The notes beneath the pieces are model-generated. The model had not been told where the DNA came from, ran no database searches, and was given only the letters and a program-made list of their open reading frames with translations. A stretch of DNA of 64,000 nucleotides from an uncultured Eubacteriales bacterium. GTDB lineage: Bacteria > Bacillota > Clostridia > UBA1381 > UMGS1253. Where the stretch lies: the NCBI GenBank assembly GCA_902492065.1, contig CABUKE010000003.1:1942-65941 (forward strand). The letters run 5' to 3'. Each line of letters begins with the position of its first letter. Positions within the stretch are counted from its first letter, which is position 1. Below, piece by piece: positions 1-64,000 of the stretch. The position numbers and the translations under genes were made by a program.

Positions 1-664
1 TTTGCTGTGTAATCTTCTTAGTCTTATTGGCCGGACTTGTCGTACTGTTTGAATCCCCTGTACCACCACTGACATAGCCCGTTACAGAACAATTATCCCA
101 ATTATCCGGGTTTGGCACCATAACAAATATAAAATAGATCCATTCATTTTTCTGTGCAATACCGAAATCATCCTTATATGTACCGCCGGTGCGAATCTGC
201 CCATTTGATTCACGCACATAAAGAACATTCTGGAATTTAGAACCTGCCTGCATTTTTAAAATAAATTTACCTGCCGGTACCTCCGGCAAAAGCACACGTC
301 CGCTGAAAGCAACCGGCTCGGTAAACGGTCTATCCGTCGTTTTTGCAATCTGCATAACAGTGCCGCTGTCATCGGCACTGTTGTCATACCACAACTTGCC
401 GACCTTATTGAGCGAGTCCTTCGGATCAGCAGCAATTTCAAAATCTTTTTTGGGCTCGCCAAGTCCTTTTGTGATGTCCCACTCTGTGTTCTCTGCTGTC
501 AGCTGAGTTCCAATGTCACCATAGTTTTCAAAACTATCCGAAAACAAGATATAGTCAGCCGCTGGTTCCTCTGCCAAAACAGGCATCCCCGTTGCCGGGA
601 ACATGCACGTCAACATGCTCAGTGTAAGCATTAGTGACAACCACTTTCTTCCCTGTCTTCTCAT
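1..664 (-). CDS. Secreted protein, N-terminal part only (gene continues past the left edge of the window); signal peptide followed by a LamG/concanavalin-like beta-sandwich-type region
   Basis: Missing from the ORF track because the window edge truncates it. Reverse-strand ATG at 664-662 reads MRRQGRKWLSLMLTLSMLTCMFPATGMPVLAEEPAADYILFSDSFENYGD... and stays open to position 1. The hydrophobic signal peptide ends in VLA-EE. By eye, the following region resembles the N-terminal lectin-like domain of the 18471..22703 protein. Confidence 0.6.
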   Translation of the reverse strand, partial: MRRQGRKWLSLMLTLSMLTCMFPATGMPVLAEEPAADYILFSDSFENYGDIGTQLTAENTEWDITKGLGEPKKDFEIAADPKDSLNKVGKLWYDNSADDSGTVMQIAKTTDRPFTEPVAFSGRVLLPEVPAGKFILKMQAGSKFQNVLYVRESNGQIRTGGTYKDDFGIAQKNEWIYFIFVMVPNPDNWDNCSVTGYVSGGTGDSNSTTSPANKTKKITQQ

Positions 665-829
665 GTCCTTTCCTCCTCTGTACGTTCCATGTTTTTGTGA
701 CAATTGCCACAAAAACATTTCCGTACTCTCCCTATTTTTTATATATCAAATAAATTATACCGCTTTTTTCCTAATCTGTAAATATGAAATAATACGTACA
801 AAATAGGAATATATCGACATGGTTATAAT

Positions 830-868
830 AAAAAAACGCTTGCCGGACATACTCCCGGTCAGAGCGTT
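830..868 (-). terminator. Rho-independent terminator downstream of add
   Basis: Minus strand reads aacgctctgaccgg-gagtatgt-ccggcaagcgtt, an imperfect stem of about 12 bp, followed by T7. Confidence 0.55.
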
Positions 869-891
869 CTTTGTCATTCTCTATTTTTAAT

Positions 892-1884
892 TTATACATA
901 ACATCCGTGGACATAAATCTGCTCGGAAAGTGTCTGCTTTTCTTCTTCCGGCAGAAAGGAAGCATAGATTGCATTGAGTAAAAGCATTTTCTCTTCCTCA
1001 GCCGTCAGCGATATTCCCTGCCGCAAAAGTGCAAGCTCCTTTTTTATCGTCGTCCCTGACACTGTCCGGTTGTCCGTGTTCACTGTCGCAATGACGCCGG
1101 CGTTTAAAAACCGGCGAATCGGATACTCCCGCAGAGAATGCACCGCCCCTGTTTGAATATTGCTCGACGGACATAACTCAAGCGCAATCCCCTGCTCAAT
1201 CACCAGCTCCATCACATCTTCGTCCTCGCACATACGAATCCCGTGCCCAATGCGCCGCGCGCCAAATTCCACCGCTGCGCGCACGCTCTGTGCGCCGTCC
1301 GCTTCCCCTGCATGAATCGTAAAAGGAATGCCAAGCCGTGCCGCCTCCGCGAACAAAGCGCGGTAATCCGCAGTCGGATATTCCCCCTCTGCACCCGCAA
1401 GGTCAACCGCAACAACTCCGCTTCCCAAATATTCTCCGGCAAGGCGGACTGTCTGTTCATTTTCCAATTGATTCTCCGCACCACGCATACAACACAAAAT
1501 CAGTTGTGCGCGCATATGCCTGCTGCGCCCGACACCTTGCTCCACTCCCCGCAGGGCTGCTTCCACTGCTTCCCGCTGGGACATACCGTTTTGTGCATGG
1601 AGCTGCGGTGCAAAGCGAATCTCCGCATAGCGCATCCCCTCCACGTCAAGTCGTTCAATCAAATTTGAAACCGCATATGTAAGCGAAAAGGGAGTCTGCA
1701 ACACGCGAAGCGGCAAATCGAAGCAACGCAGATATCCGGAAAGCCCTTTACCACCTACGGCAGTTATATACGGGCGCAACCCCTTTGCATCCCACGCCGG
1801 CAAGGCGACTCCATCGTGCTGTGCCAGGTATAAAATCGTATCAACATCCAACGACCCATCCAGGTGCAAGTGCAAATCGATCAT
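892..1884 (-). CDS. add: Adenosine deaminase
   Basis: 330-aa ORF. The N-terminal metal-binding motif IDLHLHLDGS and the C-terminal VNTDNRTVSGTT region are typical of adenosine deaminase (amidohydrolase superfamily). Confidence 0.9.
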   Translation of the reverse strand: MIDLHLHLDGSLDVDTILYLAQHDGVALPAWDAKGLRPYITAVGGKGLSGYLRCFDLPLRVLQTPFSLTYAVSNLIERLDVEGMRYAEIRFAPQLHAQNGMSQREAVEAALRGVEQGVGRSRHMRAQLILCCMRGAENQLENEQTVRLAGEYLGSGVVAVDLAGAEGEYPTADYRALFAEAARLGIPFTIHAGEADGAQSVRAAVEFGARRIGHGIRMCEDEDVMELVIEQGIALELCPSSNIQTGAVHSLREYPIRRFLNAGVIATVNTDNRTVSGTTIKKELALLRQGISLTAEEEKMLLLNAIYASFLPEEEKQTLSEQIYVHGCYV

Positions 1885-1900
1885 GTTTCTTCTTCTCCCC

Positions 1901-2734
1901 TTATCCCGCTTCCCCTACAGCCAGCACCGCGTCGTGCAGGAGCCTTTCAAATTGCCCGGATACACGGTCAGCCGTCTGTTTTACTTCTTCATGCGTAAGC
2001 GCCTCCGGAGAAATCCCGGCAGCCATATTGGATATACAGCTAATTGCGCATACCCGCAAACCCGCGTGCCGCGCGGCAATTGCCTCGCATGCCGTACTCA
2101 TCCCAACTGCATCCGCGCCCCAGCGCGCAAACAGCTCAATTTCCGCAGGTGTTTCATACTGTGGACCGGTCGTCTGTAAATAGACACCCTCGTGCAGCAC
2201 AGTCCCCGTCCGTGCTGCAGCCTGTCTTATCATCTCACGGTATTCCCTGTCATATACCTCACTCATATCCGGAAACCTTGTCCCGAGCTGCTCCATATTT
2301 TCTCCAATCAACGGCGACGGTACAAGAGAAGCGATATGGTCGCGGATGAGCATAAAGCTCCCCGGCGATAACGTACGGTTGATTCCTCCTGCCGCATTGG
2401 TGAGAATAACGCTATCCGCACCGAGCAAACGCATCAGCCGCACCGGAAGCACAACCTCCTGCATACTGTATCCTTCATAATAATGCACGCGGCCTTGCAT
2501 GATAGCGACTGGAACAGAATCTACATATCCCAGCAAAAGCCGTCCCTCGTGTCCGCTGACCGTGGAAACCGGAAAGCCTGGCAGCTCCGAATATGCAAAC
2601 GAGCGGCAAATATCGACCTGGCCGGCAAACCCGCCAAGCCCAGAACCGAGCACAACCGCAAGACGCGGCAGAAAATTCGTCTTTTCCCGAATATAGCCCA
2701 AGCACTGCTCCAATGCTTTCCAATTGCCGCTCAT
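1901..2734 (-). CDS. punA: Purine nucleoside phosphorylase (trimeric PNP-I / PunA type)
   Basis: 277-aa ORF with the motifs VVLGSGLG, GMSTACEAI and ISNMAAG, characteristic of inosine/guanosine PNP. It lies 16 nt upstream of add on the same strand. Confidence 0.88.
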   Translation of the reverse strand: MSGNWKALEQCLGYIREKTNFLPRLAVVLGSGLGGFAGQVDICRSFAYSELPGFPVSTVSGHEGRLLLGYVDSVPVAIMQGRVHYYEGYSMQEVVLPVRLMRLLGADSVILTNAAGGINRTLSPGSFMLIRDHIASLVPSPLIGENMEQLGTRFPDMSEVYDREYREMIRQAAARTGTVLHEGVYLQTTGPQYETPAEIELFARWGADAVGMSTACEAIAARHAGLRVCAISCISNMAAGISPEALTHEEVKQTADRVSGQFERLLHDAVLAVGEAG

Positions 2735-2773
2735 TGCGCTTCCTCCTGTTTCTGTGTCGATTTTTGGAGTTTT

Positions 2774-2802
2774 ATTATATCAAACTGTACTTAAAAACAC
2801 AA
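2774..2802 (-). promoter_or_regulatory. Sigma-A-type promoter for punA-add
   Basis: Minus strand reads TTGTGT-17 nt-TATAAT with a TGa extended -10. It sits about 40 nt upstream of the punA RBS (aggagg). Confidence 0.5.
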
Positions 2803-2846
2803 GTGCGTAATTTACAAATTTTCTTTCCTTTTCTATCCAAATCAAA

Positions 2847-2878
2847 ATAAAAAAGCTTCCGCTTACCCGCGGAAGCTT
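2847..2878 (-). terminator. Rho-independent terminator after asp23 (end of the spoIIIA-asp23 transcription unit)
   Basis: Perfect 10-bp stem aagcttccgc/gcggaagctt with a 6-nt loop, followed on the minus strand by a T-run. Confidence 0.8.
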
Positions 2879-2884
2879 CTAATT

Positions 2885-3418
2885 TTATTTGTCGTCCTCG
2901 CTGTCTGGTTCCTTTTTCTGTTCTTCCGCTTCCTTTTCCTCCACTACTTTCGGCGGGCGCGTTTCCTTTTTCGGCTCACGCTCAATCACAACGCCCTCGA
3001 TATAAATGTTCACCTTATCTACCTTGAGGCCCGTCATAGATTCAACTGCTTTCTTTACTTTTTCTTGAATCTCCCACGCAACCTCCGGCACCTTTGCGCC
3101 GTATACGACTGTAATATGCAAGTCAATCTCAACTGTATCGCCGTCAATCATGACTTTGACGCCTTTACCCATGTTCTTTTTGCCCAAAATCTCTGCAATA
3201 CCGCCCGCCAGCGTGCCCGACATGGACGAAACGCCCTTAACCTCTGCGGTTGCAACTCCAGCAATGACCGCTACGACCTCGTCCGATATGGTAACGCTGC
3301 CAACATCGTTTTCATTTTCCGGTTCCTGCTTGTTATTCAATATCTCATCCATGCCAATTGGCTCCTTTCCTGTCACGGCTCTGCCGTCTGGTTCTTTCTT
3401 TTGTATATAGTATACCAT
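2885..3418 (-). CDS. Asp23/Gls24 family envelope stress (alkaline shock) protein
   Basis: VTISDEVVAVIAGVATAEVKGV... core typical of the Asp23 family, with an acidic Lys/Glu-rich tail. It starts 5 nt after spoIIIAH. Confidence 0.85.
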   Translation of the reverse strand: MVYYIQKKEPDGRAVTGKEPIGMDEILNNKQEPENENDVGSVTISDEVVAVIAGVATAEVKGVSSMSGTLAGGIAEILGKKNMGKGVKVMIDGDTVEIDLHITVVYGAKVPEVAWEIQEKVKKAVESMTGLKVDKVNIYIEGVVIEREPKKETRPPKVVEEKEAEEQKKEPDSEDDK

Positions 3419-3423
3419 AAAGC

Positions 3424-4026
3424 TTATTTTACTTCAACTATTTTTATATTTTTTATCGAGATTCCCGTCTGGGACGAAACAATTTCCTGTATTTTTGCAA
3501 GGTCGCTGCTCGACAGCCCCTCCGACTTCACTGTTACGCTTACGGTTTCCCCATTTACGAAAACAACACACTCCTCAAAGCCCTTTGCCTTGATCAAATT
3601 CTCGCACGACGCTTCCTTGTCGGTCACAGCCGCAAGCGCAAGCATATCCTCCTGTGCCTTCTGCTTGCTTTCTGCATCCACGTTGGCGTTGTTGAGCATC
3701 TCGTTAAGCATTTCCATTGACTTGCTCCGCGCACTTTCCTTGTTCATGCGCGCTTCGGCAAAGTAGTTGGCGTCTGTGGTTTCGGCTGCATTCGAGTTAA
3801 CATACTGCGCTTCTCCCATCTTGCGCGCGGTTTCATCGGCCTGCTGTCCGTCCGGCGAGGCACTCGGCTGCGGAGACGGCGATGCAGAAGCCTGCGCCGA
3901 GGTCAGGGCCGCGTTCGGGTCATCGACTGGCGGCTGCGAGTAATTGAAATTGATAAATGCCGCGACCAAAATGAGCAAAATCAGCGACCCAATCAAGACC
4001 TCTTTTCGTTTTAAAATCATCATCAT
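3424..4026 (-). CDS. spoIIIAH: Stage III sporulation protein AH
   Basis: Last gene of the spoIIIA operon. N-terminal TM anchor, low-complexity linker, and a C-terminal ring-building-motif-like region (...VFVNGETVSVTVKSEGLSSSDLAKIQEIV...). Confidence 0.8.
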   Translation of the reverse strand: MMMILKRKEVLIGSLILLILVAAFINFNYSQPPVDDPNAALTSAQASASPSPQPSASPDGQQADETARKMGEAQYVNSNAAETTDANYFAEARMNKESARSKSMEMLNEMLNNANVDAESKQKAQEDMLALAAVTDKEASCENLIKAKGFEECVVFVNGETVSVTVKSEGLSSSDLAKIQEIVSSQTGISIKNIKIVEVK

Positions 4027-4082
4027 GTTTTACTCCTCCTTATTATTAAAAAAATATCTTTTTTCTATACAAGCGCCAACTG

Positions 4083-4628
4083 CTATTTTCTTGCAAAAAC
4101 GCTGATTTTGTGGTCTGCAACGTCTAAGACTGCGCGGACTGCACTTGTGATATCTTGCTTAACCTGCGCGGAACGCGCACCGTCGCATACGACAATCACC
4201 CCCTGGACTTTTGGATAGTTTTCTTTTGTCAGCACAGGCTCATTCGACGGCGTAACCAGCTTTGTGCTCTGCTTGGCCGATTCCTGCTCGCGCGACTTTT
4301 CCTGTCCGGCGCCGTCGCTGCTGTTTGAGTTCTCGCTCGTTACGTCTGTGGCATAATACCTTTCGCCCGTTCCCTCGTAGGTAATCATCACGCTAACTTC
4401 TCCCGCACCCGCAATCTGGGACAAGATTTTCTCCAGCTCGGTTTGCAGCTCTTTTCCGACTGCGGTGCTGACCTGCGCCGGGTCCTCCTGCTTTGCCGTC
4501 TTAGCTCCATCTTTAGCAAAAAAGGAACTGGTAAAGAAGAGGATTGCGACTCCTATAATTAATATTATGTAAATGCCCTGCATATGCTTGTTTTTCCCAA
4601 AAAGCTGTTTAATTTTTTCAAATCCCAC
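4083..4628 (-). CDS. spoIIIAG: Stage III sporulation protein AG
   Basis: Operon position, single N-terminal TM, and the conserved C-terminus ...PKVQGVIVVCDGARSAQVKQDITSAVRAVLDV. Confidence 0.8.
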   Translation of the reverse strand: MGFEKIKQLFGKNKHMQGIYIILIIGVAILFFTSSFFAKDGAKTAKQEDPAQVSTAVGKELQTELEKILSQIAGAGEVSVMITYEGTGERYYATDVTSENSNSSDGAGQEKSREQESAKQSTKLVTPSNEPVLTKENYPKVQGVIVVCDGARSAQVKQDITSAVRAVLDVADHKISVFARK

Positions 4629-4649
4629 CTGTGCCGCCTCCTATGTGCT

Positions 4650-5129
4650 CTATTCTATATGTACCGCTTCAGCAGGAATCCCAAACTGGGAAGAAACATC
4701 CCGCCGGACTGCCGCCATATCCGCAGTGCCGTACATACGAATATATATGCCGTCGATTCCTGCGGCTGTGCCGTCCTCGCCCACTGTGAGCATGGCCTCT
4801 GCATCGCACTCCATACCGTAAACCGACTGTACATATTCCCGGACGCTCTGCTCCAAATTTATCCGAAAGTTGTCCGTAATTTTTTCGTTATACAACATCG
4901 CGGCGTTCTCCTTGGTGAGCGCATCTGAGGTATCCGCGCTTACGATTTCGTCAAAGTCGAGCTGTGGTATGCCGGTAAACGAACCTATCAATGTAATCGT
5001 CACAAGAACGCCAATGATAAAATTCACATACTTTTCCAGCGCAGAACGCGGCATCAACGCGCGCAGAATAAAGCTCAGCAATATGACACCGACCACCGTA
5101 ATTGTAAAGGAACTGATATATTCCGCCAT
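4650..5129 (-). CDS. spoIIIAF: Stage III sporulation protein AF
   Basis: Operon position between AE and AG. Two N-terminal TM helices followed by a soluble domain. Confidence 0.75.
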   Translation of the reverse strand: MAEYISSFTITVVGVILLSFILRALMPRSALEKYVNFIIGVLVTITLIGSFTGIPQLDFDEIVSADTSDALTKENAAMLYNEKITDNFRINLEQSVREYVQSVYGMECDAEAMLTVGEDGTAAGIDGIYIRMYGTADMAAVRRDVSSQFGIPAEAVHIE

Positions 5130-5143
5130 ACTTTACCTCCATC

Positions 5144-6307
5144 TTATCCTGCCGCCGGGGAACCAATGCACATCACCATGCCAATGCAAATCAGAAACAG
5201 CAGAGCGACGGTGATTACAATTGCCGCCATGAGCGAGGTCACAGACGCGACGTTCGACATAACATTTGCAATCCGCTTGTCCGCGATCGGCTCAATGACG
5301 GCCGCACTAATGTGAAAGACCGCGCACACGGCCAGCAGCCGCAGCACCGGCGCAGTCCCAATAATCAGTACGGCAATCATTCCTGCCGCGCCCGTTGCAT
5401 TTTTTACCACCAGAGAGCAGCCGGCTACCGTCTCCACCGTATCGGAGAGGATACTTCCCACAACCGGAACCGCTGTCCCTACAACATATTTGGCCGCTTT
5501 CGCCGCTGCGCCGTCCATTGGCACGCTGCAAAACCCCTGTATGGCCAGTATGCCGGCAAAGACGGTCAAAATCAGACAGAGCGCCCATTTGACCGTCTTT
5601 TTTAAAAAGTCGGCAAACCTGACAACCCGGATCGTTTCGTTGATTTCACTTACGAGATAGAGTGCAGCACTGCTGTAGAGAAGCGGCATCAACAGCCGTT
5701 CTACAACTGTAGCGGCAAGCTGCGCCGCAAGTAGGATGATTGGGTTGACTGCCGCCGCGCTTACAATGCCGCCGCTTGTAACAAGCATAGTCATCAGCAC
5801 GGGCGCAAGCGCGTTGATAAAGACGGACGCGGATTTAACCGTGCTGGTTACAAGCCGTGCTGCACTGCCAAACGCCTGTACAATCAATGCCGCCAAAATC
5901 AGATAGCAGACAAAAAACGCAATTTCGCTCACTGTTTCCTGATGAAAGCTGCTTTTCATATTGTTAAGCAGGGAAAACAAAACGGAGATCGCAATGACGC
6001 TCAACAAAAGCGCCATACACTCGAACCCCTCTCCAAACAATCCCTGCACAATCAGCCGGAGAATGCTTCTTGCATCCAGAACCTCCTGCCCAGTCGCAAG
6101 TGCGAGCACCGTGTCCGAAAAGCTTGCCCCATTGGTATAATAGTCCTCTGCTTCCCCGGTATAACCGTCGAGCGCGTCAAGGCCGTAGCTTTCGACTTCT
6201 GTCTCCACATCGTAGACCGCCGCACCGCTGTCCAGCTCCGTACCAAAAGCGGCCGTGCATGGCAGCATTAAAAAGAGGCACAAAACCACCCATAAAAATT
6301 TTTTCAT
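5144..6307 (-). CDS. spoIIIAE: Stage III sporulation protein AE
   Basis: 387-aa polytopic membrane protein with an N-terminal signal-like segment. Size and operon position match SpoIIIAE. Confidence 0.9.
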   Translation of the reverse strand: MKKFLWVVLCLFLMLPCTAAFGTELDSGAAVYDVETEVESYGLDALDGYTGEAEDYYTNGASFSDTVLALATGQEVLDARSILRLIVQGLFGEGFECMALLLSVIAISVLFSLLNNMKSSFHQETVSEIAFFVCYLILAALIVQAFGSAARLVTSTVKSASVFINALAPVLMTMLVTSGGIVSAAAVNPIILLAAQLAATVVERLLMPLLYSSAALYLVSEINETIRVVRFADFLKKTVKWALCLILTVFAGILAIQGFCSVPMDGAAAKAAKYVVGTAVPVVGSILSDTVETVAGCSLVVKNATGAAGMIAVLIIGTAPVLRLLAVCAVFHISAAVIEPIADKRIANVMSNVASVTSLMAAIVITVALLFLICIGMVMCIGSPAAG

Positions 6308-6320
6308 CAGTAAGACCCCT

Positions 6321-6707
6321 TTACGGCAAGATTGAAACGACCAGCGACAGCAGCGCCTCTACCACCGGAAGCGAGTAGAGCAGAATCAAAATCTTTGCAC
6401 ACAGCTCGATCTTGGAGGCGATGGCAGCCTGTCCGCTGTCACGACATAAATCCGAAGCAAACTGGCAGATGTATGCGATTGCAATGATTCTGACAACGGT
6501 GCCGATATACGCCGTATTGATATGATATGTATTGGCGATTGCAAAAACGCGGTCGAGCGCGCTTTGCAGGGCGGAAAAACCGAAAAACAAAATCAGAATC
6601 CCGGTTGCAAGCGCAAGCGCCGCCGCTATTTCGGGCTTGTATTGTTTTACCGTGATAGTCAGGATTGTGCCAATAATCCCGATTACCACGACCTGTATAA
6701 TATCCAT
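6321..6707 (-). CDS. spoIIIAD: Stage III sporulation protein AD
   Basis: 128-aa protein with four TM helices. Size and order match SpoIIIAD. Confidence 0.88.
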   Translation of the reverse strand: MDIIQVVVIGIIGTILTITVKQYKPEIAAALALATGILILFFGFSALQSALDRVFAIANTYHINTAYIGTVVRIIAIAYICQFASDLCRDSGQAAIASKIELCAKILILLYSLPVVEALLSLVVSILP

Positions 6708-6716
6708 GACGTTCCC

Positions 6717-6911
6717 CTACAGACTGAACACGCTTTTGATGGTATCAAATAACGTGTTGATTTGCCCGATAATCATAAACAGTACGACAATCAGTCCGGC
6801 CAGCGTCGTCAGCATGGCCTGCTCCTCCCTGCCGGAACGGATTAGAACCTGGTTGAGCACGGCAACAATAATGCCGATTGCAGCTATCTGAAAAATCAAG
6901 TCAACTCCCAT
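6717..6911 (-). CDS. spoIIIAC: Stage III sporulation protein AC
   Basis: 64-aa protein with two TM helices (MGVDLIFQIAAIGIIVAVLNQVLIRSGREEQA...), typical of SpoIIIAC. Confidence 0.88.
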   Translation of the reverse strand: MGVDLIFQIAAIGIIVAVLNQVLIRSGREEQAMLTTLAGLIVVLFMIIGQINTLFDTIKSVFSL

Positions 6912-6923
6912 ATCTTTTGCCCC

Positions 6924-7436
6924 CTAAATCAAAAGTACGGCAATCAATGCGCCGCAAAGCACCCCCGCGCTTTGATACACCCTTTTGTTCGTGTCGCATG
7001 TATTTTTTGCGTTTGCAATCAGCATGTTCAGGCTGACGGTCGTATTGTAGATATTCTTTAATTCGTTTTCTACGTCCGACTTGCCGAGCCGGGCCGCAAA
7101 CGAACGCAATGTCTGGATATCCTCATCCGTCAGGCAGAGCGTCTGCCGTCGGTGTGTGAGTTCTTGTTCCCATGCCTGTTCTGTGCTACACCCTTTGGCT
7201 AGACGCTTTTCTACATCGAGAAAAAACGTACCTACAGGCTTTGAAATTGTATGTCCTATATTGAAAAACGCTCTCGCCAGCGAATTTTGTGCAAAACCAA
7301 TCTCGCTTTCCAGCAAAGATAGCGCGTCCTTGAACGAAATTAGGGTGTTTTTTCGCCGCTCAAGCCGGGCCGCCAACAGAAAGCCGATTTTCGTCGTCGC
7401 TCCGACGATAAGAATAATCCCAATTATTTTCAGCAT
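6924..7436 (-). CDS. spoIIIAB: Stage III sporulation protein AB
   Basis: 170 aa, with an N-terminal TM helix and a C-terminal hydrophobic segment around a helical domain. It overlaps the end of spoIIIAA by 7 nt. Confidence 0.85.
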   Translation of the reverse strand: MLKIIGIILIVGATTKIGFLLAARLERRKNTLISFKDALSLLESEIGFAQNSLARAFFNIGHTISKPVGTFFLDVEKRLAKGCSTEQAWEQELTHRRQTLCLTDEDIQTLRSFAARLGKSDVENELKNIYNTTVSLNMLIANAKNTCDTNKRVYQSAGVLCGALIAVLLI

Positions 7437-8401
7437 ATCTTTTTATCCTCTCTGCCATACGTACACAATCTGTCATAGGTACACACTTCCTCCACCGTTC
7501 CGCTTCCGCTGCGCTTGCTAAGCGTAACAAATATGTCAAACAGCGCGCACAGCTCCTGCCCGCCGCTCCGGTACAGGGCGGCGGCGCTGTGGGCATGTAT
7601 GCTCGCGATGACGCATACGCCACACCGCAGAGCGGAACGAATCGCCTCGATATCCTTCCCGCTTCCAATTTCATCCGTGACTATGGCCTGCGGTGACATG
7701 CTCCGCACCGCCATCATCATGCCCGCCGCCTTTGGACAGGCGTCGAGCACATCGGTGCGCACGCCCACATCATAGCCGCATATGCCGCCCGCCATAGCGG
7801 CAAGCTCGCTGCGCTCGTCGATAATGACACTTTTATAACCGCGTGCGGAAATCTGGCGTACCAGGTCGCGCAGGAGAGTCGTTTTCCCACATCCCGGCGG
7901 CGACACGATTAATGTGCTATGGAGCTTACCGCCGTGCAGCACGCTATCTATGACCTTGTCCGACGCACCGTACACCTGCCGCGCAAAACGGTAATTCATT
8001 CCGGAAATTTCTTTTAGAGAGCGAATTTCACCATTTTCAAGCACTGCGCTCCCCACAACGCCAATCCGGTTCCCGCCATTTACGGTCACGTATCCGTGCC
8101 GGAGCTGTTCCTGGCAGGCGTAGACGCTCCCGCCGCAGGCCAGTATAAGTGAACGCTCGAGGTCGGCTTCCGTCACAACATAGCCCGCGCCCTCCTGCTG
8201 GCAAAGCCGTCCTCCGGGCGTGATAAACTGCTGCTGTATGCCAAAGTCGAGCAGCAGAGGCCGCCCCTTTCGCAGACGTACCTCTTCAAGTGCGGTAAGG
8301 TCAACATGGCGCAACAGTTCCTGGATGCGTTCACTCATACAAGATAAAAGCGGACTTGTGTTATGTAGCTGTGCCGATGCAGCAATGTACATCTCTATCA
8401 C
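7430..8401 (-). CDS. spoIIIAA: Stage III sporulation protein AA (secretion-type ATPase)
   Basis: 323 aa with Walker A SPPGCGKTTLLRD. First gene of the operon. Confidence 0.9.
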   Translation of the reverse strand: MIEMYIAASAQLHNTSPLLSCMSERIQELLRHVDLTALEEVRLRKGRPLLLDFGIQQQFITPGGRLCQQEGAGYVVTEADLERSLILACGGSVYACQEQLRHGYVTVNGGNRIGVVGSAVLENGEIRSLKEISGMNYRFARQVYGASDKVIDSVLHGGKLHSTLIVSPPGCGKTTLLRDLVRQISARGYKSVIIDERSELAAMAGGICGYDVGVRTDVLDACPKAAGMMMAVRSMSPQAIVTDEIGSGKDIEAIRSALRCGVCVIASIHAHSAAALYRSGGQELCALFDIFVTLSKRSGSGTVEEVCTYDRLCTYGREDKKIC

Positions 8402-8460
8402 CTTTTCTTTCCGGAAGGCACGCCATTCCTGCTTGCCTGTCCTTTTGCTTTTGTTACTTC

Positions 8461-8489
8461 ATTGTATGTTTGTCCATTTTACATTATGA
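8461..8489 (-). promoter_or_regulatory. Sigma-E-type (mother-cell) promoter of the spoIIIA operon
   Basis: Minus strand reads TCATAAT-14 nt-CATACAAT. This matches the B. subtilis sigma-E consensus as I recall it (kmATATT-14-CATACAnT) and sits about 60 nt upstream of spoIIIAA. Confidence 0.55.
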
Positions 8490-8510
8490 CTAAATTATGT
8501 AAATGAACAG

Positions 8511-8545
8511 AAAAAAGACGTTGCCCGTAAGCAACGTCTTTTTTC
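8511..8545 (-). terminator. Rho-independent terminator after the 8552..9052 gene (A-run/T-run flanked, so potentially bidirectional)
   Basis: Stem gacgttgc/gcaacgtc with a 6-nt loop, flanked by A6 and T6. Confidence 0.75.
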
Positions 8546-8551
8546 TGTTTT

Positions 8552-9052
8552 TTATTCTATTTTTTCAACAGGGACGGCAAGCCGCGCGCCAACAGCGGCC
8601 GCTGCACCAAAATTAAACACAGGCGCTCTGTCATACGCATACCGGTATCCATACCGTTGCGCATCATAACGCCGGAGAGCCGCAAAAGCGTCACTGATTG
8701 CCATGCCGAAGTCCTCTTCCCGCTCGAATGGCTCTGTTTGGAAATATAACATCATACAGGCGGGAAGCTGAACAGTTCGATATCCATCCGGGATTACCTC
8801 TGCACCGTTTAGGGGCAATTCAATTCCGGCGGCAATGCTAGACTCTCCTTCTTCCACAAGGCCAGGCGGAAGCGTAAGCAGCGCCGCAGTGTCCATTTTT
8901 GCCGGGAAGGCGTTCAACACTTTTTCCCATTCACAGCCCATTTCTTCACAAAACGAGAAGTAGTCCGATGCGTGATGTGAAAGCAAGTACACCAGCCGCC
9001 GTGCAGGACGCTGCAACGCCGTGACCGTGCATATTCTCAGGTTTTCCCGCAT
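8552..9052 (-). CDS. Hypothetical cytoplasmic protein, possibly a GyrI-like / AraC-effector-binding-type small-molecule-binding fold
   Basis: 166-aa ORF, 17 nt downstream of the large lyase-like gene. It has no signal peptide. The fold guess rests only on size and sequence style. Confidence 0.35.
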   Translation of the reverse strand: MRENLRICTVTALQRPARRLVYLLSHHASDYFSFCEEMGCEWEKVLNAFPAKMDTAALLTLPPGLVEEGESSIAAGIELPLNGAEVIPDGYRTVQLPACMMLYFQTEPFEREEDFGMAISDAFAALRRYDAQRYGYRYAYDRAPVFNFGAAAAVGARLAVPVEKIE

Positions 9053-9069
9053 AACACTCCCCTTTTCGT

Positions 9070-12000
9070 CTATTTCTTCTCTGTAAATACAATCTCATTG
9101 ACCGAGTTCCACATATTCACAGTGTTACCCGCACCCATATACTTAACGTAGCGCGCCTTCACGCCGCCGAGATCGAACGCCTCCAGCTCGTTTGTCGTAC
9201 CGCTTGACTTCTGCTTTTCAAGCACAGTCGTGTAATTCTCGCCGTCCTCCGACACGGCAATCGAGAATGTATACACGCGGGAGTCGCCGCTGTGGTATGC
9301 AATCTGCACCTGGTCAAGTGTTTTCACATCGCCGAGGTCATAGACCGCCCAGGCCGCCGACTCCGTGCCTTCTGCGGCCCAGCGCGTTGTCATGTCGCAG
9401 TCAACCGAGTTTGTGATTACGCCGCCCTGACCGTCGTCCGCGCTCGCTTCCAAATCATAGACATTGAGCGCATTGGGAATATCGTGCTTGCACGGGTACA
9501 TCCAACGGCCCTGTTCATCCTTTTCCATCATGTCCGTTGTGCCCGGCGTAATGTAAACCGTACGCGCAAATTCGTCATAGCTTACCTGTGCGCCAAAGCT
9601 CTCGGAAATAAAGCGAATCGGTACAACAAAGCGATCTTGGTAAATCGTCGCCGGAACGTCAATCTCTACCGGTGAACCGTCGACATAGGTTGTCGTCTGG
9701 TTCTCTGTGATTTTTACCTCCCGTGTATTCAACGTCGCCGTGGCCGTTGCGCTTGCCTCGTCCCACTGAACTTCCGCGCCAAGCGCCTCAAAAATCGCAC
9801 GCATCGGAACAAGCGTCCGGTCATTTACAACCGTCGGCGCTGCATCGGAATACAGGAACTGCCGGTTCATGCGGATATATACACCTTCCAGCTCCGGCAT
9901 CGGCGAATTGATAAACTGTTTCTCCGCATTGGCGTCCTTGTAAGTCAGTGTGTAGCTGCCCGCCGGCGCAGTAAAGGAAAGGAGTTTGCCTTCTTCCGCT
10001 GCAATTACATCCTGTGTAAAGCCGTCGCCGCCGACTGTCCATGTGCCGGGCTTTACATCGGCAAGCGTATATTGCAGCTCGCCCTCGCCGCTGGTCGTAA
10101 GTGTAAAGCTGTCTGCAATTTCCGTCCCGCTCTTGGCAAATGTTACAACACGATCTGCAATTTTTACACCCGCAAGGACGTCTGTTTCAATCAATTCCGT
10201 ATCGAGATAATAGTCCTTATCGTTGTCGCTCACCTGCATAACATTGAGGAACAGGTCGGACTTTGCTTCCTGCTTCGGCGATACTTCAATGCGCCATGTT
10301 TCGCCCTCATCTGTCTCACTGTCGAGCTCATAGCCATAGTAGTTCGTACCGTCTACCATGTATTCACTGCCCTCGCCGCCAACCTTATCAATCGTAAGGT
10401 TATCCGCCGCCGGAAGAAGTGTGTCGACCGTCATCTTTCCGTTATATGCCTTGCCGGCGCCTTCATCGGCATACGTACGACGGAAAATCGTCTGGCTGCC
10501 GTTAATTTCCGGTTCCTCAAGGCCGTGGAGCAACCATTTCTTTTCAAACGAAGGATTCGACGAATCCACCTTGTCAAATACAATTAGCGCCGCCGGAACC
10601 TCGTCATTGAACAGGTTCAGGAACATGAACGACCGCTTGAAATCCTCAACCTTGTCGGTGTACGCATTCGTCAAATCGCCCTTCAGGTAGGTATAAGCCG
10701 GTGTCTGGGTATCCTCGCCGATTTCCTGCGCCTCTACCGTTGCCATATGGGAACCGTTCTCTTTCATCCACTCAAGCGTAGCCGGCTCAGAGCCGTTCAG
10801 AATCGTGCGCTGTCCGCCGTCGTTCGCCTTCACGCCAAACAGCGTCATCGTTTCGGTTTCGTTCGGGTCGTAAACTGTAATCGTATTATGCGCAATTGTA
10901 CGTTTATTGTATGCGGCGTCATGCGTCGTGCCATAGTCGGTATCTCCGTACTCGCCGCTTCCCCGTGTGCCTCCCTCATAAATACCAGAATCGCTGGCAA
11001 GAATCCCCTTATAATAGAGCTGGAAGTGTCCTGCGTCAAGGTGGTTATGGTTTGCAAAATACCATTCCCCAACCTTCATCTGCGCAACAACCGCCGGTGA
11101 TTCTGCGCCGTCCTCCCAGCCCGTACGCGCTACGCTCATCCCAATCGGGCTGCCGAAGTAACGGCTGAGCGGAAGCTCATAGATGGACCTCGCCGCCAAA
11201 TCTGGGTCATTGAGTACCAGGAACATAATCGGGGAGCTGTCATCATAGGTGTTTAGGAACGGATTTTCCCGGAAATATTCGTCCTTTAAATATGGGTCGC
11301 CCGCCATAGCAGAATCCATAAAGAACTGATGCGCGCCAATATTCCAGTAATTCCACATCGCCGCCGTATCGTTGAACGTATCGCCGTCGCGCAGGAGTTG
11401 GCCGTCTGGACGGCGCAGGTAAATGTGTCCATACAGCATTTGATACAAATTATCGTCGAGCGGCGCAGGCAGTCCCATTTGCGTGATAAAAATCTGCGCA
11501 TACGTGTCAAACCCATGCCGGTATGTACCGTACGAATCGCCCTGATGGTGATAGTGCGCCGTATTCTGGAAGTTACGTACTGGAACAAAATCCTGATAAT
11601 ACCGCCCTGCTACAACATCCCATACATCCGGACGCTCGTCGTAGATTGCAATTGCGAACCCAAGCAAATCGCGCTGGAGCTGCGCCTCACCGGCATGACT
11701 TGTAACGGCGTTCTGCTTCGTCGGCGGCCAGCCAATCTCCATCAAACCTGCCAGCTTTTCGCACTGGGTAATGATTTGCCGCTGCTTTGCCTTATCAAGC
11801 AGAGGATAGCACCAATCGTACACCTCCGATGCGACATAAATAACATAGCCACCGCCGCGCGTTGCATCGCCCGCAGTCGATACCGTCGAAAGATAGTTAA
11901 TCATTGCGTCAACGGCCATGTTTCCACTTGTTTCGTCACCCGTCAGCGCATAATTAAACGCATGTGCCTCAATGATGTTAAGCACACTCTTGTTGATGTT

Positions 12001-13302
12001 CCCCCCGCCATTCGGCGAAGCAGCAAGCATACCGTCCGTCGAGTCGGCCAGGAGCGCCTCATACCGCTCTTTTGCAGCCTGATTCTGCGGCTTATCCATA
12101 TTTTCCAGTATTTCTGGAATATCACTCTTCCGGAACAGCAAGCGCGGATGTTCTGCCGGCGGATTGACCGGCGGCTTCTCATATGGCCCGCTGATTGTCG
12201 TCATCGGCAAATCCTCGATTTTGTCCGGGATTTCCCCCATACCGGAGGGGGTAAACGTCTTATCCGTCACGATAAATTTGTCCACTTTCATGTCTGCTTC
12301 ACGAACAATCAGATCAATTGTATGCTCGCCCGCAGTAATCTGGCCCGATGTAAGCTGTACCCACTGCCAATCGGGCGAGTGTGCCGGCTGGAAATATGTA
12401 TAACTGCGGTCAAGCCCAGCAAACACAGAATCGTCGCCCTCGCCAACCGACATTAAGCGTGCCCATACCGTGTACATCCCCGCGGTATTCACTTTAAACG
12501 TATAAGATGCGTCCGCGTCAGAACCCTTCGCCGGGTCGGAAGCCGGCTTTTCACCGGAGGCTAAAATATACTTTCCACCGGAAGCGTCCTTTGCCTCAGA
12601 AACAATGTACTTTTCTCCTAATACACCGGCCTCTGCCTCGATACCAACACCGTTACCAGCTACCTCAAACACCTTGCCGGCGGGCTTTGTGCCCGATGTA
12701 GGCTTTGCGCTGGCGGTCGGCTGCGCACTTGCTGTCGGACGCGGTGTAGAGTCTGATACACCAGGAATCTCCGCCGGGAGCTTTGTCTTATCCGTCGTTA
12801 CAAACAGCGCGTCAAGCTGAGCACCGTTTTCTCGATGTGTCCACGAGAACGTATGCTTTCCCGCTTTTAGATCCTGTGTCACAACCTCTACCCAGTGGTA
12901 CTCCTCTAAACCACCCGGATGGATTGTCTGCCATGCTTCGTCGTCCCACTTAAAATGGAACGAATCACTGCCGGAGTCACCGCCCACGCCCGGAATATAC
13001 GCTCGTATAAAGACCGTATACGAACCATCGGATGGAATCTCAAACTCCCACCTAACATCCGGCTTAGACAGGGAAGCCGGGTCGTCAAGCCGCCCGCCCT
13101 TGCTGGCAACGATATACTTTCCGCCGCTTGCCGCGTTGTCTTTGAATGTTTCAATGTCATTGTTCAGCTCCCCATCTTCACACTCGACAAGCGTATCTAC
13201 GCCGAATGTCGCTGCAAACGCAGGAATGCCGACGCCAGACAGCATCGTAACCAGCATTGCAACCGTCAGCAGCATACTAACAAGTTTTTTGCCTTTCCTC
13301 AT
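9070..13302 (-). CDS. Secreted multidomain heparinase II/III-like (DUF4962-type) polysaccharide lyase candidate
   Basis: 1410 aa. Order of parts: signal peptide MRKGKKLVSMLLTVAMLVTMLSGVGIPAFA; two CBM6/35-like modules (ECEDGELNN...ASGGKYIV; IEAEAGVLGEKYIV..ASGGKYIL) joined by a PT-rich linker; EHPRLLFRKSDIPEILENM (DUF4962-like N-terminus of the toroid); HNHLDAGHFQLYYKG (heparinase II/III motif region); a copper-amine-oxidase-N-like 'stalk' domain (NDRTLVPMRAIFEALGAEV); and a C-terminal F5/8 type C (discoidin) domain (TTRWAAEG...). RBS is GGGAGGA. Confidence 0.8.
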   Translation of the reverse strand: MRKGKKLVSMLLTVAMLVTMLSGVGIPAFAATFGVDTLVECEDGELNNDIETFKDNAASGGKYIVASKGGRLDDPASLSKPDVRWEFEIPSDGSYTVFIRAYIPGVGGDSGSDSFHFKWDDEAWQTIHPGGLEEYHWVEVVTQDLKAGKHTFSWTHRENGAQLDALFVTTDKTKLPAEIPGVSDSTPRPTASAQPTASAKPTSGTKPAGKVFEVAGNGVGIEAEAGVLGEKYIVSEAKDASGGKYILASGEKPASDPAKGSDADASYTFKVNTAGMYTVWARLMSVGEGDDSVFAGLDRSYTYFQPAHSPDWQWVQLTSGQITAGEHTIDLIVREADMKVDKFIVTDKTFTPSGMGEIPDKIEDLPMTTISGPYEKPPVNPPAEHPRLLFRKSDIPEILENMDKPQNQAAKERYEALLADSTDGMLAASPNGGGNINKSVLNIIEAHAFNYALTGDETSGNMAVDAMINYLSTVSTAGDATRGGGYVIYVASEVYDWCYPLLDKAKQRQIITQCEKLAGLMEIGWPPTKQNAVTSHAGEAQLQRDLLGFAIAIYDERPDVWDVVAGRYYQDFVPVRNFQNTAHYHHQGDSYGTYRHGFDTYAQIFITQMGLPAPLDDNLYQMLYGHIYLRRPDGQLLRDGDTFNDTAAMWNYWNIGAHQFFMDSAMAGDPYLKDEYFRENPFLNTYDDSSPIMFLVLNDPDLAARSIYELPLSRYFGSPIGMSVARTGWEDGAESPAVVAQMKVGEWYFANHNHLDAGHFQLYYKGILASDSGIYEGGTRGSGEYGDTDYGTTHDAAYNKRTIAHNTITVYDPNETETMTLFGVKANDGGQRTILNGSEPATLEWMKENGSHMATVEAQEIGEDTQTPAYTYLKGDLTNAYTDKVEDFKRSFMFLNLFNDEVPAALIVFDKVDSSNPSFEKKWLLHGLEEPEINGSQTIFRRTYADEGAGKAYNGKMTVDTLLPAADNLTIDKVGGEGSEYMVDGTNYYGYELDSETDEGETWRIEVSPKQEAKSDLFLNVMQVSDNDKDYYLDTELIETDVLAGVKIADRVVTFAKSGTEIADSFTLTTSGEGELQYTLADVKPGTWTVGGDGFTQDVIAAEEGKLLSFTAPAGSYTLTYKDANAEKQFINSPMPELEGVYIRMNRQFLYSDAAPTVVNDRTLVPMRAIFEALGAEVQWDEASATATATLNTREVKITENQTTTYVDGSPVEIDVPATIYQDRFVVPIRFISESFGAQVSYDEFARTVYITPGTTDMMEKDEQGRWMYPCKHDIPNALNVYDLEASADDGQGGVITNSVDCDMTTRWAAEGTESAAWAVYDLGDVKTLDQVQIAYHSGDSRVYTFSIAVSEDGENYTTVLEKQKSSGTTNELEAFDLGGVKARYVKYMGAGNTVNMWNSVNEIVFTEKK

Positions 13303-13328
13303 ACCATATCCTCCCTTAAAAAATTAAT

Positions 13329-13344
13329 ATGCATATAATTATGC
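13329..13344. promoter_or_regulatory. 6-4-6 inverted repeat in the AT-rich region upstream of the lyase gene (candidate operator)
   Basis: tgcata-taat-tatgca, seen directly about 30-40 nt upstream of the start codon at 13302. No binding protein can be assigned. Confidence 0.3.
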
Positions 13345-13447
13345 ACAATACCCTATTTATATTTTAGCCTATTTTTGTTGTTTTGTATAGGTGGTTTTTA
13401 TCATTTTATGTGTAAAAAAAATATCTATAAATAGATATATAGAAGCT

Positions 13448-14287
13448 TTATTTATCTCCCCGCTTTTTAAGCGCACCCGGCAGGGTGGAAAAATTCTTTT
13501 TATATTCCCGCAAAAAGCTGGACAACGACCCAAACCCGCTCGCATAGCATGCCTCCGTAACTGAAAGCATCCCCGTTTCCAAAAGCTTGCGCGCATAATT
13601 TGCACGCAGCGAATTTAAATAGCTTTTAAAGGTTTGTCCAACACTTTGATGGAACACCGTACAAAAATATTTTTCACTCAGGCCAGTAATAGCCGCCACC
13701 TCCGCAAGCGACAAATCGTCGCGAAAATGGCTATGGATATACAGAATTGCCCGCCGGACCGGCTCTTTATCCGGCTCTGAAAAAGGTGCATACGCAAACG
13801 CGAACCGCCGTGCTATTGTAATAAAAATGCATTCCAATATATCCTTCATAAAAATTTCTTTATACTTACGTTCCGCTTCAAACTCCTCCACCAAACGGGC
13901 AAATAGCGGATACACGCTATCAAATTCATCCGCCCGCAGTGTAAACATAATATCGTTTTTATAACTGAGCAACGCGTCAAGCAGTTGTGTCCGGATCAGG
14001 CTTTCGTCCAGCATGATATTAATCAGCTCAAGCTCCTCTATAACATGGATTCCATGGTAATCGGAAGGGTTTAAAACAAAAATATCCCCCCTGCCAAGCG
14101 GATATTCTCTGCCGTTTAAAAGGTGTGTTGCCTTTCCGGAAAGCACGAGTTCAATCTCAAAAAAATCGTGCCAGTGCAGCTTGAAATCCTTTGAAATTTT
14201 CTTTCTCGAAACGCTCATCAAAAACCCCTGCGGGATTTCATCTTCTGCACTGAACCGAAGAATATCCACCGTCTTTTTTCTGCTCAA
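13448..14287 (-). CDS. AraC family transcriptional regulator (cupin sensor + HTH)
   Basis: 279 aa. N-terminal cupin-like region (HWHDFFEIELVLSG) and C-terminal AraC double HTH (LSLAEVAAITGLSEKYFCTVF...). Transcribed divergently from the ROK operon. Confidence 0.88.
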   Translation of the reverse strand: MSRKKTVDILRFSAEDEIPQGFLMSVSRKKISKDFKLHWHDFFEIELVLSGKATHLLNGREYPLGRGDIFVLNPSDYHGIHVIEELELINIMLDESLIRTQLLDALLSYKNDIMFTLRADEFDSVYPLFARLVEEFEAERKYKEIFMKDILECIFITIARRFAFAYAPFSEPDKEPVRRAILYIHSHFRDDLSLAEVAAITGLSEKYFCTVFHQSVGQTFKSYLNSLRANYARKLLETGMLSVTEACYASGFGSLSSFLREYKKNFSTLPGALKKRGDK

Positions 14288-14447
14288 TACACATCCCTCC
14301 CTCTACCATTATAACGTAAAAATTTATATATACAACCCGATATCGTACTTTTTGCAATATTTTTGTGAGTTTTTAGAGAGTATCTCCTCTATTGTTTTGC
14401 TATAATAAAAAACAACATGTTAAAAAACTGGATAAAGGAGTGGTACG

Positions 14448-15416
14448 ATGCTGGTTGGAATTGATATCGGCGGCACCAAGTGTGGCGTTTGCTGTGGAGA
14501 GGTGTCTGGCAATTCGGCGATGATTCATAAAAAGCTGCAATTTCCAACGCCGCAGGACGGCAATCCTTACGCTGTATTGGACTTGTTTTGTGAAAAAATA
14601 AAACAACTCATGCCGGAAAAGGACATTGACGCAATCGGCATTAGCTGCGGCGGGCCGCTCGACAGCAGCAGCGGGATGATTCTGTCGCCGCCAAATCTGC
14701 CGGGCTGGGATAACGTGGACATTGTAACGTTTTTTCAGGAGCAATACGGCGTACCCGTCTATCTGCAAAACGATGCAAATGCCTGTGCAATGGCAGAATG
14801 GAAGTTAGGCGCCGGGCAGGGGCTGTCCAGTCTTATCTTTCTCACCTGCGGCACAGGTATGGGCGCGGGATTAATTCTGGATGGGCGGCTCTATCACGGC
14901 GCGTCTGACCTGGCCGGGGAAGTCGGCCACATCCGCCTGGATCGTTTTGGACCGTCCGGATTCGGAAAATCAGGGTCGTTCGAGGGCTTTTGCAGCGGGG
15001 GCGGCATTGCGCAGCTCGCGCGGGCCAAAGCGTTAGAACAGCTCCAGCTTGGTAAACAGACAGCATACTGCAAAAGCTATGCCGAGTTAGACGGGATTAC
15101 GGCAAAATCCGTCGCAGACTGCGCCTATGCAGGCGATGCACTTGCACGCGAAGTATACGAAATCAGTGCGGAAAAGTTGGGCATGGCTCTGTCACTGCTT
15201 GTTGACCTCTTAAACCCACAAGCCATCATTATCGGCAGTATTTTTACCCGCAGCCGTGATCTGCTTTGGGATGGTGCGCGGCACGTTATGGAGCGCGAAT
15301 GTATTCCCGTTTCCTATGGCGCATGTGAAGTAAAAAGTGCCCAGCTTGACGACGACATTGGCAACTATGCCGCGCTGATTACCGCAACAGGGCTTGGACA
15401 AATAAAAGAGCCATAA
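14448..15416 (+). CDS. ROK family sugar kinase (atypical, lacks the Cys-rich zinc motif)
   Basis: N-terminal MLVGIDIGGTKCG ATP-binding motif and ROK core LQNDANACAMAEW...GEVGHIRL. The position of the usual CxCGxxGC motif reads FGPSGFGKSGSFEGF. Confidence 0.8.
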   Translation: MLVGIDIGGTKCGVCCGEVSGNSAMIHKKLQFPTPQDGNPYAVLDLFCEKIKQLMPEKDIDAIGISCGGPLDSSSGMILSPPNLPGWDNVDIVTFFQEQYGVPVYLQNDANACAMAEWKLGAGQGLSSLIFLTCGTGMGAGLILDGRLYHGASDLAGEVGHIRLDRFGPSGFGKSGSFEGFCSGGGIAQLARAKALEQLQLGKQTAYCKSYAELDGITAKSVADCAYAGDALAREVYEISAEKLGMALSLLVDLLNPQAIIIGSIFTRSRDLLWDGARHVMERECIPVSYGACEVKSAQLDDDIGNYAALITATGLGQIKEP

Positions 15417-15438
15417 CACGAGAAAAGGAGGAGAAGTA

Positions 15439-16065
15439 ATGGAAGAATTATTTGCGCGGTATCCCGCACTGCACGTATGCAAAAACGAAATCGAGCAGGC
15501 TCTGCAAACCATGGAACAGACATACCGCTGCGGCGGAAAAGTTTTGCTGTGCGGCAACGGCGGAAGCCACGCAGACTGTGACCACATTGTAGGCGAATTG
15601 ATGAAAAGTTTTATCCTGCCGCGCAGGACGCCGCAAAAAGACGTTGAAAAATTGGAACAGCTTTATGGAAGTAAGGCCGCCCAGCAGTTTGCTTCCTGTC
15701 TTCAGCGCGCTGTCCCGGCGATTTCCCTGCCGTCGCAGGGGGCGGTACTTTCTGCTTATGGCAACGACGTTTCGCCCCAAATGGCGTACGCACAGCTCGT
15801 ATATGGCTACGGCCGCCCGGGCGACCTGCTGCTCTGCCTTTCGACCTCCGGCAATTCAGAAAACATTGTAAATGCAGCAAGGATAGCAAAAGCCTTCGGC
15901 CTCTCCGCACTCGCATTTACGGGGCAAAACGCCTGCGCGCTCGACTCGATTTGCGATGTTGTCATAAAAGCGCCGGCAGAAGAAACCTATCGGGTACAGG
16001 AGTATCACCTGCCAATCTACCATTATTTATGTATGGAGTTGGAAAAACGGCTGTTTTCAGACTAA
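15439..16065 (+). CDS. SIS-domain phosphoheptose isomerase-like protein (GmhA family)
   Basis: Collinear with E. coli GmhA as I remember it: GGKVLLCGNGGSHADCDH, YGND, LLCLSTSGNSENIV, and RVQEYHL near the C-terminus. Confidence 0.75.
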   Translation: MEELFARYPALHVCKNEIEQALQTMEQTYRCGGKVLLCGNGGSHADCDHIVGELMKSFILPRRTPQKDVEKLEQLYGSKAAQQFASCLQRAVPAISLPSQGAVLSAYGNDVSPQMAYAQLVYGYGRPGDLLLCLSTSGNSENIVNAARIAKAFGLSALAFTGQNACALDSICDVVIKAPAEETYRVQEYHLPIYHYLCMELEKRLFSD

Positions 16066-16110
16066 AGAATATAATATAAAATTATTATTCATCTCAGAAA
16101 GGTGGTAAAA

Positions 16111-18396
16111 ATGGAACGCACAATATCTTTAAACGGAGAATGGAAGTTATATTTCTACGAAGAAAGCAAAGCGGACATCCGTACGTCTGAACAGCTTGTA
16201 GTTAGCGGCATTGCGCCAATTCCTGCCTTTGTGCCGGGCAATGTGGAGCTTGACCTGTCGCGCGCCGGCATCTTGCCGGGGGATCTGTATAAAGGAATGA
16301 ATATTGTAAAGGCAGAGAAATTCGAGTCCTATTCGTGGTGGTATGAAACCGCCTTCCCTACGCCCGAATATGATGCCGATGCGTCAGTGGAACTGCGCTT
16401 TGCAGGCACCGACTGCATAGCGGAATACTTTTTAAACGGTAAGCTGCTCGGACGCTCGGACAACGCCATGATTCCCGTTGTTTTTGATGTGACAGAACAG
16501 TTGAAGCCCGCCGGAAACAACAGCTTATTTGTACATATTTTTTCCCCGATAAACGCGGCGTACAACGTGGAATATGAAATGTATTCCCTGCAAAATTCGT
16601 GGCATGCAAACTATGAAACACTCGGCCTGCGCAAGCCGGCGCACAGCTTCGGCTGGGACATTATGCCGCGTGCTGTGAGCGCGGGGCTTTACAAAGGGGT
16701 TAGCCTCACTGTTACGTCCTGCTGCCGTTTTATACAGCTTGCCTACCATGTTGTAAGATTGGAAGAGAACGCGGCAGTCCTGCGATTTTCCTACGAACTC
16801 GGCGTACGGCCCGAAATGGTTGCACAAGGTCTACAGCTTGTCATAGAAGGCTGCTGTGGCGAATCACATTTCCGGCAAAGCGCGCCCGTCCGCTTTAAGG
16901 CGGGATATGTGGAATTTTCTATAGAAAACCCAATGCTTTGGTGGCCGTACGGCTATGGAGAGGCGAATCTGTACGCCACAACCGTCACAATTCGGCAGTG
17001 CGAAAAAGTCTTAGCACAGCGGACACTTAACGTAGGTATCCGCACTGTAGCGCTCTTGCGTTCCGACAGCCTGACTGATGAAAATGCACAGTTTCAATTT
17101 CAAGTAAATGGCGTGGATATCTTTTGCCGCGGGTCGAACTGGGTACCGCTCGACGCCTACCATAGCCGCGACGCCGCGCGCTATGAACAGGCATTCGCAT
17201 TGGTTAAAGACATCGGTTGTAATATTCTGCGCTGCTGGGGCGGCAACGTGTACGAGCAGGAGCAGTTTTACGATTTCTGCGACAAAAACGGCGTTATGGT
17301 CTGGCAGGATTTCTCTATGGCCTGTTACGTTTATCCAATTACAGACAAATTCTGCAAACGTCTTGAAGCGGAAGCAACCTACATTGTCAAATCACTCCGT
17401 ACGCATCCGTCTATTCTTCTCTGGTCGGGCGACAATGAGTGCGACGAAACGCTGTACCTGCACGGAATTGACCCGGCAAAAAACAAGCTGACCCGCCAAG
17501 TCCTGCCCAACGTGGTTCTGCGCCACGACCCGACGCGGCCATATCTTGCAAGTTCGCCCTACATATGCACCAAAATTTTTGAAGCAGCAGACCGTGGCAG
17601 TCTGCCGGAGGAGCATCTCTGGGGGCCGCGCGACTACTATAAAAGCAGCTTCTACGCAAACAGCAGGGCAAAGTTCGTCAGTGAAACGGGGTATCACGGC
17701 TGTCCGGGCAGGAAATCAATTGAGAAATTTATCGACAGTGATTTTATCTGGCCATATGAAAACAATCCACAATGGAACCTGCACTCGTCCGATCAACAGA
17801 ACCGCGACGACCGCGTAATGCTGATGGCGAACCAAATCCGCCAGCTTTTCGGCTCTGTGCCGGATAATCTTGATGATTTTGCGCTCGCGTCGCAAATTTC
17901 ACAGGCGGAAGCAAAAAAGTTTTTCATCGAGCGTATACGCATACAAAAGCCCTATACGAGCGGCATCATCTGGTGGAACCTGCTCGACGGCTGGCCGCAG
18001 ATGTCTGATGCGGTGGTCGATTATTATTTTGAAAAAAAATTGGCGTATCATTATATCAAACGCAGTCATGCCCCATTTTGTATTATGTTAGGCGAACTCG
18101 TAAACTGGGGGCATGACATTGTAGCGGTAAATGACACTCTGCAAAAAAAGGCCGGCAACTATGTCATTTCCGACATAGAAACGGGAGAACGGCTTGCAGA
18201 AGGAGCATTTTCCCTGCCGTCAAACGGGCACAAAACGCTCGGCAGACTGAACATGTTCTATTCTGCGCAGCGCATGCTCCTAATTTCTTGGGAAATAAAC
18301 GGGCAGAAGGCCTATAACCACTACCTATGCGGCATGCCTGCCTTTGACTTTGTACAATATCAAACATGGATGAAGCTGTTGTCACGATATGATTAA
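16111..18396 (+). CDS. Glycoside hydrolase family 2 (beta-mannosidase / exo-beta-glucosaminidase-like), cytoplasmic
   Basis: About 761 aa counted from the ATG at 16111 (RBS aaaggtgg 5 nt upstream; the ORF track begins at GTG 16102). Motifs seen: SLNGEWKLYFYE, an acid/base-type WSGDNECDE, and a nucleophile-type VSETGYHG. No signal peptide. Confidence 0.82.
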   Translation: MERTISLNGEWKLYFYEESKADIRTSEQLVVSGIAPIPAFVPGNVELDLSRAGILPGDLYKGMNIVKAEKFESYSWWYETAFPTPEYDADASVELRFAGTDCIAEYFLNGKLLGRSDNAMIPVVFDVTEQLKPAGNNSLFVHIFSPINAAYNVEYEMYSLQNSWHANYETLGLRKPAHSFGWDIMPRAVSAGLYKGVSLTVTSCCRFIQLAYHVVRLEENAAVLRFSYELGVRPEMVAQGLQLVIEGCCGESHFRQSAPVRFKAGYVEFSIENPMLWWPYGYGEANLYATTVTIRQCEKVLAQRTLNVGIRTVALLRSDSLTDENAQFQFQVNGVDIFCRGSNWVPLDAYHSRDAARYEQAFALVKDIGCNILRCWGGNVYEQEQFYDFCDKNGVMVWQDFSMACYVYPITDKFCKRLEAEATYIVKSLRTHPSILLWSGDNECDETLYLHGIDPAKNKLTRQVLPNVVLRHDPTRPYLASSPYICTKIFEAADRGSLPEEHLWGPRDYYKSSFYANSRAKFVSETGYHGCPGRKSIEKFIDSDFIWPYENNPQWNLHSSDQQNRDDRVMLMANQIRQLFGSVPDNLDDFALASQISQAEAKKFFIERIRIQKPYTSGIIWWNLLDGWPQMSDAVVDYYFEKKLAYHYIKRSHAPFCIMLGELVNWGHDIVAVNDTLQKKAGNYVISDIETGERLAEGAFSLPSNGHKTLGRLNMFYSAQRMLLISWEINGQKAYNHYLCGMPAFDFVQYQTWMKLLSRYD

Positions 18397-18405
18397 GTGC
18401 AGGAT

Positions 18406-18442
18406 ACAAAAACCCCCTTGCCGGTTCGGCAAGGGGGTTTTA
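18406..18442. terminator. Bidirectional Rho-independent terminator between the convergent GH2 and lyase genes
   Basis: Perfect 10-bp stem cccccttgcc/ggcaaggggg with loop ggttc, flanked by A5 and T4. Confidence 0.88.
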
Positions 18443-18470
18443 ATAATTAGGAGTATGAAACTATGTGTGC

Positions 18471-21400
18471 TTATTTAAACTCAACCTCAAGAATGGAATT
18501 CCATGCATTTGAGGTATTACCACTTCCGGAAATTCTTACTGCTTTAACCGTAGTCGGCTGCGGAAGCTTATACTCGGCAAGCGTATCTTCCTTGTTGGTC
18601 TGTGTACCATCAAACACAGTCTCAAAGTTTTCCCCATCTTCTGAAATTTCGAGCTTAAACATGGTGCTTCTTTCATTTGATTTCCAGAAAGCAATCCATA
18701 CAGAAGAAATCTCCCGCGGGTTTGCAAAGGTGTACTTAATCCACTGTTCGCCTTCTGCCGCCCAGCGTGTGCCGAGATCGCCGTCAAGCGTGTTTGCCGG
18801 CACATTGGCCGGTTCCGGAACGTCGCTGGCCTCAACCTCAATTTCCGCCATTGCACGCAGCGTAATATCATAGATATTGTACGTTTCCGGGTCATTGGGG
18901 TCATAAACCCTGACAGAAGCAATTCCCGGGAGTGCCGCCGCCTGTGTAATTTCTACTGTATAACCGTCCTCTGCTGTCGCATTCACAGTCGGAACAGCTG
19001 TCGTGCCGTAAGGCAGAACAACTTCATAGTTGGTAGCAAGCGGGCTGAAATTTCCCACCGTTTGTCCGTCAACCGTCAAATCAGTAAGACGCGGAATAAC
19101 GATTTCCCCGTCCGGAATCGTCCAGTCTGCGATGTCCGTATAGGTATATTTGTAATCCGGCTCCGTCTGCGTCCCTTCAAGCAGGCGGAACTCCACCGCC
19201 AGCTTGTAGTCCGTTACACCGGACATATGAATCGCAAGCTTCTTCCATGCGCTCCGGTCATACTCCGCTTCGTTCTTCTGCGGAGAGGTCGGCAACGGGT
19301 CAGCCGCCATTACTTCAAATTTTGCATCTGCCATATCGGACACAATGCCAACCCACATACGTTTGCCCGCTTTTTCAATAACAGCCGATTTGCCGTCCGG
19401 TGCAACGGTAATTTCGCCGTCCTGTACGTGTGCAAACCACCACACTTCCGACGCACTTGGCAGCGTCATTTCGTCCTGTACCACAACTGCCTTACGGTTG
19501 TCGGTAAAGAGTATGCCTCTCTGCGCCTCCTTTACCTTATTGCCATGCGCTGGCGCCATGTCAACGACAGCAATTGCGCCGCGCGGTTTGCTTTCATGGC
19601 GGGTAATCTTCGTTGTCGCAGAAACGACTTGGTCCTCCGACGTCCCCGGGTTTACCGTTATTGTATTGTGGCCTTCCGCACGGTTACGGTAGTACGTCCA
19701 GCGCGTACCGCCTGCGCCACCGCTGAAGTAGCTCGGCAGGTTATAATTTTCTGTGCCGATATCGCTGATAAAGCGTACACCGCCTGCATCAATCACAAAG
19801 TTACCACTGTCAAGGTTACCGTGGTTAACGCCATTGTAACCACCATGCAGCCCCGTGAATACTGTGCCGGAATCGTTCCAGTCGCCGCGCATTGTCACTG
19901 TTTCAACACCGGTCATATAGCGGTCAAGTGGAAGATGTACTTCTTTATTAATATTGTTCAGGTCATAGTGCAGGATATCATGGATGCCTGCCGCCTTTCT
20001 CCCGCTTGTAATATCCTGTAAGCGCATACCCGCAAGGTCCGGATTGCCAATTTTATTTGCAACCCAGAACAAATGAGACGTATCAACGGTTCCCTCGCCG
20101 CAGTCATTAAAGTTCCACATGCCGTTTGTGCCTTCAATATAGTTCGGGAAGTAGCATGTCGTATCAAGCCCCGGTGCATTAAACAGACCATAATCCGTCC
20201 CCATTGCAGAATCAAGACACTCAATCATATAGAACAGATTGTTCGTGCCGTATGCCCAATAGCCAGGCCCTTCCGGATAGCTTCCGTCCGGCGCGTAGCA
20301 GCGAATACCTTTTTCAATCGACTTGAGTACCTTCCCCATCAAATCTCCGGCGTCTTTTTCATATTCCGGCAAATCGCCAATTGCCGCACACGCAAGCGTC
20401 AAACCGCCGTTGCACACAGCGTTCCAGTTGTTGTCCGTGTTCGTCCAGCCGCTCCGGCCAAATGTTCCGTGCTTCGGCTCCATATCCTCCGTCGTACCGG
20501 CATACGCGCCGATTCCGGCCTGAATGCCATGCTCGAACAAGCCTTTTTCAATAACTTTGCGCTGCTCGTCGGTAAATCCGTCATACATCCAGTCGTATCC
20601 AATTGCAACGCCTTTCATAATGCCCGCTGCATCGAGGAAGTGGCCCGGGTGCCAGTTATCAAAGCCACAAAGAACCTCGATGTGGTCATATGCTGCGTCA
20701 ACATATTTCTGGTCACCGGTCATCTGATAAGCCAAGCCCCATTGCAACATATAGCTTTCCGTATTTGTCCCCTTGAGCCGGCCACCCTCATCGACACTGT
20801 AGACCGGCGGTTGTGCGCTCGCCGCCGTGTTTTCCGCATTTTTTAACTGCTTATCAATCCACTCTTTCATCAGCGGGTCCGTATCATACAAAGACTTAAT
20901 CCGTGCAAAATCGTCCGCATTGGCCAGAATTCTTGGATGCTGCGGTGCGTTTGCCTTTAAGTCGGAGATAATCTTTTCCCCGCCCGGCCGTTCATACGTG
21001 AACTCCGCCATAACATTCAGCATCAGCGCCAAATCTGTATCCCGGTTAAAAATATTTTCTGTATCAGAAATAACAATCAGCCCCATATCGTCCCAGAATA
21101 CCTGCTTGCCAAGTGCTTCCGCAATTGCGCGCAATGGTACAAACGTCCGGTCATCCCCTGTCACAATTGCCGCAGTGTCAATCTGGATTTCCTGCCCGTT
21201 TTTATAAATCTTATCTGAACCGATGGTAAGCTCAATTGTATCATTGCCGAGCTTTACCGTAACTTTTTCCGTCGCACCGCCGTCATACGATACCTCAGCG
21301 CCGAACGCCTCTGAGATAAACCGCATTGGAACGAGCGTACGGTCATTGCTTGTGAACGGAACCACGTTTGCATTGTTTTCGTCAATTGGCAGTTTTTCCT

Positions 21401-22703
21401 TTTTCACCAGTGCAGATGGGCAGTCAAGCTTTAGGCAGACTGCGTTCTCCACCCGTGAAAAGTCGGATGGGTTTGCCGTCGGAACCGGTGTTGCTTCTAC
21501 ATTGGAGCCGTCGAGATAAATGGTATCCAAATAGAGTACCGTCGACGTGTCGTTCTCCATGCCCCAGCCCGTGGAGAAAAGCTTGAGCGAGTCGATCTGA
21601 TGCCAGCCAATCGGCGTACGTGTCTTGCCGAGTGAAGCGAATGTCCCCTTCACTTCTGTCCACGCCTGCGGTGCAAGCGTCAGCGACCTGCCGTAATAGT
21701 CGTCGCCATCCGTTGTCGCAGCATTCTGGCTATCGAAGCGCATATAAAGCTTCTGCTCTTTATCAGAGCTGTTATATATGTTGAAGCTATATTCCGTGTA
21801 GCAGCGCAAATCACCCGAAATACTGTTGAATATAAGATTTGGCTTATCCGCAAACTTCCACTCTGCGCTGTATTTTGCAGACTTTACATTTTTGCTGTCT
21901 GCCGTCAGTCCCATTGCCTTAATCGCGTCTTTATCGTCGCAGTCAAACACGGCCGTTTTTCCCTTCATTGTTACATTGCTGTCCGGTGTTGAGGACGGTG
22001 CTGCAGAAGGCGTAAACGTATTAGTCGGTTCCTGTACATCCTTGCCCGTTATATCCTTCGGCTCCGTCGCTTCATAAATCTTCAAATTGTCCACGAGCAG
22101 GTCAGCCCCGTTTCCACTTTTTGCAATATATAAACGCAGCAAGGTCAGCCCCGTCGCCGCTCCCGACACCGGAACGCCTTTTTCAACCTGCTTTCCGTCT
22201 ACATAACTGTCATATGTAAAAGTTTCCAGATTAAGTACGGCTGCAACATTCAACCACTTGCCCTTTTTTAGTGTACCAAGTTCCTTCTCGCTCCCAGCCG
22301 AGATTATCTTGCCATTACTAATTTTAAACAAGCGACCATCTGTTCTTGATGAATCTTTAAACTGAAGATCTCCGCTGATGCCCGCCTTTGTCGAGGAAAG
22401 ATCCATCTCTACAACGATGTACTTCGTCGGGTTCGGCATCGAAACCTCTATGTAACAATCCTCAGTGACAGCATCCGCCATCTGAATCTTAACATACTGG
22501 TTGTCGCCTTCTTTTTCCAGCGCGATGGAATTCGACTTTGGCATAACGATAAGCCCATCCTCCAGCGCCTTGCCCTCCTCATCATAGGTGCGGTTGTAAA
22601 AGATTGCCTCTCCTACATCATCCGCCGCAAAGGATAGCGTCGGAAAACACGTCACGACAAGCGCCATAACAAGCGCCCATATTATTGCTTTACTTCGCAT
22701 CAT
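18471..22703 (-). CDS. Secreted multidomain heparinase II/III-like polysaccharide lyase candidate (second subfamily)
   Basis: 1410 aa. Order of parts: signal peptide MMRSKAIIWALVMALVVTCFPTLSFA; LamG-like domain (about aa 27-215); a second beta-sandwich (about 250-400); two copper-amine-oxidase-N-like repeats (NDRTLVPMRFISEAFGAEV; DDRTFVPLRAIAEALGKQV); QHPRILANADDFARIKSLY followed by NWHPGHFLDAAG and VNHGNLDSGNF (alginate-lyase/heparinase III-like core); a cadherin-like beta-sandwich (LTDLTVDGQTVGNFSPLATNYEVVL); and a C-terminal F5/8 type C domain (GTRWAAEGEQW...). Confidence 0.8.
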   Translation of the reverse strand: MMRSKAIIWALVMALVVTCFPTLSFAADDVGEAIFYNRTYDEEGKALEDGLIVMPKSNSIALEKEGDNQYVKIQMADAVTEDCYIEVSMPNPTKYIVVEMDLSSTKAGISGDLQFKDSSRTDGRLFKISNGKIISAGSEKELGTLKKGKWLNVAAVLNLETFTYDSYVDGKQVEKGVPVSGAATGLTLLRLYIAKSGNGADLLVDNLKIYEATEPKDITGKDVQEPTNTFTPSAAPSSTPDSNVTMKGKTAVFDCDDKDAIKAMGLTADSKNVKSAKYSAEWKFADKPNLIFNSISGDLRCYTEYSFNIYNSSDKEQKLYMRFDSQNAATTDGDDYYGRSLTLAPQAWTEVKGTFASLGKTRTPIGWHQIDSLKLFSTGWGMENDTSTVLYLDTIYLDGSNVEATPVPTANPSDFSRVENAVCLKLDCPSALVKKEKLPIDENNANVVPFTSNDRTLVPMRFISEAFGAEVSYDGGATEKVTVKLGNDTIELTIGSDKIYKNGQEIQIDTAAIVTGDDRTFVPLRAIAEALGKQVFWDDMGLIVISDTENIFNRDTDLALMLNVMAEFTYERPGGEKIISDLKANAPQHPRILANADDFARIKSLYDTDPLMKEWIDKQLKNAENTAASAQPPVYSVDEGGRLKGTNTESYMLQWGLAYQMTGDQKYVDAAYDHIEVLCGFDNWHPGHFLDAAGIMKGVAIGYDWMYDGFTDEQRKVIEKGLFEHGIQAGIGAYAGTTEDMEPKHGTFGRSGWTNTDNNWNAVCNGGLTLACAAIGDLPEYEKDAGDLMGKVLKSIEKGIRCYAPDGSYPEGPGYWAYGTNNLFYMIECLDSAMGTDYGLFNAPGLDTTCYFPNYIEGTNGMWNFNDCGEGTVDTSHLFWVANKIGNPDLAGMRLQDITSGRKAAGIHDILHYDLNNINKEVHLPLDRYMTGVETVTMRGDWNDSGTVFTGLHGGYNGVNHGNLDSGNFVIDAGGVRFISDIGTENYNLPSYFSGGAGGTRWTYYRNRAEGHNTITVNPGTSEDQVVSATTKITRHESKPRGAIAVVDMAPAHGNKVKEAQRGILFTDNRKAVVVQDEMTLPSASEVWWFAHVQDGEITVAPDGKSAVIEKAGKRMWVGIVSDMADAKFEVMAADPLPTSPQKNEAEYDRSAWKKLAIHMSGVTDYKLAVEFRLLEGTQTEPDYKYTYTDIADWTIPDGEIVIPRLTDLTVDGQTVGNFSPLATNYEVVLPYGTTAVPTVNATAEDGYTVEITQAAALPGIASVRVYDPNDPETYNIYDITLRAMAEIEVEASDVPEPANVPANTLDGDLGTRWAAEGEQWIKYTFANPREISSVWIAFWKSNERSTMFKLEISEDGENFETVFDGTQTNKEDTLAEYKLPQPTTVKAVRISGSGNTSNAWNSILEVEFK

Positions 22704-22735
22704 TGGGTACCCCCTCCATTCTTTTTTATATAAAT

Positions 22736-22764
22736 ATTATAACGCCGCAATATCAACTTTGCAA
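22736..22764 (-). promoter_or_regulatory. Sigma-A promoter for the 18471..22703 lyase gene
   Basis: Minus strand reads TTGCAA-17 nt-TATAAT, about 30 nt upstream of the RBS GGAGGGGG. Confidence 0.65.
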
Positions 22765-22824
22765 CATAATTTACAAAAAATATATTAATTTTATCTAAAT
22801 TATATTTTTAATTTTCGAAAACCT

Positions 22825-22854
22825 TTGTTGTTTTTTTCTTGTTCCTGTTATAAT
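22825..22854 (+). promoter_or_regulatory. Upstream candidate promoter (P2) of the ECF S-component operon
   Basis: TTGTTG-18 nt-TATAAT with a TGt extended -10. Confidence 0.4.
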
Positions 22855-22900
22855 AGTTCTTTCCGTACCTTTTTATGCCAATTCTCCTTAGCTTGGATGC

Positions 22901-22928
22901 TTGCTTTTTTTCATATTTATGGTATAAT
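22901..22928 (+). promoter_or_regulatory. Sigma-A promoter (P1) of the ECF S-component operon
   Basis: TTGCTT-16 nt-TATAAT with a TGg extended -10. Confidence 0.6.
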
Positions 22929-22983
22929 AATTTCTAAGATTTTCGGGATGGTTTTATTTTAGGAAATCGGGCAATCCATAGGA

Positions 22984-23016
22984 GCAAGCCGAGTATGGCT
23001 TGCCTTTCTATTTTTC
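22984..23016 (+). terminator. Leader (attenuator) terminator upstream of the ECF S-component gene
   Basis: Hairpin gcaagcc-gagtat-ggcttgc followed by ctttctattttt. It lies about 50 nt downstream of the predicted P1 start and about 65 nt before the start codon. Confidence 0.6.
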
Positions 23017-23081
23017 AGTATACACTTTTATATGGGCAAGAGAGTTAACAAACGAGTTGTATAAAAAAGGGGATGAATTGT

Positions 23082-23675
23082 ATGAAATCGTCAAAAGTGT
23101 CCAAACTGGTTCGGCTGGCATTGCTGTCCGCTATTATTGTCATTATGGCGTTCACGCCGCTTGGATTTTTGAACGTCGGCCCATTCGCCATCACATTTAT
23201 CACAATTCCTGTCATCATTGGCGCTGTTACAATGGGGCCTGCTGCCGGGTTGTTCCTAGGCGGTATGTTCGGTCTGATGAGCTTTATCCAGTGTTTCCAG
23301 GGCAGTCCGCTCGGGAGCGTTTTGCTTACTATCAACCCGTTCCTTACCTTTTTCAATTGTATGGTGCCGCGCCTGCTGATGGGCTGGCTGTGCGGCCTGC
23401 TTTACCGTGCGCTCAACCGCAGTGGAAAAGACAGCATTGCTGCAGTTGGAACGGCCAGCATCTCCGGAGCACTGATGAATACAGTATTTTTTATGACTTC
23501 GTTTATTCTCTGCTTTGGAAACAGCGAATATGTCCAAAATTTGCAGGGCGGTATGAATGTATTTGCATTTCTCGTTGGAATGGTCGGCGTGAACGGAGTG
23601 GTTGAGGCGGTTTCCTGCGCCGTAGTCGGCACAGCAGTCAGCAAGCCGCTTCTGAAATTTATCAAAAAGGGGTGA
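23082..23675 (+). CDS. ECF transporter S component (substrate-capture subunit, substrate unknown)
   Basis: About 197 aa with six TM helices, in ECF-S style (LVRLALLSAIIVIMAFTPLGF...ITIPVIIGAVTMGPAAGLFLGGMFGLMSF). Start chosen at ATG 23082, 9 nt after the RBS aaaaagggg. The track start at 23073 abuts the RBS. Confidence 0.78.
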   Translation: MKSSKVSKLVRLALLSAIIVIMAFTPLGFLNVGPFAITFITIPVIIGAVTMGPAAGLFLGGMFGLMSFIQCFQGSPLGSVLLTINPFLTFFNCMVPRLLMGWLCGLLYRALNRSGKDSIAAVGTASISGALMNTVFFMTSFILCFGNSEYVQNLQGGMNVFAFLVGMVGVNGVVEAVSCAVVGTAVSKPLLKFIKKG

Positions 23676-23683
23676 TTCCTTTT

Positions 23684-24652
23684 ATGAAGGAGATTGCCAT
23701 TACAGATATCAAACAAATCAAAATTGGCAATGCTGAAAATAAACAGGCCGCCACCGGGCTGACGGTTCTTTTATGCGACGGCGGCGCAGTCTGCGGTGTC
23801 GATATCCGGGGTGGCGGTCCAGCGTCACGGGAAACACCGCTTTTGAACCCGCTTGCTGCAGCGGAGCGAATCCACGCAGTCTTACTGAGCGGCGGCAGCG
23901 CCTTTGGGCTTGATGCAGCCGGCGGTGTTATGCAGTATCTGGAAGAACGGGGTATCGGCTTTGACACCGGAATTGCAAAGGTGCCGCTTGTATGCCAGTC
24001 GTGCATATTTGACCTCGGCATTGGCGATAAGTCCGTGCGTCCTGCAAAAGAGATGGCTTATGCCGCCTGCGAACGCGCACAATCGAACGGTTTTCAGCCG
24101 GGAAACTACGGTGCTGGAACAGGTGCAACTGTCGGAAAGCTGCTCGGCGGAGACTACATGATGAAAGCAGGCATTGGCACATATGCAGTCGAACTGGAAA
24201 ACGGCCTGCAAGTCGGCGCAGTCGTGTGTGTCAATGCGCTTGGAGACATATATGATGAGCATGGGAAGCAAATCGCCGGCCTGCTCGACGAAGCAAAAAC
24301 GGGCCTGCGCAGCACAAAAGAACTGATGTATGCTTCCTGCGGTGCGCCGGCAACCGCACCGCTGCATGCAAACACGACAATCGGCGCGGTCGTTACAAAC
24401 GCCGGATTTTCAAAATCCGAGATGAACAAAATTGCCGCCATGGCACATAATGGCTATGCGCGGGCAATCTCGCCTGTCAACACAACAGCGGACGGCGACA
24501 GTGTGTATGCCCTTTCGGTCGGTACGCTTACCGTGGATATTAATATTGTCGGCACACTTGCTGCGGACGTTGTGCAACGGGCAATCTACAGCGCCGTTTG
24601 GGACGCCGAGAGTGCTTACGGGCTGAAATGTGCCCGGGATTTGCAGAAGTGA
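23684..24652 (+). CDS. P1 family peptidase (S58 / DmpA-type Ntn aminopeptidase)
   Basis: ITDIKQIKIGNAENKQAATGLTVLLC...GVDIRGGGPASRETPLL...AVLLSGGSAFGLDAAGGVMQYLEERGIGF is typical of the DmpA/BapA family. The ATG at 23684 is preferred over the GTG at 23672. Confidence 0.82.
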   Translation: MKEIAITDIKQIKIGNAENKQAATGLTVLLCDGGAVCGVDIRGGGPASRETPLLNPLAAAERIHAVLLSGGSAFGLDAAGGVMQYLEERGIGFDTGIAKVPLVCQSCIFDLGIGDKSVRPAKEMAYAACERAQSNGFQPGNYGAGTGATVGKLLGGDYMMKAGIGTYAVELENGLQVGAVVCVNALGDIYDEHGKQIAGLLDEAKTGLRSTKELMYASCGAPATAPLHANTTIGAVVTNAGFSKSEMNKIAAMAHNGYARAISPVNTTADGDSVYALSVGTLTVDINIVGTLAADVVQRAIYSAVWDAESAYGLKCARDLQK

Positions 24653-24661
24653 GGTGTTTTT

Positions 24662-25554
24662 TTGGTAGAGGTCGTATTCGGCGACAGTGAAAAAGCTACT
24701 GTAAAAATAGCCAAGCATTATAGCGCTAAAACAATGCAGCACAGTATAATCAGATATTTTGGAGAAAAGCCAACAAAAGCCGATTTACAAACGCGTTACG
24801 CCGGACAGCCGATTGGAGGAAGTCCGCAGGATGTGGTAAGCATCGGTTTTGCACTTGACTTTGGCGATATTTCCGGCCCTTTTCCCGGCGACGGCAGACG
24901 CGAGGCCGTCCGCCAGCTCTGGGGGCGGTTTGGCTTTGACGCTAAGTCCTATGAACAATTTTTTCAAACCCTGTGTGATGATGCAGATAAACTCCTCAAC
25001 ACTGCGCGGGCAGGCACGCCTATCCGTGCCTGGATCAGTCATGCCCCCTATTCCCTGTGCGGATTTTATGCGCTCTGTGATCTGCTTGCGGATATCGACT
25101 GTCCATTAAGCAGTATTTTTTGCCGGATTTTGTACCGCGCGACGGAGAGGGCCAGGCACAGGGTTTGTATACCTTTTGGTATGAGGTCGAATCGGGAAAG
25201 CTGTATCAATTCCTCCCTTATGAGAGACAAGTACCTGAACCGGAACTAAGAAGCTATGCCAAAGTGTGGCGTGAGCTGAAGAACGAAAACGCGCCGATGC
25301 GCGCTGTTATAAACGGCAGACTACTTTCGGTTCCAGAGGATTTCTACGAATTTCTACTTTTCCGTTCTATTCCGGATGGGGATTTTGTGTTGGCGAAACT
25401 GATTGGTGATTTGCTGAACAAATATAGGCTTGGCATCAGTGACAGTGTGTATGCACTGCGAATCGACAAACTAATTTCCGAAGGGAAGCTGCTTGTAGTG
25501 GGCAATTCTGACCAATCACATCCCTATGGAATGATACTGAGAAAAAACTGGTAA
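24662..25554 (+). pseudogene. DUF1835/DUF3658-like protein split by a frameshift in a T6 run (pseudogene, assembly error or slippage site)
   Basis: Two overlapping ORFs, 24662..25249 and 25120..25554, in different frames. The N-terminus (TTG)VEVVFGDSEKATVK looks like DUF1835. Sense is lost after CPLSSIF at the T-run 25116-25121 and resumes in the -1 frame as LPDFVPRDGEGQ... One extra T would fuse them into about 297 aa. Confidence 0.6.
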
Positions 25555-25565
25555 GCGTGTAACAT

Positions 25566-25602
25566 AAAAAAACAGACCGGACTCATGTCTGGTCTGTTTT
25601 TT
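25566..25602. terminator. Bidirectional terminator between the DUF1835 gene and the PstS-like gene
   Basis: Stem cagaccgga/tctggtctg (one G-U pair), flanked by A7 and T6. Confidence 0.8.
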
Positions 25603-25603
25603 A

Positions 25604-26797
25604 TTATTCGGCTTGATTTATAGGTACATAACCCGTTTCGTCAATAATCCATTGCCCCTGCCGGCCGCAAATCCACTCGAGCAATGCCTGACAGTTCGGG
25701 TTGGAATGTTGCGTCGTCACGGCGTAAAACTCCGACGCAATCGGATACGTCCCATTTTCAATGTTTTCTTTCGTTGGTGCGACGCCGTCAAGCGGCAATA
25801 GCTTAATTTGATTATTTTTCACCAGCTCCGTGCTGTAAAACCGGAACGAGTAGCCAATCGAATTCTTGTAATTTTTATAATCGGCCGTCTGCTCAATAAT
25901 TCCGCCCATGCCGGTCACAACATCCTCCTTCGGCGGCGTCATCAGTGTCCTTCCCGCCATCAGGTTTTGGAGTGCGGTCTGGCTTCCGCTCCCTTCGTCG
26001 CGCTGGAAAGCGCGTATCTGCCCCAAATCAGCACCCAATGTACTCCAGTCCGTTATCTCCCCGGAATAGATTTGCTGAACCTGCTCCACAGTCAGACCAT
26101 CAATCGGGTTTTGGGCATTGACAAAAAAGACGAACGCCTCCCGTCCAATCGGTGTAAAGGTCAGCTCCACGCCCTTTTCCTCCGCATATGCGGCCTGCTT
26201 TTCCGACGCGGACGCAACAAAAATCATGTCAGCTTCGCCTTCAATCAGCCGTTCATAGGCTTCCGGCGTTGTCGAGCATTGCAAGTAGTCCGTAAAGCAC
26301 ACCCCTTCTTCAAAGCTCTCCTTTGGATATACCGCCCGCGCAAAGGCAGAATACACCGGATACAGCGCAGTCGCACCGTCGAGACGCGGCAAATCGTCCG
26401 TAAGCGTCAGCAACGACTCCTCGTCAAGCACAACAACCTTCGATTCAGCGCCATATGGGGCGTATTCGGGAAAAATCTGAGTCCCCTCCGTAATGGTGGG
26501 AATATCCGCGTCCTGTTTTTCATATATCGCATAACCCGCCCATGCCAACGTCGTAACTGCGAGCGCAATGAGAATCGGTATGTAGATATATTTTCTTTGC
26601 AAAATCCCCCAAACTGCAAAAATGCACACAAGGGAAAGAATTAAACCATATGCAATCACACCTCCAAAATAGACGTCTCCATATCCACTGAGCGCCACAA
26701 TAAGAACAGCGCCAAAAGTAAAAAAAGCAATAAACGCAAAGGCTACCACAGAAGCAATCACTTTTAAAATAATACTGCCAATTGTTGTTTCTTTCAT
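25604..26797 (-). CDS. Membrane-anchored PstS-like (PBP type 2, phosphate-binding family) substrate-binding protein
   Basis: 397 aa with about four N-terminal TM helices. The periplasmic-binding-protein core follows (DGATALYPVYSAFARAVYP..., FQRDEGSGSQTAL, IGYSFRFY), which I recognise as PstS/PBP_like_2. No adjacent pstCAB. Confidence 0.65.
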   Translation of the reverse strand: MKETTIGSIILKVIASVVAFAFIAFFTFGAVLIVALSGYGDVYFGGVIAYGLILSLVCIFAVWGILQRKYIYIPILIALAVTTLAWAGYAIYEKQDADIPTITEGTQIFPEYAPYGAESKVVVLDEESLLTLTDDLPRLDGATALYPVYSAFARAVYPKESFEEGVCFTDYLQCSTTPEAYERLIEGEADMIFVASASEKQAAYAEEKGVELTFTPIGREAFVFFVNAQNPIDGLTVEQVQQIYSGEITDWSTLGADLGQIRAFQRDEGSGSQTALQNLMAGRTLMTPPKEDVVTGMGGIIEQTADYKNYKNSIGYSFRFYSTELVKNNQIKLLPLDGVAPTKENIENGTYPIASEFYAVTTQHSNPNCQALLEWICGRQGQWIIDETGYVPINQAE

Positions 26798-26881
26798 CGT
26801 TTCTCCCCCTTCCTTTCCTTCAGTCCCATTGTATCATACAGCTCACGGAAAGTAAACCGCAAAAATTTTTTCAAAATTGTA

Positions 26882-26910
26882 TTGACATAGGCATACATAG
26901 GTGTTATATT
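26882..26910 (+). promoter_or_regulatory. Sigma-A promoter of the GntR-ABC operon
   Basis: TTGACA-17 nt-TATATT. Confidence 0.7.
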
Positions 26911-26931
26911 GTATATATAAGATATATACAA
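26909..26931. promoter_or_regulatory. Perfect 10-3-10 palindrome; probable GntR (YtrA-type) operator
   Basis: ttgtatatat-aag-atatatacaa overlaps the -10 element and predicted transcription start, immediately upstream of the GntR gene. Confidence 0.6.
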
Positions 26932-26947
26932 TATGTGAGGTGATCGG

Positions 26948-27322
26948 ATGGATATTATCATTAGCAATTCCAGCGATAAGCCGATTTACGAGCAGATCAC
27001 GTCCCAAATCAAAAACATGATTCTGACCGGCACGCTGCGGGAGGGTGCTCCCCTGCCGTCCATGCGCCTGCTTGCAAAAGAGCTGCGCATCAGCGTTATC
27101 ACGACAAAGCGCGCGTATGAGGACCTTGAGCGCGACGGCTTCATTGAAACCGTTGTCGGCAAGGGCAGCTTTGTCGCAAAGAAAAACGCGCAGTTTGTGC
27201 GCGAGGAAATCCTCAAGGTTGCGCAGGAACATATCAGGCAGGCGGTCGACGCGGCAAAGTCTGGCGGAATCACAGCCGAAGAGCTGCACGAAATGCTCGA
27301 TATTTTATATGAAGACGTATAA
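26948..27322 (+). CDS. GntR family transcriptional regulator, YtrA subfamily
   Basis: 124 aa. The winged HTH (PIYEQITSQIKNMILTGTLREGAPLPSMRLLAKELRISVITTKRAYEDLERDGFI) is followed by a short C-terminal helical tail. Confidence 0.9.
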   Translation: MDIIISNSSDKPIYEQITSQIKNMILTGTLREGAPLPSMRLLAKELRISVITTKRAYEDLERDGFIETVVGKGSFVAKKNAQFVREEILKVAQEHIRQAVDAAKSGGITAEELHEMLDILYEDV

Positions 27323-27337
27323 CAGGAGGAATGAAAA

Positions 27338-28198
27338 ATGGAAACGATTTTGCAGCTTGAAAACCTGACAAAACAGTATAAAAATTTTACGTTAGATGCG
27401 CTCACGCTTGCCATCCCCTGCGGCTCCATTGTCGGCCTTGTCGGGGAGAACGGCGCGGGCAAGACCACGACGATTAAGCTGATTTTGAATCACATTCACC
27501 GTGACGGCGGTAAAATCAATGTATTCGGACTCGACAACCTTACCCACGAAGCAGAAATCAAGGATCGAATCGGCGTAGTGCTTGGCGAGAGCAACTTCCA
27601 TGAGCACTTCACAGCAAAGAATGTCAACTCTATCCTGAAAAACATATATTCCAGATGGGACAGCGACAGCTTTTTCTCCTATCTTACTCGGTTTGAAGTG
27701 CCAAAGGATAAGAAGCTCAAGGACATGTCCAAGGGCATGAAGGTCAAACTCTCGATTGCGTCCGCCCTGTCCCATGCGCCGGAGCTGCTCATCCTCGACG
27801 AAGCGACCAGCGGTCTCGACCCGGTTGTACGCAGCGAAATACTGGATATCTTTTTGGAATTTATCCAGGATGAGCACAAAAGCATTCTGTTTTCGTCGCA
27901 CATCACCGGCGATTTGGAGAAAATAGCCGACTATATCGCCTTTCTGCACAAGGGCAGGCTCGTCTTTTCCAAGTCGAAGGACGATATTCTGTATGGATAC
28001 GGAATTGCAAAATGCGGAGAGGCGGAGTTTAACTCGCTTGATAAGGCGGACGTTCTCGCCTACCGCAAGGGCAAGTTTGGCTACGAGGCGCTGCTCAGCG
28101 ACGCAAGCCTTGCACGCGCAAAATATACCGGGCTTTGCATCGACCGCCCGACCATTGAGGAAATCATGACGCTGTATGTCCGCGGAACGCGGCAGTAA
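27338..28198 (+). CDS. ABC transporter ATP-binding protein
   Basis: Walker A GENGAGKTT, signature MSKGMKVKL and Walker B LLILDEATSGLD. Confidence 0.9.
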   Translation: METILQLENLTKQYKNFTLDALTLAIPCGSIVGLVGENGAGKTTTIKLILNHIHRDGGKINVFGLDNLTHEAEIKDRIGVVLGESNFHEHFTAKNVNSILKNIYSRWDSDSFFSYLTRFEVPKDKKLKDMSKGMKVKLSIASALSHAPELLILDEATSGLDPVVRSEILDIFLEFIQDEHKSILFSSHITGDLEKIADYIAFLHKGRLVFSKSKDDILYGYGIAKCGEAEFNSLDKADVLAYRKGKFGYEALLSDASLARAKYTGLCIDRPTIEEIMTLYVRGTRQ

Positions 28199-28226
28199 AC
28201 CATTGTTAATCAAGGAGGACTTTAAC

Positions 28227-28898
28227 ATGAAAGGTTTGATATTAAAAGATTTTTACAGCCTGAAAATATATGTCAAGACATTATTTCTCATGGTCGTGAT
28301 TTACGCCCTGCTCGGTTACTTCTCCGGCAGTTCGACCATGTTGACCAGCCTGGTCGCCGTTTTCTCCATGATTTTGCCCATTACAAGTTTTACGTACGAT
28401 AAATACTACAAATGGGAGGAATATGCGCTCTCCCTTCCGCTGCGCCGCAGCCAGATTGTGTTGGCAAAGTATATTTTTACAGCCTTGATTTTGTTGTTTG
28501 CCTTCGTGCTGACGGTGCTGCTGTCCGTCATAACAACCTATTTTTATAGCTTTATGCTCTCATCCCAGCAGCTTTGGGAAATTGCAGCGACAAATTACTA
28601 CACTGTGGGCATTCTTCTCCTGCTGCCTGCCATCCTTCTGCCTGTGATGTTCCGCTTTGGGCCGGACAAGGGTCGCGTCGCACTCTTTGTTGTGCTGGGC
28701 GCGTTCAGCTTGCTCGCCGTTGCGGCCGCACAGTTTGTGCCGCAGTTGATACCTGGCGTTGCACAGGCGGTTACAGATACGCTCTCCAATGAGCGGGCAG
28801 TGATTGCAGTGCTGAACGTATTGCCGCTTATCACGCTGCTGCTGTTCGTCCTTTCTTACTTCTTATCATGCAAATTCTACCAGAAGCGTGAGCTTTAA
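28227..28898 (+). CDS. ABC-2 type transporter permease
   Basis: About 223 aa with six TM helices. N-terminus MKGLILKDFYSLK is typical of ABC-2 permeases in YtrA-type operons. RBS aaggagga lies 7 nt upstream of ATG 28227. Confidence 0.75.
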   Translation: MKGLILKDFYSLKIYVKTLFLMVVIYALLGYFSGSSTMLTSLVAVFSMILPITSFTYDKYYKWEEYALSLPLRRSQIVLAKYIFTALILLFAFVLTVLLSVITTYFYSFMLSSQQLWEIAATNYYTVGILLLLPAILLPVMFRFGPDKGRVALFVVLGAFSLLAVAAAQFVPQLIPGVAQAVTDTLSNERAVIAVLNVLPLITLLLFVLSYFLSCKFYQKREL

Positions 28899-28904
28899 TG
28901 CAGG

Positions 28905-28934
28905 GCTGCCTCCCAAACGGAGGCAGCTTTTTTT
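28905..28934 (+). terminator. Rho-independent terminator
   Basis: Stem gctgcctcc/ggaggcagc with loop caaac, followed by T7. Confidence 0.85.
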
Positions 28935-29031
28935 ATATGTCATGCAGGATTTACAAATATACCGATTTGTGGTATGATTAATGCATCGCCGGTACAGCCG
29001 GAATCTGAAAAATGGAAATTGAGGATGAACC

Positions 29032-30930
29032 ATGATTGTATTAAGCGCATCAAAACTGAATAAAGCATTTGTAGAGGACATTGTGTTTGAGGACGTTTCG
29101 TTTCATATAGAGGACCGTGACAAAATCGGCTTTGTGGGGGTAAATGGCGCAGGTAAAACGACGCTTTTTAAGTCGCTTTTGCAGCCGTCCTACGCAGACA
29201 GCGGCGAGGTGTTCACCAATAAGGAAACCGTAATTGGCTACATGCAGCAGCATGCGGACATCACATCGGATAAGACGGTGTGGGAAGAGCTGATGACCGT
29301 ATACGCCGACATGCTTGGACTGGAAGAAGAATTGGATGCGGTTGCACGACGAATCGAGGATGGGGCGGGCGATTTGAACGCACTTATCGAGCGGCAGGCC
29401 GCTCTGCTTGAGCGGTTTGAGCGGCGCGGCGGCTACCTGTATAAAAACATTGCAAAGTCGAGCCTGATAGGGCTTGGGTTTGCGGAGGAGGATCTGCATA
29501 AACCGTTTGAGACGCTCTCCGGCGGGCAAAAGACGCGCGTCCTTTTGTGTAAAATCCTTTTAAGCGACGCAAACCTGCTCCTGCTCGACGAGCCGACCAA
29601 CCACTTAGACATTGCGTCGGTCGAATGGCTCGAAAATTTTCTGCGCGACTACAATGGCGCGTTTGTCATCATCTCGCATGACCGTTACTTCTTAGACCGT
29701 GTCACGAACAAAACCTTTGAGCTGGAAAACCGAAAGCTGACCGTCTATAACGGAAACTATACGCGCTACCTCTCCTTAAAAGAGGAGGCCCGACTTGCAA
29801 AGCAACGCCAATACGACAACACAAAGCGCGAAATTGACCGAATTGAGGGAATCATCGAGCAGCAAAAGCGATGGAACCAAGAGCGGAACTACAAGACGAT
29901 TGCAAGCAAACAGAAAGAAATTGACCGGCTGGAGCAAACGCTCGACGCGCCGGAGCGTGAGCCGGACAAGCTCCGGTTCCAGTTTCATATTAACACAGTC
30001 GGCGGCAACGACGTGCTGCGGTGCAATTCGCTTGCCATGGCATATGGAATCAAGAAAATTTTCTCCGGCGTGGAGTTGGATATCAAGAAAAAAGAGCACG
30101 TATTCCTGCTTGGGGAGAATGGCTGTGGAAAGACGACACTCTTTAAGCTGCTGACCGGCGATTTGCGCCCCATCGACGGAGAAATCCACTTTGGCGCTGG
30201 CGTGCAGGTCGGCTATTACGACCAAGCACAAGAGAACCTGCACGAAGAAAAAACCGTGCTCGACGAAGTGTACGACACCTATCCGACGATGTCGCTCACA
30301 GAGGTACGCAATGCGCTCGGCGCGTTTTTGTTCTATGGCGACGACGTATTCAAGCCGATTTCCGCCTTATCGGGCGGCGAGCGGGCAAAGGTTTCGCTTT
30401 TAAAGCTGATGCTATCGGGAGCAAATTTGCTCCTGCTCGACGAGCCGACCAACCACTTAGATATCAGCTCGCGCGAGGCATTGGAGGATGCACTCCTGCA
30501 CTACGAGGGTACGTTGTTTATCGTGTCACACGACCGTTACTTTATTAATAAGATTGCCGACCGGATTTTGTATATGCAAAATCATGGATTGACGAATTAT
30601 GTCGGCAATTACGATTACTTTTTGGAAAAATTCAAAGGCGTTGAAACGGAAAAGACGGCCGCCAAATCCTCAAACAAAGAAACATATCAGGAACAGAAGC
30701 GGCGCGAGGCCGAAAAGCGCAAAACGGCTAACCGCTTTAAGCGGGTGGAGGAACAAATTGCACAGCTCGAGGAGGAAATTCGCCAGCAGGAGGAATTGCT
30801 CCTGTCGGATGAGTATGCAACCGACCATATCAAGGCAACGGCGTTGCTCGAGCAGGTGCAGGAACAAAAAGGCAAGCTTGAGCAGTTATATGCAGAATGG
30901 GAAACGCTTGCAGAATTGGTGGAAGAATAA
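29032..30930 (+). CDS. ABC-F family ATPase (translation-factor type, two ABC domains plus C-terminal coiled coil)
   Basis: 632 aa. Two Walker A motifs (GVNGAGKTT; GENGCGKTT), two signatures (LSGGQKTR; LSGGERAK), an inter-domain linker and a Lys/Glu-rich C-terminal coiled coil. No TM domain. Confidence 0.9.
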   Translation: MIVLSASKLNKAFVEDIVFEDVSFHIEDRDKIGFVGVNGAGKTTLFKSLLQPSYADSGEVFTNKETVIGYMQQHADITSDKTVWEELMTVYADMLGLEEELDAVARRIEDGAGDLNALIERQAALLERFERRGGYLYKNIAKSSLIGLGFAEEDLHKPFETLSGGQKTRVLLCKILLSDANLLLLDEPTNHLDIASVEWLENFLRDYNGAFVIISHDRYFLDRVTNKTFELENRKLTVYNGNYTRYLSLKEEARLAKQRQYDNTKREIDRIEGIIEQQKRWNQERNYKTIASKQKEIDRLEQTLDAPEREPDKLRFQFHINTVGGNDVLRCNSLAMAYGIKKIFSGVELDIKKKEHVFLLGENGCGKTTLFKLLTGDLRPIDGEIHFGAGVQVGYYDQAQENLHEEKTVLDEVYDTYPTMSLTEVRNALGAFLFYGDDVFKPISALSGGERAKVSLLKLMLSGANLLLLDEPTNHLDISSREALEDALLHYEGTLFIVSHDRYFINKIADRILYMQNHGLTNYVGNYDYFLEKFKGVETEKTAAKSSNKETYQEQKRREAEKRKTANRFKRVEEQIAQLEEEIRQQEELLLSDEYATDHIKATALLEQVQEQKGKLEQLYAEWETLAELVEE

Positions 30931-30964
30931 AAAAGCCGCCTCCTACTTATAGGAGGCGGCTTTC
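30931..30964. terminator. Bidirectional terminator between convergent genes
   Basis: Stem gccgcctcct/aggaggcggc with loop acttat, flanked by A-run and T-run. Confidence 0.85.
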
Positions 30965-30971
30965 ACATTTA

Positions 30972-31556
30972 TTATTTCATTTGTTCTTCAACGTACATAT
31001 AAAGATTATTTTCTCCCGAAATAACCTCCTGTTCCAGTTGGTTTTCCGGGTTAAACGCTGCGATATCACTGTTTTCCGCGTTTAATTGCTCTATTCCGGT
31101 ATTTTTGAGCTTAAACATCCCCTGATAACCGCCTACCGGGGAGCGGTGTCCCAGATTATCCTTTTCGCTGAGCAGGAATAAAAACGTGTCGCCAACCGTT
31201 GGAATAACAATTTCTTTTACTTTATACTCTGTGTTGTTTAACACACCGCCGGTGAATAATACTTTAATATCGTCTTCCGGGTTTCCCTTTATAACTTCTG
31301 CCGTATCGAGCGAAGCCTCTGTAAATACCAAACCATTGTATTCATACGTATCCGTTGCGCATACTGTCCCTAATACGGCACAATCCGCGGCGCTGTATAC
31401 CTCTGAAAAGGTCTCGTATTTTGCGTTCCAGTCTAAGGAATAGGTAACGGTTTCCCTTTGATTAATAAACTGTGCGAAAATAACGACTGCCGCAGCAACG
31501 CATAGAATAACGACAATAGAAATCGCAATAACGAATGTTTTCTTTGTTCCTGTCAT
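30972..31556 (-). CDS. Hypothetical membrane-anchored extracytoplasmic protein
   Basis: 194 aa with one N-terminal TM helix (FVIAISIVVILCVAAAVVIFAQF) and a soluble domain. I recognise no motif. Confidence 0.55.
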   Translation of the reverse strand: MTGTKKTFVIAISIVVILCVAAAVVIFAQFINQRETVTYSLDWNAKYETFSEVYSAADCAVLGTVCATDTYEYNGLVFTEASLDTAEVIKGNPEDDIKVLFTGGVLNNTEYKVKEIVIPTVGDTFLFLLSEKDNLGHRSPVGGYQGMFKLKNTGIEQLNAENSDIAAFNPENQLEQEVISGENNLYMYVEEQMK

Positions 31557-31638
31557 ACTGTAGCCTCCCTTCTTATAAGCGGTTACTCCTGTTGCATCCT
31601 ATTGTGATACAGCAAGAATAGCCTATATGATACCAGAG

Positions 31639-32079
31639 TTAATTTATAAAAAAGATATAATCCGTATCATTTCCCTTCGATACCTCGGAAACGACACCGC
31701 CGAGTTTTTTATACAGCGCGTTTGCTCCGGAATTGTTCTGATAAGCCGACAAAAAGTAGCGGGAAATGCTCCGGCTTTTGCAAGCCTCCTTTAACTCAGT
31801 CATCATTTTGTAGCCCACCCCCTGCCGCTGATACGACTCCATCACGCCGACTTCGTGGATATAGAGCATGTTTCCAGCGTGGTCTAAGCGTTGCAGCTCA
31901 TAACCATAAGCAAATCCAATTATTACACCGCCGCATACGGCCCCGAAAATCCAATTCTTTTCATCTTGCAGGAAGGTTATCGCGCTGTCGTAACAGATAA
32001 ATCCCTCTCTGAAATATTTGTTCATATCCATGACCATTTCTATATCGTTTTGCGTTAGCTTTCGGCAAATATATTCCAT
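31639..32079 (-). CDS. GNAT family N-acetyltransferase
   Basis: 146 aa with the acetyl-CoA-binding motif QRQGVGYKMM. Confidence 0.85.
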   Translation of the reverse strand: MEYICRKLTQNDIEMVMDMNKYFREGFICYDSAITFLQDEKNWIFGAVCGGVIIGFAYGYELQRLDHAGNMLYIHEVGVMESYQRQGVGYKMMTELKEACKSRSISRYFLSAYQNNSGANALYKKLGGVVSEVSKGNDTDYIFFIN

Positions 32080-32098
32080 ATGCTTTCCCTCCTATCCT

Positions 32099-32875
32099 TC
32101 ACGACCCGGTTGACTTATAATGCCGCACGCCAATCCTCCACACAAGCAGGCATGGAATCAAAAACAACCATGCCGCGAGCGGCAGAACCATATACCAGGG
32201 GTTGTCGCTCTGTCCAATCAAATATAAAAACGGATAATACTGAAACAGCGCAAACGGGATGACATAGGTACAGAACTTCAGCACGCCGCTGCCGTAGACG
32301 GATATGGGATACTTACCAAATTCCCGCGCGCCGTCAGTAAAGATATTCATGACCTCCAGCCCTTCCGTTGTAAAAAAACAAATCGCAGCGTACAAAATAA
32401 ACAACCCCGCGAACAAAACAAACCCGGACACAATCATCAGCACGAGCGTGAGTACCTTATCCCCCGTCCAGACAACGCCGCTTGCCGGAATCGCATAAGC
32501 AAAGACAATAAACGCCTGCAAAAGCCGTCCCAATCTCGTAAACTCAATCTTTGTTGCAAGTACCTGAAAGATTTCGTTGCGCGGACGGACCATAATCCGG
32601 TCGAATTCCCCATTGGATATAATGGACGAAAACAGGTCAAATCCGCGGATAAAGCATTCCGCGAGCGAATACGACAGCGTAACCACGCCAAAACACAGCA
32701 GTACCTCGCTGAACGTAAACCCCTCCACACTGTTGAACCGTGCAAACATGAAATATATCACCAAAAAGGCCGAAAACGACGTGAGAAACTGGCCCAAAAG
32801 CGTCAGAAAAAACGACGTTTTGTACTGCATCTGACTTTTTAAATGGATAGAAAAATATTTGAAATAGAGCCGCAT
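32099..32875 (-). CDS. ABC-2 family transporter permease (COG3694-like)
   Basis: Polytopic membrane protein. Start trimmed to MRLYFKYFSIHLK (ATG 32875), directly after the stop of the upstream permease. Confidence 0.72.
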   Translation of the reverse strand: MRLYFKYFSIHLKSQMQYKTSFFLTLLGQFLTSFSAFLVIYFMFARFNSVEGFTFSEVLLCFGVVTLSYSLAECFIRGFDLFSSIISNGEFDRIMVRPRNEIFQVLATKIEFTRLGRLLQAFIVFAYAIPASGVVWTGDKVLTLVLMIVSGFVLFAGLFILYAAICFFTTEGLEVMNIFTDGAREFGKYPISVYGSGVLKFCTYVIPFALFQYYPFLYLIGQSDNPWYMVLPLAAWLFLIPCLLVWRIGVRHYKSTGS

Positions 32876-32877
32876 TT

Positions 32878-33681
32878 TTATCCCCCCTGTACAATCACTT
32901 TTTTGACCGCCTGTTTCATCCATACCTTTCCAATCAGCACGAGCGCCGCCGCCCAGAAGAGCTGGAGCGCCACGCTCCAGACAAGCTCCTCCCCGCTGAT
33001 ATTACCGCTGTACACGCGAAGTGGGATGTTTTGCATAGCTGCAAACGGCGTTAGCTCAAATACCGTGCGGATACCATTCGGCAAAAACGGCAGAGGAATC
33101 AGCGCGCCGGTAAAGATGTCCGCCAGCGAAATTGCAACCACCCGAATACCGAGCGGATTTAGCGTGTAAAAAGTCGCAGTATAAATAAGCATGCCAAACG
33201 CAATCACCACAACAAACCCCAGCGCCATCGTAAGGCAAAACATAAGAAACGTCACCGCGTCCGGCGGCAGGGAAATCCCATACGGCTGCGGAAGAAAAAA
33301 AGCTACAATTAAAACCGGAACACAGCGCAGCACCGCCTTTGAGAGCCGTATCGCCACGTTTTTTACGAACCACATATTGTACAAATCCATCGGCCGCGCC
33401 AGCTCGTAGGCTACGCTTCCGCTCGTGATGGCGTCAAAGATGGAGCCGTCGAAAAACCATGTCATAAACAGGGCCAAAAACGCCTGCTGGAGCCAAATGT
33501 AGGACGAAAACTGGGAAAATTCCATCGGAAAAGCCGACGGATCCGCACGGTAAAATGCAGAAAAGGCCAACAATTCCAAAAAGCCCCATGCAAACTGCGT
33601 TGCAACGCCGGCGAGGGCCGCCGCGCGGTATTGCAATCCGTTGATAAAGCGAATCCTAAAAAAACTTATATATTTTTTCAT
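32878..33681 (-). CDS. ABC-2 family transporter permease (COG4587-like)
   Basis: 267-aa polytopic protein that overlaps the ATPase stop by 4 nt. Confidence 0.72.
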   Translation of the reverse strand: MKKYISFFRIRFINGLQYRAAALAGVATQFAWGFLELLAFSAFYRADPSAFPMEFSQFSSYIWLQQAFLALFMTWFFDGSIFDAITSGSVAYELARPMDLYNMWFVKNVAIRLSKAVLRCVPVLIVAFFLPQPYGISLPPDAVTFLMFCLTMALGFVVVIAFGMLIYTATFYTLNPLGIRVVAISLADIFTGALIPLPFLPNGIRTVFELTPFAAMQNIPLRVYSGNISGEELVWSVALQLFWAAALVLIGKVWMKQAVKKVIVQGG

Positions 33682-34652
33682 ATCGCAAACTCCTTATACA
33701 AAGACACGACCATCTCCTCCGCCGTCGCACCCGATACGGAGAGGTCTGTCACCTCCATCCCCTGTGACAGATGCGCAATCGCGTCAGAGACGGATATCAC
33801 ATCCGTATCAACAATTATGGTCGCGCGTCCGCCGATGTCCTCCGTTACGGTAATCCCGGCGCAGCCTGCGTTCCACGCACCGTTGTACGATACGAACAGC
33901 GTCTTCTGTTTGTTGTTGCGCTGTTTCAGCTCAGAAAGCGGGCCGTCGAGCAGAATCCTCCCCTTCCCAATCAGCAAAATCCGCTCGGTCAGTGCCTCAA
34001 TGTCCGCCATGTCGTGCGTTGTGAGAATGACCGTTGTGCCGCGCTGTTTGTTGACCTGCTTAATAAACTCACGCACCGCAATCTTCGACACCGCGTCAAG
34101 GCCAATCGTCGGTTCGTCCAAAAACAGCACCTTCGGGTCGTGCAGGAGCGAGGCCGTAATCTCACAGCGCATCCGCTGGCCGAGACTGAGCTGGCGCGCC
34201 GGCGTTCGGATGATCTCCCCAATGTCGAGCATAGTAACCAGTTCGTCGAGGTTGCGCCTGTATACCGTTTCCTCGACCTTGTAAATATCGCGGAGCAGCT
34301 CGAACGAGTCAATGACCGGCACATCCCACCAAAGCTGCGACCGCTGGCCGAACACAACGCCGACCTGTCGCACATGCTCGACCCGGTTCTTCCACGGCGT
34401 CAGCCCATTAATGCGGCACGTACCGCTGTCCGGCGTGAGGATACCGCTCATAACCTTAATCGTGCTGCTCTTCCCCGCCCCGTTCGGCCCGATATAGCCG
34501 ACCATCTCGCCTTCGCCGATTGTGAACGATACATTATCGAGCGCGTGCAGATAGGTGTACTCCTTGTGGAACAGCGCCTTAACCGCCTGCGAAAACCCTG
34601 CATTGCGCTTCGCCGTTTTAAAGGTCTTGTTGATGTTTCTCAGTTCAATCAT
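33678..34652 (-). CDS. ABC transporter ATP-binding protein (COG4586-like)
   Basis: Start trimmed to MIELRNINKTFK (ATG 34652; RBS GGAGGG 6 nt upstream). Walker A GPNGAGKSS, signature LSLGQRMR and Walker B VLFLDEPTIGLD. Confidence 0.85.
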   Translation of the reverse strand: MIELRNINKTFKTAKRNAGFSQAVKALFHKEYTYLHALDNVSFTIGEGEMVGYIGPNGAGKSSTIKVMSGILTPDSGTCRINGLTPWKNRVEHVRQVGVVFGQRSQLWWDVPVIDSFELLRDIYKVEETVYRRNLDELVTMLDIGEIIRTPARQLSLGQRMRCEITASLLHDPKVLFLDEPTIGLDAVSKIAVREFIKQVNKQRGTTVILTTHDMADIEALTERILLIGKGRILLDGPLSELKQRNNKQKTLFVSYNGAWNAGCAGITVTEDIGGRATIIVDTDVISVSDAIAHLSQGMEVTDLSVSGATAEEMVVSLYKEFAI

Positions 34653-34797
34653 CCATATCCCTCCTTTATTTACACTCATGCTTCCACCGTGCCTGTTATC
34701 CGCGCACGGCAAATACCCGCTTTTCACGAAAGGGATACCCCTGCGCGCCAAGCGGTTTTCGGTTTCTTTTTTATGTACATAAAAAGTAAATATAGCA
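34653..34797 (-). promoter_or_regulatory. Extended -10 promoter plus a structured 5' leader of about 130 nt for the ABC-2 operon
   Basis: Minus strand TGcTATATT at 34797-34789. The leader contains hairpins ccgctt...aagcgg (34717-34755) and ccgtgc...gcacgg (34687-34709), with a possible alternative pairing cgcgca/tgcgcg. No Rfam class recognised. Confidence 0.35.
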
Positions 34798-34943
34798 TAA
34801 CATAAAAACTCCGGCATGTATACGCTTTCTGAAATTTGTAACAGAAATGAAAACCAACCGTTTTTGATTCCAGATTGGTATATTTCTTCCAGCTTTGCGG
34901 ATACTACCAAATGCAAACCAAATTATAAAACGGAGGGATTTCC

Positions 34944-35540
34944 ATGGCGGTTGATTTTAAAACCAGCGAAACAGCAAAAAACCTGATGCGCGCTTTTGCG
35001 GGCGAAAGCCAAGCGCGTAACCGGTACACCTTCGCCGCATCACAGGCGAAAAAGCAGAAGCTGCATGTCATTGAGGCCATTTTCACCTTTACGGCAAACC
35101 AAGAAAAAGAACATGCTGAGATTTTCTTTAACCATTTGCAGGAGCTGCTTGGGCAGACGATTCAGATCGACGGCACCTACCCGGTAGAACCATACGACGA
35201 GGTGCCAAAGCTTCTGCGCAGCGCGCAGCACAACGAATACGAAGAACATGACCCGGTCTATAAAACATTCGGCAACATCGCCCAGCAGGAGGGCTTCCCC
35301 AAAATTGCAAATTCATTTCACATGATTGCCGAAATCGAAAAGACGCACGGCGACCGCTTCCGTACCTTTGCCGACATGCTTGAGCAGAACAAGCTCTTTA
35401 TCTCCGATGTGGAAACGGGCTGGATGTGCCTCAACTGCGGCTATGTCCATACCGGCACAAAAGCGCCGAACCTCTGCCCGGTCTGCAACCATGAACAGGG
35501 CTATTTCATTAAACTTGAACTGGCGCCGTTCCAGTGCTGA
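34944..35540 (+). CDS. rbr: Rubrerythrin
   Basis: 198 aa. N-terminal ferritin-like diiron domain (TAKNLMRAFAGESQARNRYTF...EKEHAEIF) and a C-terminal rubredoxin-like CLNCG...CPVCNHEQGYF. Confidence 0.9.
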   Translation: MAVDFKTSETAKNLMRAFAGESQARNRYTFAASQAKKQKLHVIEAIFTFTANQEKEHAEIFFNHLQELLGQTIQIDGTYPVEPYDEVPKLLRSAQHNEYEEHDPVYKTFGNIAQQEGFPKIANSFHMIAEIEKTHGDRFRTFADMLEQNKLFISDVETGWMCLNCGYVHTGTKAPNLCPVCNHEQGYFIKLELAPFQC

Positions 35541-35559
35541 GAAAGGAGAGTAATGTAAT

Positions 35560-35961
35560 ATGTTTGGAAAAGAAGAACCCGTTTTCTTTGCGAGCAATCA
35601 CTGTGACCATATCATCGAGGTGATTCGCGGCGGAAAAAAGGCGGAGCACGTCACCTGCTGCGGCGAGGAGCTATCCAAGCTGCTGGTGAAGGACACGGAA
35701 GAACTTGCAGAAAAGCACCTGCCAGTGATACAGCAGGAAAAAAACAAAGTCACCGTCGCAGTCGGGAGTATCTATCATCCCATGGAGGAAAAGCATAGCA
35801 TTGGATTTGTATACCTGAAGACAAAAAAGGGCTGCCAGCGCGTCGATTTGTCGCATACAGATAAGCCAGTCGTTGAGTTTTATCTTGCCGAGGACGATAA
35901 GCCAATCGCCGCATACGCATTTTGCAATTTGCATGGCTTCTGGAAAACGGACGTAAAATAA
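35560..35961 (+). CDS. Desulfoferrodoxin-family superoxide reductase (N-terminal centre I probably degenerate)
   Basis: 133 aa. SOR core EKHLPVI...HPMEEKHSIGFVYL...FCNLHGFWKTDV. The N-terminal domain keeps VTCCGEEL, but the usual first CxxC reads NHCDH. Confidence 0.8.
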   Translation: MFGKEEPVFFASNHCDHIIEVIRGGKKAEHVTCCGEELSKLLVKDTEELAEKHLPVIQQEKNKVTVAVGSIYHPMEEKHSIGFVYLKTKKGCQRVDLSHTDKPVVEFYLAEDDKPIAAYAFCNLHGFWKTDVK

Positions 35962-35965
35962 ACAA

Positions 35966-35990
35966 AAACCGCCGCAGGGCGGTTTTTTTC
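35966..35990 (+). terminator. Rho-independent terminator
   Basis: Stem accgcc/ggcggt with loop gcag, followed by T7. Confidence 0.8.
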
Positions 35991-36010
35991 TTTCCTTTTT
36001 TCGATTTCTG

Positions 36011-36040
36011 GGATAGATTTTCATTTACTGGGGAATATAA
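36011..36040 (+). promoter_or_regulatory. Candidate forespore (sigma-F/G-like) promoter for spoVAD
   Basis: GGATA-15 nt-GGGAATATAA. This is only a partial match to the sigma-F-type consensus as I recall it (GyATA-15-GGnnAnAnTA). Confidence 0.3.
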
Positions 36041-36086
36041 AAACAGCAAAAATCAAACCTGAAATATGGGAAGGAAGGATTGTTTC

Positions 36087-37106
36087 ATGGCACAAAAACG
36101 GCTCGGCAAGGCCACCGTCGCCCTTCAAAACCCACCGTCCATCCTCGCGTCTGCGTCGGTGGCGGGTAAAAAGGAAGGCGAAGGCCCGCTTGCCCGGTAT
36201 TACGATGAGATATTGACCGATGATTTATATGAAGAAAAAACGTGGGAAAAGGCAGAGAGCAAGCTCCAAAAATCCGCAATACAGCGCGCCATTGCAAAGG
36301 CGAATATCCCGACGAGCGCAGTCGACTATGTGTTCGCAGGCGACCTGCTCAACCAGTGCGCCGGCTCTCACTATGCGCTCAAAGACACGCAGATTCCGTT
36401 TTTCGGACTGTATGGTGCATGTTCGACCATGGCAGAGAGCAGCGCGCTCGCAGCTATGGCAATCGACGGCGGCTATGCCGACAAGTGTGTTGCCATCACG
36501 TCGAGCCACTTCTGCTCGAGTGAAAAGCAGTACCGTTTCCCGCTCGAATACGGCGGCCAGCGCCCGCCCACGGCGCAGTGGACTGTGACCGGAAGCGGCG
36601 CACTCGTACTCGGTGCAAAGGAAAATGGCCCCTATATCACCCATGTCACCACGGGCAAAATTGTCGACATGGGCATCAGCGACGCAAACAACATGGGCGC
36701 GGCTATGGCTCCGGCGGCCGTCGATACGATTACGACACACTTTGAGGACACAGGCTTTGACCCGTCGTACTACGATTTGATTGTCACGGGCGACCTCGCT
36801 ACAGTCGGGGCGGACATTGCGTGCGATTTGATTTGCGCGTCGGGCTTTGACGTGAAGAAAAACTACGACGACTGCGGCAAGATGGTCTTTGACATCAAAG
36901 AGCAAGACGTTCACTCCGGCGGAAGCGGATGCGGGTGCAGCGGTATCGTTTTCTGCGGTTATATTTTAGACCAAATCAACCAGGGCAAGCTGAACCGCGT
37001 GCTATTTGTCGGCACGGGCGCACTCATGAGCCCGCTCAATCTGTTACAGGGCGAGAGCATTCCCTGCATCGCCCATGCAATCTCGGTGCAAAGGAGTTTG
37101 AACTGA
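36087..37106 (+). CDS. spoVAD: Stage V sporulation protein AD
   Basis: About 339 aa counted from ATG 36087 (RBS ggaaggaagga). Thiolase-like fold in SpoVAD style (ASASVAGKKEGEGPL...GDLLNQ...GACST). Confidence 0.85.
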   Translation: MAQKRLGKATVALQNPPSILASASVAGKKEGEGPLARYYDEILTDDLYEEKTWEKAESKLQKSAIQRAIAKANIPTSAVDYVFAGDLLNQCAGSHYALKDTQIPFFGLYGACSTMAESSALAAMAIDGGYADKCVAITSSHFCSSEKQYRFPLEYGGQRPPTAQWTVTGSGALVLGAKENGPYITHVTTGKIVDMGISDANNMGAAMAPAAVDTITTHFEDTGFDPSYYDLIVTGDLATVGADIACDLICASGFDVKKNYDDCGKMVFDIKEQDVHSGGSGCGCSGIVFCGYILDQINQGKLNRVLFVGTGALMSPLNLLQGESIPCIAHAISVQRSLN

Positions 37107-37107
37107 T

Positions 37108-37467
37108 ATGTGGATGATGTATTTAAAAGTGTTTCTCGTCGGTGGCGCACTCTGCGCCATTGCCCAGATATTAATTGACAAAACAAAGCTTACGCCGGCG
37201 CGTATCCTCGTACTTTACGTCTGCACCGGCACAGTATTGACAGTGCTTGGATTATACGAACCGCTCGTCAACTTCGCCGGCGCGGGTGCGACCGTGCCGA
37301 TTATGGGCTTCGGCTACACGCTTGGCAAGGGCGTTATCAAGGGCATCACAGAATCCGGTCTGCTCGGCGTGTTCACCGGCGGCGTCACGGCGGCTGCGGC
37401 GGGCATTGCTGCGTCGGTCGTGTTCGGCTATTTGATTGCGCTGATATTCAGCCCGAAAGCAAAATAA
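37108..37467 (+). CDS. spoVAE: SpoVAC/SpoVAEb family sporulation membrane protein (SpoVAEb by position)
   Basis: 119 aa with four TM helices (FLVGGALCAIAQILID...PIMGFGYTL). It begins 2 nt after spoVAD. Confidence 0.8.
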   Translation: MWMMYLKVFLVGGALCAIAQILIDKTKLTPARILVLYVCTGTVLTVLGLYEPLVNFAGAGATVPIMGFGYTLGKGVIKGITESGLLGVFTGGVTAAAAGIAASVVFGYLIALIFSPKAK

Positions 37468-37495
37468 AAGACGCGGCGAGGGCCGCGTCTTTTTC
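37467..37495. terminator. Bidirectional terminator between the spoVA genes and the convergent mrp gene
   Basis: Stem agacgcggc/gccgcgtct with loop gagg, flanked by A-run and T-run. Confidence 0.85.
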
Positions 37496-37507
37496 AATCT
37501 CATATAT

Positions 37508-38323
37508 TTATTTCATCTCTTCGAGCAGTTTTGCCGCCGTATCCATCCAGTCGCCCTCAAACAGTTCAATCATGCCCGCGTCACAGGCCGCTGTCAGCTT
37601 CGGGTCGATTGGCAGCTTCGCCAATACCTGCAAGCTGTGCTCGCCCGCAATCTCGTCGATATGGCTTTCGCCAAAGATGGAATATTTTTTACCATTATCC
37701 GGACATAAGAAGTAGGACATGTTCTCGACCAGACCGAGAATCGGAATGTTCATCATTTCCGCCATACGTACCGCTTTTGTCACAATCATGGATACCAACT
37801 CCTGCGGAGAGGTTACCACAATAATTCCATCCATAGGAATCGACTGGAACACCGTCAGCGGTACATCCCCGGTTCCGGGCGGCATGTCGATAAACATATA
37901 ATCCACATCGCCCCAGATTACGTCCGTCCAGAACTGCTTTACCACGCCGCCAATGACCGGCCCGCGCCAGATAACCGGGTCGGTATCCTTCTCAAGAAGC
38001 AGGTTCAGCGACATAATATCAATCCCGGTCTTGCTCCGTACGGGGAGGATGCCGTTTTCATCCGACATGGCGCGTCCTTTGATTCCAAAACTCTTAGGAA
38101 TGGACGGACCCGTGATATCCGCATCCAGAACTGCCGTCCGGTAGCCGCGCCGCTGCATGGATACTGCAAGCAGCGACGTAACGAGGGATTTCCCGACGCC
38201 GCCTTTACCGCTGACAACGCCGATTACCTTTTTAATCTGGCTCATTTCATGAGGTTTTTCTATAAAGCTCCTGCTTTCGCAGTTTTCTGTGCAGCTCTCG
38301 CACTGATGATTACATTCGCTCAT
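37508..38323 (-). CDS. Mrp/NBP35 family iron-sulfur cluster carrier ATPase
   Basis: 271 aa. Deviant Walker A GKGGVGKS and an N-terminal Cys cluster CNHQCESCTENC. Confidence 0.9.
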   Translation of the reverse strand: MSECNHQCESCTENCESRSFIEKPHEMSQIKKVIGVVSGKGGVGKSLVTSLLAVSMQRRGYRTAVLDADITGPSIPKSFGIKGRAMSDENGILPVRSKTGIDIMSLNLLLEKDTDPVIWRGPVIGGVVKQFWTDVIWGDVDYMFIDMPPGTGDVPLTVFQSIPMDGIIVVTSPQELVSMIVTKAVRMAEMMNIPILGLVENMSYFLCPDNGKKYSIFGESHIDEIAGEHSLQVLAKLPIDPKLTAACDAGMIELFEGDWMDTAAKLLEEMK

Positions 38324-38721
38324 ACTTCTCTCTCCTTTGCCGTATTTTCGGCTGTTTTCTTATTTTGTCCGCAAGCTGTGCCGCACCGCACGCACGCTTC
38401 CACTTCGGCCCCATGCGGCGTACAGCCGCCGCACACCCGGTAGTCGCCGCCGCAGATTTGCAGCCGCTTCCCATTTACGATGCTGTCGGCAAGCTTCCTG
38501 CGTGCAGAGTCGTAAATCTTCTGCACCGTCGTGCGCGCGACCTGCATCTGGCTGGCGCAGTCCTGCTGGGTATAACCCTTCAGGTCAATCAGCCGCACGG
38601 TTTCGTACTCGTCCACCGTCATCATGACTGTTTCTAACCCATCTGGCTGGACAGACTCCGGACAGAAGCACGCCATCGCCGGCAAACCGCACACCTTTCT
38701 GCATTTAATCGGTCTTGGCAC
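38320..38721 (-). CDS. DUF134 family predicted DNA-binding protein with a Cys-rich C-terminal extension
   Basis: N-terminus (GTG)PRPIKCRKVCGLP matches the usual DUF134 start MPRPxKCR. The GTG at 38721 has the RBS GGGAGGGG 6 nt upstream. An HTH-like core is present (TVDEYETVRLIDLKGYTQQDCASQMQVARTTVQKIY). The stop overlaps the mrp ATG (ATGA). Confidence 0.72.
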   Translation of the reverse strand: MPRPIKCRKVCGLPAMACFCPESVQPDGLETVMMTVDEYETVRLIDLKGYTQQDCASQMQVARTTVQKIYDSARRKLADSIVNGKRLQICGGDYRVCGGCTPHGAEVEACVRCGTACGQNKKTAENTAKEREV

Positions 38722-38851
38722 GGCTCTCCCCTCCCTTTCCGCCATTATTTTTTATTATACGCCCATTAATGACATATGTCAATAATATATTAAATATTTC
38801 TTGCATAAACCGACATGGTATGATACAGTAAAGACCAAAAGGAGGAACAAT

Positions 38852-39445
38852 ATGGACATACAAGATGTAAGGGATAAATGGAAGCGGAACAACAAGCTTT
38901 TGTTCACGCGGGAAAGCGCCTGTCTGCAAGAGCTGCTTAGCCTGATTCGCCTACAGAGCCACAAGACGCTGGCACTCTGGGCGCTTACCTGTGTACAGCA
39001 GCCAATTGATAGATTAAAAGAACGCTATCCTACCGATACGCGTCCGGAGACAGCACGCCTCCTCTCTATGCAATGGGCCGCAGGTCAAATCAAAATGCCG
39101 GCCGCGAAACAGGCCATCCTGCAAGTACATGCCATGGCAAAAGAGCTGGACAATCCGCCTGACATTGCCCTGTGTCACGCCGTTGGACAAGCCTGCTCTG
39201 CGGTACATGTGGAAACACACGCAATCGGGCTGCCCATTTATGAGCTGACCGCCCTCGTCCAAGAATATGGGCTCGAAGCATGTGAAGCCGCTCTGGTTAG
39301 AAGAATTGCGCAGTATATTTCCTGTCTGCATACATGTGCAGAGGAAGCAAATTCCCCCACCCTGCAATGGGCCGCGTTTTTAAAGGATGATACACGCCCA
39401 AATAAGGAACAGCTCCTGTGGGAAAAATCGCACAAAATAAAGTAA
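38852..39445 (+). CDS. Hypothetical all-helical protein, possibly Imm5-like 'putative immunity protein' family
   Basis: About 197 aa counted from ATG 38852 (RBS aaaggagga). The pattern LALWALTCVQQPIDRL...RPETARLLSMQWAAGQIKMPAAKQAILQVHAMAKE...CHAVGQACSAVHVETHAIG resembles that family from memory. Not verified. Confidence 0.4.
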   Translation: MDIQDVRDKWKRNNKLLFTRESACLQELLSLIRLQSHKTLALWALTCVQQPIDRLKERYPTDTRPETARLLSMQWAAGQIKMPAAKQAILQVHAMAKELDNPPDIALCHAVGQACSAVHVETHAIGLPIYELTALVQEYGLEACEAALVRRIAQYISCLHTCAEEANSPTLQWAAFLKDDTRPNKEQLLWEKSHKIK

Positions 39446-39480
39446 AAGCTCCTGCCCAATGCAGGAGCTTTCCTAAATTT
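39446..39480. terminator. Terminator hairpin between convergent genes
   Basis: Stem agctcctgc/gcaggagct with loop ccaat. The flanking T-run is weak (ttcctaaatttt). Confidence 0.6.
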
Positions 39481-39489
39481 TAAACCAAA

Positions 39490-41031
39490 TTATCCAGCCG
39501 GATACAGCGAAGCCTTCACCACGCCGAAGGTATGCCGCCCGGAAATTGCAACGTCGATCAAAAGGTCAACTTTATTACTATAGAATTGTTCCACCAACAC
39601 GTCAAACTCCAGCACAGCCTTGTACTGGTACGTATTTTGCAGCGGCATAGAGAAGTGTTTCCCCTGCAAAATCTGTACGCCGTCCGGCGTATAGATTGTA
39701 ATATTCGCCCACTGCTGCTGCCCCGTCAGTCCGCTGTCGCGCAGAATCAGGCGAAGCTTGCGCGGCTCGTTCAGCTTGATATACGGCTCATCCATATAGT
39801 CTAAAACAGCGTAAAACGTCGTAAAGTCAAACCGCACACCATAGGGCGATTGTGCCAAAAGCTCCTCAATACTCAGTTCCTTCGGGTGGCCTAGGCCGTT
39901 GGTCAATGGATGATAGAGGTTCTTGCCTTGATAGAGAAGTTCTTCCCCTGTTTCAAGCACAAACCCGCGGCCGTCGCAGAGGATATCACATGCTTTGTGT
40001 CCCAAAAAGCTCGGAATCAGACGAAGTACACGGTCAGACAATTCCTCAACATTCGTCGGAATCTCAAGCCCATTAAAGGGATGTACACACGCCGAGATTA
40101 TCTTCCCGCCAATCGGGTCAATCCACTCTGTGGGAAGGCCGCTCTCCCCATAGATGATTCCAAAAATCGCGCCAAGCGTCGCCGCAGTACAATCGGTATC
40201 CTCTCCGCAGTTAACCGCCATGCAGAGGCTCTTGCCAAAGTCGTCCTCCCCATACAGCCAGCCAATTACCATAATACCGATATTACTTGGCGCGTCAAAG
40301 CCCGGCGTACCATACTCGTAGTCGTCTTTGATATCTCGGAGCAGTGTATGCTGAACGCCGAAGTTGCCTGGCGTTGCACGCAGAACCGCGTCGCGCGCGT
40401 CCGTAAACGGTTTGCCCGCCTCATAGGCGGCAATAGCCGTATCAACCGCCTTGCGCACGGCGCAGTCCGCCGGAATATAAGATAGCCCAATCTCAATCAG
40501 TTTCCACTTGTCGCTTTCCACAAACGCCGCTGCCTGGATCGCCGCGCAGAAAATCTCTGCATACATGCCCTCGCCCGCGTGGTCAACAATCGCGTCTTCG
40601 TATGCGTAGCGTGCCGCAAGCTCCGGGTGCCCTGCGCACAGGCATGCCCAGATTTCTGACCGGATGTAGCAACCACAGCTATCCTTATAGGAGTTTTCTA
40701 CATGTCCGGAAAGCGGCGGGAGCAAGCCGGCGCGCATGTTCGCCTTTCCGCTTCCATATTCGACCCAGTCCGGTATAATGAACGTCAACCAGTAGTCGCC
40801 CAGAATGGAAGCGTTTACCCCACGGCCAAACTTTTCAACCGCATTGAGCCAAACAAGCTGCAAGTCGAGGTCGTCGTTCGGCGGCAGTCCTTTTTCCAAA
40901 TCCTGCGTATAAAATTTCACATCGTTGATTTGCCGGTACCCCTCAAACGGCGCACCGAGTATTCCGCCTATGTTTTTCCCCTGCCAGCAGCCGCGGATTT
41001 TGTCTGCCAGTGTCTCAAATGAAAGCTGCAT
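39490..41031 (-). CDS. ADP-ribosylglycohydrolase (ARH/DraG) family protein with a C-terminal extension of about 170 aa
   Basis: 513 aa counted from ATG 41031 (RBS aggagg 7 nt upstream). ARH hallmarks GGILGAPFEG, NDDLDLQ and CGEDTDCTAATLGAIFG. The C-terminal third (after about aa 340) has no motif I recognise. Confidence 0.8.
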   Translation of the reverse strand: MQLSFETLADKIRGCWQGKNIGGILGAPFEGYRQINDVKFYTQDLEKGLPPNDDLDLQLVWLNAVEKFGRGVNASILGDYWLTFIIPDWVEYGSGKANMRAGLLPPLSGHVENSYKDSCGCYIRSEIWACLCAGHPELAARYAYEDAIVDHAGEGMYAEIFCAAIQAAAFVESDKWKLIEIGLSYIPADCAVRKAVDTAIAAYEAGKPFTDARDAVLRATPGNFGVQHTLLRDIKDDYEYGTPGFDAPSNIGIMVIGWLYGEDDFGKSLCMAVNCGEDTDCTAATLGAIFGIIYGESGLPTEWIDPIGGKIISACVHPFNGLEIPTNVEELSDRVLRLIPSFLGHKACDILCDGRGFVLETGEELLYQGKNLYHPLTNGLGHPKELSIEELLAQSPYGVRFDFTTFYAVLDYMDEPYIKLNEPRKLRLILRDSGLTGQQQWANITIYTPDGVQILQGKHFSMPLQNTYQYKAVLEFDVLVEQFYSNKVDLLIDVAISGRHTFGVVKASLYPAG

Positions 41032-41126
41032 AAAAAAACCTCCTGTATTTTTGATAGCAACCATATTACTATCAGTATACAAGAGGTTATCCAAGATTAC
41101 AGTAGGCGTTTTTGCCGCCAGTGTGG

Positions 41127-41981
41127 TTATTTTTGCGTTCCCGCCCGAAAGGCTTTTGGCGTTTTGCCGGTCAGTTCCTTAAAATGCTTATAAAATAGCT
41201 TTCGGTCCGAATAACCCACCAGCTCAATCACTTTTTCCACGCTGTAATCCGTTTCACACAGGTACTGCGCCGCCTTCTCAATCCGCTTTTTCCGAATATA
41301 ACCGGACGGCGGCAGGCCGCAGCAAGCCTTAAACACGCGGCAAAAGTAGGACGGCGAATAAAAGCACCGGGCTGCAAGGTCGCTGGGCGTCAATTTTTGG
41401 GCAAGATTTTCCTCAATATATGCCATCAGTGCAGAAAACGGCAGCTCGACACCGCCAACCGGCTCCCGGCACATGGCGCGCAGCGTTTTTGCGAATAAAA
41501 TCTGCAACCCGCCCTGCAAAACAGAGCGGTATCCCGTCCGCTTCTTCTCAAATTCTTCAAGCATCTGCTCCAAAAGCGCCTGTACCTCCAGAAGTTCTGC
41601 CCCACGGAAGGAAACGCGCCGCGCTGTGCTTTCCACCGAACCATCGTAATCGCTGAAAGCAGACAGGGTAAACACATCAAATATGGTGTCCGTGTCCATC
41701 AGCTTTTCGCTGATAAAGGACGGCTTGAGCAAAATATTTAAGTAGGTAAGCGCATGGATGTGGCAGAAGGAATGCGGCTGTCCTACGTCAATAAACAGCA
41801 GGTCGCCGCGTTCCACCTCGTACGCGTTCTCTCCGATATACTGCGTTGCGCTGCCGTCACAGATATACACCATCTCTACAAACTCATGCGTATGCGGCGG
41901 TTCGTCCGTGACCGCACGACACTTCTGGATACTGATGTTCTCGTGCGGATCCAAAAAGTCCGCCTCCCGGTATATACGCAT
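41127..41981 (-). CDS. AraC family transcriptional regulator (cupin + HTH)
   Basis: About 284 aa counted from ATG 41981. Cupin region (PHTHEFVEMVYICDGSATQYI) and C-terminal AraC HTH (LTPSDLAARCFYSPSYFCRVFK). Confidence 0.86.
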   Translation of the reverse strand: MRIYREADFLDPHENISIQKCRAVTDEPPHTHEFVEMVYICDGSATQYIGENAYEVERGDLLFIDVGQPHSFCHIHALTYLNILLKPSFISEKLMDTDTIFDVFTLSAFSDYDGSVESTARRVSFRGAELLEVQALLEQMLEEFEKKRTGYRSVLQGGLQILFAKTLRAMCREPVGGVELPFSALMAYIEENLAQKLTPSDLAARCFYSPSYFCRVFKACCGLPPSGYIRKKRIEKAAQYLCETDYSVEKVIELVGYSDRKLFYKHFKELTGKTPKAFRAGTQK

Positions 41982-42056
41982 TCTACCACACCCTTCCATT
42001 ACAGATAGGCCAAACAAGGCCGCCCGTGTTTACATACGGGCGGCCTTGCTGAAATT

Positions 42057-43847
42057 TTACTCTTCCTTATCTTTTTCTTTCTGCTTTTTGGTAATATTGT
42101 ACTTTTCGAGATATTCCCGATATATCAGCTTGTACTCGTTTGTTTTATTCATATGCAAATCCTTCATGTACAAGTGCTGGTCGTAACCAACTACCTGCGG
42201 ATTGGCAAGCTGCTCAACCGCAAGGCCGATATTCGAGCAGTGATCCGCAATCCGTTCCAAATTGTTGATAACATCCAAAAACAGTACGCCAGACTTAAAG
42301 TTACACTTCTGCTTGGTCAGACGGTTGACGTGGCGCATTTTATAGGTTTCCTTCATCAAGTCAATCACATCCTCACACGGCTGAATCCGCTTTGCCGCAT
42401 CGAGGTCGCGGAACTCATACGCCTGCACCGCAAGCCCAACAATTTCCCGCGTTGCCCGCGCCATTGTGTCCAGCTCGGAAAGGGCTTTTTTCGATGTTTC
42501 AATATCCTCTTTTACCGCAGACTCGACCCCTTCAGCAATATTATACGCATGGTCGCCGATACGCTCCAAGTCCGTAATGATATGGAACATCATGGAAACA
42601 TTTTCATTTTCTTCTTCCGTAAGCGGCTCGTCTGCAATCTTGACCAGATATTGTGTTGTATTAGCCTCCATTTCGTCTATGGCAAGCTCATTGTCATCGA
42701 CCTCGTTCATGTTAAGCGCCTTTTGTTTTTCCAGCATATCAAGTGACATTCCCACGCTTTCCTGTGCCAAATGTGCCATGCCAACAACCTGCTTAACCGC
42801 CTGTCCAATGGCAAGCGCAGGAGTCGCAAGCAAGCGTTCGTCCAGTGCATTGTAGCCCATACGTGTTTCCTTCCCCGGCACAATGAGGTGTGCGCATTTT
42901 ACGAGGAAGTTTGAGAATGGCAACAGGAGCAAAGTATTAGAAATATTGAATATCAGATGGAATATCGCGATGTTAAGCCGGCTCGTCTGCTCGTTCCAGA
43001 ACGGTAAATACGTCGCCACCGGAAACGCATAAATCAAAATCAGGAACAACAATGTGCCAATCACATTGAACAACAAGTGAATCACAGCCGCGCGCTTTGC
43101 ATTTTTATTGGCTCCAACGCTTGATAGAATTGCCGTAATACAAGTACCAATATTCTGCCCCAAAATTACGGGAACAACCGAAGAAAACGGCAGAACCATC
43201 GTTCCGGCCAATGTCTGCAAAATTCCGACAGAAGCGGACGAACTCTGAATAATGGCAGTCACGCCCGCGCCAACGAGTACACCAAGCAACGGATTGCTAA
43301 ACGACAACAATACCTGCTGGAACTCCGGGTTGTCCTTTAGAAAAGACATGGACGTTTCCATCATACCGAGTCCGACAAACAAAAAGCCAAACCCTGCAAA
43401 AATCATGCCGAGGTTTTGGTACTTCTTTTTATTGATAAACAAAATAAAGAATACGCCGACTGCCGCAAGAATCGGAGCCCAGAAAGACGGCTTTAAAAGC
43501 TCCATATAAACGGTAGCGGAGGAATTAATATCCTCCAGACTGATAATAAACGAGGTAATCGTCGTACCGATATTGGCCCCCATGATTACGCCGACCGCCT
43601 GGCCCAGCTTCATGATACCGGCATTGATAAAGCCAATTACCATAACCGTGGTAGCAGACGAACTCTGGATCAAGGCTGTTACTGCCGTACCAATCAGCAC
43701 GCCCTTGATTTTGTTGCTTGTGAAGCTGTCAATGATTTTGCTGAGCCGGTCGCCGGCGAACTTTTCCAGCCCGTCGCCCATTACCTTCATGCCGTACATG
43801 AAGAACGCAAGCCCCGCCAGCAGCGAAATAATCCATTCAAACTGCAT
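42057..43847 (-). CDS. Na/Pi cotransporter family protein with C-terminal PhoU-like domains
   Basis: 596 aa. N-terminal polytopic NptA-type repeats (QSSSATTVM...; QSSSASVGIL) and a C-terminal helical PhoU-like region. Confidence 0.88.
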   Translation of the reverse strand: MQFEWIISLLAGLAFFMYGMKVMGDGLEKFAGDRLSKIIDSFTSNKIKGVLIGTAVTALIQSSSATTVMVIGFINAGIMKLGQAVGVIMGANIGTTITSFIISLEDINSSATVYMELLKPSFWAPILAAVGVFFILFINKKKYQNLGMIFAGFGFLFVGLGMMETSMSFLKDNPEFQQVLLSFSNPLLGVLVGAGVTAIIQSSSASVGILQTLAGTMVLPFSSVVPVILGQNIGTCITAILSSVGANKNAKRAAVIHLLFNVIGTLLFLILIYAFPVATYLPFWNEQTSRLNIAIFHLIFNISNTLLLLPFSNFLVKCAHLIVPGKETRMGYNALDERLLATPALAIGQAVKQVVGMAHLAQESVGMSLDMLEKQKALNMNEVDDNELAIDEMEANTTQYLVKIADEPLTEEENENVSMMFHIITDLERIGDHAYNIAEGVESAVKEDIETSKKALSELDTMARATREIVGLAVQAYEFRDLDAAKRIQPCEDVIDLMKETYKMRHVNRLTKQKCNFKSGVLFLDVINNLERIADHCSNIGLAVEQLANPQVVGYDQHLYMKDLHMNKTNEYKLIYREYLEKYNITKKQKEKDKEE

Positions 43848-43889
43848 AAATCTACCTCACCTATCTTGTAATATTTTTCCCCGTAATGA

Positions 43890-44528
43890 TTAGTATCCCA
43901 AATTTTCCGGAACCAGAATCACCGTAATTCTACCCGGCCACTTGTAACAGTTGTGGATAATGCTCGTGATATTACAAATCCGCTGCTGACACGTACAGTC
44001 ATGACATTTGCCGTCCTCTGTACACGGCGTTGGATGATTAATGCGCTTTGCGTTAAGCGGCGCAACCTCCTTTGCGCGGATAATACCTGCGTTGATATCG
44101 CGCACGACCTTGTTTGTGCCGGCAATCACAATGACATTTTTCGGACCGAAGGCCATAGCCGCAACGCGGTTACCCGTGCAGTCGATATTGACCAGTTCAC
44201 CGTTTTTTGTAATTGCGTTTGTGCTCGTTACAAAATAGTCTGCGCTCAGCCCCTCGCGGTATTTGTCACACATTGCCTCAAAATTTGGCTGGTTGTAGCG
44301 GTCTATGTATTTATACGCCCCATTTTGAATATCAGAGAGTACGTTCGTTTCGTTAAGTGTCACGCTCCCGCCAACCGCCACGCTCGCCCCTTCCGGAATC
44401 AGCGACGCAATTACTGCGCGTACAGCCTCGACATTTTCCACGTAAATCGCGTTGTAACCTTTTTTCTTTAATACGCCAATCATTTCTTTTGCGACACACT
44501 CCCGGTGCCAGCGTTTGATTGCTTCCAT
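43890..44528 (-). CDS. LUD domain (lactate utilisation protein / DUF162) family protein
   Basis: 212 aa counted from ATG 44528 (RBS taggaggt). Sequence MEAIKRWHRECVAKEMIGVLKKKGYNAIYVEN...VAVGGSVTLNE..., with a C-terminal Cys pair (CHDCTC). Confidence 0.75.
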   Translation of the reverse strand: MEAIKRWHRECVAKEMIGVLKKKGYNAIYVENVEAVRAVIASLIPEGASVAVGGSVTLNETNVLSDIQNGAYKYIDRYNQPNFEAMCDKYREGLSADYFVTSTNAITKNGELVNIDCTGNRVAAMAFGPKNVIVIAGTNKVVRDINAGIIRAKEVAPLNAKRINHPTPCTEDGKCHDCTCQQRICNITSIIHNCYKWPGRITVILVPENLGY

Positions 44529-44660
44529 TTTCAGACCTCCTACCCAAATTCTATATTTTTCCTGCGCGTAAATAATATGAAAAAGCTGCGTTGCGGCTTT
44601 GCTGCATGAAAACACCACCCGAAAGCTGCTTTTTCCATCGCAAACCTATGGTTTGCGTAT

Positions 44661-45047
44661 TTATACCAATGGCTCCGGCCGCACAATCAGATGGCATACA
44701 TTTCCATCTATATCACGGAAGAAAAACGTCTTGATTCCCTTCGGCGAAACAGAAACGTCCGTCACAACCTCCGCGCCCGCTGCCTTGAGCTTGTCCACCA
44801 TCGGCTCAAACTTGCTGTCATCAATGGAAAACGCAAGGTGACGGATGCCTGCCGTCATATGGTTTTTCTTTTCCTCACCAATCTCCGTCATTACAAACTC
44901 AATCATGTCCCCGCTCTCAAACGCCAGAAAATACGTCCCCTTGCCGTTGTCGTAAACGGTTTTTAAGTCGAACATATCTTTGTACCAGTCACTCAGTCTT
45001 TTCGTGTCCTGTGACAGAATCGCCACATGCTCAATGCCCTTTACCAT
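44661..45047 (-). CDS. VOC (glyoxalase/bleomycin resistance/dioxygenase) family protein
   Basis: 128 aa counted from ATG 45047. MVKGIEHVAILSQD...GIRHLAFSIDD...FFRDIDGNVCHL is typical of the VOC family. Confidence 0.8.
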   Translation of the reverse strand: MVKGIEHVAILSQDTKRLSDWYKDMFDLKTVYDNGKGTYFLAFESGDMIEFVMTEIGEEKKNHMTAGIRHLAFSIDDSKFEPMVDKLKAAGAEVVTDVSVSPKGIKTFFFRDIDGNVCHLIVRPEPLV

Positions 45048-45066
45048 AACAAAAAAGCCTCCCCTA

Positions 45067-45741
45067 TCACTTAGATATAAATTCTTTTCCTTCACAGAGC
45101 AGCGCCGTCCTGTGACACTGCACAAAAACCACGTCAAAGCCTTCGATATACTTATCCATCGCTTCCACCACAAGCTCCGGCTTCACGTTGTATTCGTTGC
45201 CCGCCGGCACAGCCATCGAAAGAGTCAAAAACCGCCCCTCTGTCGCCATGACCGCAAGCTTTTTTATATCTTTCTTGATATCAACGTCTTTGACGCTGCT
45301 TTTGCTCTTTTTTGAAACAATAATCGAATCGCGCGATAAAAATGCGCCAATGTCCGGCACAAACGGTGCTTTTAACTCCACCTCAACGCGGTAATGTGCC
45401 TCATCAAGCTTTTTCAGACTAATGTCGCCCTCACCGACACGCTTGACCGCCGTTACAACAATCCCGCCGCCGAACGCCTCGTTGAACCGCTCCAAAACCA
45501 CTTGTTCTTCTACCATTTCATCAAAATCTATATCAATATATTCGTCCTCACTCGTCGTCCCAACCGAAATCGGCATTGCCACCATCATGACCGGATGCGG
45601 ATTAAATCCCTCCGTATATGTCACAGGCAACCCGCTCCGGCGGACGGTACGGTTAAGCACACGCACAAAGTCCAGGTGAGAGATATAGCGCACTGCCGCT
45701 GTCTTTTCATAGCGCAGGCGGTATGTGTAGTTACCTTTCAA
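45067..45741 (-). CDS. TIGR03936 (DUF2344) radical SAM-associated protein
   Basis: RYISHLDFVRVLNRTVRRSGLPVTYTEGFNPHP hallmark. Probable TTG start at 45741 (RBS GGAGGGGGG 7 nt upstream); the track's ATG is at 45771. Either start overlaps the 3' end of the upstream radical SAM gene. Confidence 0.78.
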   Translation of the reverse strand: MKGNYTYRLRYEKTAAVRYISHLDFVRVLNRTVRRSGLPVTYTEGFNPHPVMMVAMPISVGTTSEDEYIDIDFDEMVEEQVVLERFNEAFGGGIVVTAVKRVGEGDISLKKLDEAHYRVEVELKAPFVPDIGAFLSRDSIIVSKKSKSSVKDVDIKKDIKKLAVMATEGRFLTLSMAVPAGNEYNVKPELVVEAMDKYIEGFDVVFVQCHRTALLCEGKEFISK

Positions 45742-47572
45742 CGCATATCCCCCCTCCAAAGCATTCCGCACCGCAATGCAGACATTGCTCGCGGCAATTT
45801 GGAGTCAGCTTCTCCTCATAGGCAAGGCGCGCCTCTTTCTCCAAAAACTTCTTCCCAACGCCCACGTCGATGTGCTCCCACGGCAGGATTTCGTCAAAGC
45901 CGCGCTTACGCTGATTGTAAAACTTCGGGTCAACGCCGCAGTCGTCGAACGCTTTCATCCACATTTCAAAGTTAAAGTATTCGTTCCACCCATCAAACTT
46001 ACAGCCGTTTTTGTGCGCCGCCAACAGAACCTTCGACAGCTTCCGGTCGCCGCGCGCAAACACGCCCTCTAAAAAGCTGACCTCCGCGTCATGCCAGCTG
46101 AACTTGATCTGCCGCGACTTCATACTGCCGCGTACAAGCCGCTGCTTTTCGTAAATGGTTTCAATGTCGTCCTGCGCCTCCCATTGAAACGGCGTAAACG
46201 GCTTTGGCACAAACGTCGACGCGCTCACGCTCACGCGCGGCATTCCGCGCCGCTCCTCCTTCGGAATTGCATAATAAGCGCCCAGCACCTTATGCGCCAA
46301 ATCGCCGATTCCGGCCAAATCCTGCTCCGTTTCCGTTGGCAAGCCAATCATAAAGTAAAGCTTTACATTCGTCCAGCCGCCCTTAAAAATCATGGACGCG
46401 GAATCAATGATGTTCTGCTCTGTAATCCCTTTTTTAATTACGTCGCGCAGACGCTGGCTCCCCGCCTCGGGTGCAAAGGTAATACCGCTTTTGCGAACGG
46501 TCTGCACTTTTTCCATCAAATCGAGTGAAAAATTATCAATCCGCAGCGACGGCAGCGACAGGTTGACCTTCTTTTCCTTCGCCTCCTCCAGCAACCCTTT
46601 CGTCAGGGCCGCAAGCTGGCTATAGTCGCTTGTGCTGAGCGAACAAAGCGAGATTTCCTCATACCCCGTCGCCGCAACTAATTTTTTCGCTAACTCGACA
46701 AGCTCATCCGCATTCTTCTCCCGCACCGGACGGTAGACATACCCCGCCTGACAAAAACGGCACCCGCGCACGCAGCCGCGGAAAATCTCCAGCGTCACAC
46801 GGTCATGTACCGTTTCCCCATATGGTACAACAAGCGTTTCCGGGAAATACGACTTCGTAAAGTCGCGGACAATGCGCTTGCGGATTTTCTTTTTCGCGCA
46901 CGGGCGCACCGGCCCGAATGCGTGAATCGTGCCGTCGTCGTTATATTCCACATCATAAAATGCGGGGACATATATCCCCTCAATTTCGCATATAGCTTCC
47001 AAATAAGCCTCACGCGGCGCGCCGCTCTGTTTCCACACGCGGTACGCGTCCATCAGCTCGCCCATGACCTCCTCGCCCTCGCCCATGATAAAGAAATCTA
47101 TGATTTCCGCCAAAGGCTCCGGGTTATACGCGCACGCGCCGCCAGCGCACACAAACGGCATACCCGCGCCGCGTTCCGCACTCGTGAGCGGGATGCCTGC
47201 CAGGTCAAGCATATTGATTACATTCGAATAACTCAACTCATACATCAGCGTGAAGCCGACTATATCAAAGTCACACACATCCGTCTTTGTTTCAAGTGAG
47301 AACAGCTTCATGCCATGCTCGCGCATTTTCTCCTCCATGTCTGGCCATGGCGCAAACACGCGCTCGCAGTAGGTGTCCGCGCGCTCGTTGAGCAGGTGGT
47401 AGAGGATTTTCATCCCGAGGTGCGACATGCCGACCTCGTAATTGTCCGGGAAGCAGAAGGCGAACCGGATGTCCACGTCCGCCGGATTCTTTTTTACCAT
47501 CCCGAGCTCGCCGCCCGTATACTGCACCGGCTTTTTCACCGACATCAGGATTTTATCAATTGGATTTATCAT
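45731..47572 (-). CDS. TIGR03960-type B12-binding-domain radical SAM protein (function unknown)
   Basis: 613 aa counted from ATG 47572 (MINPIDKILMSVKKPVQYTGGE). Radical SAM cluster motif CVRGCRFCQAG. Confidence 0.85.
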   Translation of the reverse strand: MINPIDKILMSVKKPVQYTGGELGMVKKNPADVDIRFAFCFPDNYEVGMSHLGMKILYHLLNERADTYCERVFAPWPDMEEKMREHGMKLFSLETKTDVCDFDIVGFTLMYELSYSNVINMLDLAGIPLTSAERGAGMPFVCAGGACAYNPEPLAEIIDFFIMGEGEEVMGELMDAYRVWKQSGAPREAYLEAICEIEGIYVPAFYDVEYNDDGTIHAFGPVRPCAKKKIRKRIVRDFTKSYFPETLVVPYGETVHDRVTLEIFRGCVRGCRFCQAGYVYRPVREKNADELVELAKKLVAATGYEEISLCSLSTSDYSQLAALTKGLLEEAKEKKVNLSLPSLRIDNFSLDLMEKVQTVRKSGITFAPEAGSQRLRDVIKKGITEQNIIDSASMIFKGGWTNVKLYFMIGLPTETEQDLAGIGDLAHKVLGAYYAIPKEERRGMPRVSVSASTFVPKPFTPFQWEAQDDIETIYEKQRLVRGSMKSRQIKFSWHDAEVSFLEGVFARGDRKLSKVLLAAHKNGCKFDGWNEYFNFEMWMKAFDDCGVDPKFYNQRKRGFDEILPWEHIDVGVGKKFLEKEARLAYEEKLTPNCREQCLHCGAECFGGGICVER

Positions 47573-47685
47573 CAAATAACCGCTTTCTATTTGTCGTTCT
47601 CTGTCGTAAAACGTGGGTATATGGAAACATACCAAATTTAGTATACCATGTTCTTTACAAAAACGCAACAAATTTTACACGCTGT

Positions 47686-48117
47686 TTACATTTTTGGTGC
47701 ATTTTCATATCCTTTCAGCGCAGACCGTATCTGCGCCGCTGTATCTGAAGCATTGTATTCCAAAACATCGTCGCGGTACGCCCAATGAAAGCCGTCGCCT
47801 ACATAGCGCGGAAAGACATGCATGTGATAGTGGCCAATGTCATTGAATACGCCGCCGTCCTGCATGATACTGTACCCATCCGGGTGAAAAATTTCTTTGA
47901 TCGCTCCGGCAATTCTTGCAGACAGCCGCATAATGGCGCAGGCGGTAGACTCCGGCAGTTCATCAGCATCCAGATAGTGCTTGACCGGCACAACCAAAAC
48001 GTGCCCAACATTGATTGGGTCGTGGTCTAAAAAGCAAACGACCTTTTCATCCTCGTAAATAATCTGTGCCGGAGCCATATGATTGGCAATCTGGCAAAAA
48101 ACACAGTCTCTTTCCAT
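47686..48117 (-). CDS. HIT (histidine triad) family protein
   Basis: 143 aa with the HIT motif HYHMHVFPR and N-terminal CVFCQI. Confidence 0.9.
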   Translation of the reverse strand: MERDCVFCQIANHMAPAQIIYEDEKVVCFLDHDPINVGHVLVVPVKHYLDADELPESTACAIMRLSARIAGAIKEIFHPDGYSIMQDGGVFNDIGHYHMHVFPRYVGDGFHWAYRDDVLEYNASDTAAQIRSALKGYENAPKM

Positions 48118-48127
48118 AAACTCCTCC

Positions 48128-49297
48128 TTACCGTGTCTGCTCCAAAAGCGGCTCCACGTCCGTCACTGCCGCACTCACGCGCCCCGTCACCGTCGCCGTA
48201 TACATCACCACGGTATCGCCGAGTGCAAACTGCGGATGCGGGTCAATATGATAGCCGCACGGTTCCTCGCGCGTATAGAGGGCAGGGTTTTCCGTCACGA
48301 TATTGGCGTACTTTTTCGTTTCTGTATTGTAGAAATGTACCCGCGACTTGCAGCCTCGATACCACTTTTTCCCGTCAATCTCGTTTTCATCCGCAACAAA
48401 ATACCGCTCGTCGTCCGTGCAATGTGCGTGCCATGTACCGCGCGGATCAACCACCTCTCGCGCGCCCGTTTCCGTATCAATGCGAATCGCGCCATAGTCC
48501 CAGTCGACGTAATAGATACTCCTGCCGTCCGCGCTCCACCACTCGTGGCGCGCCTCGGTGTAAAGCGGCGGCCAGTACACAGGTGCTTCACCCTTTTTCA
48601 TCGTCCACAGCCGCGCTAACTTGCCGTTTTCATCAGTCGTAATGTCGTGAAATGTGCCGTCCTGCTTTTCCGCCCACATATCCTCGGCAAACAGCATCCA
48701 GTCCGGAACAGCGGGGTTAAGCTGCGCATGGTTGCGCGCATAGTCGAACTCCTGCCACACGGTATACTGCCCACCCACAAGGTCAATGTCGCCCATGACC
48801 CAATGGTTGCCCACTTCCGCGTCAAAGCACGCCTTTTTCTTATTCGGCGAAAACGTCATATGCGTCGCAATGCGGGACAGCGTCCCCTTCCCGCGCAGAA
48901 ACGGCGGAAGCGGCGCGACGCGCTGCGTCTTGTCCTCTTTGTGCGGCCCGCGTTTATATACGCCGCTTTTGTTGCACCAGTACGCTGTACCGTCATCGAG
49001 GTCAATCAGCGGCGACGCGTCTAAAAACTCTGTTTCCGGAAAATGCGTAAACGTATCCTTCTCCAAGTCGACCACCGCAAGCGAGCGGCCGTAATTCGCG
49101 TCGCCCGCAGGCGGGAACGCGCAGTACACCCATAGATAGCGGCCGTCGTTCGTGATTGAGCGATTGGTGAAATAAAACGACTGCGTATGCGGAACGATAT
49201 CGCTCGTCAAAATATAGCTCACAACGCCGCTTGCCGGGTCTATCCACTTTGTAAAATGCTTCGACTGTGCCACCCGTTCCATAAACTTTGACATCAT
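48128..49297 (-). CDS. Cytoplasmic beta-propeller protein resembling PL22 oligogalacturonate lyase
   Basis: 389 aa counted from ATG 49297 (RBS gggggaag). Resemblances to Ogl as I remember it: N-terminal FTKWIDPASGVVSYILTS...SFYFTNRSITNDGRYLWV, RHEWWSADG (compare THEFW..DG), and GYHIDPHPQF (compare ITHPHPSF). No signal peptide. Confidence 0.5.
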   Translation of the reverse strand: MMSKFMERVAQSKHFTKWIDPASGVVSYILTSDIVPHTQSFYFTNRSITNDGRYLWVYCAFPPAGDANYGRSLAVVDLEKDTFTHFPETEFLDASPLIDLDDGTAYWCNKSGVYKRGPHKEDKTQRVAPLPPFLRGKGTLSRIATHMTFSPNKKKACFDAEVGNHWVMGDIDLVGGQYTVWQEFDYARNHAQLNPAVPDWMLFAEDMWAEKQDGTFHDITTDENGKLARLWTMKKGEAPVYWPPLYTEARHEWWSADGRSIYYVDWDYGAIRIDTETGAREVVDPRGTWHAHCTDDERYFVADENEIDGKKWYRGCKSRVHFYNTETKKYANIVTENPALYTREEPCGYHIDPHPQFALGDTVVMYTATVTGRVSAAVTDVEPLLEQTR

Positions 49298-49308
49298 CTT
49301 CCCCCGCT

Positions 49309-50904
49309 TTACTGATGTTTCTCTATTACCGCGCACGCTACGCGAATCCCGTCGAGCGCCGCGCTCATGATACCGCCCGCATAACCCGCGCCCTCCCCGC
49401 ACGGATATACGCCCGCGATACTGCTCTCGTATGTTTCACCGCGGTAAAACCGCACCGGCGACGATGAACGCGTTTCCACACCGGTCAATACTGCATCATA
49501 ATTATCAAAGCCGGCGAGCCGCCGCCCAAACTGGAGAACGCCCTCCTTCAGCCCCGCGCATACAAAATCAGGCAGGCAGGCGCGCAGATCGGCAAACGCT
49601 GTCCCGGGCCGGTAGGTCGGCGCTACTTCGCCGAAGTTTGCCGCAACCTTGTCCTCCAAAAACGCGCCAACGAGGTTAACCGGGGCCTGATAATTTCCGC
49701 CGCCCGCGACAAATGCCGCCCGTTCCCATTTACGCTGGAACTCCACGCCTGCAAGCGGATGCTCACTTTTAAAATCGCCGGGCCGCACGTCGCACAAAAG
49801 CGCGGCGTTTGCATTGGCCCCGTCGCGCGCGTGGTCGCTCATCCCGTTTGTCACGACCATTCCTGACTCGGACGCCGCCGCAACGACGCGCCCGCCCGGA
49901 CACATGCAGAACGTATACACGCCCCGCCCGTCGGCAAGCCGGTGCGACAACTTATAATCCGCCGCGCCGAGCGCCGCATTGCCTGCAAACTTACCGTACT
50001 GCGCGCGGTCGATCTGCTTTTGCAGATGTTCAATCCGCACGCCCATGGAGAACGGCTTCTGCGACATTTGCAGGCCGATGCCGTGCAGCATAGCAAACGT
50101 GTCACGCGCGCTGTGCCCGATGGCCAAAACCAGCGTATCGCACAGCAGCTCCTCTACGCCCTCCGGCGTTTCGCACCGCAGAACAGTAAGTGCGCCGTCT
50201 TTTTTCTCTATCCCGCATAGCTTTGTATGGAACCGGATTTCTCCGCCCAGCTCCACAATCGCCGCACGCATATTTTTCACAACGCGGCGCAATACGTCCG
50301 TCCCGATGTGCGGCTTCGCCATATATAGAATATCCTCCGGCGCGCCGAAACGCACAAACTCAGACAGGATAAACGACAAGCGCGCATCGCTTACGCCGCA
50401 GGTCAGCTTTCCGTCCGAAAACGTACCCGCGCCGCCTTCGCCGAACTGGACGTTGTTTTCCATATCAAGTATACCGCCGCTAAAAAAGCCCTCGACCGCC
50501 GCCGTCCGGCTGTCCACATCGCCGCCGCGCTCAAGCACAATTGGCGCAAAGCCCGCGCGCGCCAGCAGGAGTGCGCAAAACATCCCTGCCGGGCCAAAAC
50601 CGCAGACGATAGGACGGTTTTGCGGCCTTCTCTGCGCCGTTTGGACTGTAAACTCTATCGGATGTACCACGCGGACGCGCGCCTTATCCGCACACGGCGG
50701 TATTCTGTCGCCGTCCGTCAGTGTGACGTCCACGCTGTAGACAAAGTGTACATCGTGCTTTTTGCGCGCGTCGACCGACTTTTTTGCAATCGTCAACGCC
50801 ACAATCCGCTCCGGCGGCACATGCAGCGTCTTTGCCGCGGCCATGCGTAAATATTCTGTTGTATCCTCGTCCAGTCCGGCCCGGATTCCGCTTATCCGCA
50901 GCAT
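49309..50904 (-). CDS. FAD-dependent protein of the COG2509 type (uncharacterised NAD(FAD)-utilising dehydrogenase)
   Basis: 531 aa. Dinucleotide-binding motif IVCGFGPAGMFCALLLARAG and a typical N-terminal domain of about 80 aa (ALTIAKKSVDARKK). Confidence 0.78.
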   Translation of the reverse strand: MLRISGIRAGLDEDTTEYLRMAAAKTLHVPPERIVALTIAKKSVDARKKHDVHFVYSVDVTLTDGDRIPPCADKARVRVVHPIEFTVQTAQRRPQNRPIVCGFGPAGMFCALLLARAGFAPIVLERGGDVDSRTAAVEGFFSGGILDMENNVQFGEGGAGTFSDGKLTCGVSDARLSFILSEFVRFGAPEDILYMAKPHIGTDVLRRVVKNMRAAIVELGGEIRFHTKLCGIEKKDGALTVLRCETPEGVEELLCDTLVLAIGHSARDTFAMLHGIGLQMSQKPFSMGVRIEHLQKQIDRAQYGKFAGNAALGAADYKLSHRLADGRGVYTFCMCPGGRVVAAASESGMVVTNGMSDHARDGANANAALLCDVRPGDFKSEHPLAGVEFQRKWERAAFVAGGGNYQAPVNLVGAFLEDKVAANFGEVAPTYRPGTAFADLRACLPDFVCAGLKEGVLQFGRRLAGFDNYDAVLTGVETRSSSPVRFYRGETYESSIAGVYPCGEGAGYAGGIMSAALDGIRVACAVIEKHQ

Positions 50905-50916
50905 AACATACCTCCA

Positions 50917-53196
50917 CTACCGTATTTTCTCGACTGTGACAGTGCCCGCGCCGCAGTCAAACCACAGCGCGCCGCCGTTCGCGTCCGCCGCCGCTTCACA
51001 AAGCGTCTGCCCCGCCTGTGTCACGCGGTACACGCCCTCCTCCATGCCGGTCAACAAGATATGAACCGTTTCATAGCCCATATCGGGAACGTCAAAAGTT
51101 GCTTTCTCACACCGCATGGCATTTCTGCCAAACAGGCACAGCGTGTTATACACCGCCGCGCCGAAGTGCGTCTCCGTTTCTACGGTTTCCACCCGCGCTG
51201 CCGCGCCGTTTTCCTCTATATCACCCGCAAGCAGCACCGTCAGCATATAGTCGGTGTTATTGCCAGGCTTCGGGCTGTTTTCAAGCCGCCAAGCCCCTGC
51301 CTCAAGTGCACACGCCGGGTCATAGTCATGGCAGAGCGGATAATTTTCTCCGTTGATTGTAAACTCTTTCCCCTTGCCGCCTATTTTCGTAAGCTCCGCA
51401 TCCTTCGGCAAAAGGAAATGTGCCTGCATGGCGCCGCGGTGTTCCGCATCTGTGTTCTGCACAAACGCAACCTTTCCGCGCATTTCCGGCTCCTCCTGCG
51501 TATGCAGCAAAAACGTCTTTTTGAAATCCGGCGAAGCGGCGGTAACCTTGTCGCCAATGAACAGCACGCCCTTGTGCGCGGCATTTGTAAGCGGCAGAAA
51601 CGCCATGGAGCGCAAAACCTCCTTCGCCTTGTCCGAATACGCTTTCGCGATATCGCCCGCTATGTACGAGTATGCCGGCGTGGCCGCGTTCGGCCCAAAG
51701 GCGTGCGCCAGCACTTTGCCCGTTTCAAACCTCGGCTCGCTCCACTCCTCCATGGTCTGCGGTTCGCCAAGCGTAGGCCGCCGTTGCCCGCCCGCGTTCG
51801 GCCGGTCGGCAAAGTCCTCGTCCGTGTCGTAAATAAGCAGCGTATTATGTGCAATCGTCTCTTTATTATACGCCTTATCGTGCGGCGAATAATAGCTGTC
51901 GTAGCACCCGGACTCCGACGCAAGGATGCCCTTATAATAAAGCTGGAAGTTGCCCGCATCGAGGTGCTGGTGGTTGCCGGCCCACTTCTCGCCTATACGC
52001 ATGTACGCCAGCACACAGTCGCCGTTTAGGTCCTCATCGCCGTATTTATCCGTGTTCGTATCCATCTCCCAGCTTGTCCGCGCAATCATCGCGCCTGCTG
52101 GAGAGGCAAAATATTTTGTTTTCGGTAGCTCCGCAATTGGCCTTCCCCACAAATCGGGGTCATTAAACAGCAGATACTGCACCGGCGTGAGCGTCACATT
52201 GTCATAGGTGAAACGGGCAAAGCCCTCGCTCTCGCGGATGGCCTGCTGCTTTAAATATGGGTCTTTGTAGAAGTTCGCCGCCAGAAACAGGGGTACATAT
52301 TCTTCGTCCCAATACTGGTTTTTATATAGCTTCGCCTCGCCGAAGTCGTCGCCGATACGCAGCAATTGTCCGTCGCTGCGGCGGATATAGAGCCACTCAT
52401 ACGGCACTTTGCCATAATCATCGTCAAACATATGCCCGCCCGACATGCGGTAGATAATCCACTGCGCCCACATATCGAAATTGTAGCGATAGTGTCCGTA
52501 CGCACTGCCCTGATGATGCGTGTGCGACTTGCCCCAACAGTTGCGCGGCGCTACAAACTCGTCAAACAACCGGCCCGCACAGAACTCGTAAATGTCTGGG
52601 CACTCATCATAGACCGCCACACCAAACGAAAGCAAATCGCGCAGAAGCTGCGCCTCGCCCGCATGGCCTGTAACCGCCCCCTGCTCCACCGGCGGATAGC
52701 CAATCTCCATTTTACCAGCCAGGTTCTCGCACAGCCCTATCAGCTCCGCCTTGTCCTCGTCCGTCAGCACGTCGTAACACCAGTCGTAAATCTCGCTCGC
52801 CGTAAAGATTGCCTGTCCCATCGGACGGGAGAAGTCTCCGTAATTGCCATAGCGCGCCGTTTTGATATAGTCCTTGACCGCGTCAATGGCAAGGCGGGCG
52901 TACGTTTCGTCGCCGCAGAGCGCATACTGGAAGGCGAATGCCTCCAGCCGGGAAAGAATGCGGCCTGAAAAATTCCGTGCCAGCTCCGGGTCCGGGTTAA
53001 GGCGTAAATTTGCCGTCTTGTCACAAAGATCTGTAAAAGTCAAATATGCGCACCGGTTCTGCGGCTTATCAAATTCAGTACGAATTTTCTCCAAGTCCGC
53101 CGCGCGAAACAATAAACGCGGGTGCGTTCCCGTTTCCGGCAAAAATGGAGGCGTGTGATAACGCGAAGCGTCAAGCGGTTTCCGGCCTAATTTCAT
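50917..53196 (-). CDS. Cytoplasmic heparinase II/III-like (DUF4962-type) protein, close paralogue of the catalytic core of 9070..13302
   Basis: 759 aa with no signal peptide. THPRLLFRAADLEKIRTEFDKPQN, GYPPVEQGAVTGHAGEAQLLRDLL and NHQHLDAGNFQLYYKGILASESG align by eye with EHPRLLFRKSDIPEILENMDKPQN, GWPPTKQNAVTSHAGEAQLQRDLL and HNHLDAGHFQLYYKGILASDSG of the secreted protein. Confidence 0.8.
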   Translation of the reverse strand: MKLGRKPLDASRYHTPPFLPETGTHPRLLFRAADLEKIRTEFDKPQNRCAYLTFTDLCDKTANLRLNPDPELARNFSGRILSRLEAFAFQYALCGDETYARLAIDAVKDYIKTARYGNYGDFSRPMGQAIFTASEIYDWCYDVLTDEDKAELIGLCENLAGKMEIGYPPVEQGAVTGHAGEAQLLRDLLSFGVAVYDECPDIYEFCAGRLFDEFVAPRNCWGKSHTHHQGSAYGHYRYNFDMWAQWIIYRMSGGHMFDDDYGKVPYEWLYIRRSDGQLLRIGDDFGEAKLYKNQYWDEEYVPLFLAANFYKDPYLKQQAIRESEGFARFTYDNVTLTPVQYLLFNDPDLWGRPIAELPKTKYFASPAGAMIARTSWEMDTNTDKYGDEDLNGDCVLAYMRIGEKWAGNHQHLDAGNFQLYYKGILASESGCYDSYYSPHDKAYNKETIAHNTLLIYDTDEDFADRPNAGGQRRPTLGEPQTMEEWSEPRFETGKVLAHAFGPNAATPAYSYIAGDIAKAYSDKAKEVLRSMAFLPLTNAAHKGVLFIGDKVTAASPDFKKTFLLHTQEEPEMRGKVAFVQNTDAEHRGAMQAHFLLPKDAELTKIGGKGKEFTINGENYPLCHDYDPACALEAGAWRLENSPKPGNNTDYMLTVLLAGDIEENGAAARVETVETETHFGAAVYNTLCLFGRNAMRCEKATFDVPDMGYETVHILLTGMEEGVYRVTQAGQTLCEAAADANGGALWFDCGAGTVTVEKIR

Positions 53197-53230
53197 ATAA
53201 AATCCCCCCTATATTCGCTTAGATTAACTA

Positions 53231-54163
53231 TCAAATAATTGCAGGAATCAATTGATTCAGTGCAACAATCAACGGGATTGTAACAATCGACATCAGCGTA
53301 TTAAGCGCAACAATCTCCGACGCATAGCCGGCGTCGAGGTCATACTTCGCCGCAAACAGGGCCGCCGCCGTCGCACTCGGGCACGCCGCTGGAATCAGGA
53401 CTGCGACAGCGACCGCCGCACCGACGAACGGAAGCTTCAAAAGCAGTATCCCAATCACCGGGACAAGCACGAGCCGCACAAACGACACGAGGTAGAGCCT
53501 CCCGTTTTTGAGCGCGGTCGAAAAGTTCACATCCGCCAAAAACACACCGAGCAGGAGCATCGCAAGCGGCGTGTTCAGCCCTGCCATATAATCCACCGCC
53601 GTATACAGCACGCCCGGCAGACGGATGCGTGCAAAAAACAGTGCAAGACCGATGACAACGCCAATCACACCCGGGTTAATCAGAATTTTTTTAAGTGACA
53701 GGCTCTTTCTGTCCTGTGTATAAAGATAGATACCATGCGTCCAGTTGAGGATATTGAACACAGCAAGGTAGGCCGAACCATAGAACACGCCCTCCGCACC
53801 CAGCACCGCCTCCAGCAGCGGAATTGCCATAAAGCCGCAGTTCGAGTATGCCGCGCAGTATTGGTCAATCTGTCCCCGCGGCGTGCGGCTGCGGCCAAAA
53901 ATCAGCTTTGAAACCAGAATTGACACTACATTAATGACCGTTGCGGCGATAAATGCCGTCAAAAGCCCGCTTGCAAGCTCAAATTCAAAATCCACCTGAT
54001 ACGCTTTGATTACAACGCACGGCGTAACAATAATCAGCAAAATGTCGGAGAGCTGTTTTGAGCCCTCCTTTGTAATCAGTTTACATTTTTTTATGATAAA
54101 GCCAAGCACAATCAGCAAAAACATAATGCAGACCTGCACGGCCACCGTAGCTACTAAATTCAT
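53231..54163 (-). CDS. AEC (auxin efflux carrier) family transporter
   Basis: 310-aa polytopic membrane protein with about 10 TM helices, an AEC-style N-terminus and a central loop. Confidence 0.82.
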   Translation of the reverse strand: MNLVATVAVQVCIMFLLIVLGFIIKKCKLITKEGSKQLSDILLIIVTPCVVIKAYQVDFEFELASGLLTAFIAATVINVVSILVSKLIFGRSRTPRGQIDQYCAAYSNCGFMAIPLLEAVLGAEGVFYGSAYLAVFNILNWTHGIYLYTQDRKSLSLKKILINPGVIGVVIGLALFFARIRLPGVLYTAVDYMAGLNTPLAMLLLGVFLADVNFSTALKNGRLYLVSFVRLVLVPVIGILLLKLPFVGAAVAVAVLIPAACPSATAAALFAAKYDLDAGYASEIVALNTLMSIVTIPLIVALNQLIPAII

Positions 54164-54178
54164 AATCTTGTCCCCAAA

Positions 54179-54847
54179 TCAATTGTTTTGTATTGCTTCT
54201 AGCAGTTCTGCTTCCCCATTCATCAAAACGCGTACAATGTCCACCGCGTCAAACAACGGCTCTTTTACAGCAATACCGCCGCGCGCAAGGTCCTCCGTCT
54301 GATGATAGTCAGAGCCGCTGCTCATCTTTTTCTCATACTTTTCTGCCCACATGCGTGCAATGTCGTTTCTCGAGTCGTGACGCGGATTGCCGTTGTAGAC
54401 CTCAACGCCGTCGAGCAGTCCCGGCGGCATGACCGTCATACGGTTCCGGAACGGATGCGCCTGAAAAATCACCATGCCGTTCTCATGAGCAAGTGCGGAA
54501 AACCGCTCCAGCCCCAGCTCCATCATATTCAGATACTGGCGTATAAAATCTTCCGTCATACCGTATACAAGATAGTCGTTGTTGTTTTCATAGAACGTCA
54601 GCTCCATCCCCAATATTACGGTCAACCGGTTCCCTGCCGCCGCTTTTGCCGCGCGGTAGCCCGCCAAGTAATACTCCGCCATATCCTTCGGTCGGCTGTG
54701 AAACGTATGACGGTTAAAGTGGTCGGTAATGACAATTCCGCTGTAGCCAGCCTTAATATAATTTTCTACCACATCTTTTGCGGCAACCTTTCCGCAAATG
54801 CTGACCTCGCTCGTATGGCAATGCAGTTCATATAAAAACCTACCCAT
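54179..54847 (-). CDS. PHP domain phosphoesterase
   Basis: 222 aa with N-terminal ELHCHTSEVSICG and ITDH motifs of the PHP (polymerase/histidinol phosphatase) fold. Confidence 0.8.
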   Translation of the reverse strand: MGRFLYELHCHTSEVSICGKVAAKDVVENYIKAGYSGIVITDHFNRHTFHSRPKDMAEYYLAGYRAAKAAAGNRLTVILGMELTFYENNNDYLVYGMTEDFIRQYLNMMELGLERFSALAHENGMVIFQAHPFRNRMTVMPPGLLDGVEVYNGNPRHDSRNDIARMWAEKYEKKMSSGSDYHQTEDLARGGIAVKEPLFDAVDIVRVLMNGEAELLEAIQNN

Positions 54848-54865
54848 ACCTTTCCTCCTGTATTC

Positions 54866-55717
54866 TCAATTTCTATCAATTGTCTTGTCGTCACAAAACT
54901 TCGATATTTCTGCATAAACAATATCCAAATCCAAATTCGCAAGCAGCTCAAGTCCGTACTGCTCTGCCAACGACGCGGCAACCTCCGCCCCCAGATAATA
55001 CCCGACGTCGGCCTGCCCCAAAAACGTATTCCAATCCCCAAAAAACGGCGCTACGCTTTCACCTGTGTCGACCCGCCGCCTATATTCGGCAAAAAGCATG
55101 GCCCGGTTACGCCTGCACCAATCCAGCCAGCCGTTGGTATCTTGGTGAAAGAAGTCAAAATCACCGACAAGCAATTGCTCGCAGTACATTGCAACGCCTT
55201 CCGCATAAAGCTGCCACAACGCTTTGTCCCGCAGCGTTTTTGCCTCCTTTTTTCCATGGCGCTGCTGCATATGCCAAGTATGTCCCAATTCGTGATAGAT
55301 CAGTCCAGCCATAGCGCGTTCCGTATGCCATCCAAGCTCCACGATTTTTTCAAGCCCAAGCAGCACAGCCGGTCTGCCGTGTAAATCCGTGGCCCATCCC
55401 GCGCCGTTGCACAGGCCGAGATATAAAAGGAGCGTAACATCCAGCTCCGTATGCAAGACCTTGTAGATTCGTTTTTGCAGCTTATGCGTCACTGAAAGAA
55501 AAGAGGTATGCGCCTGCTCACGAATTTCCATGCATTGGAAAAAGCGTTCCAAAACAGGCAGAACATCACGTTCATAGTCATACCCGGCTGCATCCCGCTC
55601 CACTTTTTCTGCAAGTCCCGGTGCTATACCGTCCGCATAACGCCTCCAGACATGCAAATCAAAATGCTCCTGTGAAAAGACTGCACATGCCGCGCAATAT
55701 GTATCAATGATTTTCAT
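54866..55717 (-). CDS. Putative zinc metalloprotease-like protein (HExxH; DUF2268-like)
   Basis: About 283 aa counted from ATG 55717 (the track begins at GTG 55732). Contains IYHELGHTWH. The family guess rests on size and motif context only. Confidence 0.5.
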   Translation of the reverse strand: MKIIDTYCAACAVFSQEHFDLHVWRRYADGIAPGLAEKVERDAAGYDYERDVLPVLERFFQCMEIREQAHTSFLSVTHKLQKRIYKVLHTELDVTLLLYLGLCNGAGWATDLHGRPAVLLGLEKIVELGWHTERAMAGLIYHELGHTWHMQQRHGKKEAKTLRDKALWQLYAEGVAMYCEQLLVGDFDFFHQDTNGWLDWCRRNRAMLFAEYRRRVDTGESVAPFFGDWNTFLGQADVGYYLGAEVAASLAEQYGLELLANLDLDIVYAEISKFCDDKTIDRN

Positions 55718-55762
55718 GCCCACAAGACTCACCGCTAACTTTTATTATATAATCCGCCGTCT

Positions 55763-55791
55763 ATTATACCAAACTTTTTTTAAGATTTCTA
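55763..55791 (-). promoter_or_regulatory. Candidate extended -10 promoter for the seven-gene minus-strand operon
   Basis: Minus strand TGgTATAAT (the -10 at 55768-55763) with a weak -35 (tagaaa) 17 nt upstream. Confidence 0.45.
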
Positions 55792-55884
55792 TAAAACTTA
55801 ACTTTTTCTTTACAAAATTGAACTTTCAGCCATATTCATAACTTTTATTCTAAGGCAAAACTGTTTTTGACTGTTTCCTGTGCC

Positions 55885-55913
55885 TTGACAAACGTTTTGC
55901 TGCGGCTTATAAT
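55885..55913 (+). promoter_or_regulatory. Sigma-A promoter for the ttcA-like gene
   Basis: TTGACA-17 nt-TATAAT, both consensus hexamers. Confidence 0.7.
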
Positions 55914-55953
55914 TTTTTATGATATGCAGAATACAGGAAAGGTATCAGTTTTT

Positions 55954-56775
55954 ATGGAACGAGCACAGCAAATCGAACAAAGCATTATAAAACGCTTTCG
56001 CAGGCCGATTTGGAGCAGGTTTACAAAGGCGCTTAAGGAGTACCGTCTCATCAACGAGGGCGACCGCGTTGCGGTCTGTATCTCCGGCGGGAAGGACTCT
56101 ATGCTCCTGGCAAAGTGTATCCAGCAGCTTCAGCGTTACAGCGATGTCCCCTTTTCGGCCGAATATATCGTCATGGATCCGGGCTACAATCCTGCCAACC
56201 GGCAAAAAATCGAGGAAAACGCCGCCCTGCTCGGCCTTCCGGTACAAATTTTTGAGTCTGACATCTTTGAGGTCGTAACCGCCGCCGGGCAGTCGCCCTG
56301 TTACTTATGCGCGCGGATGCGGCGCGGCTATTTGTACAGTCAGGCGCAAAAGCTTGGCTGCAACAAAATTGCGCTGGGGCACCACTTTGACGACGTAATC
56401 GAAACGATTTTGATGAGCATTCTCTACGGCGGCGAAATCCGGAGCATGATGCCGAAGCTGCACAGCACAAACTTTGCAGGCATGCAGCTTATCCGTCCGC
56501 TCTACTATGTAAAGGAAAAGGACATTACAGCTTGGGCGGCGTATAATAACCTGGAGTTTATCCGGTGCGCCTGCCGGTTTACCGAGCATGTGGCCTCCGG
56601 TGTTGCGGAGTCGAAGCGGTTTGAAGTGAAGAAACTGATTGAAGAAATGAAAAAGACAAATGAAAATGTGGAATACAATTTGTTTAAAAGCGTATACAAT
56701 GTCAATCTTGACACGATGATTGGGTACAAATCAAATGGGAAACGCCATCACTTTATGGATGACTATATCGACTGA
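55954..56775 (+). CDS. ttcA: PP-loop ATPase of the TtcA family (tRNA 2-thiocytidine synthase-like)
   Basis: About 273 aa counted from ATG 55954. PP-loop motif CISGGKDS plus Cys motifs CYLCARMRRG and CAC. Confidence 0.75.
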   Translation: MERAQQIEQSIIKRFRRPIWSRFTKALKEYRLINEGDRVAVCISGGKDSMLLAKCIQQLQRYSDVPFSAEYIVMDPGYNPANRQKIEENAALLGLPVQIFESDIFEVVTAAGQSPCYLCARMRRGYLYSQAQKLGCNKIALGHHFDDVIETILMSILYGGEIRSMMPKLHSTNFAGMQLIRPLYYVKEKDITAWAAYNNLEFIRCACRFTEHVASGVAESKRFEVKKLIEEMKKTNENVEYNLFKSVYNVNLDTMIGYKSNGKRHHFMDDYID

Positions 56776-56790
56776 CTGGAGGCGGCTTGT

Positions 56791-57810
56791 ATGAAAAGTA
56801 TCTTGCTGATTGAAAAAAAGGGCGACGACGCGGTTCGTCCTGTTTCCCAAATATATACGCCCGACATTCTCGCCCGGCTTCGGGATGAGGCGGGCCTGAT
56901 AAGCGAAACGTATATTAACCGCAGTAATTTGTCAGCCCATCTTTCTGACGCGCGGGAGGCGGAAGCGGCCTTCTCCACCTGGAACATGCCTGTATTTACG
57001 AAAGAGGAAATTGCAGCTTACTTTCCGAACCTGCGGGCCGTATTTTACAGCGCAGGCAGCGTAAAGTCCTTTGCGCGGCCATTTTTGGAGCGTGGCGTGC
57101 GCGTATTTTCCGCCTATGCGGCCAACGCAGTCCCGGTGGCGGAATTCTGCGCGGCTCAGATTGTGCTGGCCAACAAAGGCTTTTTTCAGTGCTGCAAGCC
57201 GTCATGCAGGGCGGATTACGCATTAGCCGCCGCCCGCTTTTCCCATTGCCCGGGCAATTACGGTGCAAGGGTCGGTCTGCTCGGCGCTGGAGCAATCGGC
57301 CGGCTCGTCATCCAATATCTTGCCCCATACCGGCTCGAGCTGGTTGTATACGATCCATTTTTGTCAGATGAGAAGGCCAACGCACTGGGCGTAACGAAGG
57401 CGTCGCTCGAAACAGTTTTCCAGTCCTGCAATGTTGTGTCAAACCATCTTGCCGACGTGCCGAAAACAAGAGGGATCATAAACGGCGACCTGCTTGCACG
57501 GATGCCGTCTTATTCCACCTTTCTCAATACCGGGCGCGGCGCACAGGTAGATGAAGACGCTCTAATTCAAAAATTGCAAGACGACCCGACCTTCACCGCA
57601 CTGCTCGACGTGACAGCCCCGGAACCGCCGGAGGACAGCAGTCCGCTCTACCGTCTGCCAAACGCATACCTGACGCCGCACATGGCGGGAAGCTCCGGCG
57701 GCGAGCTGGTACGTATGGCAGAGTATATGCTCGACGAATTCCACCGATTTCAGCGCGGTGAGCCGACAAAGTATGAAATCACGTTGGAAATGTTAGAAAA
57801 AATGGCATAA
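56791..57810 (+). CDS. D-isomer-specific 2-hydroxyacid dehydrogenase family protein
   Basis: 339 aa. NAD-binding motif GLLGAGAIGRLV and a catalytic-region style (NTGRGAQVDEDAL...TPHMAGS). Confidence 0.8.
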   Translation: MKSILLIEKKGDDAVRPVSQIYTPDILARLRDEAGLISETYINRSNLSAHLSDAREAEAAFSTWNMPVFTKEEIAAYFPNLRAVFYSAGSVKSFARPFLERGVRVFSAYAANAVPVAEFCAAQIVLANKGFFQCCKPSCRADYALAAARFSHCPGNYGARVGLLGAGAIGRLVIQYLAPYRLELVVYDPFLSDEKANALGVTKASLETVFQSCNVVSNHLADVPKTRGIINGDLLARMPSYSTFLNTGRGAQVDEDALIQKLQDDPTFTALLDVTAPEPPEDSSPLYRLPNAYLTPHMAGSSGGELVRMAEYMLDEFHRFQRGEPTKYEITLEMLEKMA

Positions 57811-57839
57811 ATCCATTGAAACAGAAAGGCGGTTATCCT

Positions 57840-58592
57840 ATGGAAAAGCAAGCCGGTGTGGCCTCGGTCACATTTCGTAAACGTACCCCGCATGAAATTA
57901 TCGAGCTTGCAAAACAGGCGGGACTTGACGGCATCGAGTGGGGCGGTGATGTGCATGTGCCCTGCGGCGCGTACGGTGCAGCAGAAACAGTTGCGCACAT
58001 GACACAGGAGGCAGGGCTGTCCGTCCTCAGCTACGGCAGCTACTTCCGGCTTGGCCTGCAACGTGCAGAAGAGTTGGAAATGTATCTGAAAACGGCGAAG
58101 GCGCTCGGCGCGCCCATTATGCGCATTTGGGGCGGGACCCACTCCAGCTTTATGTACAGCAGGGAGGAGACAGCCCTGCTGCTCGCACAGGCAAAGCAGG
58201 CGGCAGCACTTGCAGAAAAGTATGGCATTGTGCTGGGACTGGAGTGCCACGACTCCACCATCACGGACGACTTTGCCTTTGCACGCAGCTTTCTCGAAAG
58301 CGTGGACAGTCCGTTTTTTAAGACATATTGGCAGCCGAACCGCTTTCGGGACTTTTCCTATAATCTGGAAGCGTTAAAAGCGCTTGCACCATATGTCGTG
58401 ACTGTTCACACTCAGCGCTGGGAAGGCGACGTGCGTCTTTCCCTGCATGGTTACATGGACGAGTGGCGCACATATTGCGGCGTTTTGGAACAGACAGGGG
58501 CCGCACACCGCTTTATTTTGGAATTTTTGCCGGAGGAAAGCGGCATTTGCCTCAAGTCGGAGGCGGAAGCCCTGCACGCACTTTTGAAATAA
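57840..58592 (+). CDS. Sugar phosphate isomerase/epimerase (xylose isomerase-like TIM barrel) family protein
   Basis: About 250 aa counted from ATG 57840. Pattern AKQAGLDGIEW...LGAPIMRIW...GLECH is typical of this family. Confidence 0.72.
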   Translation: MEKQAGVASVTFRKRTPHEIIELAKQAGLDGIEWGGDVHVPCGAYGAAETVAHMTQEAGLSVLSYGSYFRLGLQRAEELEMYLKTAKALGAPIMRIWGGTHSSFMYSREETALLLAQAKQAAALAEKYGIVLGLECHDSTITDDFAFARSFLESVDSPFFKTYWQPNRFRDFSYNLEALKALAPYVVTVHTQRWEGDVRLSLHGYMDEWRTYCGVLEQTGAAHRFILEFLPEESGICLKSEAEALHALLK

Positions 58593-58642
58593 TTTGCATA
58601 AAAACATGCAAACCTTCGCATATTAGCAGCGAGGTGATAAAG

Positions 58643-58819
58643 ATGCAGAAAAAATATAAAGGATTGACCGAGCTGATTAATGCAGAGGAAGCGGCAAATA
58701 AATACTACCAGTCACTTCCGAATTATGTCAAGGAGCAGATTGATACGCGTGCAGACAGCGTAAACTCCTTTGCAAGCCTAAAGGACTACGCCGAGAATCT
58801 GACACGCGGGGACAATTAA
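58643..58819 (+). CDS. Small hypothetical protein (58 aa)
   Basis: ATG at 58643 with the RBS gaggtga 5 nt upstream. A strong terminator follows. No motif recognised. Confidence 0.5.
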   Translation: MQKKYKGLTELINAEEAANKYYQSLPNYVKEQIDTRADSVNSFASLKDYAENLTRGDN

Positions 58820-58831
58820 ACACGCGACTCC

Positions 58832-58866
58832 AAAGCTGTACGCAGATTTGCGTACAGCTTTTCTTT
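58832..58866 (+). terminator. Rho-independent terminator
   Basis: 13-bp stem aaagctgtacgca/tgcgtacagcttt with loop gatt and a T-rich tail. Confidence 0.85.
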
Positions 58867-58935
58867 ACTCTTTTGTGGATTTTTCCGTACGCTTGTGATA
58901 TACTGATACAAACATAAACTTGGGAGGGACTATCC

Positions 58936-59898
58936 ATGATTTTTAAAACCATACACGATATCAAGGTTTCATCCATTGTGCTCGGCACGGACACGTTCGG
59001 CACAGATACAAGCGAGGCAGAGTCGTTTGCTCTGCTCGACAACTTTTTAGAGCTTGGCGGCACAACGGTTGACACGGCGCGCGTCTATGGCTGCCACTAC
59101 GGCGGCGGCGACGGCATCAGTGAGCTTACGGTCGGCAAGTGGCTCGCCTCACGCAAATGCCGCGACCGCGTTGTTATTTCGACCAAATGCGCGCATCCGC
59201 CGCTCGACTCCATGACGACCGGACGGCTTTCCCGCGAAGAAATCGAGAGCGATATCGACGCGAGCCTGCGCGCACTCGGAGTCGACTATATCGACATTTT
59301 ATGGCTCCACCGTGACGACACAAGCCGGAGCGTGGAAGAAATCGTTGATACGCTGAACCTCATGGTACAGAAAGGGAAAATCCGCTGTTTCGGGGGCTCA
59401 AACTGGAAGGCGGAGCGCTTCGCCCCGGCAAACGCCTACGCACAGCGCATGGACAAGGATGGCTTTGCTGCAAGCCAGCTCAAGTGGTCCGCCGCGAAGA
59501 GTGCGCCCGGCTTTTGCGACGACCCCACGCTTGTTGAGATGGACAAAACCGAATATGAATACTATGCAAAGGCAAAAATGCCGGTGTTTGCTTTCGCGTC
59601 CCAGGCAAAGGGCTTTTTCCAAAAGTATGCACGCGGCGGCGAGGACGCGCTCTCGCCAAAGGCGAAAAAACGCTATCTCTGCCCAGAAAACCTTGCCATG
59701 TATGAAAAGCTGAATGCGCTGAGCCGCGAATATGGCATTTCGCTCAGCGCAGCAGTCGTATCCGTTCTGACGTCGAACACGGACTTCGACACGGCAGCAA
59801 TCGTCGGGTGCAAGACGCTCGAGCAGCTCCGCGATACGATGACGGGCTCGGATGTTGTGCTCCCTTATGATGAAATTAAGCAGTTGCTGAATGTGTAA
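58936..59898 (+). CDS. Aldo/keto reductase
   Basis: 320 aa. AKR-style sequence (LGTDTFG..., DTARVYG, IDILWLHRDD, GGSNW). Confidence 0.88.
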   Translation: MIFKTIHDIKVSSIVLGTDTFGTDTSEAESFALLDNFLELGGTTVDTARVYGCHYGGGDGISELTVGKWLASRKCRDRVVISTKCAHPPLDSMTTGRLSREEIESDIDASLRALGVDYIDILWLHRDDTSRSVEEIVDTLNLMVQKGKIRCFGGSNWKAERFAPANAYAQRMDKDGFAASQLKWSAAKSAPGFCDDPTLVEMDKTEYEYYAKAKMPVFAFASQAKGFFQKYARGGEDALSPKAKKRYLCPENLAMYEKLNALSREYGISLSAAVVSVLTSNTDFDTAAIVGCKTLEQLRDTMTGSDVVLPYDEIKQLLNV

Positions 59899-59909
59899 GT
59901 CAATAATAT

Positions 59910-59946
59910 GGCCTGCGGCAGTAGATAGCCGCAGGCCCGTTTTATT
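59910..59946. terminator. Terminator hairpin between convergent genes
   Basis: Stem ggcctgcggc/gccgcaggcc with an 8-nt loop, followed by cgttttatt. Confidence 0.75.
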
Positions 59947-60418
59947 CCCGCTCTATTCTAAGTTCAAAATGCTCCGGCAAATGATAGATTTCCCGCTTAA
60001 TAAAGATTGGATACAGATATTCGTCTTTCAGCCGGTCAAATGCAATCCATTCAAACAAATGCTGGTGGCGCTTTTCCACACCTTGAAACGAATTTCCCCG
60101 TTTTAGCAGGTCTGTCTTTGTAATATCCATCAAAAAGTACAGGCACAGCTCATGATAGTTTTCGCCGCTGACATCCTCTGTAAAAAAGCTTTGATTGAGC
60201 CACAGAGGACGGGCGATTTCCGCGCTGACGCCAAGCTCCTCCCGTACTTCGCGCACCACCGCCTCCTGCGCTGTTTCATGAAGGCTCACCCTTCCGCCCG
60301 GCAGATAATAATACGGGGAACGTTCATCCCGCATTGCCAGTATCTTTTCATTGTGCAGCATAACCGCACAAACGCGGTAATTGAAGCGCCCCTGTTCCGT
60401 TTTGAATGTGATGTCCAA
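59942..60418 (-). CDS. NUDIX hydrolase
   Basis: 158 aa with the Nudix box GGRVSLHETAQEAVVREVREELGV. Confidence 0.88.
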   Translation of the reverse strand: MDITFKTEQGRFNYRVCAVMLHNEKILAMRDERSPYYYLPGGRVSLHETAQEAVVREVREELGVSAEIARPLWLNQSFFTEDVSGENYHELCLYFLMDITKTDLLKRGNSFQGVEKRHQHLFEWIAFDRLKDEYLYPIFIKREIYHLPEHFELRIERE

Positions 60419-60447
60419 AATGCCACATTCTTTCCGCCTGCCGCCCT

Positions 60448-61413
60448 TTACGCCCTGCCTGCATAGGCGAGCTCCATCATCTCCGTCAGTTCCAATCCTT
60501 CCTTTAATCCAAAAGCAATCTCTCCGCCATGCAGAATTGCATCAACCCATTGGTCCACCGGGTGCGGCAACGGAGCTGGAAGCTCTGCCGTAACCCACTT
60601 GCCGCCGGTCTTTTCGCTGTTATAGCGCACCGTTTCCCCCGCGTCGGTCACGAGCAGGCTGCCCGCAGTCCCGTTGATTTCCATTTTAAACACATCGCCC
60701 GTATAGACGAAGCCGGTTTCCGCCACACCGATTGCGCCGCCGTCAAATTGCAGCGCCGTGACTGCATTATCCTCCACTTCCCGCCCGGTCACATTCGTAA
60801 AAATGCTGACCGCTTTCTGCGGTGCGCCGAGCAGCCAACGCAGGATATACATGCTATGCGTTCCCAAATCAATCATCGCACCGCCGCCGCACTCCTGCGC
60901 ATTATAAAACCGTTCCGGCAGCCACTGTGCAACCGCGCCGTTATGCGCATTGTGGACGCGCGCGTAGACAATCCTGCCCAGCTCTCCGCTGTCCGCAATC
61001 TGCTTTGCTGCCAGAACACCCGGCTTACACCGCCACGGAAAACAGATTGAAAATTTTACGCCATTCTTCTGTACACTGTCCATGATTTCATGGCATCCTG
61101 CACTCGTCAGCGCCATAACTTTTTCTGTAAAAATGTGTTTTTTTGCTTTTGCCGCCTTCTTCATCAGCTCCGGGTGCTGGCAGGTCGCAGACGTGACGAT
61201 CACGCCGTCGAGCGTATCCTCTGCCAGCAGAGCGTCGTAGTCGGCACAATACCGGCACGAAAATTCCTGTGCAAATGCTTCGCCGCGCGCCCGGTCGTCG
61301 TCCCAAACCCACGCAAGCGTGCAGTCGCTCCGTGCCTGAATCACCTTTGCATAGTCCGGTGCATGGACGTGCCACGCCCCAATGACCGCTATCTGCAATT
61401 TTCCATCCTTCAT
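60448..61413 (-). CDS. Gfo/Idh/MocA family oxidoreductase
   Basis: 321 aa with an N-terminal Rossmann region (LQIAVIGAWHVHAPDYAKV) and family-typical size. Confidence 0.85.
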   Translation of the reverse strand: MKDGKLQIAVIGAWHVHAPDYAKVIQARSDCTLAWVWDDDRARGEAFAQEFSCRYCADYDALLAEDTLDGVIVTSATCQHPELMKKAAKAKKHIFTEKVMALTSAGCHEIMDSVQKNGVKFSICFPWRCKPGVLAAKQIADSGELGRIVYARVHNAHNGAVAQWLPERFYNAQECGGGAMIDLGTHSMYILRWLLGAPQKAVSIFTNVTGREVEDNAVTALQFDGGAIGVAETGFVYTGDVFKMEINGTAGSLLVTDAGETVRYNSEKTGGKWVTAELPAPLPHPVDQWVDAILHGGEIAFGLKEGLELTEMMELAYAGRA

Positions 61414-61469
61414 ACCCCATTCCTCCTTTTACTAACAGTATATCGGTTCCACTCCAATTTTGCAAGCGT

Positions 61470-62006
61470 TTATTCGTCGATATGCCGTTCAATCTGTCGA
61501 GTCGCCCACCACAAGTAACCGGCAATCAAACCGAGCAATACGATGTTGAATCCTAACGATATACAATCCCCTGTTTCTCCCCACCATGCCGCGACTCCAA
61601 TTCCGACTGCCGCAGCGGTTATCGCGAGCAAAAGGAAACAAAAGCAAATCTGGAGTACGGTTTTTACCCGTTTATTGCGCTGTATCCTGCTTTCCCGGTC
61701 GGAGAACGCCTCCGGCCGTGTGCCGCTGTACTCTTTGCGCCAGATATAGCAGCTCGACATATGGCCAATACATTCCCACCCAAACTGCGTATACGTGTCA
61801 AAGTAGTCCTTTGTCGGAAACGCATTGAGGTCAAATACATAGCAGTATTGTTTTGGTTCCGTTTTGGTAAATACCATATAAGCGGAGCTTGTCTGCCCTA
61901 CCTTATCAATGTTCCAGCCCTCGGCTGCAAGCGATTCCAGCCACAGCTCATAATCTGCCGGGGCAACGTGGCGCAGCGCAGAAAACCAAACCGTCTTTTT
62001 CTCCAT
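61470..62006 (-). CDS. DUF2812 domain membrane protein
   Basis: 178 aa. N-terminal DYELWLESLAAEGWNIDKV is DUF2812 in style, and there are two C-terminal TM helices. It directly abuts the PadR gene. Confidence 0.72.
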   Translation of the reverse strand: MEKKTVWFSALRHVAPADYELWLESLAAEGWNIDKVGQTSSAYMVFTKTEPKQYCYVFDLNAFPTKDYFDTYTQFGWECIGHMSSCYIWRKEYSGTRPEAFSDRESRIQRNKRVKTVLQICFCFLLLAITAAAVGIGVAAWWGETGDCISLGFNIVLLGLIAGYLWWATRQIERHIDE

Positions 62007-62324
62007 CTAAATCAACTCCTTTGCTATTTGATACAGCTTACAGATCCGTTCCGCCTCTTCCTGTAAAATGATACGCCCCATTGGGGTAATCAGATATTCT
62101 TTTTTCCTCTCATACTCGCGTACAACGGCAATCAGGCCCTCTTTCTCCAGCTTGGACAAGCTCTGATAGATCGTGCCCGCCCCTAACACAAGCCGCCCGT
62201 CTGTGAGCCGCTCCACATGCTGCATAATACCATAACCGTGCCGCACCTGCGTCAAAGAAAATAAAATGTAAAACATCGTTTCACTCATGGGAATGAAGCG
62301 TTTTCTTGCATGTTCCAGCCGCAT
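62007..62324 (-). CDS. PadR family transcriptional regulator
   Basis: 105 aa. Winged HTH in PadR style (FYILFSLTQVRHGYGIMQHVERLTDGRLVLGAGTIYQSLSKLEKEGLI). Confidence 0.9.
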   Translation of the reverse strand: MRLEHARKRFIPMSETMFYILFSLTQVRHGYGIMQHVERLTDGRLVLGAGTIYQSLSKLEKEGLIAVVREYERKKEYLITPMGRIILQEEAERICKLYQIAKELI

Positions 62325-62353
62325 GGTATCCCTCCTCTATCACGACATAATAT

Positions 62354-62398
62354 ATCATACTGTGATACAATTGTACATCACGCTGTGATATATGTCAA
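62354..62398 (-). promoter_or_regulatory. Sigma-A promoter with two 13-bp palindromic boxes (probable PadR operators)
   Basis: Minus strand TTGACA-17 nt-TACAAT. The box ATCACagcGTGAT (62389-62377) lies in the spacer. A second box, ATCACagtATGAT (62366-62354), lies just downstream of the -10. Confidence 0.55.
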
Positions 62399-62428
62399 GA
62401 AAAAAATAAGCCCCGATTTCCGAGGCTA
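62399..62428 (-). terminator. Rho-independent terminator after the SnoaL-like gene
   Basis: Minus strand agcctcg-gaaat-cggggct (one G-U pair), followed by a T-rich tail (TATTTTTTT). Confidence 0.7.
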
Positions 62429-62440
62429 TTTTTATCTGTT

Positions 62441-62833
62441 TCACGAATCTTCAGACAGCACATCTGTTCCATAGGAATTATCCACTGCGCAGAGCCACTT
62501 TCCCGCCCGCTTTGTAAAGACATAGGTTGCCCGCCGGTCCATAGAGTATACCTTCTCCTCCCGGTCAGCCCCCAAAAGCGTCTGCGACAGCACAAGCGCC
62601 GTATCGCCCGCGTCCAGGATTACCATATTTCCCTGCGAGGGAACCAGACTGTTGTCAAAGTACTTTGCAATTTTTATAAATGCTTCCCGGATTTGCTGTT
62701 TCCCTTTTGCAATCATACCCGGTTTTACAACGAGCACTGCGTCGTCAGTATAGTAGTCCATAAGCGTGTCAAAATCCTCCTGCCGGATTGCCGCGTCACA
62801 GGCTCGAATAATTCTTTTAAGCTCTTCTTCCAT
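62441..62833 (-). CDS. SnoaL-like / NTF2 superfamily protein (DUF4440-like)
   Basis: 130 aa. The N-terminal pattern [20 protein letters not shown] is typical of SgcJ/EcaC/DUF4440-type NTF2 folds. Confidence 0.68.
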
Positions 62834-62865
62834 TCATAATTCCTCCTTTGAAAAAGGGGCAGGAA

Positions 62866-63336
62866 TTATTCCTGCCCGCATTCAAACTCTTTTGCAAGTA
62901 CATCTGCCGCTGTATCGGCATTTCCTTCATCCACAACGAGAGAGATTTCGTTCTCGCTCGTTGTAATCAGACGGATTTCAATTTCCGCCGCGCCGAGACA
63001 GGCAAACGCCCGCGCGCCGACACCGACCGTTTCCACCATATGTCCGCCAAGCACAAGCTTTGCGTTACCGCTGTTGACATGGACTGCCGCGCCCGGGAAA
63101 ATCTTTTGTATTTTCCGCGTAACGCCCATCAGCTTTGTCACCTCGTCGCCCTCTACGCTGAACGACACGCCAATCTCGCTCGCCGCCGGGAGCAAGCTCG
63201 AAATCATATCGACATTGATTCCGTCGTCGGCCAGAACACCGAATACCTTGGCCATGGTACCCGCCACATTCGGCAGTTGGTCAATCGTCACAACGACAAC
63301 ATTATCCCGCATCGTTACACTTGTTACAGGTTTCAT
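62866..63336 (-). CDS. ACT domain protein (aspartate kinase regulatory-subunit-like, two ACT repeats)
   Basis: 156 aa. Two ACT-like repeats (PNVAGTMAKVFGVLADDGINVDMIS; VGVGARAFACLGAAEIEIRLITTSENEISLVV). It lies downstream of dapB. Confidence 0.72.
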   Translation of the reverse strand: MKPVTSVTMRDNVVVVTIDQLPNVAGTMAKVFGVLADDGINVDMISSLLPAASEIGVSFSVEGDEVTKLMGVTRKIQKIFPGAAVHVNSGNAKLVLGGHMVETVGVGARAFACLGAAEIEIRLITTSENEISLVVDEGNADTAADVLAKEFECGQE

Positions 63337-63375
63337 ACCACTGTTACCGCCTTTCTGTTTGTCCTGCTATTTTCG

Positions 63376-64000
63376 TTATAAACTGGAAACCAAATCGCCC
63401 ATATCGTATAGGCCGGGCTTCTTCCCACACAAGAACTGTGCCGCACGTACCGCACCGACTGCAAACACTTCTTTGGAGGCCGCATGATGTGACAGCGTAA
63501 TAATCTCGTCCGTTCCAGCAAACATCACCTCGTGGTCGCCCACAATCGTCCCACCGCGCACCGCGTGCAGGCCAATCTCGTTTTTGCTCCGCTTTTTGCG
63601 CTGGGAATGGCGGTCATACACATAGGCCGGCGGCGTAGATAGAACAGACGATACCGCGTCCGCAATGGCGAGCGCCGTGCCGCTCGGCGCGTCAATCTTC
63701 TGGTTATGATGCTTTTCAATAATTTCTATATCAAAATTCCCCTCCAAAAGCTTTGCCGCACGCTTTGCAAGGTCAATCAACAGATTGATGCCCAAGCTCA
63801 TATTCGCTGAGAAGAACACCGCCGTCTTCCCCGCCGCCGTACGAATCAGCTCCTTCTGGTTTTCGCTCAAACCCGTGGTCGCCACAACGACGGGCAGACC
63901 CTTTTCACAGGCATAGCTGAGCAACGGCTCCAGGCACGACGGGTGAGAAAAGTCAATAATCACATCCGCCTGCTCGCGCACTTCAAAAATATCACGGTAC
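63376..64000 (-). CDS. dapB: 4-hydroxy-tetrahydrodipicolinate reductase, C-terminal about 208 codons (the 5' end lies beyond the right edge)
   Basis: DVIIDFSHP...VVATTG...IIEKHHNQKIDAPSGTA hallmark of DapB. The frame remains open to position 64000. Confidence 0.88.
   Translation of the reverse strand, partial: YRDIFEVREQADVIIDFSHPSCLEPLLSYACEKGLPVVVATTGLSENQKELIRTAAGKTAVFFSANMSLGINLLIDLAKRAAKLLEGNFDIEIIEKHHNQKIDAPSGTALAIADAVSSVLSTPPAYVYDRHSQRKKRSKNEIGLHAVRGGTIVGDHEVMFAGTDEIITLSHHAASKEVFAVGAVRAAQFLCGKKPGLYDMGDLVSSL

Follow-up and report, generated by a model that had tools for sequence, protein, structure and literature searches.

Positions 8552..22703 of the window (that is, the whole 64-kb stretch of DNA that was analysed) hold seven open reading frames, 7/7 of which were confirmed at their coordinates, with E-values for the family assignments far beyond chance. 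Two secreted proteins of 1410 aa with different lyase cores lie around genes for a kinase, an isomerase and a GH2 glycosidase, an arrangement described in an earlier note on this DNA and with which Pfam, NCBIfam and PDB matches and Sec signal peptides agree; the AraC, ROK, GmhA-like SIS and GH2 identities given there to the genes between the lyases were likewise borne out by Pfam and NCBIfam. The features are as follows.

8505..8550, no strand: strong bidirectional hairpin terminator with a 20-bp stem (from the sequence)
8552..9052, minus strand: predicted stand-alone GyrI-like (Rob/BmrR/SbmC-type) small-molecule-binding protein, 166 aa, cytoplasmic (AF2 model and Foldseek)
9070..13302, minus strand: PL21 lyase, secreted, 1410 aa (Pfam, NCBIfam, PDB search)
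9946..12162, minus strand: PL21 catalytic core, aa 381-1119 (alignment to 2FUQ, NCBIfam HepB)
13448..14287, minus strand: AraC-family regulator, cupin AraC_binding plus HTH_18 (Pfam, NCBIfam)
14448..15416, plus strand: ROK-family sugar kinase, 322 aa, cytoplasmic (Pfam ROK)
15439..16065, plus strand: GmhA-like SIS isomerase, 208 aa (Pfam, NCBIfam, PDB)
16111..18396, plus strand: GH2, 761 aa, cytoplasmic, CapGH2b-like (PDB 9NFE match, motifs)
18408..18441, no strand: bidirectional intrinsic terminator AAAAACCCCCTTGCCGGTTCGGCAAGGGGGTTTT (read from the sequence)
18471..22703, minus strand: PL35-like lyase, secreted, 1410 aa (Pfam, PDB search)
19296..20948, minus strand: PL35-like catalytic core, aa 586-1136 (alignment to PL35 structures)

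The host is an uncultured spore-forming member of the gut Clostridia, with two nearest genomes that are 92% and 86% identical ('Ca. Aphodoplasma excrementigallinarum' and UMGS1253) and with spoIIIA and spoVAD genes on the flanks of the locus. Of transporters, the window contains only an ECF S-component and ABC-2 exporters, which adjoin the locus, and an AEC-family carrier. Paenibacillus was rejected as a host, the closest genomes being those of Aphodoplasma-like gut Clostridia. The locus is a chromosomal mosaic carbohydrate-degradation cluster, fairly ordinary and made of new members of known families, and nothing in it is categorically new biology.

The first lyase (9070..13302) consists of a typical Sec signal peptide, two GH115_C/Golvesin_C-like beta-sandwich modules (aa 31-380), the PL21 core, a Cu_amine_oxidN1 domain and a CBM32-type F5/8C domain. 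Pfam reports Hepar_II_III_C, HepII_C, Cu_amine_oxidN1 and F5/8C, the NCBIfam HepB model is passed with 614.7 bits (cut-off 600), and the heparinase II structure 2FUQ aligns with aa 381-1117 (E=3e-145). The DUF4962-like label given earlier to this protein, which carries HPRLLF and HLDAGHFQLYYKG, was wrong, as it is a PL21 member and the Pfam DUF4962 match falls on the PL35-like protein. Two CBM6/35-like domains had also been proposed at its N-terminus, where the models matched are GH115_C (29 bits) and Golvesin_C, with no CBM6/35 model among them, and where no relative was found by sequence in the PDB; a claimed LamG-like module went undetected in the protein concerned and is present only in homologues. 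In the 2FUQ alignment, the residue equivalent to Glu205, which we take to be the neutraliser of heparinase II at a numbering offset that is likewise our assumption, is kept, as are 3/3 zinc ligands, His408, Asp425 and His451, as reportedly assigned by Shaya et al. The same alignment places equivalents of the catalytic His202, Tyr257 and His406 in the core, with active-site numbering and residue roles from PMC10656541.

Compared with HepB, the heparinase II of Pedobacter heparinus (PL21; PDB 2FUQ/3E80), the three-domain core can be aligned over its full length, HepII_C is shared, and catalytic and zinc residues are kept. Unlike HepB, this core is one part of a secreted Gram-positive protein of 1410 aa that also has Cu_amine_oxidN1, CBM32 and, at its N-terminus, two beta-sandwich modules, and its gene stands without a nearby sulfatase or GH88. 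Its identity to other recovered PL21 homologues is about 41-47% (41% for that of Pedobacter lithocola). The protein is a heparinase II family lyase, predicted to be catalytically intact.

The second lyase (18471..22703) also starts with a typical Sec signal peptide, followed by two unassigned beta-rich N-terminal regions, Cu_amine_oxidN1, the PL35-like core, a weak cadherin-like module (reported earlier as such, and sub-threshold at 19.6 bits) and a CBM32-type F5/8C domain; Pfam finds Cu_amine_oxidN1, Hepar_II_III_C, F5/8C and, weakly, DUF4962. The top PDB matches are the PL35 GAGases II/VII (8KHV, 8KHW) and the PL35 chondroitinase 9O3Q of Bacteroides caccae (E=1e-62 to 1e-57), while chains of other heparinases or of alginate lyases match at no better than E=1e-11. 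The protein shares with them a toroid plus beta-sandwich core, the catalytic Tyr, His and Asn-Asn and three of four Mn ligands, its core being 30% identical to GAGase II; unlike the structurally solved GAGases (chains of about 600 aa), it is multi-modular and has Asn in place of His403. In the numbering of PMC12088678, equivalents of Tyr246, His401 and Asn191/Asn192 are retained (motifs EGPGYWAYG, NHGNLD and DNNWN), together with the Mn ligands Asp405, Asp421 and His457. Of 120 homologues, 68 have H at this position, 44 have N and 6 have D, so that the change of His403 to Asn is probably a tolerated ligand swap; an H403A mutation, however, abolished the activity of GAGase II (PMC12088678). In its Asn-Asn neutraliser the core agrees with GAGases II and VII, which are GAG-specific, whereas the alginate-active GAGase III has His-Asn. 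Scores of 390-430 bits, far above those of the PL35 structures, link the core to a large uncharacterised subgroup from Verrucomicrobiota, Planctomycetota and Paenibacillus among others, in which the neutraliser is mostly His-Asn. The product is a PL35-like lyase (of the broad-spectrum GAG lyase type), again with a predicted intact active site. The two lyases had been described as carrying different sets of modules: their cores do differ, but Cu_amine_oxidN1 and the CBM32-type F5/8C domain are common to both.

Between the lyases lie the GH2, ROK and SIS genes, none of whose products has a signal peptide. The ROK kinase scores 171.7 bits against 22.9 for Pfam ROK and reaches the threshold of none of the specific NCBIfam kinase models (for TIGR00744 glucokinase, 170.9 against 260.35 bits). 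The SIS protein falls under the gmhA equivalog cut-offs (118-122 against 209-276 bits) and contains an insertion of about 28 aa. It resembles the GmhA sedoheptulose-7-phosphate isomerase (2XBL) in its SIS fold and, in the alignment to that structure, keeps the metal/catalytic His, Glu, Gln and His, roles that we assume from B. pseudomallei GmhA; unlike GmhA in heptose biosynthesis clusters, its gene is grouped with those of a glycosidase and a kinase in what looks like a catabolic cassette. The top structural-database relative of the GH2 is 9NFE (CapGH2b, a GH2_13 beta-mannosidase; E=3e-176), and the motifs WSGDNE and FVSETGYHG, which from general GH2 background we take to be those of the acid/base and of the nucleophile, are kept. 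CapGH2b, from 'Ca. Capybacter oxireducens', is an intracellular beta-mannosidase inactive on polymers (PMC12770490). Like it, the window GH2 has no signal peptide and keeps the catalytic motifs and Cys427, but Phe occupies the Cys517 position of its C427/C517 redox switch, and while CapGH2b belongs to a Bacteroidota mannan PUL with GH173 and GH5_57, the partners here are ROK and the GmhA-like isomerase.

GH2-ROK(-SIS) is a widespread, portable cassette that is also found without lyases. It stands alone in locus L089, and among 80 metagenome GH2 loci a ROK gene lies <=200 bp from GH2 in 12 and <=1.5 kb in 14, with a SIS gene about 1.1 kb on in six of the ROK-linked loci. Its sugar specificity is uncertain, because GH78, GH36 and GH95 adjoin it elsewhere. 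The literature searched holds no description of the GH2-ROK-GmhA-like cassette, common as it is in metagenomes. Two neighbourhoods give hints of real coupling: in L088, a PL35-like protein of the same architecture lies beside AraC-GH2 (GH2 54% and core 33% identical), and in L097 a GH88-like gene adjoins GH2-ROK.

The AraC gene and the ROK operon are divergent; in L087 and L088, genes for homologues of the regulator (36-40%) likewise lie divergently beside GH2 homologues, and AraC-GH2 pairs occur in L087, L088, L096 and L128. The description of the locus as AraC-linked nevertheless fails as a conserved trait, the orthologous loci L085 and L086 having neither the AraC gene nor the small open reading frame, and no operator motif is shared across the three promoter regions of the locus. 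The small gene, which follows the PL21 gene after a gap of 17 bp, encodes a 166-aa protein without a match by sequence in Pfam (including GyrI-like), NCBIfam or the PDB, and has 186 homologues, many of which form the C-terminal domain of HTH_18 AraC-type regulators of about 300 aa. Its AF2 model (pLDDT 96.5) finds BrlR, EcmrR-C, SAV2435, SbmC/GyrI and Rob as best Foldseek matches (probability 1.0, TM about 0.55-0.6), and the predicted GyrI-like fold agrees with the earlier suggestion of a cytoplasmic, possibly ligand-binding product. The likeness in predicted fold is to the Rob C-terminal domain, BmrR, BrlR and SbmC, with homologues fused to an AraC-type HTH as in Rob; unlike Rob-type regulators, this protein is stand-alone. 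From its model it is an accessory GyrI-like, putative ligand-binding protein and no conserved part of the system, since L085 and L086 lack it. As for transcription, the terminator at 8505..8550 ends the PL21/small-gene transcript before spoIIIAA and that at 18408..18441 separates the convergent GH2 and PL35-like genes, and lyases and cassette would form separate transcription units, split by terminators.

The reading that we prefer, with a probability of roughly 0.55, is that of a mosaic cluster, in which two extracellular GAG-type lyases stand next to a separately transcribed, portable GH2-ROK-SIS cassette. Both lyases would act outside the cell by beta-elimination of a uronic-acid-containing, GAG-like glycan, for which heparosan/heparan-sulfate-like or other GlcA-hexosamine polymers (of the host, the diet or bacterial capsules) are candidates, and the oligosaccharides may be imported by a transporter encoded elsewhere. 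After import of a small glycoside, the beta-mannosidase-like GH2 would free from it a sugar of manno configuration, ROK would phosphorylate this sugar, and the GmhA-like protein, as an aldose-ketose isomerase, would convert it into a ketose phosphate for central metabolism. The AraC regulator, which accompanies GH2 in other bacteria, would control the cassette in the window species, and a clade-specific link between lyases and cassette is plausible. Against this reading, the examined parts of the 64-kb window hold no GH88/GH105, sulfatase or KDG-pathway gene to deal with the unsaturated uronates. The low identities of the PL21 core (41-47% to other recovered homologues) and of the PL35-like core (30% to a characterised enzyme), the uncertain sugar specificity of the cassette and the lack of a common operator motif also weigh against it.

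The proposed substrate would follow from family membership. To our knowledge, every characterised PL21 or PL35 enzyme is a GAG lyase, with PL21 acting on heparin/HS and PL35 on HA/CS/HS. Alginate is a further substrate of one of them, the PL35 GAGase III (PMC12088678). That the target polysaccharide cannot be deduced from the sequence, as the earlier note stated, is upheld, and its suggestion of a glycan other than a classical glycosaminoglycan stands in part: such a substrate is possible, because the sulfatases, GH88 and transporter that Paenibacillus heparin-type loci carry are missing here, but a GlcA/IdoA-containing GAG-like glycan would be the default, because both lyases belong to GAG-lyase families with intact catalytic residues.

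Is the meeting of lyases and cassette more than adjacency? A combination of heparinase-like enzymes with a GH2 and a phosphoheptose-isomerase-like protein had been singled out as unusual; it is present here, but may be mere adjacency, the cassette being widespread without lyases. The first alternative is a single integrated pathway in which all these genes serve to degrade an acidic heteroglycan that is no GAG and that combines a beta-linked sugar of manno configuration with 4-linked uronic acid; exopolysaccharides or capsules of bacteria and gums of plants or algae would be examples. Here extracellular lyase cleavage would be followed by import, removal of the beta-mannosyl by GH2, and ROK and SIS steps into glycolysis. 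The PL21-ROK-SIS-GH2-PL35 order recurs at 72-81% identity in L085 and L086, between spoIIIA and ECF-S/S58 genes, and is not confined to one strain, which the earlier note had raised as a doubt; kept in three lineages, it argues for integration, and could reflect either common descent or a truly integrated cassette. The independent co-location in L088, the GH88-like neighbour in L097, the sulfatase-free locus, and the GH78, GH95 and GH36 genes by the cassette elsewhere, which suggest complex heteroglycans, point the same way. However, cores of PL21 or PL35 are missing from the 10 kb around the GH2 in all 80 metagenome loci, and 78 PL21 genome loci have no GH2 or SIS gene within 10 kb and few ROK matches, which are only 27% identical. 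Separate transcription with strong terminators, the AraC gene missing from orthologous loci, and the lack of a GH88/GH105 to uncover beta-mannose under an unsaturated uronate also weigh against it, and we know of no PL21 or PL35 enzyme working on such a glycan. We regard an integrated pathway as a tentative alternative, well short of an even chance.

Another alternative, which we consider unlikely, is that the lyases are the extracellular arm of a classical heparin/HS (host GAG) system of Paenibacillus or Bacteroides type, with GH88, sulfatases and ABC importer encoded elsewhere, and the cassette as a mere neighbour. Six Paenibacillus genomes carry PL21 and PL35-like pairs inside heparin-type loci, and in Paenibacillus sp. 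RC67 (locus L068), for instance, the two genes lie side by side, likewise in a Bacillota genome; these loci alone have GH88, two SGSH-type sulfatases, several ABC solute-binding proteins and extra heparinase-like genes, while the window locus differs from them by its GH2-ROK-SIS cassette. The HepB equivalog cut-off passed by the PL21 protein, the Asn-Asn neutraliser shared with GAG-specific GAGases II/VII, the gut habitat, a PL21 relative linked to an ABC importer in L175, and a third PL21 in the same window (cytoplasmic, 28 kb from the locus, adjoining an AEC-family carrier at 53231..54163, and not linked to the locus in the earlier note) all favour a heparin-type system. Yet that cut-off is barely cleared, with homologues only about 41-47% identical. 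Pfam and NCBIfam find no transporter, GH88/GH105 or sulfatase domain in 8552..22703, which bears out the earlier statement that the locus has no importer (a dedicated ABC, SusCD or PTS system) and no GH88/GH105, and tblastn with Paenibacillus GH88 returns nothing across the whole window. In gut Clostridia MAGs, the 10 kb on either side of every PL21 paralogue contain neither a sulfatase nor a GH88. Up to seven such paralogues occur per related MAG, more than one substrate seems to need, and most are single among housekeeping genes (as in L171 and L172), so that the absence of a transporter, regarded earlier as unusual, is normal for the group.

More doubtful still is a reading in which the cassette is an undescribed manno-sugar catabolic route, recruited in the Aphodoplasma-like clade beside the PL21/PL35 lyases for a non-GAG uronic-acid-containing glycan. 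In one version, a beta-mannoside would yield Man-6-P and then Fru-6-P by a SIS-type enzyme, bypassing the cupin PMI; in the other, a beta-D-glycero-D-manno-heptoside would yield heptose-7-P and then sedoheptulose-7-P, as a true heptose salvage. If so, PL21 and PL35 would extend beyond glycosaminoglycans. Finally, it is highly improbable that the two giant proteins have lost catalysis and, while keeping a lyase-like fold, serve as surface adhesins or binding proteins, as their many binding-type modules (CBM32, Cu_amine_oxidN1, beta-sandwich repeats) might suggest and as a loss of catalytic residues would have indicated to the earlier note, since all catalytic residues are kept in both cores, along with 3/3 PL21 Zn and 3/4 PL35 Mn ligands, the one Mn ligand change being common among natural family members.

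Bacteroidota and a few soil bacteria are the main sources of the GAG-type lyases characterised so far, and the large multi-modular secreted PL21 and PL35-like enzymes of gut Clostridia point to under-studied acidic-glycan-degrading Bacillota in the guts of animals and humans. These enzymes would bear on mucosal glycan turnover if their substrate is heparan sulfate or hyaluronan of the host, and if it is another one, the substrate range of PL21/PL35 would be wider. The GH2-ROK-GmhA-like cassette is a cheap target for biochemical characterisation. A minor point concerns its GH2, whose start was placed earlier at GTG 16102: ATG 16111 is the most likely start, with the RBS AAAGGTGG ahead of it and a 761-aa product that is on record in metagenomes.

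The gene map proposed in the earlier note was borne out, with seven open reading frames between 8552 and 22703:

8552..9052, minus strand, small ORF encoding a 166-aa protein
9070..13302, minus strand, PL21 gene encoding a 1410-aa protein
13448..14287, minus strand, AraC-family regulator gene (279 aa)
14448..15416, plus strand, ROK kinase gene (322 aa)
15439..16065, plus strand, SIS gene (208 aa)
16102/16111..18396, plus strand, GH2 gene with two candidate starts
18471..22703, minus strand, PL35-like gene encoding a 1410-aa protein

Pfam and NCBIfam searches agreed with the identities given to the AraC regulator, the ROK kinase, the GmhA-like SIS protein and the GH2 enzyme, and placed Hepar_II_III_C, Cu_amine_oxidN1 and F5/8C domains in each of the two 1410-aa proteins. 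These begin with typical Sec signal peptides, which are absent from the GH2, ROK and SIS proteins. The start codon of GH2 is most probably ATG 16111, preceded by a AAAGGTGG ribosome-binding site: nine metagenome contigs have records of the resulting 761-aa product, whereas an exact-match look-up of the GTG form returned no record. No transporter, GH88 or GH105 domain is present in the locus, as had been noticed, and no sulfatase domain was found in it by Pfam, NCBIfam or homology search. Two strong bidirectional terminators were located, one ending the PL21/small-ORF unit (8505..8550) and the other between GH2 and the PL35-like gene (18408..18441). A common operator for the AraC regulator was considered and rejected, as the three promoter regions share only unconvincing AT-rich 8-9-mers, and an Rfam search of 8000..24000 for riboswitches or other RNAs gave no match at E<=0.1.

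The product of 9070..13302 is a PL21 heparinase II homologue with a complete core, its residues 381-1117 matching over the full length Pedobacter heparinus heparinase II (HepII or HepB, 2FUQ; E=3e-145), with a score of 614.7 bits against the NCBI HepB equivalog model (cut-off 600). In the 2FUQ alignment, equivalents of the HepII active-site residues His202, Tyr257 and His406 (PMC10656541) are all kept; the Zn ligands (His408, Asp425, His451) and Glu205 have conserved equivalents as well. Several accessory labels of the earlier note had to be revised: the N-terminal modules described as two CBM6/35-like domains best match GH115_C (29 bits) and Golvesin_C in Pfam, and a PDB sequence search returned no relative of them; the cadherin-like match is sub-threshold, and LamG was found in homologues only. 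The DUF4962-like label, attached to this HPRLLF-bearing protein, corresponds to a weak match on the PL35-like protein. The literature searched contained nothing relevant on PL21 in Firmicutes.

The core of the second secreted protein (aa 586-1136) best matches the three solved PL35 enzymes in the comparison, namely GAGase II (8KHV), GAGase VII (8KHW) and a chondroitinase (9O3Q), with E=1e-62 to 1e-57, against 1e-11 or weaker for other heparinase or alginate lyase chains; its identity to GAGase II is 30%. In the residue numbering of PMC12088678, the catalytic Tyr246 and His401, the neutralisers Asn191/Asn192 and the Mn ligands Asp405, Asp421 and His457 are kept, and His403 is replaced by Asn. 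Among 120 homologues, this position is occupied by His in 68, by Asn in 44 and by Asp in 6, so that the Asn is probably a natural ligand variant rather than a sign of decay. The Asn-Asn neutraliser is shared with GAGases II and VII, which are GAG-specific, and most of the nearest homologues carry the His-Asn pair of the alginate-active GAGase III. Since catalytic residues are conserved in both cores, a role of the two 1410-aa proteins as adhesins only was rejected as very unlikely. The nearest PL35-like relatives (P0243, P0241) were uninformative as guides to context, one lying amid housekeeping genes and the other truncated beside a phage integrase. The closest non-orthologous relative (418..3763 in the compared loci L173/L174; 67% across the core) stops after 817 aa, and a 250-aa ORF comes next. 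Given the phage integrase nearby, this truncated relative may be a copy that was disrupted in a mobile context.

Between the two lyase genes, the closest relative of the GH2 protein is CapGH2b (9NFE, E=3e-176), an intracellular GH2_13 beta-mannosidase without activity on polymers (PMC12770490). Acid/base and nucleophile motifs are conserved in the GH2 of the window. Of the redox-switch pair of CapGH2b (Cys427/Cys517), it keeps Cys427 but has Phe at Cys517, so that regulation of this type is doubtful; another Cys lies four residues upstream of that position (YICTK). The SIS protein conserves the His/Glu/Gln/His metal-catalytic set, scores far under the NCBIfam gmhA cut-offs and carries an insertion of about 28 aa, and the ROK protein falls under the cut-off of every specific NCBIfam kinase model. 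GmhA enzymes convert a ketose phosphate into a manno-configured aldose phosphate. By analogy with this chemistry, the simplest reading of the trio would be that a manno-configured sugar is released, phosphorylated and then isomerised to a ketose phosphate. No described function was found for such a cassette, nor anything relevant on a ROK/GmhA-like/beta-mannosidase pathway in the literature searched.

GH2-ROK-SIS is a recurrent cassette of gut and environmental metagenomes, independent of the lyases. In 12 of 80 metagenome GH2 loci, GH2 and a ROK gene of about 50% identity are no more than 200 bp apart (14 within 1.5 kb), six of the ROK-bearing loci have a SIS gene about 1.1 kb from GH2, and L089 (10001..13806) is a clean stand-alone example; none of the 80 contains a PL21 or PL35 core. 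The order GH2, ROK, GmhA-like SIS also occurs in L105, L115, L122, L133, L144 and L162, the neighbours in L115 being a LacI regulator, a GH78 rhamnosidase and two GH36 genes.

The combination of lyases and cassette is not strain-specific, since two orthologous loci from more divergent lineages (L085 and L086) keep the order spoIIIA, PL21 (1410 aa), ROK, SIS, GH2, PL35-like (1414 aa), ECF-S, S58, with identities of 81% for PL21, 78% for ROK, 76-77% for SIS, 72-73% for GH2 and 79% for the PL35-like protein; identical GH2 proteins with identical neighbours were also found in several metagenomes. Neither the AraC gene nor the small ORF is present in L085 or L086, and the earlier description of the locus as AraC-linked does not extend to a conserved property. 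AraC homologues (32-40% identical) stand divergently beside GH2 in four other loci (L087, L088, L096, L128), and thus the regulator belongs with the GH2 cassette. Outside the clade of the window, systematic co-location of lyases and cassette had to be rejected: none of 78 PL21 genome loci has a GH2 or SIS gene within 10 kb of PL21, and the few nearby ROK matches are only 27% identical. The partial exception is L088, where the neighbour of AraC-GH2 is a gene for a 1435-aa PL35-like protein with this architecture, 33% identical in the core, whose operon also includes an EamA transporter and a GH63-like enzyme. Together with L097, where a GH88-like gene and GH95 accompany GH2-ROK, L088 hints at a real lyase-cassette coupling. 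An integrated non-GAG pathway, to be weighed between these two arrangements and the 78 and 80 loci devoid of the combination, appears unlikely, with a chance of roughly one in four.

Each part of the locus adds a new member to a known family (PL21, PL35-like, GH2_13-like, ROK, GmhA-like SIS, AraC, GyrI-like), and the preferred model has three elements. Most likely, the two secreted lyases would attack a GlcA/IdoA-containing, GAG-like glycan, the adjacent cytoplasmic cassette, separately transcribed and widely portable, would handle a manno-configured sugar, and their putative coupling would be specific to this clade. The substrate itself cannot be named from sequence, as the earlier note had held. 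Less probable still is a role in classical heparin/HS use, for which the absent genes would be encoded elsewhere. A classical sulfated-GAG locus is found in six Paenibacillus genomes, where PL21 beside a PL35-like gene (about 36% identical) is joined by GH88, by two sulfatases of SGSH type and by several genes each for solute-binding and further heparinase-like proteins. The PL21 paralogues listed for gut Clostridia MAGs have neither GH88 nor sulfatase within 10 kb. A PL21 relative is followed by an ABC importer in L175. In two gut Clostridia contigs (L171, L172), PL21 paralogues are single amid housekeeping genes; the missing transporter, correctly noticed earlier, is thus less unusual than was thought, reflecting the dispersed gene organisation of the group.

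Searches of Pfam, NCBIfam and the PDB sequences returned no match for the 166-aa product of the small ORF. Many of its 186 homologues form the C-terminal half of AraC-type regulators of about 300 aa with an N-terminal HTH_18 domain, the usual position of this family. An AlphaFold model (30 input sequences, pLDDT 96.5) best matches BrlR, EcmrR, SAV2435, SbmC/GyrI and Rob, and this GyrI-like ligand-binding fold supports the suggestion that the protein may bind a ligand. With homologues P0362-P0378, it defines a GyrI-like domain family missed by current Pfam. The gap between the PL21 stop codon and the ORF is 17 bp, and a terminator with a 20-bp stem follows the ORF; missing from the orthologous loci, the gene is not a core component.

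A Paenibacillus origin, guessed from GC content and Cu_amine_oxidN1, was discarded, since the nearest genomes are gut Clostridia MAGs. Over the PL21 core, identity is 92% to the chicken-caecum 'Ca. Aphodoplasma excrementigallinarum' and 86% to 'uncultured Clostridiales bacterium UMGS1253'. The locus has the GC content of its flanks, the spoIIIA operon on one side and an ECF S-component/S58 peptidase pair on the other. Core sporulation genes surround it (spoIIIAA-AH and an Asp23-family gene, 892..8401; spoVAD, 36066..37106), and in L085 and L086 the cluster is likewise inserted between spoIIIAA and the ECF-S gene. A 187-kb contig (ERZ27256422 k119_175573) reaches about 120 kb past the window. 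The PL21 family is greatly enlarged in uncultured gut Clostridia MAGs: the 80 loci listed include seven paralogues from Aphodoplasma, six from Oscillospiraceae SIG450, another six from a Hadza-gut MAG and four from UMGS1253. One MAG holds L007, L014, L015, L022, L024, L042 and L050; further expansion loci are L031, L033, L035, L039, L071 and one duplicate-contig locus, and L029, L030, L038, L047 and L059.

A third PL21 homologue of the window (50917..53196, minus strand, 759 aa) is a bare core (2FUQ, E=1e-126; NCBIfam HepB 540 bits, under the 600 cut-off) that keeps the catalytic His, Tyr and His. Having no signal peptide, it is presumably cytoplasmic, and could provide the intracellular oligosaccharide-lyase step that the locus is without. 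It adjoins an AEC/Mem_trans-family carrier, a PHP-domain protein and an FAD-dependent protein (53231..54163 and 49309..50904, minus strand), in a region with a GC content of 0.57-0.58 versus about 0.50 elsewhere. A second AraC-family regulator (41127..42017) adjoins a 534-aa ADP-ribosylglycohydrolase-domain protein (39490..41094; span 39490..42017, minus strand), followed by a Na/Pi cotransporter-PhoU fusion at 42057..43847.

Follow-up and report, generated by a model that had tools for sequence, protein, structure and literature searches.

In the Bacillus subtilis glucomannan operon gmuBACDREFG, the glycosidase GmuD and the ROK kinase GmuE are encoded with the cupin mannose-6-phosphate isomerase GmuF. 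Isomerases of the GmhA type are otherwise known only from heptose biosynthesis. CapGH2b (PDB 9nfe) is a β-mannosidase of subfamily GH2_13 that has a disulfide redox switch and originates from a Bacteroidales β-mannan utilization locus (PUL), and its −1 subsite is unusually open, with two Trp replaced; in the accessible part of the source, the sole reported activity is ∼0.1 U/mg on pNP-β-mannoside and no natural substrate is given (PMC12770490).

We analyzed a 64,000-nucleotide stretch of DNA (the window), in which positions 14448-18396 of the + strand carry three genes in the same direction, encoding a ROK kinase, a GmhA-like SIS protein, and a GH2 glycosidase, as seen by inspection of the open reading frames (Table 1). 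Most likely, this operon serves to degrade a sugar of mannose-like shape, which may be a heptose. The ROK stop (15416) and the SIS start (15439) are separated by 22 nt, and the SIS end and the GH2 ATG by 45 nt, and the three genes are probably cotranscribed. The mechanically defined GH2 ORF begins at GTG 16102, which falls within the ribosome-binding site AAGGTGG (16098-16104), so we placed the start at ATG 16111; the resulting 761 aa equal the length of the orthologue in locus L004. Direct reading revealed a ribosome-binding site, AAAGGAG, immediately 5' of the ROK ATG, as well as a candidate extended −10 element (TGcTATAAT, 14398-14406) in the divergent control region. A consensus scan of this region found no paired −35/−10 site, a situation that would be frequent in activator-dependent promoters. 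The product of the divergent gene matched the Pfam families HTH_18 (4.5e-19) and AraC_binding (2.7e-14).

Table 1. Positions of the operon genes, their control region, and flanking genes in the window
Feature	Coordinates	Strand	Basis and remarks
Secreted heparinase II-like lyase, 1410 aa	9070..13302	-	Cu_amine_oxidN1 and F5/8 type C domains; signal-peptide-like N-terminus
AraC-family regulator	13448..14287	-	Cupin sugar-binding domain and two HTH motifs; divergent from operon
Divergent control region	14288..14447	+	Read from sequence
ROK-family sugar kinase, 322 aa	14448..15416	+	Pfam ROK 3.4e-50; no DNA-binding domain
GmhA-clade SIS isomerase, 208 aa	15439..16065	+	Motifs, GmhA structure alignment, AF2 model, Foldseek
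GH2 glycosidase, subfamily GH2_13 (β-mannosidase type), 761 aa	16111..18396	+	PDB 9nfe match; predicted cytoplasmic
Second secreted heparinase II/III-like protein, 1410 aa	18471..22703	-	Hepar_II_III_C, DUF4962, Cu_amine_oxidN1, F5/8 type C

The kinase scored under every NCBIfam equivalog cutoff. Its zinc-Cys motif is replaced by GPSGFGKSGSFEGFCSG; in an alignment to 3VGK, the segment CGCGSQGCWE of Streptomyces griseus glucokinase falls on FGKSGSFEGF. The zinc-Cys motif was absent from 63/63 ROK orthologues, which retain DIGGT, NDAN, and GE.GH, and the replacement motif GP.G[YF]GK.GSFEGFCSG is conserved in the clade of the window kinase.

The SIS protein carries the motifs GNGGS (residues 39 to 43), GND (108 to 110), STSGNS (135 to 140), and QEYH (187 to 190), with zinc and catalytic residues at D46, H49, E53, Q187, and H195 and a phosphate loop at S135-S140. 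It aligned with solved GmhA structures (E value of ∼1e-28) in two blocks separated by a 29-aa two-helix insertion (residues 63 to 91). In the AF2 model (pLDDT of 92.8), the helices of this insertion span residues 66 to 76 and 78 to 87, and Foldseek superposed the model on Burkholderia pseudomallei GmhA with a TM score of 0.80 to 0.88. The residues equivalent to D61, H64, E68, Q175, and H183, the zinc and catalytic residues of the B. pseudomallei enzyme (PMC5705639), are invariant across the clade of the window protein. As judged from sequence and model, the SIS protein is thus a GmhA fold with an intact zinc and catalytic site. The insertion, 15 to 31 aa long across relatives, defines a Firmicute SIS clade and sits at the active-site lid, where canonical GmhA differs; R69 of Escherichia coli GmhA is S or G in this clade, with an invariant Lys one residue before. 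With 122 bits, the window protein was far below the NCBIfam GmhA equivalog cutoff of 276 bits.

The GH2 protein matched PDB 9nfe over residues 9 to 763 (E value of 2.5e-176). Its DNE and SETG motifs align with CapGH2b's acid/base E465 and its nucleophile E553, corresponding to E443 and E525 (E446 and E528 in the numbering of the GTG-16102 ORF), and both Glu residues are invariant across 20 orthologues. Besides this Glu pair, the window enzyme keeps the unusual subsite residues I201, W532, G533, R535, R605, and D670 and a Cys equivalent to C427, and both proteins are predicted to be intracellular. In contrast, the switch partner C517 is unaligned, the window enzyme having a Cys four positions before it, and a Cys is missing there from most Firmicute orthologues. 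ROK and SIS proteins are also not named among the enzymes colocalized with CapGH2b in the accessible part of the source (PMC12770490).

These data bear out a preliminary description, made from the sequence, of three codirectional genes with these coordinates and gaps next to an AraC regulator, of a ROK kinase with FGKSGSFEGF instead of CxCGxxGC, of a SIS protein collinear with GmhA and bearing its hallmark motifs, and of a GH2 enzyme predicted to be catalytically intact and devoid of a signal peptide; indeed, the N-terminus of none of the three proteins is signal-peptide-like.

Recurrence was evaluated in 78 nonredundant loci from many species, each containing a close relative of the SIS gene. 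An orthologous zinc-less ROK gene adjoined the SIS gene in 56 of them, either at a short distance or with start and stop codons that overlap, and the pair occurs in many gut and soil Firmicutes. Because the adjacency recurs so often, the ROK-SIS grouping is not due to chance. A mannosidase-type glycosidase (GH2_13, GH38, or GH5-like) was also present in 30 of these 56 loci: GH2_13 in 14 ROK-linked loci, an Ams1-like GH38 enzyme, unrelated to GH2, in 12, along with two kinds of GH5-like enzyme, one matching 7bob/6gvb and the other the endo-mannanase 8d89. An AraC gene lay at most 4 genes from the SIS gene in 29/78 loci, mostly divergent just upstream of the operon. This conserved core, often accompanied by AraC and mannosidase- or mannanase-type enzymes, supports the catabolic architecture proposed in the preliminary description, in which a glycosidase is followed by a kinase and an isomerase converting an aldose phosphate to a ketose phosphate.

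A sister SIS subgroup with ∼50% identity lies in complete operons for GDP-D-glycero-α-D-manno-heptose biosynthesis (Christensenellales, Clostridium botulinum, and other loci, L093-L097), which encode an HddA-like kinase, the SIS protein, a nucleotidyltransferase, and a GmhB-type HAD protein together with glycosyltransferases. This identity would suit an ordinary biosynthetic GmhA that supplies heptose-7-phosphate for a surface glycan beside coincidental neighbors, which we nevertheless consider extremely improbable: HddA/HldE, GmhB, HddC, and glycosyltransferase genes were found neither in the operon nor among the subset of ORFs scanned in the 64-kb window, the recurrent adjacency to ROK argues against coincidence, and divergent AraC regulators and glycosidases typify inducible catabolism. 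The clustering of the SIS protein with biosynthetic GmhA speaks against the preliminary catabolic reading, whereas on the decisive point the remaining nucleotide-heptose pathway is absent from the operon, as that reading had noted. Only two positions separate the ROK-linked from the sister SIS proteins, and ROK-linked Paenibacillaceae keep the biosynthetic residues; thus, nothing in the sequence points to a new substrate.

In the pathway that we propose, GH2_13 would release a manno-configured sugar in the cytoplasm from an imported β-glycoside, the zinc-less ROK kinase would phosphorylate its terminal primary hydroxyl, and the SIS protein, as a zinc-dependent aldose-ketose isomerase, would deliver a ketose phosphate to central metabolism. 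We infer the direction of flux, the identity of all substrates, and the acceptance of heptosides by mannosidase-family enzymes. The isomerase sequence and a link to transaldolase lead us to favor, tentatively and at just short of even confidence, D-glycero-D-manno-heptose as the sugar: free heptose would be converted by ROK to heptose-7-phosphate and, by the GmhA reaction in reverse, to sedoheptulose-7-phosphate, which would enter the pentose phosphate pathway, in some relatives via an operon-encoded transaldolase. Transaldolase uses sedoheptulose-7-phosphate, and six operons include a gene for a true transaldolase (with the Glu and Phe, not of the F6P-aldolase type). AraC/TAL-ROK-SIS, with no other same-strand pathway gene found, is the arrangement in two of them, and GH-ROK-SIS-TAL also occurs. 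Since most cellulolytic clostridia lack transaldolase (PMC7029132), the operon copy may be an acquired pathway gene in those MAGs. The heptose reading also gains from the conservation of the ROK-SIS pair, from an intact GmhA indistinguishable in sequence from those of complete GDP-heptose operons, and from the retention of the residues of the atypical, open CapGH2b subsite. Against it, the transaldolase occurs in only 6 of the 78 loci, no transporter gene adjoins the operon in the window, and GH2_13, GH38, and both kinds of GH5-like enzymes, all from mannoside-active families, would need to accept heptose. Moreover, the literature searched described neither a heptosidase nor a free-heptose 7-kinase, nor any catabolic route for heptose.

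Plain mannoside catabolism is a real possibility, albeit one to which we give rather less than even confidence. Here, GH2 would free D-mannose, ROK would be a mannokinase, and the SIS protein would fill the slot held by ManA or GmuF in known mannan operons, as a noncupin mannose-6-phosphate isomerase yielding fructose-6-phosphate. Three mannoside- or mannan-active GH families adjoin ROK-SIS in different genomes, and the closest solved GH2 homologue, whose subsite residues the window enzyme retains, comes from a mannan PUL and hydrolyzes pNP-β-mannoside. The Cohnella phaseoli row (ABC permease, GH5 mannanase-like, SIS, ROK, GH2) resembles an ordinary manno-oligosaccharide locus, mannose is ecologically abundant, far more so than heptose in gut and soil, and the lid insertion and R69 change could alter the accepted substrate length. 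No ManA-like ORF was found in the 93 sequences analyzed, a weak test made with an approximate E. coli ManA query. However, no residue consistently distinguishes the ROK-linked SIS proteins from their sisters in GDP-heptose operons; the operon transaldolase, also where the arrangement is AraC/TAL-ROK-SIS, plays no part in turning mannose into fructose-6-phosphate; and the literature searched yielded no GmhA-family enzyme with phosphomannose isomerase activity. The choice of sugar, which the preliminary description had also left open, thus stays divided: transaldolase and GmhA likeness favor heptose, and the GH families and CapGH2b activity favor mannose. A full-text search found no described catabolic route of the GmhA type, for heptose or mannose, in agreement with the preliminary description, so either version, if true, would be an undescribed route.

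The operon lies between two opposite-strand genes for 1410-aa lyase-like proteins, an arrangement omitted from the preliminary description. The order lyase-[ROK-SIS-GH2]-lyase is kept in a second lineage, L004, whose SIS protein is 77% identical, and the lyase at 9070..13302 exceeded the NCBIfam HepB cutoff (614.7 versus 600 bits). This could suggest that the operon takes part in the degradation of heparin/heparan sulfate-type substrates by these lyases, with ROK as a GlcNAc/GlcN kinase. We judge this very unlikely, as both lyases are encoded on the other strand, none of the remaining loci with enough flank contains them, whereas ROK-SIS recurs there with mannosidase-type enzymes, and neither β-mannoside nor heptoside is part of such substrates. 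The lyases are possibly linked to the operon in this lineage only (the window and L004).

Among known SIS proteins, NagS of Streptomyces is a GlcNAc-6-phosphate dehydratase of sugar-phosphate catabolism, the role proposed for the window protein, and its structure was solved using 3CVJ, annotated as a putative phosphoheptose isomerase (PMC12680351). SIS proteins formerly labeled phosphoheptose isomerases have proved to have other chemistry, and the kinase and isomerase might have a wide substrate range or use a different sugar phosphate, for example, mannose-6-phosphate together with heptose-7-phosphate or an amino-sugar phosphate from the N-glycan core, in which case neither of the simple readings would hold. 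In this respect, GH5_18 and GH2 β-mannosidases cut Man-β1,4-GlcNAc, which also gives GlcNAc, and SIS relatives are paired with a 308-aa HAD-like protein in 9 loci and with a PfkB kinase in 1. We regard such a role as unlikely, because the window protein matches GmhA models and structures and retains the complete GmhA zinc and catalytic set, whereas NagS is related to MurQ and NagS/MurQ-type structures gave no sequence match. Moreover, the α- and β-mannosidase-type enzymes share a manno-configured glycone as product, not GlcNAc.

Among the PDB matches of the window kinase are N-acetylmannosamine kinases from Fusobacterium nucleatum and Staphylococcus aureus (PDB 5nck and 6q26), ROK proteins without the CxCGxxGC zinc site, but they are distant (E values of 1e-22 to 1e-7) and the window clade has its own motif. 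Compared with gmu, the window operon likewise combines an intracellular glycosidase, a ROK kinase, and an aldose-ketose isomerase in a single inducible unit, but its isomerase is a GmhA-type SIS protein instead of a cupin, its glycosidase belongs to GH2_13 instead of GH1, it contains no PTS or ABC transporter, and its regulator is of the AraC type. With the Firmicute GmhA proteins, the window isomerase shares the fold, the zinc ligands, the catalytic Glu and His, the Ser-Thr-Ser phosphate loop, and the helical insertion, but its neighbors are ROK, glycosidase, and AraC genes in place of HddA, HddC, GmhB, and glycosyltransferases, and the implied flux runs from aldose phosphate to ketose phosphate.

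The ROK, SIS and GH2 genes are co-directional, and the ORF coordinates bore out the spacing given in the preliminary description: 22 nt separate the ROK and SIS genes, and 45 nt the SIS and GH2 genes when ATG 16111 is used as the GH2 start. This ATG is the true start rather than GTG 16102, which forms part of the ribosome-binding site AAGGTGG; the resulting protein of 761 aa equals in length its orthologue in the related locus L004. The motifs that had been read in the proteins also held up: GNGGS, GND, STSGNS and QEYH are all found in the SIS protein, DNE and SETG of GH2 align with the catalytic E465 and E553 of the solved homologue CapGH2b, and GFGKSGSFEGF of the kinase stands opposite CGCGSQGCWE of the Streptomyces griseus glucokinase, replacing the zinc motif. 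A signal-peptide-like N-terminus, already said to be lacking in GH2, is absent from all three proteins. As had been stated, no heptose-nucleotide pathway gene (HddA/HldE, GmhB, HddC/HldC) was found in the operon or among the window ORFs that were scanned, which are a subset of the total. An extended -10 element was read by eye upstream of the ROK gene; a scan for terminators and promoters found neither an intrinsic terminator within the operon nor a convincing match to a consensus promoter. The window has no sugar transporter gene next to the operon. The host is a spore-forming Clostridia bacterium, since the window carries a spoIIIA operon and spoVAD.

Features of the operon and its surroundings in the window
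Feature	Coordinates	Strand	Remarks
ORF without Pfam match	8552-9052	-	166 aa
Secreted heparinase II/III-like lyase core protein	9070-13302	-	exactly 1410 aa
AraC gene	13448-14287		divergent; Pfam
Extended -10 TGcTATAAT	14398-14406		
ROK ORF	14448-15416	+	Pfam ROK 3.4e-50
SIS_2/SIS ORF	15439-16065	+	Pfam
GH2 ORF as called	16102-18396	+	GTG start
Secreted heparinase II/III-like lyase core protein	18471-22703	-	exactly 1410 aa
Imm5-like immunity protein gene	38801-39445	+	converges on the next gene
ADP-ribosylglycohydrolase-domain gene	39490-41094	-	534 aa
AraC regulator	41127-42017	-	just upstream of the preceding gene
Heparinase II/III-like ORF	50917-53196	-	759 aa
Mem_trans/SBF-type permease	53231-54163	-	beside the preceding ORF

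The two 1410 aa proteins each combine the lyase core with Cu_amine_oxidN1 and F5/8 type C (CBM32-like) domains; the domain order differs between them, and one passes the equivalog cut-off for HepB (heparinase II). Their genes bracket the operon on the opposite strand; the same bracket occurs in L004 and, among the loci with sufficient flanking sequence, in no other lineage, and a functional tie between the operon and the lyases is possible as a local, lineage-specific one only. The small ORF without Pfam match separates the first lyase gene from the spoIIIA operon. Farther along the window, the third heparinase II/III-like protein may act on oligosaccharides as an intracellular lyase, with the adjacent permease as its transporter. 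The adjoining pair of Imm5-like and ADP-ribosylglycohydrolase-domain genes is unrelated to the ROK-SIS-GH2 operon.

The AlphaFold2 model of the SIS protein (pLDDT 92.8) has the SIS α/β fold of GmhA type. Foldseek aligned it to 2x3y and 2xbl with TM scores of 0.80 to 0.88 and E values of about 1e-15 to these entries, and the top 37 matches were all GmhA or DiaA. The zinc and catalytic residues of Burkholderia pseudomallei GmhA are D61, H64, E68, Q175 and H183 (PMC5705639). The window protein has the same set as D46, H49, E53, Q187 and H195, as well as the Ser-Thr-Ser-x-x-Ser phosphate loop (S135-T136-S137...S140), and the clade conserves both with little or no variation. A function of NagS or MurQ type was ruled out, as the protein matches GmhA rather than that type and keeps the GmhA catalytic set. 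On GmhA models with cut-offs of 209-320 it reaches 98-122 bits, with an alignment split in two blocks, and thus falls below the equivalog cut-offs (PRK13936, 121.8 versus 276; TIGR00441, 118.2 versus 209; PRK00414, 97.8 versus 265). After the catalytic Glu, an insertion of 29 aa forms two helices; it measures 15-31 aa across the clade and 2 aa in E. coli. The short active-site loop of GmhA with Arg at Glu+4 (R69 in E. coli) is not kept: the clade has Ser or Gly at this position (Ser in the window) and an invariant Lys at Glu+3 (K56 in the window). Apo structures of GmhA show the same loop as disordered (PMC5387315).

The Pfam ROK domain covers residues 3-306 of the kinase, which has no HTH domain and remains under every NCBIfam equivalog cut-off. 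The N-terminal DxGxT-type ATP motif GIDIGGT, the stretch LQNDANA holding the catalytic Asp, and GEVGH, the sugar motif of ExGH type, are conserved in the 63 ROK orthologues that we recovered. The three-Cys zinc site CxCGxxGC is absent from all 63, which have in common the replacement motif GP.G[YF]GK.GSFEGFCSG; the Cys of the conserved FCSG remains in most.

SIS relatives with the clade motifs were detected in at least 581 genomes (scan of one genome per species), most of them Oscillospirales-type gut MAGs, with Paenibacillus, Cohnella and Gracilibacillus also represented. We compared 78 non-redundant loci (80 from genomes, 12 from metagenomes and the window, minus five duplicates and loci in which SIS was not called), using our own simple ORF choice as gene calls in the related loci. 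The association seen in the window extends to other genomes: an orthologous ROK gene adjoins SIS in 56 of the 78 loci, mostly directly upstream, and a GH2, GH38 or GH5-like gene is present in 30 of these 56. Near SIS, GH2 of the window type occurs in 15 loci, GH38 in 13, a GH5-like gene in 5 and a transaldolase in 6, and AraC lies within four genes in 29, mostly divergent. No additional family, transporters, PMM, GH130 and transketolase included, recurred in the 25 best families listed for 88 operon-neighbor representatives. This recurrence fits a cassette in which glycosidase, kinase and isomerase probably act in that order, run in the catabolic direction.

Nine loci, several of them from Candidatus Fimenecus, have an HAD-like protein of 308 aa (308-320 aa) in place of ROK (e.g., L060, L070, L081, L086, L087, L051 and L022); its HAD domain is C-terminal, its N-terminal half matches no assigned domain, and a PNPOx-like gene often precedes it. 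The neighbors in L022 comprise HAD, a GSU2086-family protein and a PfkB kinase best matching the HldE kinase domain. In Gracilibacillus alcaliphilus (L072, 6887-9802), genes for a class II FBP-aldolase-like protein, a class II aldolase/adducin-family protein and a DUF1537-type four-carbon acid-sugar kinase lie directly upstream of SIS-ROK, a possible sign of a connection with C4 or sedoheptulose-bisphosphate metabolism.

GH2 consists of the Pfam domains Glyco_hydro_2_N2, _N, _2 and _C, and its best PDB match over the full length is CapGH2b (9nfe, E = 2.5e-176), followed by the β-mannosidases 5n6u (4e-93) and 2vjx (9e-86). Its retaining Glu pair is E443/E525. According to PMC12770490, CapGH2b is encoded in a mannan PUL of capybara-gut Bacteroidales and was assigned by the authors to GH2_13; it has an activity of ∼100 U/g on pNP-β-mannoside and an unusually open -1 subsite in which Ile and Asp replace the Trp of other β-mannosidases. 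The unusual residues I201, W532, G533, R535, R605 and D670 of CapGH2b are kept in the window enzyme in the alignment, and its closest similarity places the latter in GH2_13, of β-mannosidase type. The redox-switch residue C427 corresponds to C405 (C408 in the numbering of the GTG ORF; ∼17323-17325) and is invariant, in a MAC motif, in 20 Firmicute GH2 orthologues. Its partner C517 is unaligned in the window enzyme, where a Cys precedes that position by four residues (SPYICTK), and the majority of orthologues lack any, so the disulfide switch probably does not extend to the cytoplasmic Firmicute enzymes. Among the other partners, the GH38 enzymes beside ROK-SIS are Ams1-like α-mannosidases, and a 645-675 aa protein after SIS in four loci matches the GH5 β-mannanase 7bob and the N-glycan-core β-mannosidase 6gvb. 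The genes of Cohnella phaseoli run ABC permease, GH5 (endo-mannanase 8d89, 1e-33), SIS, ROK and GH2. Together, the partner glycosidases point to a predicted manno-configured glycone. Since the released sugar is the sole thing common to α- and β-acting enzymes of unrelated folds, the ROK-SIS pair should act on that sugar, kinase first and isomerase second.

That sugar could be mannose, freed by the glycosidases, phosphorylated and then isomerized as mannose-6-P by the GmhA-type SIS protein, an explanation to which we assign a real though rather modest likelihood. It accounts for the glycosidase families, agrees with the measured activity of CapGH2b and is favored by ecology. A search with E. 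coli ManA, a query of low sensitivity for Firmicute PMIs, found no ManA-like ORF in 93 sequences. Mannose would, however, need a GmhA-type enzyme to isomerize mannose-6-P without any signature of change in its sequence, a point on which the sister subgroup of the SIS clade bears.

Unlike the window operon, this subgroup is surrounded by HddA/HldE, GmhB and HddC/HldC genes. L074 encodes an HddA-like kinase (NF049969, 432 bits) and SIS within a glycosyltransferase cluster, and the operons of its relatives in Christensenellales, Clostridium botulinum and others hold a GHMP kinase, SIS, a nucleotidyltransferase and a GmhB-type HAD, often with GDP-mannose-dehydratase-like and RmlD-like genes, glycosyltransferases and Wzm/Wzt. 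In rough NJ and UPGMA trees, used solely to ask whether genomic contexts separate, the biosynthetic sister proteins formed a cluster of 96 without a single ROK-linked member, at ∼50% identity to the ROK-linked group. The insertion and all clade-specific residues are common to both groups, and the SIS clade contains genuine biosynthetic GmhAs. Just two positions differ, Y117/L120 in ROK-linked versus F/Q in HddA-linked proteins. As F/Q is also kept in ROK-linked Paenibacillaceae, in five HAD-linked proteins and in some other ROK-linked members, the SIS sequence holds no discriminator. Complete GDP-heptose-type operons (HddA-like kinase, insertion-bearing GmhA, HddC, GmhB), often with dehydratase and reductase genes of 6-deoxy-heptose type, were seen in gut Clostridia (the metagenome and genome loci L093-L097), and the Christensenellales sister protein P0135 alone occurs in 361 blocks of the indexed collection. 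Heptose-containing surface glycans may be widespread among gut Firmicutes.

The transaldolase partners occur in the arrangements AraC/TAL-ROK-SIS (L046 and L073, with no other same-strand pathway gene found), TAL-GH38-ROK-SIS (L052), ROK-SIS-TAL-GH38 (L008), GH2-ROK-SIS-TAL (L036) and TAL-SIS (L009). All six carry SAEVIS and SPF.GR, in agreement with Tal of Bacillus subtilis but not with FsaA of E. coli. Fructose-6-phosphate aldolases, which would fit mannose, were ruled out for these partners, six of six having Glu (not Gln) and Phe (not Tyr). L009 (6351-7618) is a minimal AraC/TAL-SIS operon without kinase or glycosidase, and neither heptose nor mannose explains its source of substrate. Transaldolase is absent from most cellulolytic clostridia (PMC7029132). 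A kinase, a GmhA and a transaldolase form the exact trio that takes a free aldoheptose to fructose-6-P and erythrose-4-P. With mannose as the sugar, the transaldolase stays unexplained.

From these sequence comparisons, we put D-glycero-D-manno-heptose, degraded via sedoheptulose-7-P, at close to an even chance as the sugar. The cytoplasmic enzymes of mannosidase families would work as heptosidases, the zinc-less ROK clade would be a free-heptose 7-kinase, GmhA in its Firmicute form would be reversed to give sedoheptulose-7-P, and an operon-borne transaldolase, where present, would finish entry into central metabolism. With heptose, the sequence of the isomerase, its kinase partner and the transaldolase are all accounted for, at the cost of one assumption, that the mannosidase-family enzymes and ROK accept a mannose one carbon longer. 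Gut and soil Firmicutes would then eat or recycle heptose surface glycans, as suggested by the sister GmhA in glycan operons and the presence of P0135 in many samples. An outcome other than heptose or mannose is unlikely.

To our knowledge, the sole role described for GmhA is the initial step in making heptose for LPS, capsules and S-layer glycans, and the enzyme is studied as a target for antibiotics. In the window, a GmhA-type enzyme belongs to a putative inducible operon with a glycosidase and a kinase, and the automatic labels "D-sedoheptulose 7-phosphate isomerase" and "SIS domain-containing protein" mask a conserved pathway in this clade. Our search of the full-text literature turned up neither a catabolic route for heptose nor a heptosidase, no GmhA that works as a PMI and nothing tying a SIS/GmhA protein to ROK and mannosidases, in keeping with the preliminary description, which knew of no catabolic GmhA homologue. 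This could quite possibly be the first catabolic pathway for bacterial heptose; if the sugar is heptose, the route is undescribed, the glycosidase and kinase specificities are new, and an unrecognized flow of carbon out of bacterial surface glycans in the gut would be indicated. If it is mannose, the SIS proteins would form a second, non-cupin family of mannose-6-phosphate isomerases, and many Firmicute genes annotated gmhA would be misread. Pfam and Foldseek placed the SIS protein in neither the sequence family nor the fold of the cupin PMIs; its fold differs from that of ManA/GmuF (type I PMI), and activity on mannose-6-P would make it PMI-like, not a member of that family. The closest precedent of a mislabeled "phosphoheptose isomerase" in catabolism is NagS, which comes, however, from another SIS branch.
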